DNA of 32,000 bases from the NCBI RefSeq assembly GCF_019464535.1, contig NZ_CP080507.1:1980001-2012000 (forward strand). Reading direction: 5' to 3'. This stretch comes from Horticoccus luteus (GTDB lineage: Bacteria > Verrucomicrobiota > Verrucomicrobiia > Opitutales > Opitutaceae). The position numbers and the translations under genes were made by a program. Positions 1 to 32,000 of the stretch are shown in pieces (the stretch's first letter is position 1; each line of letters starts with the position of its first letter). The notes beneath the pieces are model-generated. The model saw only the letters and a list, made by a program, of their open reading frames with translations. It did not search any database and had not been told where the DNA came from.

Positions 1-23
1 GCGTGCGGATCGCAGGACGTTGG

Positions 24-1382
24 TCAGACCTGATACGTTTGCAGGGGCACGGGATCGAGCACCCGCGCGTTGGGCATCAGAGTGGCGAGTTGCTCGGCGA
101 ACCACGCGCGGGCAGGCGGATCGCCATGAGTGAGGACGACGCTGCGCGCACCCGTCTGGACCGCGAACTCGACGAGCTGCTCGCGATCCGCATGTCCGGA
201 GAGTTCGAAGCGCTCGATGCGGGCCTTCACCTTCGCTTTAACGTGCACCGTCTCGAAAAGAAACGTGTCTCCGGGCTTGGCGAGCTGGAGCTGGCCGCCG
301 GGGGTGTCGGGATCGCAGTAGCCGACGAAGCCAATCGTGTTGCGCGCGTGACCGACCATGCCGGAGGCCAGGGTGTAGCTGGGCGTGCGCTCCACGAGCA
401 TGCCCGAGCTGATGATGTAGAGCGCGTTTTGCTGGGGATCTTCGCCGGCGTTCAACTTGCGCGGCGTGGGCTTGATTTTGAGCTCTTTTATGATGCCCCG
501 GTTGAACTGCACGTGCTTGGTCTTGCGGCTGATTTCGTCGAAGTAGTCGGCCAAGTCCATCCCGAGTCCGGACGCGTAAATCGGACATTCGATGAGCCGG
601 CCGAACTTTCGCGCGTCGTAGATGATCGTGAGAATTTCCTGCATGCGGCCGAGCGCGAAGACGGGGATCACGAACGATCCGCCGCGTTGAATGGTGTCGT
701 TGATGCTTTTCACGAGGCGGTCCAGCTCCGCGCTGCGGCTTTTGTCGGCCGGGCGCTCAGTGGTGCCGCGGGTCGTCTCGGTGACGAGGGTGTCAAAATG
801 CCCAGCGGGAAACTCCGCACCTTTCAAGGTGCGTTGGTCATCGAAGAGAACGTCGCCGGTAAAGAAGATGGCGCGATGTTTGTGGCGAAGTTCGACGCCG
901 GCGGCACCGGCGACATGCCCGGCGCGATGAAGAATGATTTCGATTTCATCTTTCGCCGTGTGAAACTTCTTGGCGTGCCCGAACGGCAACCCGACAAAGC
1001 GCTTCGCGCACCGGTCGATTTCCTCGTGCGTGAAGAGCGGATAGTCGGGAATGTTTTCATCTTCGCGCTGACGCAGCATCACGCTGGCCGAATTATGCAG
1101 CATGCGTTCGATGATGATCCGGCTCGAGGTGGTCATGAGCACCGGCGTATCCGGGTGCTCTCGCATCACGACGGGCAGACTGCCGATGTGATCGAGATGG
1201 CAGTGCGTGATGATGATCAAATCCAGAGTGACGCCTCGGAGCGGTGCCAAATCCGGCGAGGCAAGACGCCCGACTTTTTTCGGATTGAGTCCGGAATCGA
1301 TCAGGATGTTGAGGTCGCCAATTTGGACGAAGAGGGAATTGGCGCCAATGCCGCCGTCACGGTTCAAGTCAGTAAGCTTCAT
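24..1382 (-). CDS. MBL-fold metallo-hydrolase, beta-CASP (RNase J/CPSF-like) family
   Basis: The ORF spans 24..1406(-). I prefer the ATG at 1382 over the TTG at 1406. HCHLDHIGSLP is the HxHxDH zinc motif. A later RAGHVAGAAG and the C-terminal LSGHAD...VLTHGD fit beta-CASP nucleases. Confidence 0.8.
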   Translation of the reverse strand: MKLTDLNRDGGIGANSLFVQIGDLNILIDSGLNPKKVGRLASPDLAPLRGVTLDLIIITHCHLDHIGSLPVVMREHPDTPVLMTTSSRIIIERMLHNSASVMLRQREDENIPDYPLFTHEEIDRCAKRFVGLPFGHAKKFHTAKDEIEIILHRAGHVAGAAGVELRHKHRAIFFTGDVLFDDQRTLKGAEFPAGHFDTLVTETTRGTTERPADKSRSAELDRLVKSINDTIQRGGSFVIPVFALGRMQEILTIIYDARKFGRLIECPIYASGLGMDLADYFDEISRKTKHVQFNRGIIKELKIKPTPRKLNAGEDPQQNALYIISSGMLVERTPSYTLASGMVGHARNTIGFVGYCDPDTPGGQLQLAKPGDTFLFETVHVKAKVKARIERFELSGHADREQLVEFAVQTGARSVVLTHGDPPARAWFAEQLATLMPNARVLDPVPLQTYQV

Positions 1383-1431
1383 GTGCTGCCGCGAAGAGAG
1401 CGGCAAACCGCCACGAGAACCAGTTCGATTT

Positions 1432-1821
1432 TCAGGCGTCGTGCGGAATCACGAGGTCAAACGGGGGCAGCACCACGTGGACGCGCCGGTTCATTTCATC
1501 GACGCCGTGAAAGCTGCCGAAGGCGCGCGCGGCACATCCGGTGACGTGGTAGCTGTTGTAGGAGAATTGCTCGCCCGGGGGCAGGCGCGGCGTTTCGCCG
1601 ACGATGCGATCTCCCTCAATCACAAGGCGCGTGCCGTCGCTTTGTTCGATAATCCACTTGCGGCCCAGCAGTGTCACGGTGCGGGGTGAGCGATTTTGAA
1701 TCGTGATGAAGTAGACGAACGCGTGCGGCTTGTCGGCGGGCAGACTCGCGCCGCCGTGATGGTAGCAAAGTTTGTCCAGATGGGCGGTAAGCCCGGGCAC
1801 GTGTTCAGAGCTGCAAGACAC
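1432..1821 (-). CDS. apaG: ApaG (DUF525) domain protein
   Basis: This is a 129-aa ORF with a GTG start at 1821. The pattern FVYFITIQNRS...W.I....G......G..IVGE.P.L.PGE.F.Y.S is typical of ApaG beta-sandwich proteins. Confidence 0.75.
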   Translation of the reverse strand: MSCSSEHVPGLTAHLDKLCYHHGGASLPADKPHAFVYFITIQNRSPRTVTLLGRKWIIEQSDGTRLVIEGDRIVGETPRLPPGEQFSYNSYHVTGCAARAFGSFHGVDEMNRRVHVVLPPFDLVIPHDA

Positions 1822-1930
1822 GCTGGATACCAGAACTCAGAAACGCGGGCGAGCAAGTGGCGAGCGGTGATGCGGGATGAAAGACAAAGGACTTGCTGCG
1901 CATGGCGGTCGCGCGCAAAACCCAGCACCT

Positions 1931-3481
1931 ATGGCGAAATTCGCTCTCCTTTCCGTTAGCGACAAGAGTGGCCTGGCGGCTTTTGCGACGAAGCTGGTGC
2001 GGCAGTATGGCTACACGCTGCTTTCAACCGGCGGGACGGCGCGGCTGCTGGCCGATGCGGGCCTGCCCGTGACCGAGGTGAGTCAGCACACCGGGTTTCC
2101 CGAAATCATGGAAGGCCGGGTGAAGACATTGCACCCGAAAATCCACGGCGGCCTCCTCTGCCGGCGCGACAAACCAGCCCATCTCGCGGAAGCGAAGGCG
2201 AACGCGATCGACCTGATCGATCTGGTCGTGGTGAATCTTTATCCGTTCGAACAAACAGTCGCGCAACCGCACGTGGAATTTGAGGAAGCGATCGAAAATA
2301 TCGATATCGGCGGGCCCTCCATGCTGCGCAGCGCCGCGAAGAATCACGCGAGCGTGACGGTGGTGTGCGATCCGGCCGACTACGCGCCCGTGCTCGCCGC
2401 CCTGTCCGGCGGCGACAAGGCGCTGGCGGAACTGCGGTCACGGCTGGCCTTGAAAGTTTTTCAACGCACGGCGAGCTACGATGCGGCCATTGCGCGCTAC
2501 CTGGAAGGGCAGGCGGCCGGACCGGATCTGGAAGCGCTCAGCGGATTCCCCGCCACGCTCGCACCGTCGTGGAAGAAAGCGCAGGCGTTACGCTACGGCG
2601 AAAATCCGCATCAGAAGGCGGCGCTTTACGGCACGTTTCACGACCACTACCGGCAGCTCCAAGGCAAGGAGCTGAGTTACAATAATATTCTGGATATTAC
2701 CGCCGCCACCTACCTGATCGGCGAGTTCGAACGGCCGACCGTGGCGATTTTGAAGCACACCAATCCGTGCGGTGTGGCGAGCGCCGAGACGCTGATGGAA
2801 GCGTGGGAAAAGGCCTACGCGACAGATCGCCAGGCGCCGTTTGGCGGGATCATTATCGTGAATCAGACGCTCGACGGCGCGCTGGCGCAGACGATCGCGG
2901 AAATTTTTACCGAAGTGATCATCGCCCCGCGTTTCAGTGACGAAGCGCTCGCGATTTTCGGACGAAAGAAGAATTTGCGATTGATGATCGCGCAGGAAGG
3001 CATCGGCCCGGATTCGTTGCAGGAAATGCGTTCGGTGATCGGCGGGGTTTTGGTCCAAGACCGCGATCGCACGCTCGGACAGGTGCGCGAGTTTCGGGTT
3101 GTGACCAAACGACAGCCCACCGCCGAAGAATGGTCGGCGATGCTCTTCGGCTGGAAGGTCTGCAAGCACGTCAAATCGAACGCCATCGTCTACTGCCGGG
3201 GCGAGCAAACGCTCGGCGTCGGCGCCGGGCAGATGGCGCGCGTCGACAGTTCGCGCATCGCCGTATGGAAAGCGGGCGAAGCCGGTCTTGATTTGACGGG
3301 CTCGGTCGTGGTGAGTGAGGCGTTGTTTCCCTTTGCCGATGGATTGATCGCCGCGGCCGCTGCGGGCGCCACGGCGGCGATTCAGCCCGGCGGCTCGGTG
3401 CGCGACGAAGAGGTGATCAAGGCGGCCGACGAGCGCGGGATGACGATGGTGTTCACCGGCATCCGCCATTTCAAACATTGA
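1931..3481 (+). CDS. purH: Bifunctional AICAR transformylase / IMP cyclohydrolase
   Basis: The ORF opens at 1877, and the ATG at 1931 gives the canonical N-terminus MAKFALLSVSDKSGL. LLSTGGTA marks the MGS-like cyclohydrolase domain. A long AICARFT domain ends in ...FTGIRHFKH. Confidence 0.93.
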   Translation: MAKFALLSVSDKSGLAAFATKLVRQYGYTLLSTGGTARLLADAGLPVTEVSQHTGFPEIMEGRVKTLHPKIHGGLLCRRDKPAHLAEAKANAIDLIDLVVVNLYPFEQTVAQPHVEFEEAIENIDIGGPSMLRSAAKNHASVTVVCDPADYAPVLAALSGGDKALAELRSRLALKVFQRTASYDAAIARYLEGQAAGPDLEALSGFPATLAPSWKKAQALRYGENPHQKAALYGTFHDHYRQLQGKELSYNNILDITAATYLIGEFERPTVAILKHTNPCGVASAETLMEAWEKAYATDRQAPFGGIIIVNQTLDGALAQTIAEIFTEVIIAPRFSDEALAIFGRKKNLRLMIAQEGIGPDSLQEMRSVIGGVLVQDRDRTLGQVREFRVVTKRQPTAEEWSAMLFGWKVCKHVKSNAIVYCRGEQTLGVGAGQMARVDSSRIAVWKAGEAGLDLTGSVVVSEALFPFADGLIAAAAAGATAAIQPGGSVRDEEVIKAADERGMTMVFTGIRHFKH

Positions 3482-3527
3482 CGAACCTGCTGGGCCGAGC
3501 GCGGTCGGTGCGAATAATACAAAGCTT

Positions 3528-4322
3528 ATGAAACGATTCCTTCCCCTCCTCGCCGCGGCGCTATTCGCCCTTGCCGGCTGCTACACGAACCCAGTCACGG
3601 GCCGGCAGTCGCTGGTTTTAGTGCAGCCGAGCCAGGAGCTCGCGCTCGGCGCGCAGTCGTTCCAAGCGATCCGCCAGCAGGAAAAAGTTTCGACGGATGC
3701 GAAAATGAACGAGCGCGTGAAACGTGTTGGCGAACGCATCGCCGCGGCGGTCGGCAGCGAGATGCCCAATGCGCAATGGGAGTTTGTCGTTTTCGATTCT
3801 CCCGAGGTGAACGCGTTCGCCTTGCCGGGTGGAAAAGTGGGGGTTTACAGCGGGCTGCTCAAACTCGCGACCACCGACGACGAACTCGCCATCGTCATGG
3901 GGCATGAGATCGGGCATGTGGTGGCGCGACATGGCGCCGAGCGGATGTCGGAGCAGATGGTCATCGACGGGCTTGGCGCCTTGGGCGACGCCTACGCGCA
4001 GAATCATTACAGCCCGCAAACGGTGCAGCTCTTCGAGACCGCTTATGGCGGGGCGACCACCGTCGGGCGGGTGCTGCCGCATTCGCGCGCGAACGAGAGT
4101 GAAGCGGATCACATGGGAGTGGTGTTCGCGGCGCAGGCCGGCTACGATCCACGTGCGGCGATCACGTTTTGGAAGAAGATGAGCGAACTCAAGACGACCA
4201 AGCCGGGCCTGCTGGACAAATTTCTGTCGACGCATCCAGCCGACGCGCAGCGCATCGCCGATCTCCAGGCGCTGATGCCGCAAGTCGTGCCGATCTACGA
4301 AGCGAAGCGCAAAAACACCTGA
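3528..4322 (+). CDS. M48-family zinc metallopeptidase lipoprotein (YcaL/LoiP-like)
   Basis: A signal peptide ends in the lipobox LAGC. HEIGHVVARH is the HExxH motif, with a downstream ESEADHMG. Confidence 0.85.
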   Translation: MKRFLPLLAAALFALAGCYTNPVTGRQSLVLVQPSQELALGAQSFQAIRQQEKVSTDAKMNERVKRVGERIAAAVGSEMPNAQWEFVVFDSPEVNAFALPGGKVGVYSGLLKLATTDDELAIVMGHEIGHVVARHGAERMSEQMVIDGLGALGDAYAQNHYSPQTVQLFETAYGGATTVGRVLPHSRANESEADHMGVVFAAQAGYDPRAAITFWKKMSELKTTKPGLLDKFLSTHPADAQRIADLQALMPQVVPIYEAKRKNT

Positions 4323-4374
4323 GCGACGGCGCTTTTCCGGTTGGCGCGGACGGGTTAAGCGGGCACCGTGGGGC

Positions 4375-5754
4375 ATGTTTGACCCCATTGAAAAGCTGAA
4401 GGAATTCATCCGCCACCAAAGCATTTCCGCCGATTCGACGGCCAAGGCGGGAATGCAGGGCGCGCAGCAGTTTGTCGCCGATCTGCTGAAATCATTCGGC
4501 TTCGCGGTCGAATCCGTGACGACGGCGCTGCACCCAATCATTTTCGCGCAACGAGGCGGCGACCCGTCGTGGCCCCACGTGGTGATTTACGGGCATTACG
4601 ACGTGCAGCCGGCGGACCCGCTGGCGTTATGGAAAACCCCGGCGTTTGAGCCGACGATCATCGGCAATCGGATCTACGGCCGCGGCGCGGCTGACAACAA
4701 AGGACCGTTGATGACGAACATCGCGGCGGTCGCCCAGTTGCTGGAACAGCACCCCAATCTGCCTCTACGGATAACGTTTCTCATCGAAGGCGAAGAGGAG
4801 ATGGGCAGTCCGAGCTTCCCGAAATTTCTCGAAACGTATGCGGACAAGCTGCGCGAAGCGGACTTTGTTTTTCTGTCGGACACCGCGTTGCCGAACGAGC
4901 AGCAGGTCGTGATCACCGCGGGGCTGCGCGGGCTTGCGCTCTTCGATGTGCATCTGACCGGCGCAAAAGGCGACCTGCACTCCGGATTGCACGGCGGCGT
5001 CTTGCGCAATCCGATCCAGGCTCTCGCGGAAATTCTCGCGACTTTGCACACGCCGGAAGGCCGCGTGAACGTGCCGGGGTTTTATGATGACGTGCTCGAC
5101 GTGGAGCCGTGGGAGCGAGACGAGCTGAAAAAACTTGGCGCCGACGAAAAGGCTTACGCGGATTTTCTCGGCATCGACACCTTTTACACCACGCCCGGCT
5201 TCTCTCCGTTCGAATCGGTGCGCTTTCAACCAACACTCGAGTTTAACGGCATCGGTGGTGGCTACCAAGGAGAGGGGACGAAAACGGTGATTCCCAGCAA
5301 GGCGTTCGCCAAAATCAGCTGCCGGCTCGTCCCGAATCAGGAGCCGGATAAAATCAAGAAGCTCGTGATGGACGCGATTCGCGCCCGCACGCCGAAAGGG
5401 ATCAAGCTGGAGTTCGTCGACCAGCATAAAGGGGACCCTTACGTAGTCGTGCCGCCTGGACGTTCGAATACGCCGGTCGACCAATCGCCGGTGCTCGCGA
5501 AAGCCTTCCGTGCAACCGACGCCGCGGTGACGACAGTGTGGGGGCGCCCGCCGCTTTATTTGCGCGAGGGAGGGAGTGTGCCGATCATCGCAGACATCAA
5601 GCACACGACGGGGCTCGATTCGGTGATGTTCGGGCTTTTTCTCCCGGAAGATAATCTCCATGCGCCGAACGAGAGCTTCAATCTCGACGTGATGCGCAAA
5701 GGCATTGAGACCACGCGAAGGATTCTAGCGTCGGTAGCCGGTGTGACGGCTTAG
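4375..5754 (+). CDS. M20-family dipeptidase/peptidase
   Basis: GHYDVQPA, GRGAADNKG and EGEEEMGS are the metal-ligand motifs characteristic of M20 (ArgE/DapE/CPG2/dipeptidase) enzymes. The product is 459 aa. Confidence 0.85.
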   Translation: MFDPIEKLKEFIRHQSISADSTAKAGMQGAQQFVADLLKSFGFAVESVTTALHPIIFAQRGGDPSWPHVVIYGHYDVQPADPLALWKTPAFEPTIIGNRIYGRGAADNKGPLMTNIAAVAQLLEQHPNLPLRITFLIEGEEEMGSPSFPKFLETYADKLREADFVFLSDTALPNEQQVVITAGLRGLALFDVHLTGAKGDLHSGLHGGVLRNPIQALAEILATLHTPEGRVNVPGFYDDVLDVEPWERDELKKLGADEKAYADFLGIDTFYTTPGFSPFESVRFQPTLEFNGIGGGYQGEGTKTVIPSKAFAKISCRLVPNQEPDKIKKLVMDAIRARTPKGIKLEFVDQHKGDPYVVVPPGRSNTPVDQSPVLAKAFRATDAAVTTVWGRPPLYLREGGSVPIIADIKHTTGLDSVMFGLFLPEDNLHAPNESFNLDVMRKGIETTRRILASVAGVTA

Positions 5755-5863
5755 TCGCCGACATTGCCAACCGGCCGTGCGACGCGCCCGGCCGGGCGGC
5801 AACGCGGCGAAGCTCGCCACGGTTTACACATCGGAGGCGGCGACGGGGCGGTGGGTGGGCACG

Positions 5864-5896
5864 AAAAAGCCCCGGCGGAAGAGCCGGGGCTTTTTT
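5864..5896. terminator. Bidirectional intrinsic terminator
   Basis: The sequence is AAAAA-GCCCCGGC-ggaaga-GCCGGGGC-TTTTTT, a perfect 8-bp GC stem (5869-5876 / 5883-5890) flanked by an A-run and a T-run. It lies between the convergent M20 peptidase (+) and Pal-like (-) genes. Confidence 0.75.
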
Positions 5897-5914
5897 CAAA
5901 ACGAATCGTGCACC

Positions 5915-6466
5915 TTACTTTTGCAGGATGACGAGTTCGACGCGGCGGTCTTTTGCCATCGTGCCTTCGTCGGCATTCTTCGCGGCGTCCTCACTGCCTT
6001 TGGACAGGGTTTCCAAGCGTTTTTCATCGACGCCGAGGGTCACGAGGTATTTCCGCGCGGCGGCGGCACGGCGATCGCCGAGCCCAAGATTATATTCGGC
6101 CGTGCCGCGCCAATCGCAGTGACCTTCGAGGAGCAGGCGTTGATCGGGATGATCCTTCAAATAGTCGGCGGCGGCTTGAAGCTTGGGGCGCTCGGCAGGG
6201 GCGATGGCAGATTTGTCGAGGGAGAAATAAACCGATTCCAGTTTGCCGCGAAGCTGGCCTTTAAGATCGAAGCCAGGTTCACGGGCTTCCAACTGCGAGC
6301 CGACGTCGCTGGTGGTGGCGACATCCATGGGATTGATGGAGCCACCGGCCGATTGCCCCAAAACGGTGGAACTCGGATCAGGCCGCTTCGGTTTCTTGGC
6401 GCAGCCAGCCAGCCCAACTGCCAGGCCGGCGATCACGAGAATCAGTTTCTTCGAGGCGATATTCAT
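5915..6466 (-). CDS. OmpA-family peptidoglycan-associated lipoprotein (Pal-like)
   Basis: The N-terminal signal carries the lipobox LAGC. The C-terminal OmpA_C domain reads LLLEGHCDWRGTAEYNLGLGDRRAAAARKYL...RRVELV. It is not in a tol cluster, so I give no symbol. Confidence 0.85.
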   Translation of the reverse strand: MNIASKKLILVIAGLAVGLAGCAKKPKRPDPSSTVLGQSAGGSINPMDVATTSDVGSQLEAREPGFDLKGQLRGKLESVYFSLDKSAIAPAERPKLQAAADYLKDHPDQRLLLEGHCDWRGTAEYNLGLGDRRAAAARKYLVTLGVDEKRLETLSKGSEDAAKNADEGTMAKDRRVELVILQK

Positions 6467-6536
6467 GAAAAAAATTATTCGAGGCAGCTTATTGGTTAAA
6501 CGTTCCGGACCGGCAAGGATTTATTGGTCGCGCCAC

Positions 6537-7181
6537 TCAGAGGGACTGCCGCGGCTCGATCATGCCGATTTCGAGGGCATAGCGAGTGAGGCTGGCGACG
6601 TCGTGCAGGTCGAGTTTGCGCATTAAATTGGTCCGGTGATTGTCCACCGTTTTCGCGCTGATGTTCAGTTTTGCCGCAATTTCCTTCGTGCTGTGACTTT
6701 CGGCCACGAGTTTCAGGACCTCCCGCTCGCGATCAGTGAGCGCTGCGGCCGAATTGCGGGTGGGATTGGCGACGGCGGAGCGCAACAAGGCGGCGACCGC
6801 CGGCCCGAAATAGGTGCCACCTTGGGAAACGGTTTCCAAACCCTTCTTGAATTCGAACAGCCCAGCGGTTTTCTCGACAAAACCGTGAGCGCCCGCTTCG
6901 AGCATATCCCGCACGAGAACGGGATTTTCGTGACCAGAAAAAACCAGCACCCGCATGTCGGGAAGTTTTTTGGCAATCCGGCGGAGCAGGTCGACGCCGT
7001 TGAGTCCGGGCAATTTTGCGTCGAGCACGAGCAGGTCGGGCTTGATTTCCTGGATGACACTGAGCGCCTGCTGGCCATCGCCGCTTTCCCCAACCAATTG
7101 GTAGTTGGGGTCGGAACGCAGGATCTCCACCAGCATCTCGCGGATGGCGGTCTGGTCTTCGACGATGAAGAGACGATTCAT
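6537..7181 (-). CDS. Two-component response regulator, NarL/LuxR family (REC + LuxR HTH)
   Basis: The receiver domain has IVEDQ...DLLVLDAKLPGLNG. The C-terminal HTH reads LTDREREVLKLVAESHSTKEIAAKLNISAKTVDNHRTNLMRKL. No kinase gene is adjacent. Confidence 0.88.
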   Translation of the reverse strand: MNRLFIVEDQTAIREMLVEILRSDPNYQLVGESGDGQQALSVIQEIKPDLLVLDAKLPGLNGVDLLRRIAKKLPDMRVLVFSGHENPVLVRDMLEAGAHGFVEKTAGLFEFKKGLETVSQGGTYFGPAVAALLRSAVANPTRNSAAALTDREREVLKLVAESHSTKEIAAKLNISAKTVDNHRTNLMRKLDLHDVASLTRYALEIGMIEPRQSL

Positions 7182-7212
7182 GGATGGGCCGGTCGACGAG
7201 AGGAGCAGCAGC

Positions 7213-7287
7213 TGGTGGGTTGGCCGGGATTCGAACCCGGAACCAACGACTTAAAAGGACGCTGCTCTACCATTGAGCTACCAACCC
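7213..7287 (-). tRNA. tRNA-Lys (anticodon UUU), CCA encoded
   Basis: The reverse complement folds by hand into a cloverleaf: GGGTTGG-TA-GCTC-AATGGTA-GAGC-A-GCGTC-CTTTTAA-GTCGT-TGGTT-CCGGG-TTCGAAT-CCCGG-CCAACCC-A-CCA. The anticodon loop is C-T-TTT-A-A. The T-loop is TTCGAAT. Confidence 0.85.
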
Positions 7288-7375
7288 CCGTTTGCTGCGC
7301 TAGAACGTGGCAGGTAGGTTTCCCTCGCGAATTTTGGCAAGAATTTTCGGGTCAAAAAATGCGTTGCCGTTGACC

Positions 7376-7401
7376 GAAACCCCGCCCGCGCGTAAACCGT
7401 C
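7376..7401 (+). promoter_or_regulatory. Candidate ECF-type (autoregulated) promoter
   Basis: GAAAC (7376-7380), a 17-nt spacer and CGTC (7398-7401) lie about 63 nt upstream of the sigma-factor ATG. This resembles the GGAAC-N16/17-CGTC architecture of ECF promoters. It is a visual match only. Confidence 0.25.
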
Positions 7402-7463
7402 GTCTCCTACCTAAGATCTTGGGAACAATTCAAAAATATGTCCATCAGAGCGAGGCTGAACGT

Positions 7464-8066
7464 ATGTCAACCAAAGCTCAGGAAGTAGCGTTCGATCGAT
7501 TGCTCGTGGACCGCTTCAAAGGCGGGGATCAATCCGCCTTCGACGAGATGGTCTCCCGTTACTGGGATCGCATCTATTCGATGGTCAACCAGCTGCTGCG
7601 TAACTCCCAAGATGCGGAGGAGGTGACGCAGGATGCCTTCATCCGCGCCCATCGCGGGTTGGTTAACTTCCGCGGTGAATCAGCCTTTTCGACGTGGCTG
7701 TATCAGATCGCCACGAACCTCGCGCGCAACCGGTATTGGTATTGGTGGCGGCGGAAGCGCGATAAATCCGTTTCCATCGACGCCCCGTTTGGCGCCGATA
7801 ACGACATGACACTCGCCGACGTGATTCCGGCCGAGGTGGAGACACCGGACGATATTACTGTGACGCAGGAGTTCATCGATCGAATCGGCGTCGGCATGCA
7901 GCGGATCAGCGTCAAGCACCGTGAAATTTTGGTTCTGCGGAACGTCAAAAATATGTCCTATGAAGAAATCGCCGCCGTCCTCGGCATTTCCATCGGAACC
8001 GTTAAAAGCCGGATCGCGCGCGCCCGGGAGAGCCTGCGGTCCAAATTGGGGGAGGATTTCAAATGA
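7464..8066 (+). CDS. ECF-type RNA polymerase sigma factor (sigma-70 family, group 4)
   Basis: The ORF opens with TTG at 7419. I prefer the ATG at 7464, which follows GAGG. Region 2 reads DAEEVTQDAFIRAHRGLVNFRGESAFSTWLYQIATNLARN. Region 4 reads MSYEEIAAVLGISIGTVKSRIARARESLR. Confidence 0.88.
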   Translation: MSTKAQEVAFDRLLVDRFKGGDQSAFDEMVSRYWDRIYSMVNQLLRNSQDAEEVTQDAFIRAHRGLVNFRGESAFSTWLYQIATNLARNRYWYWWRRKRDKSVSIDAPFGADNDMTLADVIPAEVETPDDITVTQEFIDRIGVGMQRISVKHREILVLRNVKNMSYEEIAAVLGISIGTVKSRIARARESLRSKLGEDFK

Positions 8067-8749
8067 AAGAGTCTAAGTTCATCGAGTTGCTCAATCTCTA
8101 CGTCGATCACGAGATCAACGCCGCGGAAGCCGCGGAACTGGAGGCCGAAATTCAGCAGAATCCCCAGCGGCGGGAAGTTTACCACCAGTATTGTCGCATC
8201 CAAAAGGGCTGCACCGTGCTGGCCGATCAGTTCCGCACGGAAGCGCCGCAGCCGGCAGCGAGTCCCGCGCACGCGCGGCGGCGGTCGCCGGCGTGGGCTT
8301 ATGCCGGGGGACTGCTCGCGGCTGCAGCGTGCGCCGCCTTCGTCGTCACCACGAAACTGCATCAGGCAACCGCGCCGCAGGCACTCAGTCCCGCGCGGAC
8401 TTCCGGCAACGCATTGGCAAGCGCGTTACCCGCGGCTCCGGCCGCCTCCGTAGCTGTGATGCAGAAACCAGCTGCGCTGCCCACCGCGCACATGGATTTT
8501 CAACCAGTGCTCGTATCGCACACGCTGCATTTGGCCAACCTCGCAGCGGATACGGACAGCACGATGCTCACGGCGCGCGATCAGGCCAAACTTGATTGGT
8601 TGCAAAACATCCAACTCTCGCCGCTCAGAGTGCCCGCGGAAAATCTGCGCTTTGACACGCAGACGAGCTCGGGCGCCGACAATCGTGTCTACGCCGGCCG
8701 CAAGCCGATCGGCACCGCGGAGATGACCGCGTTTCAGTTCCAGCGCTAG
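8063..8749 (+). CDS. Putative membrane anti-sigma factor
   Basis: Its start overlaps the sigma stop by 4 nt (ATGA). The N-terminus LLNLYVDHEINAAEAAELEAEIQQNPQRREVY resembles anti-sigma N-terminal helices. There is a single TM segment (AWAYAGGLLAAAACAAFVV). The extracytoplasmic C-terminal part carries no domain I recognise. Confidence 0.6.
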   Translation: MKESKFIELLNLYVDHEINAAEAAELEAEIQQNPQRREVYHQYCRIQKGCTVLADQFRTEAPQPAASPAHARRRSPAWAYAGGLLAAAACAAFVVTTKLHQATAPQALSPARTSGNALASALPAAPAASVAVMQKPAALPTAHMDFQPVLVSHTLHLANLAADTDSTMLTARDQAKLDWLQNIQLSPLRVPAENLRFDTQTSSGADNRVYAGRKPIGTAEMTAFQFQR

Positions 8750-8751
8750 GC

Positions 8752-9351
8752 CTAAGCCAGCGCTTTTTTGATCAGCGCCTCGGTGCTCGCATCGGCGCCG
8801 AGAGCCAGCGTCGCGCGACGTACTGCTTGGTCGGCATCAGCCGCGCGATAGCCAAGAGCGGTAAGAGCAGCCACGGCGTCCCGATGCCGGCTTTCGCCGG
8901 GCGTGTCGACGCCCGCTCCGCTTGCCTCGCCCGCCAGGCTGCTTTGTCCGCCCACCTTGGACTTCAATTCCACCACGAGGCGCTCCGCTGTTTTTTTTCC
9001 GATGCCCGGGCATTTCGCGAGCGAGCCGATATCGCCGAGGCGGATCGCGCTTTCAAGCAATGGAAGCGACAGCCGACTCATGATCGTCAACGCGAGTTTC
9101 GGGCCGACGCCGGTCACGTTTTCGATCATCAACCGGAAAAAATCCCGCTCAGCCGGCGTTGCAAAACCGTAAAGCGTCTGGGCGTCCTCACGATAGATGA
9201 CCAACGTGTGCAGCTTCACCGTTGCGCCCGTCGCCGGCAGTTTTTCTGCGGTGGTGACGGGAATGTTCACCTCGTAGCCGAAGCCGTTGAGCTCGACGAT
9301 CGCGTGCAACGGCGTGGCCGAGGAAAGTGTGCCTTGGATGGAAGTGATCAC
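8752..9351 (-). CDS. ruvA: Holliday junction branch-migration complex subunit RuvA
   Basis: The N-terminal OB region is MITSIQGTL......VELNGFGYEV. The HhH motifs read LAKCPGIGKKTAERLVVELK. A C-terminal domain III reads AL.ALGY. The product is 199 aa. Confidence 0.9.
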   Translation of the reverse strand: MITSIQGTLSSATPLHAIVELNGFGYEVNIPVTTAEKLPATGATVKLHTLVIYREDAQTLYGFATPAERDFFRLMIENVTGVGPKLALTIMSRLSLPLLESAIRLGDIGSLAKCPGIGKKTAERLVVELKSKVGGQSSLAGEASGAGVDTPGESRHRDAVAALTALGYRAADADQAVRRATLALGADASTEALIKKALA

Positions 9352-9360
9352 ACGCAGAAC

Positions 9361-10092
9361 TCAGGTGAGACCGAGCACGTCTTGCATGTCGTAAACGCCG
9401 GGCGGTTGGGTAACGACCCATTGCGCGGCGCGCACGGCTCCCCGCGCGAAAATGCCGCGATCGCTGGCTTTGTGCGTCAGCTCGAGGCGTTCACCGAGCG
9501 CAGCAAACATCACCGTGTGATCGCCGACGACGTCGCCGCCCCGCAGTGCATGAATGCCCACTTCCGAAGGCGAACGCTCGCCGGTGATGCCGTGCCGGCC
9601 ATGACGCAGCGCAGACTCATTGAGTTGACGTTCTTCCAGGATAATTTCGAGCAGACGCGCGGCGGTGCCGCTGGGCGCATCCTTTTTGAAGCGGTGATGC
9701 ATCTCGAGGACTTCGACGTCGTAATCGCCGCCGAGCACTTGAGTCGCGCGTCGCGTGAGAGCAAACAAGAGATTGACCCCCACGGAAAAATTTCCGGCCC
9801 ACACGCAGGGGATGGCGGCAGCCAAGGGGCGCAGTCGCGCTTTGTCTTCGGCGGAGTGGCCGGTCGTGCCAATGACGAGGGGCTTCCCGTGTTGGGTGGC
9901 AGCGGCAATCAGCGACTCGGTGGCGCGATGCGAGCTGAAATCGACAATGACATCGCAAGCCGCGATGGCGGGCCCCGTGGCATCGCCGACGTCGATGGCC
10001 GCGCAGACGTGCAGGCCGGCACCTTCCGCCGCGGCGAGCACCGCCTGACCCATGCGGCCTTTCGCGCCGTTAAGGCAAAGTTTGAGCGCCAT
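9361..10092 (-). CDS. dapB: 4-hydroxy-tetrahydrodipicolinate reductase
   Basis: The dinucleotide fold is NGAKGRMG. Other matches are VIGTTG, EMHHRFKKDAPSGTA and the C-terminal PGVYDMQDVLGL. Confidence 0.9.
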   Translation of the reverse strand: MALKLCLNGAKGRMGQAVLAAAEGAGLHVCAAIDVGDATGPAIAACDVIVDFSSHRATESLIAAATQHGKPLVIGTTGHSAEDKARLRPLAAAIPCVWAGNFSVGVNLLFALTRRATQVLGGDYDVEVLEMHHRFKKDAPSGTAARLLEIILEERQLNESALRHGRHGITGERSPSEVGIHALRGGDVVGDHTVMFAALGERLELTHKASDRGIFARGAVRAAQWVVTQPPGVYDMQDVLGLT

Positions 10093-10094
10093 GA

Positions 10095-10985
10095 TCAGCG
10101 TTGGCCGGCGGCGGCGAGAGCTTGATCGACCGCGGCGCGGGTGGCGTCGCCAATTCCGACCAACGGGGTGCGCACTTCGGCGGAATGGATGATGCCGGCG
10201 CGTTGCAAGGCATATTTGATTGGCACCGGATTCGGATCGAGGAAGAGAGCTTTGAAAGCGGGATAGAGTTTCCGATGCACTTTGGCCGCGGTGCGGAAGT
10301 CATTGGCGAGGGCGGCCGAGACGAGTTGCTTCACCGGGCGCACAAGCAAATTGGACGCGACGCTGATGACGCCTTCCGCGCCCACCGCCATAAACGGCAG
10401 CGTGAGGGAATCATCGCCGCTGAGCACCGTGAGATCGCGACCGAGGGCATGCTTGAGTTGATCGACCCGGTCGACGCTGCCGCCGGCTTCCTTGATGTGG
10501 GCCACGTGGGCGTATTTCGCCCGCAGTTGCTCGACAACCGCGACGCTGATTTCGATGCCGCAACGGCCGGGAATCGAATAGAGCACGATCGGGCGATCGG
10601 TGGCTTCGGCGATCGCGCTGAAGTGCTCCAGCAGCCCGGCGGCGTTCGGCTTGTTGTAGTAAGGCGCGACGACCAGCATCGCATCCGCGCCGGCGTCGTG
10701 AGCCTGGTGGGTGAGCTCGACGGCTTCGCGAGTCGAATTGGAGCCCGTGCCCGCAATCACCGGCACGCGACCGCGCGCGGCCGCGATGGTCGCGCGGACG
10801 ACCTCCATGTGTTCATCGTGCGAGAGCGTCGGTGACTCGCCGGTGGTGCCGACGGGAACGAGGCCGTCGATTCCGCCTTTGATCTGGAATTCGACGAGCT
10901 TGCGCAAGTCGTCGTAGTCGACGGCGTCGTTGCGAAAGGGCGTCACGAGGGCCGTGAGAGTGCCGGTCAGTCGTCTAATCTTCAT
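10095..10985 (-). CDS. dapA: 4-hydroxy-tetrahydrodipicolinate synthase
   Basis: The ORF extends to 11081, but the ATG at 10985 gives a normal N-terminus (MKIRRLTGTLTALVTPF). Other matches are VPVGTTGESPTLS, VIAGTGSNST and YNKP. It sits 2 nt upstream of dapB. Confidence 0.9.
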   Translation of the reverse strand: MKIRRLTGTLTALVTPFRNDAVDYDDLRKLVEFQIKGGIDGLVPVGTTGESPTLSHDEHMEVVRATIAAARGRVPVIAGTGSNSTREAVELTHQAHDAGADAMLVVAPYYNKPNAAGLLEHFSAIAEATDRPIVLYSIPGRCGIEISVAVVEQLRAKYAHVAHIKEAGGSVDRVDQLKHALGRDLTVLSGDDSLTLPFMAVGAEGVISVASNLLVRPVKQLVSAALANDFRTAAKVHRKLYPAFKALFLDPNPVPIKYALQRAGIIHSAEVRTPLVGIGDATRAAVDQALAAAGQR

Positions 10986-11074
10986 GCGGAAAGAGGTGGT
11001 GGCGGCCAAAGATGCCTTGCGAGAGAAGCAGGCCGATTTACACAGTAGGCAACGCTTTTTTACCCCGCGAATCC

Positions 11075-12163
11075 ATGACACCGCACACCGAGATTTTTAA
11101 CGAATTGCTCAAGCTGGCGGTCGAAAACGGCGCGAGCGACATCGTGATCAAGGCCAACAAGCCGGCGTATGTGCGCCTGGGCGGGCGGTTGAAGCCGGTG
11201 GACATGGATCCGATCACCAACGACATCGCGGGCGCATTTGTTGAGGAACATGTGCCGGAGGTGTTTCGGTCGCGTTGGGACACGGAAGGGCAGGTCGATT
11301 TCGCCTATGCGGCGGACGGCGTGGGGCGCTTTCGCGTGAACGGTTTTCATCAACGCGGCCTCGTGAGCATCGTGTTGCGCCATATCAAAAGCCGGGTGCC
11401 GGATTTTGAGCAACTGGGGCTGCAGTCCGAGGCGTTGATCCGGATGTCGCAGGCGAAAGATGGAATTTTGCTGGTCTGTGGCGCGACAGGATCGGGCAAA
11501 AGTTCAACGATGGCCGCGATGCTCAACTGGATTAACCAAAATCTGGAGAAGCATATCGTCACGATTGAAGATCCCATCGAATACACGTTTCAGGACGAGA
11601 AATCGGTGTTTCAGCAGCGGGAAATCGGGCTCGATGTGCCAAGCTTCGAACTGGCGATCAAGGCCGTGCTGCGGCAAAATCCGGACATCATCCTCATCGG
11701 CGAAATGCGCGACCGGGAGACGTTCGAAACGGCCATCTCGGCGGCGGAAACCGGGCATCTGGTTTTCTCGACCATGCACGCGGCGACGGTGGCGCAATCA
11801 ATGACGCGCCTGTTCGAGTTTTTTCCGCCGGAGGAGCAGGTGCAGGCGCGGCGACAAATTTCGGGGTCCTTGCGCGGATTCGTTTGCCAGAAACTGGTCC
11901 CGGCCCTCGAAGGCGGCGGACGCGTGCCGACGAACGAGATATTGAATGCCGACGCGGTGGTGAAAAACCTTATTCTTGAAGGCCAATTCGAAAAAATCCA
12001 GGGCCTGCTCGAAGGCAGTGCGGACTCGCACAGTTTTTCGTTCAACAAGGATATTTACCGCCTCATCAAGGCCGGCAAAATCAGCAAGGCGGAAGGTTTG
12101 CGCTATTCGCCAAACCCGCAGGCCCTCGACATGAATCTGAAGGGGATTTTCATCAAAGCCTGA
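11075..12163 (+). CDS. pilT: Type IV pilus retraction ATPase PilT family
   Basis: The ATG at 11075 gives MTPHTEIFNELL. The Walker A motif is GATGSGKSST and the Walker B/Asp box is DIILIGEMRD. The His box is GHLVFSTMH, and a PilT-type C-terminal motif reads VKNLILEG. Confidence 0.85.
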   Translation: MTPHTEIFNELLKLAVENGASDIVIKANKPAYVRLGGRLKPVDMDPITNDIAGAFVEEHVPEVFRSRWDTEGQVDFAYAADGVGRFRVNGFHQRGLVSIVLRHIKSRVPDFEQLGLQSEALIRMSQAKDGILLVCGATGSGKSSTMAAMLNWINQNLEKHIVTIEDPIEYTFQDEKSVFQQREIGLDVPSFELAIKAVLRQNPDIILIGEMRDRETFETAISAAETGHLVFSTMHAATVAQSMTRLFEFFPPEEQVQARRQISGSLRGFVCQKLVPALEGGGRVPTNEILNADAVVKNLILEGQFEKIQGLLEGSADSHSFSFNKDIYRLIKAGKISKAEGLRYSPNPQALDMNLKGIFIKA

Positions 12164-12166
12164 GTG

Positions 12167-12199
12167 CGTTGCGCGCGGGGCAAGCCACGCGCGCGAACG
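12167..12199 (+). terminator. GC-rich hairpin downstream of pilT (possible terminator, no U-tract)
   Basis: The sequence is CGTT-GCGCGCG-gggcaagcca-CGCGCGC-g-AACG, giving 4+7 bp with a 1-nt bulge, starting 4 nt after the pilT stop. No T-run follows, so a terminator function is uncertain. Confidence 0.3.
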
Positions 12200-12287
12200 T
12201 GGACGAGGCAGGACGGCGATTCTGGCGGGCGTGCGGTTTTCGGACTTGGTTTTTACTCGCGCGGGCGTTTCTCTACCCGGTTTTCCT

Positions 12288-13193
12288 ATGGCACTGGCAC
12301 TTCTTTTTGCAGGGCAGGGCGCTCAAAAGGTCGGCATGGGCCGGTCGCTCTACGAGCAATCTCCGGCTGCGCGCGCGCGTTTCGATGAAGCGGATCAGGT
12401 ATTGGGTTACAGTCTGACCAAATTGTGCTTCGAAGGGCCGGAGTCCGAGCTCACGCAGACGAAGCACTGTCAGCCCGCGCTCTTCGTGCATGGATTGGCC
12501 TTGGTCGATGCATTGCGCGAACAGGGGAAATTGCCCAACGTGCAATTCGCGCTGGGTCTGAGTCTCGGCGAACTGACGGCTTACGCAGCCGCGGGCGTGT
12601 TTGATTTCGCCACGGGCCTCAAAATTGTCGCTGAGCGCGGACGCTTGATGCAGCAAGCCTGCGAGCAGACTGCCGGCGCCATGGCGGCAGTCATTGGCGA
12701 AGAGCGCGGCCGGGTGGCGGAATTATGCCGTGAGTTCGACGTCGAAGCGGCGAATTTCAACGCGCCGGGACAAATCATCATTTCAGGGGAGAAAGAAAAA
12801 ATCGCGACCGCGGTCGCGGGTGCCAAAGAGCGCGGCATGAAAAAAGTAATCCCCCTCAACGTCGCCGGCGCTTATCACAGCCGGTTGATGGAGTCGGCGC
12901 GCGCGGCGTTTGCGGCCTACCTCGACGGCGTCGCGTTTGCGGCGCCAAAGTTCACAGTTTTCACCAACACCACCGGCCAGGTGATCAGCGAGCCAGCCGC
13001 CTTGAAAGCCGCACTGGTCAAGCAGGTCGTCTCGTCGGTTTTGTGGGAAGACTGCATGCGCAGTGCCGCCGCCGCCGGCGCGACCGAGTTTTGGGAACTC
13101 GGGCCGGGCGGTGTCCTCGCCGGGCTGGCGCGCCGCACTGACAAAAACTGGGCGATCAAATCATTTACCGAATTCTCCGACCTCGCCGCCTGA
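12288..13193 (+). CDS. fabD: Malonyl-CoA:ACP transacylase
   Basis: The ATG at 12288 gives MALALLFAGQGAQKVGMG. The active-site motif is GLSLGELTA (GxSxG). Other matches are NFNAPGQIIISG and VAGAYHS. Confidence 0.9.
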   Translation: MALALLFAGQGAQKVGMGRSLYEQSPAARARFDEADQVLGYSLTKLCFEGPESELTQTKHCQPALFVHGLALVDALREQGKLPNVQFALGLSLGELTAYAAAGVFDFATGLKIVAERGRLMQQACEQTAGAMAAVIGEERGRVAELCREFDVEAANFNAPGQIIISGEKEKIATAVAGAKERGMKKVIPLNVAGAYHSRLMESARAAFAAYLDGVAFAAPKFTVFTNTTGQVISEPAALKAALVKQVVSSVLWEDCMRSAAAAGATEFWELGPGGVLAGLARRTDKNWAIKSFTEFSDLAA

Positions 13194-14992
13194 TGACCGA
13201 CGTCCCGCATACTCGTAATTTTTGCATTATCGCGCACGTTGATCACGGCAAGACGACGCTGTCTGACCGGCTCCTCGAATATACGAACACCGTCGCGCAC
13301 CGCGTGATGACGGACCAGCATCTCGACTCGATGGATCTGGAGAAGGAGCGCGGCATCACCATCAAATCGCACCCGGTGACGATGCTGTATCCGGCCAAGG
13401 ACGGGATCTCGTATCGCCTCAACCTCATGGATACGCCGGGACACGTCGACTTCTCCTATGAGGTGTCGCGGTCGCTCGCGGCGTGTGAAGGCGCCGTGCT
13501 GCTCATCGATGCGGCGCAAGGCGTCGAAGCGCAAACGGTCGCAAACGCCCATTTGGCGTTCAGCCAGAATCTCAAGGTCATCCCGGTCATCAACAAGATC
13601 GACCTGCCCAGCGCGAATCTCGAGCTTTGCCTGCAACAACTCGAGGACATCCTGGCGATTCCGTCCGACGAGGCGATTCTCGCGAGCGGCAAGGCGGGCA
13701 TCGGGATCAGTGACATTCTGGAGGCGGTTGTCGCGCGGGTGCCGCCGCCGCGTTGGACCAATTATCCGCAGACACGGGCGCTGGTGTTCGACTCCCTATA
13801 CGATTCGTATCGCGGCGTCATCGCGTATGCGCGCGTGTTTTCCGGCAGTCTCAAAGCGGGCGACATGGTCGAGTTAATGAGCAACGGCGTCCGCACCGAG
13901 GTGAAGGAAGTCGGCGTGTTTACGCCCAAGATGCAGAAGGTGGCCGAACTCGATGCCGGCGCGGTCGGCTATTTCGTCTCGAACATCAAGGATCCGGCGG
14001 AAATTAAAACGGGTGACACCGTCACGCTGTCGCAGCGGCGCGCCACCGAGATGTTGCCGGGCTACAAGGAAGTGAGGCCGATGGTGTTTTGCGGCCTCTA
14101 TCCGGTGGAAAGTTCCGACTACGAAAAACTGAAGGCCGCGGTGGGCCGGTTGCGGCTCAATGATGCCGCGTTTGTCTATCAGCAGGAGAGCTCGATCGCC
14201 CTCGGATTCGGCTTTCGCTGCGGCTTCCTCGGACTGCTCCACATGGAAATCATCCAGGAGCGGATTCGGCGCGAGCACGACGTCGACATCATCTCGACTT
14301 ACCCGAGCGTCGTTTACCACGTGGTGAAGCACGATGGCGTGGTGATCGAGGTCGACAACCCGGTTAACTTACCCGATCCGGGCACCATCATTGAAATTCG
14401 TGAGCCGATGATCAAAGCGGCTATCCACATCCCGAACGACGCCATGGGCGACATCCTTTCGCTCGTGATGGAGAAACGCGGCTTGGTCGACCACACGGAC
14501 ACCCTCGATGCCACGCGCGTGATGCTCAGTTGCTCGCTGCCGCTCAACGAAATCCTCGTCGATTTCAACGATCGGCTGAAGAGCGTCACGCACGGTTACG
14601 GCTCGATGGATTATGAACTGGGCGAATATCGCGCGGCCGACTTGGTGAAGATGGAAATTTTGGTGAACGCCGACCCCGTCGATGCCTTCGCCACGATCGT
14701 CCACCGGGACAAGGCGGAGGGCAAGGGAAGGGCCTTGTGCGAGAAACTCGCCGATATCATTCCGCCGCAGATGTTCAAAGTCGCGATTCAAGCCGCGATC
14801 GGTGGAAAGATCATCGCGCGCGACAACGTCCGCGAAATGCGCAAGGACGTGACTTCGAAATGCTACGGCGGTGACATCAGCCGCAAACGCAAACTCCTCG
14901 ACAAACAGAAGGAGGGTAAGAAGAAAATGAAACAGTTCGGTCGCGTCTCGATCCCATCGGATGCGTTTATCAAGGTGCTGAAAACCAACTAA
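13193..14992 (+). CDS. lepA: Translation elongation factor 4
   Basis: The G domain has NFCIIAHVDHGKTTLSDRLL, DTPGHVDF and NKID. The LepA-specific C-terminal domain ends in KKKMKQFGRVSIPSDAFIKVLK. Its ATG overlaps the fabD TGA by 1 nt (TGATG). Confidence 0.95.
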   Translation: MTDVPHTRNFCIIAHVDHGKTTLSDRLLEYTNTVAHRVMTDQHLDSMDLEKERGITIKSHPVTMLYPAKDGISYRLNLMDTPGHVDFSYEVSRSLAACEGAVLLIDAAQGVEAQTVANAHLAFSQNLKVIPVINKIDLPSANLELCLQQLEDILAIPSDEAILASGKAGIGISDILEAVVARVPPPRWTNYPQTRALVFDSLYDSYRGVIAYARVFSGSLKAGDMVELMSNGVRTEVKEVGVFTPKMQKVAELDAGAVGYFVSNIKDPAEIKTGDTVTLSQRRATEMLPGYKEVRPMVFCGLYPVESSDYEKLKAAVGRLRLNDAAFVYQQESSIALGFGFRCGFLGLLHMEIIQERIRREHDVDIISTYPSVVYHVVKHDGVVIEVDNPVNLPDPGTIIEIREPMIKAAIHIPNDAMGDILSLVMEKRGLVDHTDTLDATRVMLSCSLPLNEILVDFNDRLKSVTHGYGSMDYELGEYRAADLVKMEILVNADPVDAFATIVHRDKAEGKGRALCEKLADIIPPQMFKVAIQAAIGGKIIARDNVREMRKDVTSKCYGGDISRKRKLLDKQKEGKKKMKQFGRVSIPSDAFIKVLKTN

Positions 14993-15001
14993 AGGTCTCC
15001 C

Positions 15002-16300
15002 GTGTTCGGACTCTTCGCCTCCCAGGAAAAAAAGATGCGGGCCAATGCCGGCAACTGGCTGGAGTTGGCCGACAAGGTCTGGCACTACCGGCGTGACCAA
15101 CTCACGCCGCCCGAGGCGAAAGAACTTCTCGCGCGCACCGAGCACTTACGGCAGGCGGTCAAAGCGAAGGCCGACGCCGCCAAACTGAAGCTCGGTATTG
15201 AAGCGTTGGAGCCGGTGCTGCGGCGCGTCGGAGGAAAGATTTATCCGAAATCCTCGTTGGTGGAAAACGTGGAGTTCTTCGTGGTGGCGGCGATCGTCGT
15301 GCTCGGATTCCGCGCGTATTTCGTCCAGCCATTCAAGATCCCGACCAACTCGATGTGGCCGACGTATTACGGGATGACGGCGGAGAATTTTCCGCCCGGC
15401 AGCGATCTGCCGGGACCGATCGCGCGAGCGTTCCGCTTTGTCGCGTTCGGCGCGCAACGAATCGAAGCGGACGCGCCGGTCGAGGGGCAGGTGACGGCGG
15501 ATTTTTTTGAGAGCGGCGGCATGGCCCGGGCCATGGCGTATAAAGTCGTGAGTGGCCGCTCCTGGCTCGTGCTGCCGACGCAGTTGAAGGAATACACGTT
15601 TTACGTGAACGGCGAACCGACCCACGTGAGAGTGCCGCTGGATTTCCACGACGTGGATTCGGTGGTGCAGGAAACCTATTTCGGCGGGCCGGAGAAATTT
15701 GCGTCTTTCGCGGAGCAGCAGGCTCGGTCTGGTCAACCGGAGAAAGGGGTGCTGAAAATCAGCGACCAAGCCGGTTACGCGCGCGTAGTTCGGCTGCCGC
15801 TGGGCAAGCATGTCACGGCCGGAGCTCCGGTCATCCGTTTCGATCTCATGACGGGCGATCAGCTTTTCGTGGATCGGTTCAGCTATAATTTCGTGCGCCC
15901 CTCGGTCGGTTCGGGGTTTGTTTTCCGCACCGGCCACATTCCGGGAATCGCCAACCAGTTCGGCGACCAGTATTACATCAAACGTCTCGTCGGCGTGCCG
16001 GGAGATACCATCGCGATCAGAGATTACCGGCTTTACCGAAACGGCGTGCCGGAGACAGGCGCTGCGGCTTTTGAGAAGAATGCGCAGCGCGTGGAAAAGT
16101 ATCCCGGTTATCGCGCCGAGGGCAGTCTGGCGAACGGCGGCACGATGACCGTGCCCGCGGACGGGTTTCTGGCGTTGGGCGATAATTCGGCGAACAGCGA
16201 GGACGGACGTTTCTGGGGATACGTGCCGGCGAAAGACGCAGTAGGGCGTCCGCTGTTCATCTATTATCCGTTTACGAAGCGCTGGGGACCGGCGAAGTGA
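15002..16300 (+). CDS. lepB: Signal peptidase I (S26), unusually long
   Basis: S26 boxes are present: PTNSMWPTY (Ser), TGDQLFVDRFSY, YYIKRLVGVPGD (Lys) and LGDNSANSEDGRFWG. The start is GTG at 15002 or ATG at 15035. The classic lepA-lepB synteny is conserved. Confidence 0.88.
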   Translation: MFGLFASQEKKMRANAGNWLELADKVWHYRRDQLTPPEAKELLARTEHLRQAVKAKADAAKLKLGIEALEPVLRRVGGKIYPKSSLVENVEFFVVAAIVVLGFRAYFVQPFKIPTNSMWPTYYGMTAENFPPGSDLPGPIARAFRFVAFGAQRIEADAPVEGQVTADFFESGGMARAMAYKVVSGRSWLVLPTQLKEYTFYVNGEPTHVRVPLDFHDVDSVVQETYFGGPEKFASFAEQQARSGQPEKGVLKISDQAGYARVVRLPLGKHVTAGAPVIRFDLMTGDQLFVDRFSYNFVRPSVGSGFVFRTGHIPGIANQFGDQYYIKRLVGVPGDTIAIRDYRLYRNGVPETGAAAFEKNAQRVEKYPGYRAEGSLANGGTMTVPADGFLALGDNSANSEDGRFWGYVPAKDAVGRPLFIYYPFTKRWGPAK

Positions 16301-16573
16301 ACGCCGCCAAGCGCAACCGCGGCGGCATGTGCGATCGGCCTTTCTCGGGAGAGGGCCAAACTCGGTTTCGAGATTCCCAGACTTTCAGCCAAGGATGAGG
16401 CGCACCAGTCAAAGACCAACTTAACATAATATTTATTGTGCGTCGCATGTTTCGGTCTCATTCGACGCCCCGATAGCACGTAGAAACGGCACGTTTTACC
16501 TACTGGAGTGCAGGCGCCGGAATACCTCACATGCTAACGTATCCTCAAACCCTTCTCGCCAGGGAGCCGCGCT

Positions 16574-18157
16574 ATGTCTGAACTCTCTCAATCTTCGCCT
16601 GCCACGCTCTGGAACTGGCTGAATCGCCGCGCAGCCGGTGTGCTGCTTCATCCGACCGCCCTCCCGGGCGACGGCGGCGTGGGAACCCTCGGTCACCATC
16701 TGGACGATTTTCTCGCGATTCTGGCCGGGGCCGAGTTCAGCTACTGGCAAGTTTGCCCCCTTGGCCCCACCGGATTCGGCGACTCCCCGTATCAATGTTT
16801 TTCGTCGTTCGCGGGAAATCCCTACCTGATCGACCTCGCGCCGTTGGTTGATCTCCGCCTGCTCAGCGCCGACGCCGTGGCGCCTTTGCAACGCTTGAAC
16901 GCAACGCACGTCGATTTCGGCGCGCTCTACACGGAGAAACGTCCGCTATTGTTTGCCGCTCACGCTGCATGGTCCCGGGATCGGACCCTCGCGCTGCCTT
17001 ACGGGGCGTTTAACGCGTTTCGAGCGCGTCACGAACACTGGCTCGAAGGTTTTGCGCTGTTTTCAGCGCTCAAGGATCATTTCGGCGGCGCCCCTTGGTG
17101 GAATTGGCCCGCGGACGCGCGGTCGTTGGCTGCAGCCAAAAAGTCGAACGTTGCGCGCGTGGTGGCCGAACGCGCGGAAGCTTACGCGTTTATTCAATAC
17201 CTGTTCTTTGGGCAATGGGCTCGCGTGCGGGCGCGCGCGGCTGCACTGGGCATCACGATCATCGGCGACACGCCGATTTTCGCCGCGCTCGACAGCGCCG
17301 ATACCTGGAGCCGGCCGGAGCTGTTTCAACTGGACCCGAAGACGCACGCGCCGCTCGCGGTCGCAGGCTGCCCACCCGATTATTTCTCGGCCGATGGCCA
17401 ACTATGGGGCAATCCTCTCTACGACTGGCCCGTGCATGCCGCCGAGGGCTACGCGTGGTGGCTTGAGCGCCTGCGCGCGAATTTCGACCTCTGCGACGTG
17501 GTGCGTATCGACCATTTTCGAGGGCTGGAGGCGTATTGGTCGATTCCCGCCGGGTCGACGACCGCACGGCCAGGACATTGGGTGCCGGGTCCGCGCATGG
17601 AATTTTTCCGCGCGATCCAAGCCGGGTTGCCGCACGCCAAACTTATCGCCGAGGATCTCGGCTTGCTCACCCCTGAGGTGCTCGACTTGCGCGCGGCAAC
17701 GGGGCTGCCCGGCATGGCGGTGCTGCAATTCGCCTTCGGCGGCGGCGCGGACAATTTTTATCTGCCGCACAACGTCGCTCACAACACCGTCGTCTACCCC
17801 GGCACGCACGACAACGACACCACGCGCGGCTGGTATGAATCCGCGGCGGAAAAAACGCGCGATCATGTGCGCCGGTATTTTCGTGTGAGCGGCGACGATA
17901 TAAGCTGGGATTTCGTGCGCGCCGCCTACGCCTCCACCGCGAATCTCGCCATCGTTCCACTACAGGATTTGCTCAGCCTCGGATCGGAAGCGCGTTTCAA
18001 CCAACCCGGCGAATCGCAAGGCAACTGGCAATGGCGCGTCAGCGCCGATCAGCTCGCTCATCTTGCCGCCGACTCCAGCGGCTACCTGAGCGAACTCGCC
18101 GCTCTCTACGGTCGCAACCGCCCGCCTGCGGCGCCGATCACGCCGCACGCGACTTGA
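16574..18157 (+). CDS. malQ: 4-alpha-glucanotransferase (amylomaltase, GH77)
   Basis: Matches include GVLLHPTALPG, SPYQCFSSFAGNPYLID, VRIDHFRG, IAEDLG and YPGTHDNDT. The product is 527 aa. Confidence 0.9.
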   Translation: MSELSQSSPATLWNWLNRRAAGVLLHPTALPGDGGVGTLGHHLDDFLAILAGAEFSYWQVCPLGPTGFGDSPYQCFSSFAGNPYLIDLAPLVDLRLLSADAVAPLQRLNATHVDFGALYTEKRPLLFAAHAAWSRDRTLALPYGAFNAFRARHEHWLEGFALFSALKDHFGGAPWWNWPADARSLAAAKKSNVARVVAERAEAYAFIQYLFFGQWARVRARAAALGITIIGDTPIFAALDSADTWSRPELFQLDPKTHAPLAVAGCPPDYFSADGQLWGNPLYDWPVHAAEGYAWWLERLRANFDLCDVVRIDHFRGLEAYWSIPAGSTTARPGHWVPGPRMEFFRAIQAGLPHAKLIAEDLGLLTPEVLDLRAATGLPGMAVLQFAFGGGADNFYLPHNVAHNTVVYPGTHDNDTTRGWYESAAEKTRDHVRRYFRVSGDDISWDFVRAAYASTANLAIVPLQDLLSLGSEARFNQPGESQGNWQWRVSADQLAHLAADSSGYLSELAALYGRNRPPAAPITPHAT

Positions 18158-19034
18158 GAAACGCCGCTACGCGCTCGACCGCTTCAGGTGCGTCCTCGAG
18201 CAGATAGTGGCCGGCGTCGTTGTAGCGCTCCACTTGGGCCGTCGGCAGACGGCGCTGCCACTCGGCGAGAAAATGCGGATCGAAACAAAAATCGCGCATG
18301 CCCCAGGCGAGGAGCACTTGCTTGTCCGCCAAGGCCGCGACGCCGGCTTCCGCCCGTTGCAACGCCGCCCAACTGCGATGGCCGGGCTTCATCGGAATAT
18401 CGCGCACGAAGGCGTTGACGGCGACGCGGCTCGCCCACGAGGAATACGGCAGCAAATACCCGCGCTTCTCCATCGGTGTGAGCGAGCGCCGATGCATGGC
18501 CATACTCGTGGCCGGCGCGGCAAAACCGTTGGCGCCGCGGACCAGCAGCGGACCAATCACGGGCAACTTGCAGAGCGCGATGCGGGCGGGAATCCGGTTC
18601 AGCGGAAACGCCGCGGTGTTCATCACGACGACCCGGTCGAGTTGCGCTGCATGGTCCGCCGTCCAGCCCATGCCAATCGCCCCGCCCCAATCATGAACCA
18701 CCAGGTGCACCTTTTTTAAACCCAGGTGGATCACCAAAGCTTCAACGTCGCGCACGCGGCCGGCCAGCGTATAGTCGTAATCTTCCGGTTGGTCGGAGAG
18801 CCCCATACCCACGTGGTCCGGCGCCACGCAACGCATCGTCGGAGCGAGTTCTTGAATCAGGCGACGGTAAAAAAACGACCACGTCGGATTGCCATGCAAC
18901 ATGAGCACGGCCTCGTCGCAACGCGGTCCTTCGTCGACATAGCTCATCGTCGCGCCGCCGGGCGTGGAAAAATGCCGCGGCTCGAACGGATACGCCGCGC
19001 GCAACCAGTCGGGAACTTCGCGATGCGTCACCAT
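18138..19034 (-). CDS. oleB: Alpha/beta hydrolase, haloalkane-dehalogenase-like (OleB-type)
   Basis: Motifs are LHGNPTWSFFYR, APDHVGMGLSD and the nucleophile elbow with Asp, VVHDWGGAIG. Its start overlaps the stop of the OleA-type gene by 7 nt. The OleB assignment rests on family and context, not on alignment. Confidence 0.6.
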   Translation of the reverse strand: MVTHREVPDWLRAAYPFEPRHFSTPGGATMSYVDEGPRCDEAVLMLHGNPTWSFFYRRLIQELAPTMRCVAPDHVGMGLSDQPEDYDYTLAGRVRDVEALVIHLGLKKVHLVVHDWGGAIGMGWTADHAAQLDRVVVMNTAAFPLNRIPARIALCKLPVIGPLLVRGANGFAAPATSMAMHRRSLTPMEKRGYLLPYSSWASRVAVNAFVRDIPMKPGHRSWAALQRAEAGVAALADKQVLLAWGMRDFCFDPHFLAEWQRRLPTAQVERYNDAGHYLLEDAPEAVERVAAFLKSRAA

Positions 19035-20053
19035 TCGAGTGCCAGCATCAGGCAGTTCAACCCGCTGCCGATTCCGAGCAATCCCACGCGATCGCCTTCG
19101 CGCACCGCGCCCGCACCCACGGCGGCCGAAAGTGTGGCGGGCAGCGCGACGGAGCCGGTGTTGCCGAGCGTTTCAAAAGTCGAAAAGTCCTTCGCGAGAT
19201 CGAGTCCCAGCGCGTCGTAGAGTGCGCGGCGATGCGTGCGCCCGACCTGATGGCAAATGAAGCGATCGAAGTCGCTGCCCTGCTCCGCCGCGAAACGCGT
19301 CCACGTGTTCTTCGCGAGCGCTACGCCTGCGACGAGCAATTGTTCCGCATCGGTCTGCATGGCGAGCGCATCGGCCCCATGGCTATCGCCCTGGCAAAGT
19401 TCGCTGTGTTCGGTCGCCGCGCCTGCCACGCCGCCCAGCAAACGATGTGCGGGGCCGCGCACGAGATCGCGATGACACACCATCGCCGCCACCGCGCCGG
19501 AGCCGATCGTGAGATTGGCGAAGAACGGTTTGATTTCGTTTCGCGAGAGCGGTTGTTCCAGGAGCGTGCGCAGCGTCTGCTCCACGAGGGGGCGCCCATT
19601 TTCCCCGGCGACCACCATTGCGCAACGAATCTGCCCCGACTCGATCATCGCCGCGGCGACGCAAAGTGCATTGAGGAATCCGAGGCACGCATTCGACACA
19701 TCGAAAATTTGCGTCGTCGCGGGCAGCCCGATTTTGCGGTGAGCGAAGGAGGCCGTGGCCGGTTCGAGCATGTCGCGCGACACCGCCGCGTGGATGAAAA
19801 GTTCCACGTCGGCCGCGCGCAAATTCGATTCTGCCAGCACCGCGCGTCCCGCTGCCGCACTCGCATCCGACGGCCGCCAGCCTTCCGGCCACAGGCGGCG
19901 TTCACGAATGCCGGTCATCAACTCCAGCCGCCCGGCGGGCAATTTCAAACGCTCGTAAAGCGGCCTCAGGCGCTCTTCGATTTCGTTCGAAGTTAAAACC
20001 TCGTCGGGCATCGCGACCGCGATGGATTCCAGGCAGACGTGAGTGAAACGCAT
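19028..20053 (-). CDS. oleA: OleA-type thiolase (FabH-like, head-to-head Claisen condensing enzyme family)
   Basis: The ATG at 20053 gives MRFTHVCLES, although the ORF opens at 20158. Motifs track what I recall of Xanthomonas OleA. These are LTSNEIEERLRPLYERL, AVSRDMLEPATAS (the Glu-base motif), FDVSNACLGF (Cys), ICHQVGRTH, GNTGSVALP and the C-terminal LLGIGSGLNCLMLALEW. It differs from housekeeping FabH (HQAN, GNTSAAS). Confidence 0.7.
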   Translation of the reverse strand: MRFTHVCLESIAVAMPDEVLTSNEIEERLRPLYERLKLPAGRLELMTGIRERRLWPEGWRPSDASAAAGRAVLAESNLRAADVELFIHAAVSRDMLEPATASFAHRKIGLPATTQIFDVSNACLGFLNALCVAAAMIESGQIRCAMVVAGENGRPLVEQTLRTLLEQPLSRNEIKPFFANLTIGSGAVAAMVCHRDLVRGPAHRLLGGVAGAATEHSELCQGDSHGADALAMQTDAEQLLVAGVALAKNTWTRFAAEQGSDFDRFICHQVGRTHRRALYDALGLDLAKDFSTFETLGNTGSVALPATLSAAVGAGAVREGDRVGLLGIGSGLNCLMLALEW

Positions 20054-20060
20054 GACGTCT

Positions 20061-20885
20061 TTAACGCTCCGGCCGCATCGCGAGCCGGATGATTTCCTGA
20101 TCGAAATAATTGCTGCCCAGCCCGGCGTCGACGACGAGCGTCGTTCCATTGATGCCACTGCTGCGTTCGCTCAAGAGGAAGACCGCGGCATCGGCTACTT
20201 CCTGTGTCGCGAGATTGCGTTTTCGAAACGTGAGTTTTTCCGCGTAGAGATAGCTTTCAATGTAGCCCGGAATGCCCGCGGAGGCGCTCGTTTTCAGCGG
20301 CCCGGCGCCGATGACGTTCACGCGAATTTCGCTCGTCGCTGACAAGGACTTGGCGAGGAAACGCGTGGCGGATTCGAGGGCGGCCTTGATGGGCCCCATG
20401 TAGCCGTAGTTGTCGGGCGTGACCTGCAACGATGAAATGCCGATGGTCACGATGGAGGCGTGGCGCGCGAGATGGGGTTTGAACGCCCGGGTGATCTCCA
20501 CGAGGGAGAACGCCGACACCGCCGTGGCTTGGAGAAAGTCGGTCCGTTTGGTCTCGTCGAACGGACGGAATCCCTCGCTGTAATTGGCAAACGCGATCGA
20601 GTGCACGAGCCCGTGCAAAGGGGCCAAACCTGCGGCTGCCACTTCGGCGGCGAGACGCGCCGCGGCGCCTTCCTCTTCCACGTCGCAGACGAAGACCGGC
20701 TTGTCGGCGAGCAAGGTCTCCAGCGATTTACGACGCGCTTCCGAGCGCACGCTGTAAATGACGCGGGCGCCCTGCTCTTCCAAGGTCTTTGCGATGTGCC
20801 AGGCGACGCTTTTGCGGTTGGCCACACCGAGGACGAGAAACGTCTGGCCGGCGAGATGGAGGAAGTCTGGCATCGCGTGGCTCAC
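20061..20885 (-). CDS. fabI: FabI-type enoyl-ACP reductase (SDR)
   Basis: Matches are LVLGVANRKSVAWHIAKTL, VHSIAFA, the Tyr-x6-Lys motif in NYGYMGPIKAALE, and VNVIGAGPLKT. The GTG at 20885 overlaps the fabZ-type stop by 4 nt. An alternative ATG lies at 20873. Confidence 0.8.
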   Translation of the reverse strand: MSHAMPDFLHLAGQTFLVLGVANRKSVAWHIAKTLEEQGARVIYSVRSEARRKSLETLLADKPVFVCDVEEEGAAARLAAEVAAAGLAPLHGLVHSIAFANYSEGFRPFDETKRTDFLQATAVSAFSLVEITRAFKPHLARHASIVTIGISSLQVTPDNYGYMGPIKAALESATRFLAKSLSATSEIRVNVIGAGPLKTSASAGIPGYIESYLYAEKLTFRKRNLATQEVADAAVFLLSERSSGINGTTLVVDAGLGSNYFDQEIIRLAMRPER

Positions 20886-21343
20886 GCGTTCGGCGCGGGA
20901 GCTTGGCCGTCAGGGGTTTTCCACGCGACGGAGAAATCGACATTCAACACCCGCGTGCCATTGGCCTTCTTGATGCTGCCGGTGAGCATGGTGAAGCCGC
21001 CGAGGGTGGTTTTTTCCTTCACCGCGAGAAGAATGGTATCGCCCGGATAAATCGGGCTCCGGAACCGCACATCGCTTATTTTCGCAATCAAGGGCACACC
21101 CTCTCCCGGTTTTCCGCCCGCGGCTTGCGCTTTCAATGCCATGTAGCACGCCGCGGTCTGGAAGACCGCCTCGCACAGCAACACGCCAGGCGTGATCGGA
21201 GCACCAGGATAATGCCCGCGGTAGAAATCCTCGTCGGCCCGCCATGTGCGTTTGGCCGTCAATCCGTCTGCCTCTTGGGTGACAATTTCGTCGACAAACA
21301 AAAACGGCGGACGGTGCGGAATGAGGTCGGTGACGGTGGGCAT
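20882..21343 (-). CDS. fabZ: FabZ/FabA-type 3-hydroxyacyl-ACP dehydratase (hotdog fold)
   Basis: The ATG is at 21343, although the ORF opens at 21472. Matches are IPHRPPFLFVDEI and FYRGHYPGAPITPGVLLCEAVFQT, which carry the catalytic His and Glu. It starts 1 nt after the upstream gene's stop. Confidence 0.82.
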   Translation of the reverse strand: MPTVTDLIPHRPPFLFVDEIVTQEADGLTAKRTWRADEDFYRGHYPGAPITPGVLLCEAVFQTAACYMALKAQAAGGKPGEGVPLIAKISDVRFRSPIYPGDTILLAVKEKTTLGGFTMLTGSIKKANGTRVLNVDFSVAWKTPDGQAPAPNA

Positions 21344-21344
21344 G

Positions 21345-22799
21345 TTAGGAAGCGGCGGCGGGAGCGTGGGGTTTGGCGGCGTAGAGGACCTTGTCGATTT
21401 TGTTGGCGACGATAACGCCATAATTAATCGTGCCGAGCCAGCCCGACATGATGATGCCAACGGAGCCGGCATGATAGAGTCCGGGCAGCATGGCGGGCAA
21501 TTCCATGGAGACTTTCAGGCCTTCGAATTTGGTGCCAAACGAAGTGCCGCCGGTATGCGTTGTGTAGCGCTCGATCGTCCGCGGCGTGGCGGCCTCCTTC
21601 CAATCGATTTTTTCGCCCACCCCGGGGATAAACGTCTCCAACGCGGCCAGTGACTCGTCGATGAGCCGCTGCTTGTTGCGCTCATAGTCCTCCTCGCTCA
21701 ACCCCGCCCAGTCCGGATAACAGCCATTTAACGACGCGACGACTGTGTAGCGTTCCGAGCCGGGGCGCGTGTCGGGATAATAGACGGAAAACGTGCGACT
21801 CGTCGTGCGAAAGTCCGTGAGTTCCGTGCTGCTGAATTCGGCACTCGCCGAGGTGAAGACGAGATCGCCGATGTGCGGAATCGATTCCCCTTTTCGAATG
21901 CCGAAATAGACTTGGCAGGAGCTCGAGTTAATCCGCACCGCCTGCGCCTCGGCCACGTAGTCGGAGGGGAAGTTTTCTGCGCCCGCGAGACGAAAGATCG
22001 TGTTCTTAATGTTCGCGTTCGAGAGCACCGCCTTCGCGCGGATGATCCGCCCACCTTTGGCGACGATGCCGGCGACGACTTTGTGGCCGTTGCGCTCCTC
22101 CACGAGGATGCGTTCAACGAGCACATGCTTGCGGCATTCAACGCCGTTCCTTTTCAGCTCTGCGATCATCTTCGCGATGAGGAGATCTGATCCGCCCCGA
22201 AAGGTGTAGACCCCGGAGCCCATGAAATTCGAAAACACGATGCCGAACGTGATCGCTGGGTCCTCGAGCGTAGAGCCGTTGGCGTAAGCGATTGGCTCCA
22301 TCAGCAAACGGTGCACATCCTTTCGTCCCGGGAAAAAGCGTTCCAGCATCTCGCCCGTCGTTTCGGGATTGTTGTCGTAGAAATTCATCGACCGCAGGTG
22401 GTCGTAGAACTTCTCGACCACGGTGCGTTCGAGGCGGAATTGCTCGAGGAGCACGCGGGTGTAGTCCTCACGGGTGAACGTCGTCCAGACGTCCATCTGC
22501 GGATTCACAAATCGGATGTCTTTCAGTTGCACGATCGAGTCGGCGATCTCCTTCGTCCAATACTTGCGGCACGATTTGATCATGCCCACCGGGAAGCCAT
22601 GCAGCGAAATATCGAAAATATGCCCGCCCTTGCGCGTGAACCAAGTGGCCAACCCGCCGTATTGGTAATGGTGCTCCAAGAGGAGCACACGGTGGCCGGC
22701 TTTCCCCAGATAATTGGACCCCGTCAATCCGCCCAAGCCACTGCCGATGACGATTACGTCATACTCGTCAGCAACACCTTTGAGCCAGTCATACGCCAT
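21345..22799 (-). CDS. CrtI/phytoene-desaturase-family NAD(P)/FAD-dependent oxidoreductase (copy 2)
   Basis: The ATG at 22799 gives MAYDWL..., although the ORF opens at 22838. The dinucleotide fold is [38 protein letters not shown]. The C-terminal flavin-contact motif is [16 protein letters not shown]. The substrate is unknown. Confidence 0.75.
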
Positions 22800-22814
22800 G
22801 GAAACGGAGCAGTG

Positions 22815-22846
22815 AAAACCCCTCGCGTCTGAGCGCAAGGGGTTTT
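22815..22846 (-). terminator. Hairpin + T-run on the minus strand (candidate terminator/attenuator) between DUF3300 and the CrtI-like copy 2 gene
   Basis: The plus strand reads AAAACCCCT-CGC-gtctga-GCG-ca-AGGGGTTTT. On the minus strand the stem ends in TTTT. It lies 16 nt upstream of the ATG at 22799. Confidence 0.45.
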
Positions 22847-22870
22847 GCGTCCATCATTTGGCGCGGGCCG

Positions 22871-24229
22871 CTAACGGTCTTTATCCGTTCGATTGTCGCG
22901 ACGTGCGTCCGCCCTCTCCCCTCGATCCGGCGGAGGCGCGCTCCGCGGCGGCGGCGCGGTCACCGGCCGCATCGCCGGCGGCGGCGCCACCGGAGCAGGA
23001 CGCGGTTGCGGCACAAAAGCCGGGCGCGGCGTCGGCGTTAGCTCCGGGGCAGCGGGCGCGCGGACGGTGGCGCTGGGACCGGGCGCGCTCACCACGGGCC
23101 GCGTGGTGTTGAAATGAAGATTGCCGCGGTTGCTATCGGGCCGCGGAGAAACATCGGGCCGCGACGGGCGCACCGGGCCGCCAACGGACGGCGGTCGCGC
23201 GATCGTGGGCGCAGGAGGCATTTTCGAATCCGCGTTGCCGCTGCTGTGCGGCTGATCGCCGCCTCGTGACCACCGTCGCACGGAAGATGCGCCGTTTGGA
23301 TTCGGTTGAGCCGTGGCAGGAGCAAGGCGGGCATTACCCCAACTCGCCGCCGGCCGGGCGGGATGCGCCTCGTGCTCGACCGGGCCAGGCGGCAGCGCCC
23401 GCGGTCCGACCACACGATCGCCATAACGAAAACCGGGGCGCGGCCGCACGCGGTTGGCCGGTGGACGCCAACGTTGCGGTGTGCCGTGGGGCGGCCCGAC
23501 GATCACCGGACCGGCGTGATGCCGCACGTGATAATCGTGTCGGCGCCAGTCCACGCCGCGCCAGAGCACCCGGCGATGCCAGTCCAAATCGAAATCCAGC
23601 CACGACCCGACCGAATAACCGATGCCAAACGTTAAAAACGGCCCGGCGTAGCCAAACGGCGGCGGTCCGTAAACGAGATCATAATTGTAACGCGGCACAT
23701 AAATCACGTCGGGCGTGGCCGGTTCGATGTAGATGATCTGATCACGCACGACCACTTCCTGTTGCGGAGTATCCTTCAACGCACCAGTGGCGCGCGCTTG
23801 AGTGCGCATACGCTGCACGGCGTTCATCACGTCGGTGGACTGCGCGGCGAACGCGAGGCCGAGCTCACGCGTCCATTCGAGGTTTTCATCCATCCATTTG
23901 ACGACCTCGGGATAGTGCACCAGCGCCTTCACGCTTTCATCCCATGGCTGATCTTCGATCGCCGCCGAGCCATCACTGTTCGCCAGAAACCGCGCTGCGA
24001 GCGTGACATCGGTCGGCACCGTGGAGGCCGGCAGGATCAATGCGACCAAGACATCGGGATAGAGCGCGATGGGGGCCACGAGCTTGTCCAATTCCTCGGG
24101 CGTTCGCGGGGATTCATCGCTGACGTCCTGCGCATTCACAAATCCGAGAGAAAACGCCGCACAAACGGCGAAGAGAAACCGAGTTAGCGCAAAGCGAGAA
24201 CGGCGGACGCGGGTCGGAGCGAGGGGCAT
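22871..24229 (-). CDS. Secreted DUF3300-family protein with long Pro/Arg/Ala-rich C-terminal tail
   Basis: I recognise the DUF3300 signature LDKLVAPIALYPDVLVALILPASTVPTDVTLAARFL...WDESVKALVHYPEVVKWM. The signal peptide is RRSRFALTRFLFAVCAAFSLGFVNA. I prefer the ATG at 24229, with alternatives at 24277 and 24298. The last ~200 aa are low-complexity P/R/A-rich. Confidence 0.75.
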   Translation of the reverse strand: MPLAPTRVRRSRFALTRFLFAVCAAFSLGFVNAQDVSDESPRTPEELDKLVAPIALYPDVLVALILPASTVPTDVTLAARFLANSDGSAAIEDQPWDESVKALVHYPEVVKWMDENLEWTRELGLAFAAQSTDVMNAVQRMRTQARATGALKDTPQQEVVVRDQIIYIEPATPDVIYVPRYNYDLVYGPPPFGYAGPFLTFGIGYSVGSWLDFDLDWHRRVLWRGVDWRRHDYHVRHHAGPVIVGPPHGTPQRWRPPANRVRPRPGFRYGDRVVGPRALPPGPVEHEAHPARPAASWGNARLAPATAQPNPNGASSVRRWSRGGDQPHSSGNADSKMPPAPTIARPPSVGGPVRPSRPDVSPRPDSNRGNLHFNTTRPVVSAPGPSATVRAPAAPELTPTPRPAFVPQPRPAPVAPPPAMRPVTAPPPRSAPPPDRGERADARRDNRTDKDR

Positions 24230-24325
24230 GCTTAGGGGCGACACGACTTTCGGGGGTTTGTGCGCAAAATATGTCATACCCGATGAGACGCGACTCATTC
24301 CCGCCGATTACGGTATTCCCCGCCC

Positions 24326-25771
24326 TTACCCCGCGCGCGGCTGCAGAATGTGGTAATTCGCCATCGAGATCCCACTCAGCATCGCGCCGACGATGCCCAA
24401 AAACCCTTGGTCCGTGCCGCAGAGATAAACATTGGCCAACGGCGTGTTCCCGTCGCGTTTTTTATCCGGCGAACCGTAGATGGCTCCGCCGAAGTGCCCG
24501 GTGAACGTCGTGATCGTGCGCGGCGTAAACATGTCCGTCGCCACGGTGGCTTTGGCGAGAACGTCATCTTCCACCGCCGGCAGAAATCGGCGGGCGCTTT
24601 GCTGCACCTCGGAAAACCAACGCGTTTTCTGCTCTCGATAGACATTCTCCGGCAGCGTGGCCCAGCGGTCGTAGTTGGCCAGGCAGGTGCAGCGCAGCAG
24701 GCCTTCGGGCAGATGCTGCCCTGCTTCAAATACGAAATTATTCGGCAGACAAATCACGCCGCTGCGCACGTCGACCGCCTCGTCAGGGCGGACGTAGTTG
24801 AATTCCGGCGAGTCGTTGAAAAACACAATCGTGTCCTCGCCCCACCCGAGCGCCGCAGGCTCTTGATTCAGCACGGTAATCGTCTCGACGAACGACAGCC
24901 GGCCCACCGCAGGTAGCTGGCGGCCTCTGATTTCGGTCTCCGGTGGCTGAAACAACGCCAGCGTTTCTGGGCCGCCGATCGAGGATAACACATGGTCGGC
25001 GGTGACCTCCGCACCGTCATCGAGCACGAGCGTTGTCGCGCGTCCATCTTGGGCGATGATCCGGCTCACGCCGCATTTCATACGCCGTTCGCCGCCCGCC
25101 GCCCGAAATTTGTCCAGCAACACGCGCAACACAACGCGCACACCCTCGAGCGGGCGGGCAAACCCTTCGAGAAAGAGCGCCTTGAACATGATCGCGAACT
25201 GCCCGAACTCCATGTCGCGCTCCTGTGCGCTGCCATAATACATGAGCGGGCAAAACAACATCTCCTCGAGGAGCGGGTCCGTTACAAAGTCGCGGACGAC
25301 CGCGCGGGCGCTGCGCGGCTGCGCATTGAGCGACACATCGTCGTAACTGCGAAGATAGGCGACCAGGCGAGCGAAACCATCCCGCTGCGCCGGGAATCGC
25401 GCCGCCACCTCGCTTTCGAAGAGCGCAAAGTCATTCGTAAACCGTAGCTTCACCTCGCCGCGCGGCCCAAAAGCGATTCGCGAACCGCGTTGCGGACAAA
25501 GGGCCAACTCATCGCGATCAATGCGCAACTGCCGCAGAATTTTCCCCAGCGGCGTTCCCTTCACACCGGGCGGCACGTAGTTCGTCATCGCGTGCAGGCC
25601 GACATCGAATTTTCGCCCCGCGATACTGTAGAAACTGTTCAGCCCGCCGACGGCGTTGTGCCGCTCGAAGATACAGACGCGCCGGCCAAAATGCGCGAGT
25701 CGGATGCCCGCCGCCAAGCCCGACATGCCGGCTCCGATGATCGCCACGTCGTAATGGGAGCTCGTGTTCAT
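24326..25771 (-). CDS. CrtI/phytoene-desaturase-family NAD(P)/FAD-dependent oxidoreductase (copy 1)
   Basis: The dinucleotide fold is YDVAIIGAGMSGLAAGIRLAHFGRRVCIFERHNAVGGL. The C-terminal motif is VYLCGTDQGFLGIVGAMLSG. It is highly diverged from copy 2 outside these motifs. Confidence 0.75.
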   Translation of the reverse strand: MNTSSHYDVAIIGAGMSGLAAGIRLAHFGRRVCIFERHNAVGGLNSFYSIAGRKFDVGLHAMTNYVPPGVKGTPLGKILRQLRIDRDELALCPQRGSRIAFGPRGEVKLRFTNDFALFESEVAARFPAQRDGFARLVAYLRSYDDVSLNAQPRSARAVVRDFVTDPLLEEMLFCPLMYYGSAQERDMEFGQFAIMFKALFLEGFARPLEGVRVVLRVLLDKFRAAGGERRMKCGVSRIIAQDGRATTLVLDDGAEVTADHVLSSIGGPETLALFQPPETEIRGRQLPAVGRLSFVETITVLNQEPAALGWGEDTIVFFNDSPEFNYVRPDEAVDVRSGVICLPNNFVFEAGQHLPEGLLRCTCLANYDRWATLPENVYREQKTRWFSEVQQSARRFLPAVEDDVLAKATVATDMFTPRTITTFTGHFGGAIYGSPDKKRDGNTPLANVYLCGTDQGFLGIVGAMLSGISMANYHILQPRAG

Positions 25772-25789
25772 GCGGCGATGGCGGCCAAT

Positions 25790-25814
25790 AAAAAAGGCCG
25801 GGCGCAGCCCGGCC
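25790..25814 (-). terminator. Intrinsic terminator immediately after the ACP gene
   Basis: The minus strand reads GGCCGGGC-tgc-GCCCGGCC-TTTTTT, a perfect 8-bp GC stem (25796-25803 / 25807-25814) followed by a 6-T run (25790-25795). It lies 24 nt after the ACP stop and 18 nt before the next ATG. Confidence 0.7.
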
Positions 25815-25838
25815 TCGGTGCGCGGATTTCGGTGCGGT

Positions 25839-26099
25839 TCAGCCCTGCTTCTGGGCGTTGAACTTCGGCGTAAGATACGCCGCGGAACTGTCGAGTGAGG
25901 CCAGTTGCTGGTAATCCGCCTCCGGCACCTCGATGCCGTGGCGTTTGCGCAGCTCCATCACGATGTCGAGAAAGTCCATGCTATCGAGCTGGAGTTGGTC
26001 GCGCAGGCGCACGTCCGGTTTCACATTCGAAAGGTCTTCATCGGGCGCGATGTCCGCGATGATATCGAGCACGACCTGCTTGCATTCGTCGGTGGTCAT
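25839..26099 (-). CDS. Acyl carrier protein, specialised (non-AcpP) type
   Basis: The product is 86 aa. The phosphopantetheine site is LQLDSMDFLDIVMELRKRHGIEVP. This resembles AcpXL/NodF-like dedicated ACPs (LDSLDFLDIV) rather than housekeeping AcpP (GADSLDTVELV). Confidence 0.85.
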   Translation of the reverse strand: MTTDECKQVVLDIIADIAPDEDLSNVKPDVRLRDQLQLDSMDFLDIVMELRKRHGIEVPEADYQQLASLDSSAAYLTPKFNAQKQG

Positions 26100-26120
26100 A
26101 GGAATTAGGCGAAGAATCAG

Positions 26121-27359
26121 TCAGGGGACAAAACGTTTCACAATCAACGTGGAATTGATGCCGAGCATCCCGAATGAATTGTTCAGGATCACGTCGACCT
26201 GCCCCACCCGCTGCGGTTCGTTCAACACCAGGTTGGGCAACGCACATTGCGGGTCGAGGGCATCGACGTTGATCGTGGGATGCACCACCAAGTCATCGAA
26301 CGACGGCAGATTGCCCGCGAGTTCCAGTGCGCCCGCCGCCCCCATGCAGTGGCCGATAAAACTCTTGGTGTTGTTGATGTAAGTATCAGGACAACCTTCG
26401 CCAAACACGGCGCGAATCGCCTCGCACTCCTGAATGTCGCCCAGCGGCGTCGCCGTGGCGTGCGTGTTGACGATATGGACATCGCGTGGCCGGAGGCCGG
26501 CATGGGCGATCGACTTGCGCACGCATTCAGCCTGCCGCACCGGATTGGGCAGCACGTAATCGCTGGCGTCTGAGTTCACCGCATAGCCCGCAATCTCCGC
26601 GTAAATCTTCGCTCCCCGGGCCAAGGCGTCGTCAAGCCGCTCCAGCGTATAAAGCCCCCCGCCTTCGGATACGACGATGCCGTTGCGCGCCAGATCAAAC
26701 GGCCGTGAAGCCTTCGCGGGATCGTCGTTGGTGGCGAGCGCGCCCTGCGACTTGAAGCCGGCGAAAATCCCAAACGTGTGAATGCTTTCGCTCACGCCAC
26801 CGCAAATCGCGAAATCCACCTCACCGAGGCGCAACATTTGCGTGGCGTGGATCAGGCCCATGTTCCCCGCCGCGCAGGCCGCGCCGATCGTGTAAGCCGG
26901 ACCCGTCACGCCAAGATTGAGCGACGTCTCTCCCGCCGGGTTGTTGGCGACGGTGCGCGGGTTGTGATAATGGGACCAGAACTTGGTGTCGTAGTTGAAC
27001 TTCGAGATGTTAAAAATCTCATTCTCCGTCTCGACGTTGCCGTGTTCGGTGCAGCCGATGTAAATGCCCACGCGATCCTTCGGAAGCCCCGCGAAGTTGA
27101 CCTGACTGTCGGCCAGCGCCTCGCGCGCGCAGTAAATCGAAATCGAGCCCGCGCGCGTGCCTACGCGAACTTCCTTTTTCGTCTGATACTTCAGCGGGTC
27201 GTAATGGCAGACGCCGGCCAGAAGTGAGCCCATGTAACGCACATCGAGACGTTCGATGCCGGAAACGCCCGTCAGCAAATTACGACGAAACTCGGCCAAG
27301 GTGTTGCCGTTGGGAGCCGTGAGACCGACCCCGGTGATGACGATGCGCGGGAGCTGCAT
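26121..27359 (-). CDS. Beta-ketoacyl-ACP synthase, KAS I/II (FabF/FabB-like) elongating type
   Basis: The ATG at 27359 gives MQLPRIVITGVGL and a 412-aa product. The 670-aa ORF in the track is an upstream run-on antisense to galE. The Cys-His-His triad sits in TIGAACAAGN, NTHATATPLGD and KSFIGHCMGAAG. Confidence 0.88.
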   Translation of the reverse strand: MQLPRIVITGVGLTAPNGNTLAEFRRNLLTGVSGIERLDVRYMGSLLAGVCHYDPLKYQTKKEVRVGTRAGSISIYCAREALADSQVNFAGLPKDRVGIYIGCTEHGNVETENEIFNISKFNYDTKFWSHYHNPRTVANNPAGETSLNLGVTGPAYTIGAACAAGNMGLIHATQMLRLGEVDFAICGGVSESIHTFGIFAGFKSQGALATNDDPAKASRPFDLARNGIVVSEGGGLYTLERLDDALARGAKIYAEIAGYAVNSDASDYVLPNPVRQAECVRKSIAHAGLRPRDVHIVNTHATATPLGDIQECEAIRAVFGEGCPDTYINNTKSFIGHCMGAAGALELAGNLPSFDDLVVHPTINVDALDPQCALPNLVLNEPQRVGQVDVILNNSFGMLGINSTLIVKRFVP

Positions 27360-27434
27360 GAAAAGAGAGGCCGAAATCGCTAGCCAACCCCGCCGTGAAA
27401 GCAATACAAGCCTCGCCGTCTTTTGCCTAAGCTT

Positions 27435-28439
27435 ATGAACGTTCTGGTCATCGGAGGTGCCGGTTACATTGGAAGTCATTGCGTGCGACAGCTTGTCGCC
27501 GCCGGACACCGCCCCGTCGTGCTCGATAATCTCGTCTACGGTCATCGCGCCGCCGTGCCTGCCGGTGTGCCGCTTCACCAAGTCGACCTTGGCGACGAGT
27601 CCGCGGTCGGCCGCATCCTGGTCGACGAAAAGATCGAGCTGGTGATGCACTTCGCCGCTTATTGCTACGTCGGCGAATCTGTCACGGATCCGCTGAAATA
27701 TTATTTCAACAACGTGGTGGCGCCCGTCCATCTGCTGAATGCGATGCTCACCGCGGGCGTGAAGAAATTCGTTTTCTCCTCCACGTGCGCCACCTACGGC
27801 GTGCCTGCGTCCCTGCCGATCGTCGAGACGCTGCTCCAAGCCCCGATCAATCCCTACGGGCAGACGAAGCTCGACGTCGAAAACCTCCTCAAGAGCCTCG
27901 CCCAAGCGCACGGATTGAGTTTCGCCGCCTTCCGCTACTTCAACGCCGCCGGTGCCTCGGAAGATGCATCCATCGGTGAAGACCATGACCCGGAAACCCA
28001 CCTCATCCCTGTCGCCATCGACGTTGCGACGGGCAAGCGCCCTCACCTGCAGCTTTTCGGAACCGATTATCCCACCCCGGACGGCACCTGCCTGCGAGAC
28101 TACGTGCATGTCGACGATCTGAGTCGCGCGCACATCGCTGCATTCGATCGGCTGGCCACGCCCGGCACGCAGCTTTTCTACAATCTCGGCACCGGCCGCC
28201 CGTCATCGAACCGCGAAGTCATACGCGCGGTGGAAAAAGCCACGGGCCGCACGATCACGGTGATCGAGAGCCCGCGTCGCGCGGGCGATCCGCCGGCGTT
28301 GTTCGCCGATTCCAGCAAAGCCCAACGCGAACTCGGTTGGACGATCAAGTTTCCCGATATCGACTCCATCGTCGCCACTGCGTGGAAATGGCACCGCGCG
28401 CATCCGCAAGGCTACGCTGATCGCGCGCCGCGCCAGTAA
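27435..28439 (+). CDS. galE: UDP-glucose 4-epimerase
   Basis: The ATG at 27435 gives MNVLVIGGAGYIGSH. Matches are YVGESVTDPLKYYFNNV, SSTCATYG, PINPYGQTK (YxxxK), FRYFNAAGA, DGTCLRDYVHVDDL and RRAGDPPALFADSSKAQRELGW. Confidence 0.9.
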   Translation: MNVLVIGGAGYIGSHCVRQLVAAGHRPVVLDNLVYGHRAAVPAGVPLHQVDLGDESAVGRILVDEKIELVMHFAAYCYVGESVTDPLKYYFNNVVAPVHLLNAMLTAGVKKFVFSSTCATYGVPASLPIVETLLQAPINPYGQTKLDVENLLKSLAQAHGLSFAAFRYFNAAGASEDASIGEDHDPETHLIPVAIDVATGKRPHLQLFGTDYPTPDGTCLRDYVHVDDLSRAHIAAFDRLATPGTQLFYNLGTGRPSSNREVIRAVEKATGRTITVIESPRRAGDPPALFADSSKAQRELGWTIKFPDIDSIVATAWKWHRAHPQGYADRAPRQ

Positions 28440-28447
28440 GAACGTCG

Positions 28448-29893
28448 CTATTGCCCGGCTCCGCCGCGCAGTCGCCTCCACGTGGCCCTGGAAACGCCGA
28501 GTTTTCCCGCCGCCGCCTCCTCGTCGCCGTCCTCAGCCTTGAGCGCGTGCTCCACGAGGCGCTTTTCCACGGCCGCCCAGACGCCTGATTCGTCGTTCGC
28601 CAGCTCCGTATAAAGCGCGGCGATCGCCCTTGAGATGCTCGACTCTGCATCCGCCGCAGGCTCGGTGGACACGGGTGCTGGCTGGGACGTTGGCTCGGCG
28701 CGGTCGCGAACTTCCGCGGGCAGATCCTTCAGCAAAATGGAGTCCCCTTGGGCGATGACGGCGCTGCGGTAGATGACGTTTTCCAACTCTCGCACATTCC
28801 CCGGCCAAGGATAGCGCGTGAGCACCGCCAAGGCTTCGGGAGAAACTTTGCCGACCCGTGTCTTCCTGCTTTTGACGAGATTCTGGAGGCAGAAATCGAC
28901 GATTTGCGGAATGTCTTCCGCTCGATCGCGCAACGCCGGCATGCGGATACGCACGACATTAAGCCGGTAGTACAAATCTTCGCGAAACGTCTTCGCTTTA
29001 ACCATCGCCTCGAGATCCTTGTTCGTCGCGGCCAAAATCCGGACGTCCACCCGGATGGTCTCGCTTCCGCCGACGCGCTGAATGTCGCCCTGCTGCAGCA
29101 CGCGCAGGATTTTCGTCTGCGTGGCGAGCGCCATGTCGCCGATCTCATCGAGGAAAATCGTGCCGCCGTCGCATAACTCAAATTTTCCGATGCGTTGCCC
29201 GGTTGCGCCGGTGAACGCACCTTTTTCGTGTCCGAACAGCTCGCTTTCGATCAGGTTGTCAGGAATCGCCGCGCAGTTGACCGCGATGAACGGTTTGCTG
29301 GCGCGGTGGCTGTGCTTCCAGATCGAGCGGGCGACGAGCTCTTTGCCCGTGCCGCTCTCTCCCGTGATCATCACCGTGACATCGCTCGCCGTCACCTGCC
29401 CGATCGTTTTGAAGACCTCCTGCATCGCCGCCGAATTCCCCACGATGCCTTCCTTGAAATCGTCGCTCGAAACGGTCGGCTTGTAATCTCCCACGGCGCG
29501 CAAATCGGCATGGGTCTTCAATGCGTTCTCGACCAACGCCAACACCTTGTCGGGCGCAAACGGCTTCATGACGTAATCGAACGCCCCGTATTTCATCGCC
29601 TCGATCGCCGTCTGTGCCGTGCCGAATGCCGTCATGAGCACGACGAGCTGCTTCGGGTTGACGGAACGGAGGTGCTGCAAGGTTTCGATGCCGCTCATGC
29701 CGCCCATGCGCACGTCGAGAAAAATAAGATCCGGCGGCGGACCCTTCTTTAGGACGGCCACGCCTTGTTCACCGCTGCCCGCTTCGGTCACCAGAAAGTG
29801 CCGCGAGGCCAGCACCCGCGTGAGCGAGTAGCGGATCTCCGCGTCGTCGTCGATGATGAGAATGGTGGGCGGCTTGAGCTCGGGCATGCGCAA
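28448..29893 (-). CDS. Sigma-54-dependent response regulator (NtrC family: REC + AAA+ + Fis-type HTH)
   Basis: The REC domain has ILIIDDD...LIFLDVRMGGMSG. The AAA+ domain has GESGTGKE, the sigma-54 contact loop EKGAFTGA, and TIFLDEIGD. The C-terminal HTH is AAAGKLGVSRATWRRL. No kinase gene is adjacent. Confidence 0.9.
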   Translation of the reverse strand: MRMPELKPPTILIIDDDAEIRYSLTRVLASRHFLVTEAGSGEQGVAVLKKGPPPDLIFLDVRMGGMSGIETLQHLRSVNPKQLVVLMTAFGTAQTAIEAMKYGAFDYVMKPFAPDKVLALVENALKTHADLRAVGDYKPTVSSDDFKEGIVGNSAAMQEVFKTIGQVTASDVTVMITGESGTGKELVARSIWKHSHRASKPFIAVNCAAIPDNLIESELFGHEKGAFTGATGQRIGKFELCDGGTIFLDEIGDMALATQTKILRVLQQGDIQRVGGSETIRVDVRILAATNKDLEAMVKAKTFREDLYYRLNVVRIRMPALRDRAEDIPQIVDFCLQNLVKSRKTRVGKVSPEALAVLTRYPWPGNVRELENVIYRSAVIAQGDSILLKDLPAEVRDRAEPTSQPAPVSTEPAADAESSISRAIAALYTELANDESGVWAAVEKRLVEHALKAEDGDEEAAAGKLGVSRATWRRLRGGAGQ

Positions 29894-29971
29894 ATGACCG
29901 CAGTGTTCGTGCCAGTTGGCGCTGGCGAATTGCAGCCGGCAGCATTTGTTGCGGGCATGCTACGGTGGTCA

Positions 29972-30739
29972 ATGAACTTGTTCCGCGTGCGCGGGATCCA
30001 GGTCGCGGTGCACGCCAGCTTTTTTCTTCTCCTTGGCTATATCGCCTGGGAAGGCGAAAAAGCCGCGGGCCTGCCGGGCGCCCTCTGGAGCGCCACCGCC
30101 GTTTGCGCATTCTTTGCCTGCGTGGTTTTGCACGAACTCGGGCACAGTTTCACGGCGATGCATTTTGGGATTCGGGTGCCGCGCATCCTCTTGATGCCAA
30201 TCGGGGGCATGGCGCAATTTGATCGGATTCCGCGCGAGCCCCGTCAGGAGCTCCTCATCACGGTCGCCGGCCCCTTGGTGAATTTCGCGCTGGCTGGGTT
30301 GCTCTGGTTGGCGGTCTCGTTTCCCGCCGGCTGGATGCAGGTGGAAATCCCGCGGTCCGTAGGTGATCTCGGGCGTCAGCTCTTCGTCGCCAATCTCGTC
30401 ATGGGCATCTTCAATTTTCTGCCCGCGTTTCCGATGGATGGCGGTCGCATCTTGCGCGCGTTGCTCGCCTTCCGACTGCCCTATTTACGGGCAACTTGGT
30501 GGGCGGCCACGGCGGGCAAAGTTGTCGCAGGATCGTGCATCGTGCTGGTGCTTCTGTGGCCCGCGGACGCGGCATGGGAACAGCGGGGACTGCGCGCCGC
30601 CCTTTTTCTTTTCATCTTCATCGCCGGCGAAACCGAATATCGGATGCTCATGCGCCACGAACGGGAAGAGGAACACTGGCGGCGCACCTTGGCGCGTCTC
30701 GCCGCGACCCGCACCGATCCGCCCGTGCTCTCGCCGTAG
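29972..30739 (+). CDS. M50-family (site-2 protease-like) membrane metalloprotease
   Basis: The start is ATG at 29972 or 29957, although the ORF opens at 29765. The HExxH motif is HELGHSFTA. The second metal motif is NFLPAFPMDGGRILRA. There are multiple hydrophobic segments. Confidence 0.82.
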   Translation: MNLFRVRGIQVAVHASFFLLLGYIAWEGEKAAGLPGALWSATAVCAFFACVVLHELGHSFTAMHFGIRVPRILLMPIGGMAQFDRIPREPRQELLITVAGPLVNFALAGLLWLAVSFPAGWMQVEIPRSVGDLGRQLFVANLVMGIFNFLPAFPMDGGRILRALLAFRLPYLRATWWAATAGKVVAGSCIVLVLLWPADAAWEQRGLRAALFLFIFIAGETEYRMLMRHEREEEHWRRTLARLAATRTDPPVLSP

Positions 30740-30995
30740 CCGTCCTGTCCACCGGCTCTGAAGCGAGGCGCATCGTTTCAAGCGTTCGCCCGCCGCGCTA
30801 CTCACACGCGGCACGCGTCACTCGGGGTGCGGATGATCGTTTTATCCGACCAAACCGGCGCGATATGCGCTTCTCGCCGACTGCGCCGGGCTTGTCCCCT
30901 ACCTTCCCTTCGGAACGCCTCCCGCTGGGCGACGCCACGTAGTTATGAGACGCTCTGTGCGCCCTGCCGCCTCTCAACGACTGCCATCCGTTCTC

Positions 30996-31526
30996 ATGTC
31001 CACTGAAGTCCTTCCTCTTGCTCATCTCGCGGTGAAACGCGTCGCCGCGCTCGACGATTTTTCATCGGTCGCGTCCATGTGGCAGACGTTTTGGCGGAAG
31101 TGCGGACGGGCGGCCCGGCACCCGACTCCCGCTGAAACCGTGACGTGCTACGGGCGCCTCGCGAATGCCACGCCGCACTTCCTGACGTTGATTTCAGACG
31201 AACGATTGATCGGCGTAGTGCCGCTTGTCGCCGCCCGCGTGGACGCGGCGCGTGTGCTCCAGCTCTTGGCCCGAGGGAGCGACGAAACCTTCGACGCCTT
31301 GGTCGAACCCGGTTTCGAGCCTGCCGCCGGCACCGCAGTGTTCGAATTTCTCGCCCAACGCGCGGCGGAGTGGGACTGCTGCGAGTTCAGCGGACTCAGG
31401 GCTGGCTCGATTCTGTTGAACCCCGAGGTCCCGTTGACGTGGAGCGACCGCATGGAGCCGCACGACCCTTCGCCCGTGGAAGCTCCTCGCTACCGGCGGA
31501 TATTGCGGCACGCCGCCGCCGCGTGA
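30996..31526 (+). CDS. Hypothetical protein; resembles only the N-terminal region of CelD/BioF2-like GNAT proteins
   Basis: Codon usage looks coding. The layout W..FW......P....W.......A.P.FL.L..D..LIGVVPL....(R.L.LL..G..D..D.LVEPG)....VFEFL.....WD..EFSGL matches my recollection of the N-terminal half of CelD-like acetyltransferases. The acetyltransferase half is missing. An alternative ATG lies at 30945. Confidence 0.4.
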   Translation: MSTEVLPLAHLAVKRVAALDDFSSVASMWQTFWRKCGRAARHPTPAETVTCYGRLANATPHFLTLISDERLIGVVPLVAARVDAARVLQLLARGSDETFDALVEPGFEPAAGTAVFEFLAQRAAEWDCCEFSGLRAGSILLNPEVPLTWSDRMEPHDPSPVEAPRYRRILRHAAAA

Positions 31527-31658
31527 AGTTGGCCGGCTGCGTGGCCGGACGTGCTCCCGCTCCCGGGCGCGCCCTCGCGCGTGCCGCAGGTGCAGGCGCA
31601 GGCGCCAGCCCGGGCGGTCACTTGACCCCTGCCGGTGCGCGGTATTCCATGGCGGAGC

Positions 31659-32000
31659 ATGTCAACTGCCGCCGTCTCAACGCCCGTGCTCTGCTGTGTG
31701 CTCGCGTTCAACTCCAACAACGAGATCGCAGTGCGGCGGCTCGGCGCGAAAGCCGGCCTGCCCTTCACCGGCGTCGATCTGGCGATGGCGACAGCGCGGC
31801 TTGAGAACGCGTTTGCGGAACACACTCCGCCGCGCGAATTTTACACCGCGGACGGCGGCGGTCGGCGCCACCGCGTGTTTTTCGCCCAAGTCGCCGGCCC
31901 TTCCGCGGACGCCGAAATACGTTTCAGTTCATTCGACGCCCTGCTCGCGGAGCCCAGCGCACTCGCGCCATCGCTGGCCGCCGTGCTGGGCGGGCTCGAG
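31659..32000 (+). CDS. Hypothetical protein, 5' part only (runs off the window)
   Basis: The frame is open from the ATG at 31659 to the window end (114 codons), with high GC3 and coding-like composition. It is absent from the ORF track because no stop is reached. I recognised no family. Confidence 0.4.
   Translation, partial: MSTAAVSTPVLCCVLAFNSNNEIAVRRLGAKAGLPFTGVDLAMATARLENAFAEHTPPREFYTADGGGRRHRVFFAQVAGPSADAEIRFSSFDALLAEPSALAPSLAAVLGGLE

Follow-up and report, generated by a model that had tools for sequence, protein, structure and literature searches.

Within the window (the whole 32-kb stretch of DNA analysed here, from Horticoccus luteus, a member of the Opitutaceae in the Verrucomicrobiota), nine open reading frames follow one another on the minus strand, as the original prediction had described (Table 1). 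The recomputed spacers measure 21, 67, 27, 71, 1, -4, 7 and -7 nt, and Pfam and NCBIfam searches upheld the domain assignments of all nine proteins. Genes for a KR, AT, AMP-ligase, thioesterase and exporter were all missing from the cluster itself in these searches. A housekeeping FabD scoring above the fabD equivalog cutoff is located 5 kb away (12231-13193). Neither oleC, oleD or a ketoreductase nor other carotenoid genes were found in the window. The elongation set had been described as nearly self-contained; this did not hold, as oleC, oleD and the ketoreductase of the module are missing locally.

Table 1. Genes and features of the cluster in the window.
Feature	Position	Strand	Size and domains
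KAS, FabF-like beta-ketoacyl-ACP synthase, dedicated paralogue	26121-27359	minus	412 aa; PF00109 + PF02801
Dedicated acyl carrier protein (ACP)	25839-26099	minus	86 aa; PF00550
Terminator-like or attenuator hairpin + U tract, ACP-Flv1 spacer	25794-25816	minus	
Flv1, CrtI-fold FAD enzyme	24326-25771	minus	481 aa; PF01593 + PF13450
DUF3300 protein, signal-peptide-like N-terminus, Pro-rich tail	22871-24298	minus	PF11737
Flv2, CrtI/CRTISO-like FAD enzyme	21345-22799	minus	484 aa; PF01593
FabZ/ApeI-like 3-hydroxyacyl-ACP dehydratase	20882-21343	minus	153 aa; PF07977
FabI-like SDR enoyl reductase	20061-20885	minus	274 aa; PF13561
OleA, non-decarboxylative Claisen thiolase	19028-20053	minus	341 aa; NF006720
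OleB, haloalkane-dehalogenase-like alpha/beta hydrolase, beta-lactone decarboxylase family	18138-19034	minus	298 aa; PF00561

A DUF3300 homologue occupies the slot between Flv1 and Flv2 in 2 of 80 related Opitutales loci. The Flv1-Flv2 gap is at most 167 nt long and free of any insert in 16 of 29 loci, and others carry unrelated inserts. The DUF3300 gene is a passenger in a variable slot, outside the conserved system, which reduces the predicted nine genes to eight. The spacer between ACP and Flv1 contains a hairpin with a 10-pair stem (8 G-C pairs) followed by TTTTTTATT. The pattern GGCCGGG-loop-CCCGGCC-T(4-7) is present in this spacer in many Opitutaceae loci, and the corresponding spacer of L087, a Bacteriovorax/Halobacteriovorax-type locus, carries a different hairpin followed by T4. 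The hairpin might act as a terminator or attenuator.

All four FAS-like proteins scored well below the housekeeping equivalog cutoffs and were confirmed as divergent paralogues. KAS reached 315 bits on the fabF model TIGR03150 (cutoff 494), its best PDB relatives being FabF proteins (E 1e-72), and the Cys-His-His triad was invariant across 36 orthologues. The carrier protein is not AcpP, since its top score on any ACP model was 38 bits compared with cutoffs of 66-106; its LDSMD serine motif was invariant across 40 orthologues. The FabZ-like protein gave 90 bits with the FabZ model and 86 with TIGR01750, where the cutoffs are 113 and 155, and its orthologues also match ApeI-like and ApeP-like models. 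Its catalytic His and Glu were invariant across 62 orthologues, as was the Y-x6-K motif of the FabI-like protein across 66, the latter with a top FabI equivalog score of 178 bits (cutoff 370).

The KASIII-like gene belongs to the OleA family and not to FabH, in line with the original prediction: its best PDB relatives gave E 2e-66 as against about 1e-21 for FabH, and it scored 437 bits on NF006720 (cutoff 285). The E 2e-66 matches comprise 12 PDB sequences aligned over the full length and labelled '3-oxoacyl-[ACP] synthase III', which we take to be Xanthomonas campestris OleA structures (3ROW, 4KU2 and others). Glu117, Cys143, His285 and Asn315 were invariant across 59 orthologues. A DarB/StlD-type thiolase was rejected, as the StlD/DarB family model gave E 2e-6 and the DarB model 6e-4, compared with 437 bits for the OleA type. 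The predicted hydrolase partner proved to be an OleB orthologue, with 45% identity to OleB from canonical oleABCD operons in L087 and in L084, a locus from another lineage. Its HDWG nucleophile and GH(Y/F) histidine were invariant across 54 orthologues; its top models are haloalkane dehalogenases (below cutoff) and its PDB relatives dehalogenases. The first (OleA) and the last (OleB) enzyme of the bacterial head-to-head olefin pathway are both encoded at the locus.

Flv1 and Flv2, which are 24% identical to each other, share the fold and the N-terminal FAD motif of CrtI, CrtD and CRTISO. However, they are only 14-17% identical to solved members, and their scores of 52-102 bits fall short of the family cutoffs (238-587). 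For Flv1, the scores were 55.6 (carotenoid isomerase), 54.3 (CrtD) and 52 bits (crtI_fam) with cutoffs of 587, 580 and 238; Flv2 reached 102 bits with the carotenoid isomerase model and 71 with crtI_fam, whose cutoffs are again 587 and 238. The AlphaFold model of Flv1 (pLDDT 82.5) resembled the carotenoid desaturases 4REP, 3KA7 and 4DGK most closely, and that of Flv2 (pLDDT 85, pTM 0.85) matched 4REP best (TM 0.76). Homologues of Flv1 number more than 8000, and identity within Opitutaceae is 73-81%; Flv2 belongs to a narrow family comprising about 180 50%-clusters at E<1e-30. One natural protein, P0123, is a Flv2::FabZ fusion. Both enzymes may catalyse desaturation, isomerisation or saturation, the sequences being silent on the choice.

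Apart from DUF3300, the genes are co-conserved in relatives as predicted. Of 62 testable Opitutales genomes, 48 had the complete block Flv2-FabZ-FabI-OleA-OleB, and KAS-ACP-Flv1 lay directly upstream of it in 29 of 47. The genes were found, with very high conservation, in at least 597 Opitutales species genomes. In the remaining 14 of 62 loci, Flv2 either stood alone (11) or was followed by only part of the FabZ-FabI-OleA-OleB set (3), and one Opitutales locus had Flv1 alone, so the flavoenzymes may act independently of Ole. The surroundings of the module, out to 10 kb, contained no oleC or oleD in 80 Opitutales loci, and the KR known from other lineages, which resembles FlxB, was not found at Opitutales loci.

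Linkage to complete olefin operons was observed in other lineages. Five Bacteriovorax/Halobacteriovorax-type loci (L087, L089, L090, L091 and L092) contain KAS-ACP-Flv1-OleA-OleB-OleC-OleD as one operon, with Flv2-KR-DH-ER 3-6 kb away; in a sixth lineage (L084), Flv2-KR-DH-ER is located 4 kb from a canonical oleABCD. The orthologues of the Bacteriovorax/Halobacteriovorax type are 35-62% identical to the window proteins. In L087, the identities amount to 62% for the KAS heading the operon, 61% for ACP, 47% for the flavoenzyme between ACP and oleA, 47% for OleA and 56% for the Flv2 heading Flv2-KR-DH-ER, and the ER of such modules is 46-51% identical to the FabI-like protein. OleC and OleD of L087 match the olefin beta-lactone synthetase and 2-alkyl-3-oxoalkanoate reductase models, and the OleA of Halobacteriovorax marinus is experimentally active (PMC7064751). 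A planctomycete OleC locus had no such accessory modules nearby; they are therefore not universal to ole. Found again in dozens of Opitutales genomes at the species level and beside oleABCD in another phylum, the arrangement is far beyond chance.

Orthologues within or beside complete oleABCD operons provide strong backing for the predicted chain-building set dedicated to head-to-head condensation. We interpret the locus as an 'extended ole cluster' in its Opitutaceae version: eight conserved genes, among which KAS-ACP-Flv1 and Flv2-dehydratase-enoyl reductase serve the Ole olefin pathway as two accessory modules. The set as a whole is likely to produce a special chain, which may be polyunsaturated, for use in membrane hydrocarbons. 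The more specific reading, that FAS-like genes and flavoenzymes build a dedicated, probably polyunsaturated acyl-ACP condensed by OleA, is slightly favoured, at a probability of about 0.55. KAS, ACP, the FabZ-like DH and the FabI-like ER would form a private type II elongation cycle, borrowing malonyl transfer from the nearby FabD and ketoreduction from a FabG encoded elsewhere. Flv1 and Flv2 would introduce or reposition double bonds on the ACP-bound chain by flavin-dependent, oxygen-independent desaturation or isomerisation. The dedicated ACP could then deliver the chain directly to OleA for condensation of two copies, and OleD and OleC, which we infer to be encoded elsewhere in the genome, would act with OleB to yield a long-chain membrane (poly)olefin. 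In favour of this reading, Sukovich and colleagues reportedly obtained C31:9 from Opitutaceae bacterium TAV2 in 2010. Against it, neither oleC nor oleD occurs in the window or within 10 kb in the 80 loci, and Opitutales loci lack the KR that the module has in other lineages.

An unlikely alternative, the best of those considered, places the flavoenzymes after condensation. KAS, ACP, DH and ER would supply ordinary or chain-length-specific chains, and Flv1 and Flv2, as true CrtI/CrtN enzymes, would desaturate the finished olefin or ketone to a polyene hydrocarbon, adding double bonds beside the central one. Enzymes of the CrtI type lengthen double-bond systems that are already present, such as the one in the Ole product; the closest folds, 4REP and 4DGK, desaturate long hydrocarbons, and Flv1 immediately precedes oleA in the Bdellovibrionota operons. 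However, Flv2 is linked to ACP-thioester chemistry by its natural fusion with FabZ and by the constant gene order Flv2-(KR)-DH-ER; Flv1 shares an operon with KAS and ACP, and a private elongation set would be superfluous for ordinary chains.

Rather improbable is an oxygen-independent route to unusual monounsaturated membrane fatty acids, linked to ole only through shared membrane adjustment. FabX of Helicobacter is a flavoenzyme precedent for such a pathway. The wide and strong conservation across Opitutales suits a core function, some genomes have Flv2 or Flv1 without adjacent ole genes, and C16:1 w5c and iso-C15:1 w9c occur in Opitutaceae (PMC5303756). On the other hand, KAS-ACP-Flv1 is translationally packed into the oleABCD operon in 5/5 Bdellovibrionota-type loci, and DH, ER, OleA and OleB overlap or abut in Opitutales (-4, 7 and -7 nt in the window). 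Moreover, the strong difference of the dedicated ACP from AcpP argues against feeding phospholipid acyltransferases.

We regard as very unlikely that Opitutaceae lack oleC and oleD altogether, so that the 2-alkyl-3-keto acid made by OleA decarboxylates to a long-chain ketone or is turned by DH and ER into an alpha-branched acid, with the OleB-like hydrolase in the latter case serving as thioesterase or decarboxylase. The absence of both genes within 10 kb in 80/80 Opitutales loci would fit, but the OleB retains its nucleophile and its histidine and is 45% identical to its counterparts in complete operons, and to our knowledge the OleC product is the only OleB substrate. OleA alone does give ketones in vivo (PMC3122158; PMC6463001), yet oleABCD and olefin production were reported for Verrucomicrobia (PMC7158056) and oleC is present in an Opitutaceae MAG (PMC10176705).

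Plain housekeeping FAS II genes beside ole by chance are scarcely credible: the KS, ACP, DH and ER content is typical of FAS II and FabD is nearby, but the four proteins fall well below equivalog cutoffs that this FabD passes, their orthologues (35-62% identity) accompany oleABCD in another phylum, and both flavoenzymes are always included.

Among known systems, aryl-polyene and flexirubin clusters share the ApeI-/ApeP-like dehydratase matches, discrete KS and ACP and, in other lineages, the FlxB-like KR. In contrast, the cluster lacks a KS-CLF pair, an adenylating enzyme, a thioesterase, LolA/MMPL export genes and DarA/DarB.

The suggested resemblance to ladderane loci holds for composition only. 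FASII clusters of Kuenenia stuttgartiensis (ladderane candidates) and Desulfotalea psychrophila likewise contain a FabF paralogue, ACP, FabZ and amine-oxidase/CrtI-like flavoenzymes, but the window FabZ and KAS match ordinary FabZ and FabF better than 7QV0 and 8AYB, presumably amxFabZ, or 9S5H, presumably an anammox KS (the database labels give no organism). Radical SAM and SAM methylase genes are missing here as well. The anammox homologues of the CrtI-like flavoenzymes are not phytoene desaturases in vivo. D. psychrophila, whose FASII clusters include phytoene-dehydrogenase-like genes, produces C31:8 and C31:9 hydrocarbons and has no PKS-type PUFA route (PMC2649909). An anaerobic route to polyunsaturated chains was hypothesised there as well, in work that drew no link to ole genes (Rattray et al. 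2009).

The claim that the cluster matches no known pathway needs changing: in part it does match one, as an extension of the Ole pathway. An Ole variant with these modules was not found described in the literature searched. OleA and OleB are orthologues of the OleABCD enzymes (Xanthomonas, Shewanella, Micrococcus) with all catalytic residues kept. Described contexts of ole genes are oleABCD, oleBC fusions and oleACD (PMC7064751). The window differs in that OleA-OleB is separated from oleC and oleD and joined to FabZ-like, FabI-like, KAS, ACP and two flavoenzyme genes, none of which is mentioned there.

The pfa-ole tandems (hentriacontanonaene, C31:9; Shewanella, Photobacterium, Geobacter bemidjiensis) similarly place a dedicated chain-builder beside oleABCD, as in the C31:9 producer G. 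bemidjiensis (PMC4882568), with a comparable catalytic inventory (KS, ACP, KR, DH, ER). The cluster encodes discrete type II proteins, whereas Pfa proteins are multidomain megasynthases; it has no CLF or AT, its ER belongs to the SDR and not to the PfaD type, and Pfa offers no counterpart to the two CrtI-fold flavoenzymes. The sole hint bearing on an absence of pfa synthases from Opitutaceae is that PMC3098273 names no Verrucomicrobia. Pfa feeds OleA via its own ACP, OleA taking 16:4 directly from the Pfa ACP domains without FadD (PMC6463001). The counterpart proposed here, direct transfer from the dedicated ACP, would explain why the cluster needs no thioesterase or ligase. On this reading, the accessory modules stand where other olefin producers have their pfa PUFA-synthase genes.

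The region 18138–27359 contains nine consecutive minus-strand ORFs, for which the gene starts backed by family alignments were used. The spacers from KAS, a FabF-like paralogue, to OleB measured 21, 67, 27, 71, 1, −4, 7 and −7 nt. Recomputation reproduced both the nine-gene arrangement and the spacers of the original prediction, and each of its domain calls was upheld by Pfam and NCBIfam. The same models revealed no ketoreductase (KR), AMP-ligase, thioesterase or exporter within the cluster. A 670-aa ORF (26121–28133, minus strand) turned out to be an over-extended KAS call running across the divergent GalE gene; the extension had no family support and the true KAS start is the ATG at 27359. 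The window is chromosomal with approximately 61% G+C, and the absence of a break in base composition at the cluster speaks against recent horizontal transfer into the H. luteus genome. The flanking genes are ordinary. The blocks 12231–16300, 16574–18157 and 27423–29893, which comprise FabD-LepA-signal peptidase, MalQ, GalE and the NtrC-type activator, kept synteny with the cluster across many Opitutaceae. A full-scoring housekeeping malonyltransferase, FabD, lies 5 kb from the cluster, which has none of its own; it was the sole housekeeping FAS gene seen in the window.

Genes and elements of the cluster region; identity is that of the window protein to its counterpart in the Halobacteriovorax-type locus L087
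Feature	Position	Strand	Identity (%)	Remark
KAS	26121-27359	-	62	
ACP	25839-26099	-	61	
Hairpin and T tract	25794-25816	-		strong; GAGGCCGGGCTGCGCCCGGCCTTTTTTATT; ACP-Flv1 spacer, directly 3' of ACP gene
Flv1	24326-25771	-	47	
DUF3300	22871-24298	-		
Flv2	21345-22799	-	56	
FabZ-like	20882-21343	-	35	
FabI-like	20061-20885	-	51	
OleA-like	19028-20053	-	47	
OleB-like	18138-19034	-	45	
GalE				flank, divergent; passes galE equivalog
MalQ				flank, convergent
NtrC-like regulator				flank; NtrC-type sigma-54 activator
LepA and signal peptidase				flank
FabD	12231-13193			passes fabD equivalog

The hairpin in the ACP-Flv1 spacer was found again, as a GGCCGGG-loop-CCCGGCC-T(4-7) element, in the corresponding spacers of many Opitutaceae loci. 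Besides the window, hairpin-bearing spacers occurred in the comparison loci L001, L005, L010, L023, L034, L039, L056 and L087, the last of which carries an unrelated hairpin followed by T4 at the same place. The structure may be a conserved attenuator setting KAS and ACP expression against that of the downstream genes.

With 437 bits, the OleA-like thiolase exceeded the NF006720 cutoff of 285. Among solved structures it came closest to 12 sequences labelled only '3-oxoacyl-[ACP] synthase III', matched over the full length at E 2e-66, which we take to be X. campestris OleA structures (3ROW, 4KU2 and others), compared with about 1e-21 for FabH proteins. Glu117, Cys143, His285 and Asn315 were invariant in 59 orthologues; Glu117 serves as base in the non-decarboxylative Claisen reaction (work cited in PMC7064751). 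Judged by its catalytic residues and its greater closeness to OleA than to FabH, the protein belongs to the OleA family. The adjoining gene, which overlaps oleA by 7 nt, codes for a haloalkane-dehalogenase-like hydrolase with an HDWG nucleophile motif and a C-terminal His (GH(Y/F)), both invariant in 54 orthologues. It was 45% identical to the OleB proteins inside the canonical oleABCD sets of two loci from other lineages, L084 and L087, and its Asp nucleophile, His and position beside oleA mark it as an OleB orthologue. KAS, ACP and the FabZ-like and FabI-like proteins had intact active sites in the orthologue alignments. All four stayed well below the equivalog cutoffs of housekeeping type II FAS (KAS 315 bits on FabF versus 494; ACP 38 versus 66–106; FabZ-like 90 versus 113; FabI-like 178 versus 370), which on sequence grounds characterizes them as dedicated paralogues. 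The two flavoenzymes, Flv1 and Flv2, shared 24% identity, and neither had more than a remote resemblance to CrtI, CrtD and CRTISO (crtI_fam 52 and 71 bits versus a cutoff of 238). Best fold matches of their AlphaFold models (pLDDT 82.5 for Flv1 and 85 for Flv2) were the carotenoid desaturases 4REP, 3KA7 and 4DGK.

Database homologues of Flv1 numbered over 8000; the top 120 were 73–99% identical, and the named ones among them belonged to Opitutaceae or Verrucomicrobia. A profile scan with Flv2, using one genome per species, returned at least 597 loci, of which the best 80 were all from Opitutales or unclassified Verrucomicrobiota and included Opitutaceae, Puniceicoccaceae, Coraliomargaritaceae and strain DG1235. 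When the nine window proteins were mapped onto these 80 loci, Flv2-FabZ-FabI-OleA-OleB was unbroken in 48 of the 62 loci having enough downstream sequence, and KAS-ACP-Flv1 lay immediately upstream in 29 of 47, all 29 being Opitutaceae-type. As the Flv1-Flv2 gap did not exceed 167 nt in 16 of these 29, the basic form appears to be an uninterrupted eight-gene operon. The other 13 carried an insert of 0.9–2.3 kb with unrelated genes. Comparison of the 29 Opitutaceae loci placed the variable insertion site at 22800–24325 in the window and at 11447–13579 in L001, where it holds GYF_2 and AP-endonuclease genes. DUF3300 occurred in the gap in two of the compared loci only. Since the gap is mostly empty or filled with other genes, DUF3300 is best regarded as a passenger in a variable slot, and it was rejected as a pathway member because few inserts carry it.

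Departures from this arrangement were also observed. One Verrucomicrobiota MAG (L009 6992–9943) contains two Flv1 genes in tandem, 71–72% identical to the window protein. Flv1 or Flv2 stands alone amid unrelated genes in L002 (10001–11440), L008, L060, L074–L078, L081 and L082, so that in some Opitutales the modules can be scattered or lost in part. When other lipid genes were sought near Flv2 in distant Opitutales, its recurrent neighbours proved unrelated (HD phosphohydrolase, cyclophilin, nucleoside transporter, CstA and similar). A search of plasmids yielded no Flv2 homologue and, for canonical ole clusters, only Streptomyces-type thiolases without ole context.

Other lineages were reached through distant Flv2 relatives from a representative library. 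P0138, 40% identical to Flv2 and located on a 2.48-Mb contig of 43.6% G+C (L084), is the first gene of a Flv2-KR-DH-ER series (DH, FabZ-like dehydratase; ER, FabI-like enoyl reductase) 4 kb from a canonical OleA-OleB-OleC-OleD operon. A second relative, P0122, heads another Flv2-KR-DH-ER series. The third, P0123 (L086 2209–4086, 625 aa), is a natural fusion of Flv2 with a FabZ/ApeI-like domain, followed by a FabI-like gene. Searching with the L084 OleC retrieved proteins annotated either as olefin beta-lactone synthetase or as fatty acid CoA ligase family protein; the best 120 were of Bdellovibrionota and Planctomycetes type only (Bacteriovorax, Halobacteriovorax, Planctomycetes). All five Bdellovibrionota-type loci opened (L087, L089, L090, L091 and L092) shared one architecture: a small HTH-like gene precedes KAS-ACP-Flv1-OleA-OleB-OleC-OleD in one tightly packed operon, and Flv2-KR-DH-ER follows 3–6 kb further on the opposite strand. 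The L087 OleC passed NF006754, its next best models being two for olefin beta-lactone synthetase, and the L087 OleD matched best to 2-alkyl-3-oxoalkanoate reductase models. A published screen found activity for an OleA of Halobacteriovorax marinus (PMC7064751). Around the one planctomycete OleC locus examined no accessory modules were found, indicating that they are an option and not universal to ole. Two extra genes, one of them the HTH-like gene, were conserved in all five Bdellovibrionota-type loci, and homologues of both were absent from the window and L084. The HTH-like gene ahead of KAS codes for 214–246 aa (L087 4507–5166), its weak HTH matches being to TrmB or HTH_5 in two of these loci; the other, after oleD, specifies roughly 700 aa, begins with a signal-peptide-like stretch and falls into no Pfam family (L087 14149–16269).

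The Opitutales version differs from the Bdellovibrionota type in that oleC and oleD do not lie within 10 kb of the cluster and KR is missing. Furthermore, DH-ER is joined in an operon with OleA-OleB, unlike in other lineages. No AMP-binding gene that could represent oleC was present in the 32-kb window, and among the 92 fetched loci searched by tblastn, OleC and OleD of L084 and L087 had no match in the window or the 80 Opitutales loci. A module KR was likewise not found in the Opitutales loci. GalE was considered as a hidden OleD and rejected, as it scored 408 bits on the galE equivalog and 58 on OleD (cutoff 580).

Eight of the nine genes are part of an extended ole cluster, of which at least two phyla have a version. 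The logic of the original prediction, a dedicated pathway whose acyl chain is condensed head-to-head, was largely right, while its description of a nine-gene cluster matching no pathway did not hold. We consider it somewhat better than an even chance (roughly 0.55) that the accessory modules, KAS-ACP-Flv1 and Flv2-(KR)-DH-ER, supply precursors for Ole. Several points favour precursor supply. The accessory genes would together make up a full private elongation cycle (KS, ACP, DH, ER) plus two flavoenzymes; FabD would be shared, and in other lineages the module brings its own KR. Their place is the one that pfa genes hold in other olefin producers: G. bemidjiensis carries pfaDABC-oleABCD-pfaE in tandem and makes C31:9 (PMC4882568), and in Shewanella the 16:4 chain made by Pfa is the sole OleA substrate, apparently taken straight from the ACP domains of Pfa with no part played by FadD (PMC6463001). 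The Flv2::FabZ fusion argues for a role of Flv2 in ACP-thioester chemistry. Finally, there is the precedent of Desulfotalea psychrophila, which has C31:8/C31:9 hydrocarbons, lacks a PKS-type PUFA route and carries FASII clusters with phytoene-dehydrogenase-like genes, for which Rattray et al. proposed an anaerobic desaturase extension of FASII (PMC2649909). By analogy, a dedicated ACP beside OleA would explain the absence of a thioesterase or ligase. A private FAS would be needed only for an unusual chain.

The fusion also speaks against the idea that Flv1 and Flv2 tailor the finished hydrocarbon, which we regard as unlikely. A pathway for unsaturated membrane fatty acids that shares no more than its location with ole is helped by the loci having Flv1 or Flv2 alone, but is slightly less probable again. 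For loci without nearby oleC and oleD, a truncated Ole variant yielding ketones comes to mind, the least likely of these three; both genes are expected elsewhere in the H. luteus genome because surveys report oleABCD and olefin production for Verrucomicrobia (PMC7158056) and oleC for an Opitutaceae MAG (PMC10176705). Plain housekeeping FAS II is very improbable in view of the equivalog scores.

Within precursor supply, a more specific and tentative possibility, to which we give clearly less than even odds, is that both modules constitute an uncharacterised flavin-dependent, oxygen-independent type II synthase for polyunsaturated acyl chains. Such a synthase would stand in for the non-orthologous Pfa megasynthase. 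Its two CrtI-fold flavoenzymes would perform double-bond insertion or migration, and a 16:4-type chain on its own ACP would reach OleA as the precursor of C31:9-type hydrocarbons. Enzymes with the CrtI fold carry out desaturation or isomerisation at C=C bonds; flavin-dependent double-bond migration is known for the linoleate isomerase of Propionibacterium acnes, which has the same fold, and elsewhere for IDI-2 and FabX. As a speculative refinement, Flv1 and Flv2 might give trans-2 to cis-3 and trans-2 to cis-2 isomerisations, whereas in Pfa synthases both kinds come from FabA-like domains. Opitutaceae bacterium TAV2 reportedly makes C31:9 (Sukovich et al. 2010), which fits the favoured reading. 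In the literature searched, hentriacontanonaene was never combined with Verrucomicrobia, Opitutaceae or Planctomycetes, and Opitutae entries were absent from the supplements of two ole surveys.

Bacteria make long-chain membrane olefins mainly through Ole, a pathway of interest for biofuels. To our knowledge, the source of polyunsaturated Ole precursors is established solely for bacteria with Pfa synthase. Here, a private KS, ACP, (KR), DH and ER together with two flavoenzymes are physically linked with ole genes in members of two phyla. This conserved set is a testable candidate for a second precursor route, independent of oxygen and Pfa, with Opitutaceae and Halobacteriovorax as culturable test beds. 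It bears on a question open since 2009, the role of phytoene-desaturase-like enzymes inside fatty-acid gene clusters, which also touches the unsolved ladderane pathway of anammox bacteria. If the modules do make polyunsaturated chains, they would represent the route that was put forward for Desulfotalea in 2009 and, taking the idea further, the opening stage of ladderane synthesis. Whether or not the chain is polyunsaturated, the defined ole gene set grows, and the published context rules (oleABCD, oleBC, oleACD) overlook a whole class of clusters.

Comparison with known systems showed that the locus is neither housekeeping FAS II nor a carotenoid cluster, a Pfa synthase, or an aryl-polyene or dialkylresorcinol cluster. 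With carotenoid clusters it shares the fold alone; the family-level score was not reached and the window contains no carotenoid genes (crtB/crtE etc.). Pfa synthases are multidomain PfaA-D proteins, whereas the cluster proteins are all single-domain (85 bits on the PfaA model versus a cutoff of 1010). The KS-CLF pair, adenylation enzyme, thioesterase, export genes and DarA/DarB of aryl-polyene and dialkylresorcinol clusters are all absent here, and the StlD/DarB family model matched the OleA-like thiolase at E 2e-6 and the DarB model at 6e-4. The FASII clusters of anammox bacteria and Desulfotalea are alike in composition but are marked by radical SAM or SAM methylase genes; no radical SAM gene lies in the window or the orthologous loci. 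The one in L086 is KamA/EpmB-like and common in Bacteriovoracaceae; it is probably unrelated and was discarded as an uninformative link to the Desulfotalea and Kuenenia clusters. The window FabZ and KAS were nearer to ordinary enzymes than to PDB entries that are presumably anammox enzymes. The anammox homologues of the flavoenzymes are not phytoene desaturases in vivo (PMC4790861). A survey of OleA gene contexts describes oleABCD, oleBC and oleACD types only and mentions no FAD, ACP-gene or KS neighbours (PMC7064751), and in the literature searched no paper connected OleA with phytoene-dehydrogenase-like or FASII genes. With OleA and OleB encoded in the cluster and OleC and OleD locally lacking, the locus is a form of the Ole pathway outside those surveyed contexts, and its accessory chemistry could itself be new.

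Follow-up and report, generated by a model that had tools for sequence, protein, structure and literature searches.

Described ole systems and related modules

Among the closest described counterparts of the locus analysed here are the OleABCD systems of Xanthomonas campestris and Stenotrophomonas (3ROW, 4KU2), in which oleA precedes oleB on the same strand and ordinary type II FAS reportedly supplies the acyl chains (PMC6463001). OleB, OleC and OleD form one complex, and OleA can accept acyl-ACP straight from a dedicated synthase (PMC6463001). For the Pfa-linked ole clusters, which comprise the C31:9 polyunsaturated hydrocarbon systems of the Shewanella/Photobacterium type and the PVC/Deltaproteobacteria-type loci L153 and L157, OleA has been proposed to draw its substrate from the ACP of the synthase (PMC6463001). 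Incomplete versions of the four-gene set also occur around OleA-family thiolases: the oleACD-type beta-lactone clusters of lipstatin and nocardiolactone lack oleB, keep oleC and oleD, and stop at the beta-lactone (PMC7064751). Verrucomicrobia are named among the phyla shown to make olefins in a passage of PMC7158056 that cites Sukovich 2010.

Haloalkane dehalogenases of the HLD-III (8CKP) and HLD-II (DhaA) types share with OleB the fold, the Asp nucleophile, the His base and the Asn/Trp pair. Gene sets for anaerobic synthesis of unsaturated fatty acids are formed by Helicobacter FabX, an FMN-dependent flavoenzyme, with FabF, and by Enterococcus FabN, FabO and FabI. The Enterococcus set has been described (PMC9671860).

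The oleA-oleB pair and its operon

The window is a stretch of 32 kb of Horticoccus luteus contig NZ_CP080507.1, and all coordinates count from its first position. Its minus strand carries oleA (19028..20053), encoding an OleA-family thiolase of 341 residues, followed by oleB (18138..19034), encoding an OleB-family alpha/beta-hydrolase of 298 residues. As described in the initial annotation, the two reading frames overlap by 7 nt (ATGGTGA), with oleA ending in ...GAA TGG TGA and oleB starting with ATG GTG ACG; the same overlap is present in the gene calls of three relatives (L083, L165 and L167). The motifs quoted in that annotation (SRDMLEP, SNAC, HQVGRTH, GNTG, LLGIGSGLNC...W and HDWGG) are all found. 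It had also placed the end of the operon at oleB, in agreement with the convergent malQ gene (16574..18157, plus strand), which overlaps the 3' end of oleB by 20 nt. This gene encodes a 4-alpha-glucanotransferase (Glyco_hydro_77, 537 bits; NF011080, 645 bits against a cut-off of 477) and, as a convergent neighbour, marks the boundary of the operon without belonging to the system.

Together with three upstream genes the pair forms a tightly packed operon, in the order FADox2 (CrtI/RetSat-like), FabZ-like dehydratase, FabI-like enoyl reductase, oleA and oleB, with successive junctions of 1 nt, a 4-nt overlap, 7 nt and a 7-nt overlap. All five genes are kept in 5/5 Opitutaceae lineages (the window, L001/L002, L083/L084, L165/L166 and L167), each with the convergent malQ beside them. 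Since this gene order is shared by lineages that are only 62–88% identical in both proteins, the pairing of OleA and OleB is not due to chance.

The thiolase belongs to the OleA family

Annotation pipelines often name such proteins '3-oxoacyl-ACP synthase III' and 'haloalkane dehalogenase' or 'alpha/beta fold hydrolase', by which the pair would be an ordinary FabH beside an ordinary haloalkane dehalogenase, neighbours by chance. The thiolase, however, passes the OleA-containing NCBIfam equivalog NF006720/PRK09258 with 437 bits (cut-off 285), whereas FabH models reach at most 106 bits against cut-offs of 249–437, the best being 106 against 249. Its closest solved relative in the PDB is X. campestris OleA (3ROW; E 2e-66, 228 bits), and any FabH scores 80 bits or less. 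It is 40% identical to X. campestris OleA and 25% identical to E. coli FabH. In the alignment with the former, Cys123, His268, Asn298 and Glu97 of the LEP motif are invariant, corresponding in X. campestris numbering to the catalytic residues Cys143, His285 and Asn315 and to the OleA-specific Glu117, so that both proteins have the same Cys/His/Asn triad and trans-subunit Glu.

A phylogenetic comparison with FabH had been proposed in the initial annotation. In a neighbour-joining tree, based on distance only, rooted on E. coli FabH and without bootstrap support, the Opitutaceae thiolases form a clade that falls within the OleA family and lies a long way from E. coli FabH; the thiolase of the window is placed there and not within FabH. 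The sister of this clade includes L153, L157 and L163, and its members with enough flank carry oleABCD. From its sequence, the thiolase is a true member of the OleA family, as first proposed, and by family it should link two long acyl chains head to head through a Claisen condensation. In PMC7064751 an OleA is called 'high-confidence' when at least two of oleB, oleC and oleD lie in its gene neighbourhood; here only oleB adjoins oleA.

The hydrolase belongs to the OleB family

The hydrolase contains an Abhydrolase_1 domain (98 bits) and shows dehalogenase-like alpha/beta-hydrolase features: its nucleophile is an Asp, its base is a His, and an Asn/Trp pair is present. Unlike the haloalkane dehalogenases, it fails all three cut-offs for that family and clusters with the OleBs. 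It is 48% identical (261 bits) to the OleB of a canonical cluster (L003), but only 31% identical (126 bits) to DhaA; with the Xanthomonas and Stenotrophomonas OleBs it shares 43–47% identity and the same motifs. The motifs HGNPTW, HDWGG, xNTAA and GHY are common to 29 of the 29 OleBs compared, and the Asn of xNTAA, the same in all of them, stands where HLD-II has its catalytic Glu130. Close OleB relatives carry the JGI label 'cis-3-alkyl-4-acyloxetan-2-one decarboxylase'.

Given this OleB-wide signature and the closer identity to a canonical OleB than to DhaA, the OleB-type call of the initial annotation holds: the hydrolase is, by sequence, a true OleB family member, and family membership predicts a beta-lactone decarboxylase (cis-3-alkyl-4-alkyloxetan-2-one decarboxylase). 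The reading as an ordinary FabH and dehalogenase is refuted by the family cut-offs, the PDB matches, the neighbour-joining tree and the OleB motifs, and it is likewise at odds with the gene order and 7-nt overlap conserved among the lineages; we consider it practically inconceivable.

Accessory genes upstream of oleA

The gene directly upstream of oleA encodes a FabI-family enoyl reductase paralogue (20061..20885, minus strand, 274 residues; adh_short_C2, 202 bits), which stops 7 nt short of the oleA start codon. Its best PDB matches are FabI proteins (141 bits), a Tyr-x6-Lys motif (NYGYMGPIK) is readable in the sequence, and it is 82–84% identical in Opitutaceae relatives; the NCBIfam FabI models score 178 bits or less, far under their cut-offs of 299–477. 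The preceding gene encodes a FabZ/ApeI-like hotdog dehydratase (20882..21343, minus strand, 153 residues; FabA domain, 68 bits), with FabZ proteins as best PDB matches (77 bits), FabZ models at 89 bits or less against cut-offs of 113–155, and relatives that give ApeI-like and ApeP-like Pfam matches. The first gene of the operon encodes FADox2, a CrtI/CrtISO/RetSat-like FAD oxidoreductase (21345..22799, minus strand, 484 residues) with Amino_oxidase and NAD_binding_8 domains. It scores 102 bits on the carotenoid isomerase model (cut-off 587), and solved structures match it weakly (28 bits or less), mostly in the N-terminal nucleotide-binding region. Its family is small, with 179 representatives among 1.84 billion at E<1e-30, and one of its members is naturally fused to a FabZ-like dehydratase (P0376).

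Further upstream on the minus strand lie the genes of a second FAD oxidoreductase, FADox1 (24326..25771, 481 residues; Amino_oxidase, 66 bits), an acyl carrier protein (25839..26099, 86 residues) with the serine motif DSMD, and a FabF-like ketosynthase paralogue (26121..27359, 412 residues) with both the N- and C-terminal ketoacyl-synt domains. FADox1 is distantly related to FADox2 (24% identity) and is 75% identical in L083 and L084; both flavoenzymes are without an established function, which counts against the split pathway proposed below. The L083 orthologue of the ACP is 91% identical and gives a PP-binding Pfam match. The ketosynthase, 88% identical in L083, has FabF proteins as best PDB matches (241 bits) and scores 307 bits on the fabF model, for which the cut-off is 494. 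A FabF-like ketosynthase, an ACP and a second flavoenzyme are found near the operon in three of the five Opitutaceae lineages. In L001 and L083/L084 the accessory genes are 73–86% identical to those of the window, and OleA is 80–84% identical.

Because the FabI-, FabZ- and FabF-like proteins all fall below the curated equivalog cut-offs, they are paralogues and not core FAS genes. The initial annotation was right that the genes upstream of oleA are of FabI/FabZ type and not oleC or oleD; they are, however, not unrelated neighbours but a conserved unit with oleA and oleB. In keeping together paralogous FabZ-, FabF- and FabI-like genes, the unit resembles the FabX/FabF module, which likewise includes a flavoenzyme, and the FabN/FabO/FabI module, both serving to form double bonds as the chain is elongated, a resemblance in gene content only. 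The Opitutaceae flavoenzymes belong to the FAD-dependent CrtI/RetSat superfamily, unlike the FMN-dependent FabX type.

The accessory genes in other lineages

Two unrelated lineages place the same accessory genes beside OleB, OleC and OleD. In L170 they form a single unbroken run of KS, ACP, FADox1, FADox2, KR, hotdog, FabI-like, OleB and OleC, with OleD about 4 kb beyond (HMM scores of the ole homologues, 257 and 394 bits) and no adjacent OleA. In L168 the FADox, KR, hotdog and FabI-like genes lie about 4 kb from a cluster of oleA, oleB, oleC-like and oleD-like genes. KR is present in L168, L170 and the P0375 contig, and its absence from the Opitutaceae module is a point against a split pathway. 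So is a FADox2-hotdog pair in L171 with no ole gene nearby, by which the module is not strictly tied to the ole genes.

These comparisons bear on the idea that the FabI-like reductase, the FabZ-like dehydratase and the flavoenzyme replace OleD and OleC, with reduction, dehydration and redox steps that turn the OleA product, independently of a lactone, into an alkene or an alpha-branched acid. The three genes do stand where pathway genes are expected, translationally packed with oleA. In L168 and L170, however, the same three gene types and a FabG-like KR occur alongside OleC and OleD homologues, so no substitution takes place there. OleA releases a free acid, but FabZ-type and FabI-type enzymes work on thioesters. 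Moreover, the module travels with KS and ACP, which points to chain building upstream of OleA, and it is also found without nearby ole genes. Such a replacement seems to us very improbable.

In the sister clade of the Opitutaceae OleAs, L157, L153 and L163 have an ORF of 1760–2231 residues directly before oleA, followed by oleB, oleC and oleD. The large ORF of L153 contains domains for KS, CLF, AT and a dehydratase of the FabA type, and oleD is followed there by a PPTase. The Opitutaceae locus and the Pfa-linked clusters have in common, besides the sister relationship of their OleAs, a dedicated acyl-chain synthase encoded immediately upstream of oleA. In the Pfa-linked clusters this is a multidomain megasynthase and oleC, oleD and the PPTase follow oleB, whereas the Opitutaceae locus encodes discrete type II-like proteins with two CrtI/RetSat-like flavoenzymes and lacks the latter three genes. 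Likewise, where the xanthomonads rely on ordinary type II FAS, the Opitutaceae oleA and oleB are accompanied by dedicated flavoenzyme, DH, ER, KS and ACP genes.

Search for oleC and oleD

With queries from a canonical cluster, tblastn gave no match to OleC or OleD in the 32 kb window at E<1e-5, and an HMM from 13 OleC sequences found no OleC there, in line with the initial annotation, which had seen neither gene at the locus. The window contains no AMP-binding gene, and oleB neither adjoins oleC nor is fused with it. The OleD HMM (up to 12 sequences) matches only the gene at 27423..28439, with 67 bits, where the L168 and L170 homologues of OleD reach 250–394 bits. This candidate was rejected, as it scores 408 bits on the NCBIfam GalE model (cut-off 262) and 58 on the OleD model. 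In four further Opitutaceae lineages, neither OleC nor OleD was detected over about 10 kb on either side of the corresponding locus. A family-wide search with a single OleC query, which was planctomycetal and not verrucomicrobial, retrieved planctomycetal sequences only and gave no match on the 4,320,198 bp contig.

By keeping oleB without oleC and oleD, the Opitutaceae locus differs from the Xanthomonas and Stenotrophomonas systems and is the reverse of the lipstatin and nocardiolactone clusters. Among the non-Opitutaceae loci L003–L082 with enough flank, almost all have oleA followed by oleB, oleC and oleD. Split loci are known from other genomes: a Gemmataceae contig (L112) has oleC-oleD alone, Pelobacter propionicus (L128) has oleC-oleD with a likely PPTase after them, and a planctomycete contig (L143) carries oleC by itself. 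Usually oleB adjoins or is fused with oleC, and separation of the two is a rarer way to split the cluster.

The initial annotation had left two options: oleC and oleD lie elsewhere, or the pair carries out different chemistry. In the second case, oleC and oleD would have been lost in the Opitutaceae, the 2-alkyl-3-ketoacid made by OleA would become a long-chain ketone or meet another fate, and OleB would be re-purposed, for instance to act on the OleA product or acyl-ACP as a thioesterase, hydrolase or decarboxylase. Such a loss fits with the lack of OleC and OleD within reach in five Opitutaceae lineages, with the flexible combination of components suggested by L170, where OleB and OleC lack an adjacent OleA, and with the ketones known from OleA alone (PMC6463001). 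OleB is also the least conserved protein of the operon, above all in the window lineage: it is 62–76% identical across all five lineages, but 62–65% between the window and its relatives and 72–76% among the relatives. On the other hand, the catalytic OleB family motifs are all kept in the five diverged lineages, which would be expected only if a beta-lactone substrate is still made. In addition, L168 and L170 have OleC and OleD together with the same accessory module, genomes that possess oleC and oleD can have their ole genes split between loci, Opitutaceae MAGs are reported to contain oleC (PMC10176705), and PMC7158056 reports olefin production for a verrucomicrobium. We regard the loss of oleC and oleD as unlikely.

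The evidence favours a location elsewhere, short of proof, on account of two other lineages in which the same accessory genes lie physically linked to OleB, OleC and OleD, the full oleABCD clusters in the sister OleA clade, the split loci in Gemmataceae and Pelobacter propionicus, and the report of oleC by annotation in Opitutaceae MAGs (PMC10176705). The presence of OleC and OleD in this genome is what we infer from these observations, together with that one paper's MAG annotation.

A probable split olefin pathway

The locus probably represents half of an olefin pathway that is split, with its own module for supplying acyl chains and with oleC and oleD located elsewhere in the genome. The discrete KS, ACP, DH, ER and flavoenzymes would build or tailor a special acyl chain, probably unsaturated, on a dedicated ACP, a role that would parallel that of the Pfa-type PUFA synthase whose gene immediately precedes oleA in the sister PVC-type clusters. 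OleA would join two such chains head to head to a 2-alkyl-3-ketoacid, which the reductase OleD and the beta-lactone synthetase OleC, encoded elsewhere on the 4.3 Mb chromosome, would convert into a beta-lactone. Decarboxylation of the lactone by OleB would then yield a long-chain cis-olefin for the membrane. Several further observations speak against a split pathway: neither OleC nor OleD was found in the window or, in four relatives, about 10 kb to each side; OleB, OleC and OleD act in a joint complex; a cluster is less commonly split between oleB and oleC; and the window OleB is diverged.

Split arrangements of the ole genes are already known from Gemmataceae and Pelobacter; the Opitutaceae case would be a split in which oleA and oleB stay together with the acyl-chain genes.

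Identity of the thiolase and the hydrolase

The initial annotation had described the thiolase gene (oleA; 20053..19028, minus strand, 341 aa) and the alpha/beta-hydrolase gene (oleB; 19034..18138, minus strand, 298 aa) as an OleA/OleB-type pair, and every motif quoted in its support is found in the two protein sequences. The thiolase scores 437 bits against the NCBIfam equivalog NF006720/PRK09258 (cut-off 285), whereas no FabH model exceeds 106 bits. Its best relatives of known structure are the X. campestris OleA (XcOleA) structures (3ROW and others; E 2e-66, 228 bits), compared with 80 bits for the best FabH and 42 bits for CorB. The identity to XcOleA is 40%, with conservation of the Cys, His and Asn residues and of the glutamate in the LEP motif; the identity to E. 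coli FabH, using a sequence confirmed against the PDB, is 25%. Phylogenetic placement, proposed in the annotation as a check, puts the Opitutaceae thiolases inside the OleA family and distant from FabH (neighbour-joining tree). The nearest named relatives of the window OleA are labelled 'Opitutaceae bacterium' and 'Opitutus sp.', and many close relatives carry the JGI product name 'acyl-CoA:acyl-CoA alkyltransferase'. By sequence, the thiolase is an OleA-family enzyme, and its original designation stands.

The hydrolase is 40-50% identical to the OleBs of approximately 130 loci with canonical clusters, in which oleA, oleB, oleC and oleD occur together. It is closer to the OleB of the homologous locus L003 (48%, 261 bits) than to the HLD-II haloalkane dehalogenase DhaA (31%, 126 bits; verified sequence), and it falls below all three haloalkane dehalogenase family cut-offs. 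The hydrolase and all 29 OleBs compared have in common the HGNPTW, HDWGG and GHY motifs as well as an Asn where HLD-II enzymes carry Glu130, and the OleB active-site signature is intact in five diverged Opitutaceae lineages. Many close relatives of the hydrolase are named 'cis-3-alkyl-4-acyloxetan-2-one decarboxylase' by JGI. Judged by these similarities the hydrolase is an OleB-family enzyme, as the annotation had it. A reading of the pair as an ordinary FabH plus a dehalogenase is refuted, since the OleA cut-off is passed, the FabH models score far lower and the dehalogenase cut-offs are failed.

Gene organization and conservation in the Opitutaceae

The genes preceding oleA on the minus strand encode a FabF-like ketosynthase (KS; 27359..26121, 412 aa), an acyl carrier protein (ACP; 26099..25839, 86 aa), the CrtI-like FAD oxidoreductase FADox1 (25771..24326, 481 aa), a DUF3300 protein whose long C-terminal half is rich in proline (24298..22871, 475 aa), a second FAD oxidoreductase, FADox2 (22799..21345, 484 aa), a FabZ-like hotdog dehydratase (DH; 21343..20882, 153 aa) and a FabI-like reductase that retains the Tyr-x6-Lys motif of enoyl reductases (ER; 20885..20061, 274 aa). 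The stop codon of the FabI-like gene is separated by 7 nt from the ATG of the thiolase gene. The 7-nt overlap of oleA and oleB reported from the sequence is exact, the thiolase end ...GAA TGG TGA and the hydrolase start ATG GTG ACG sharing the same seven bases, and malQ (16574..18157, plus strand) indeed converges on the hydrolase gene, with a tail-to-tail overlap of 20 nt. A strong terminator-like hairpin, with a 10-bp stem containing 8 GC pairs and followed by TTTTTATT, lies in the gap between the ACP gene and FADox1 (25794-25816, minus strand), so that the KS and ACP genes may be transcribed apart from FADox1, or may be attenuated at the hairpin. The sole RNA gene detected in the window (ARAGORN, Rfam) is a tRNA-Lys with anticodon TTT (7213-7287, minus strand).

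The order FADox2, hotdog, FabI-like, OleA, OleB, together with the convergent malQ, is shared by all five Opitutaceae lineages examined (the window, L001/L002, L083/L084, L165/L166 and L167). In L001 and L083/L084 the identities to the window proteins are 85-86% for FADox2, 73-83% for the hotdog protein, 82-84% for the FabI-like protein and 80-84% for OleA. Three of the lineages also have the KS, ACP and FADox1 trio a few kb upstream of the oleA-oleB operon (window 24326-27359, minus strand; L083 1376-4423; L167 832-4032). The gap between trio and operon holds variable inserts, namely the DUF3300 gene in the window and, elsewhere, an AP-endonuclease-2-type gene with a 203-aa ORF or a rhomboid gene. 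The upstream genes had been recognized as FabI/FabZ-type, and they are present as such within the conserved operon; the FabI-like, FabZ-like and FabF-like proteins all score well below the housekeeping equivalog cut-offs and are dedicated paralogues. The surrounding accessory genes are part of the OleA/OleB system.

Across the five lineages the OleB proteins are 62-76% identical, the window OleB being 62-65% identical to those of L001, L083, L165 and L167, which are 72-76% identical among themselves; OleA identity is 80-88% throughout the same set. Because OleA-versus-OleB identity gaps of similar size occur in Luteimonas pairs, no conclusion is drawn from this gap, and relaxed selection on OleB is not claimed.

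Lack of oleC and oleD at the locus

That no oleC or oleD is present at the locus, as first noted by eye, is borne out by three kinds of search. Pfam scans of the large ORFs reveal no AMP-dependent ligase or OleD-type reductase in the 32 kb, the OleC and OleD of a canonical cluster used as tblastn queries find nothing in the window at E<1e-5, and an HMM built from 13 OleC sequences has no match there. The sole window match of an OleD HMM (up to 12 sequences) is GalE, at 67 bits, whereas the OleD homologues encoded in two loci from other lineages, L168 and L170, score 250-394 bits. The galE gene (27423-28439, plus strand) is divergently adjacent to the KS gene, an adjacency also seen in L083 (321-1313, minus strand). 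It is ruled out as a hidden OleD by its scores against the NCBIfam models, 408 bits for GalE (cut-off 262) versus 58 bits for OleD. Since galE gives weak matches to OleD and 3-beta-HSD, a loose OleD model in a neighbourhood screen could misread it as OleD. Neither OleC nor OleD is found within approximately 10 kb of the locus in L001/L002, L083/L084, L165/L166 and L167.

Ole genes in other genomes and metagenomes

A genome-contig profile search with an alignment of the window OleA and XcOleA yielded no Opitutaceae, all OleAs recovered being distant (38-44% identity); the canonical OleB, OleC and OleD sequences were drawn from these loci. A tblastn search of plasmids with OleA gave no match. 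In almost every non-Opitutaceae genome locus from the profile search with enough flank, oleA is followed by oleB, oleC and oleD. Two OleA homologues with 40% identity to that of the window, from an Enterobacterales MAG (L004) and a Roseiflexaceae MAG (L011), have no OleB, OleC or OleD in flanks of 10 kb on each side and approximately 4 kb downstream, respectively.

Split ole loci occur in genomes that possess oleC and oleD. Detached oleC-oleD pairs are located beside pgk, gap and mdh in a Gemmataceae locus (L112 7147-9968) and before a likely PPTase gene in Pelobacter propionicus (L128 9908-12609), and a solitary OleC lies among MoxR-type and dockerin genes on a planctomycete contig (L143 9977-11599). 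The last was chosen from the 80 loci of a metagenome search with an OleC alignment for its window-like tetranucleotide profile (r = 0.94). This similarity is misleading: the relatives of L143 are Gemmataceae and Isosphaeraceae, and it was discarded as a source of an Opitutaceae OleC. The orphan pairs of L112 and L128 were likewise discarded as Opitutaceae, given their Gemmataceae and P. propionicus origin.

In the neighbour-joining tree the sister group of the Opitutaceae OleA comprises L157, L153, L163, L107, L093 and L139, and its members carry oleABCD where enough flanking sequence is available. In L157, L153 and L163 an ORF of 1760-2231 aa directly precedes oleA. The large ORF of L153 contains KS, CLF, AT and FabA-type DH domains and is preceded by an ORF with KR and PS-DH domains, while a PPTase gene follows oleD; L153 has a pfa-ole arrangement. 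The synthase upstream of oleA is a megasynthase in the Pfa PUFA clusters, whereas discrete type II-like proteins occupy this place in the window.

The accessory genes recur outside the Opitutaceae. In L170 (GC 69%), KS, ACP, FADox1 (these three at 7004-9956), FADox2, a ketoreductase (KR), hotdog, FabI-like, OleB and OleC genes follow in direct succession on one strand, with OleD approximately 4 kb further on; the OleC and OleD HMM scores are 257 and 394 bits. No OleA homologue accompanies this cluster (7004-21130) in the 21-kb locus, the contig of which is a long-read assembly with many frameshifts. In L168 (GC 44%), FADox, FabG-like KR, hotdog and FabI-like genes lie approximately 4 kb from a cluster of oleA, oleB, oleC-like and oleD-like genes. 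The contig of P0375, a relative of FADox2, carries FADox, KR, hotdog and FabI-like genes, and L171 has a FADox2 and a hotdog gene only. From these contexts it follows that all accessory gene types present in the window form a recurrent module, which in two independent lineages (L168 and L170) is physically linked to OleB, OleC and OleD. This coexistence bears on the possibility that the products of the FabI-like, FabZ-like and flavoenzyme genes take over from OleD and OleC; the presence of such genes beside both enzymes in L168 and L170 makes replacement very improbable.

The FADox2 family is small, with 179 representatives at E<1e-30 among 1.84 billion. One member, P0376 (625 aa, on a 5849-bp JGI metagenome contig), is a natural fusion of a FADox2-family protein, 52% identical to the window FADox2, with a FabZ-like 3-hydroxyacyl-ACP dehydratase. 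The fusion suggests that FADox2 and the hotdog dehydratase of the window, encoded by the neighbouring genes 22799..21345 and 21343..20882, work in concert.

Proposed pathway

The discrete KS, ACP, DH, ER and flavoenzymes would assemble or modify a special acyl chain carried by the dedicated ACP, and OleA would take two such chains to give a 2-alkyl-3-ketoacid. For Shewanella OleA, it has been argued that acyl-ACP is accepted directly from a dedicated synthase (PMC6463001). OleD and OleC, probably encoded elsewhere in the genome, would then carry out the reduction and the closure of the beta-lactone, which OleB would decarboxylate to a cis-olefin.

A location of OleC and OleD elsewhere is argued for by the OleB signature, intact in five lineages, and by the occurrence of the module together with both enzymes in L168 and L170. 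Further support comes from the finding of oleC in Opitutaceae MAGs (PMC10176705) and from the naming of Verrucomicrobia among the phyla reported as Ole-type olefin producers (PMC7158056). Alternatively, the Opitutaceae may have neither enzyme, the OleA/OleB pair making ketones or using OleB differently; this would accord with the lack of both genes around all five loci, and in view of the preceding points it seems rather unlikely.

The Opitutaceae locus, together with related loci from two or more other lineages, may represent an undescribed dissociated (type II) acyl-chain module. Its members are a FabF-like KS, an ACP, a FabZ-like DH, a FabI-like ER and two flavoenzymes of the CrtI/RetSat family, in some cases with a FabG-like KR as well. 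We tentatively propose that the module makes unusual acyl-ACPs, probably unsaturated without oxygen, specifically for OleA, with the flavoenzyme as a novel type of acyl-ACP desaturase or isomerase. By supplying such acyl-ACPs the module would do the same job as the Pfa PUFA megasynthase in the sister clusters. By analogy with other sets of FabZ-like, FabF-like and FabI-like genes for unsaturated fatty acids, our preferred but speculative guess for the flavoenzyme is oxygen-independent desaturation or isomerization during elongation.

Significance

The occurrence of oleA and oleB without nearby oleC and oleD is not new in kind, since ole genes and olefins have been reported for Verrucomicrobia and split loci exist. 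The original report of Verrucomicrobia olefins, by Sukovich et al. in 2010, is said to have concerned the Opitutaceae strain TAV2. Our literature search found no description of a conserved operon in which oleA and oleB are joined to a module of flavoenzyme, DH and ER genes, of the recurrence of this module next to OleB, OleC and OleD in unrelated lineages, accompanied there by KS, ACP and another flavoenzyme, or of a discrete module that stands in for the Pfa megasynthase.

Long-chain membrane olefins are made in bacteria mainly by the Ole pathway, which is also of interest for biofuels and for the chemistry of beta-lactones. An oleA is generally counted in genome surveys only when two or more of the genes oleB, oleC and oleD lie beside it, a rule by which the whole Opitutaceae clade would be overlooked, or would be misnamed as FabH plus dehalogenase. 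As the locus demonstrates, oleA and oleB can separate from oleC and oleD and join a dedicated chain-building module. If the flavoenzymes tailor the acyl chains, they would offer a new enzymatic handle for the production of unsaturated hydrocarbons, and they would decide which membrane hydrocarbon is made by these abundant soil and freshwater bacteria.
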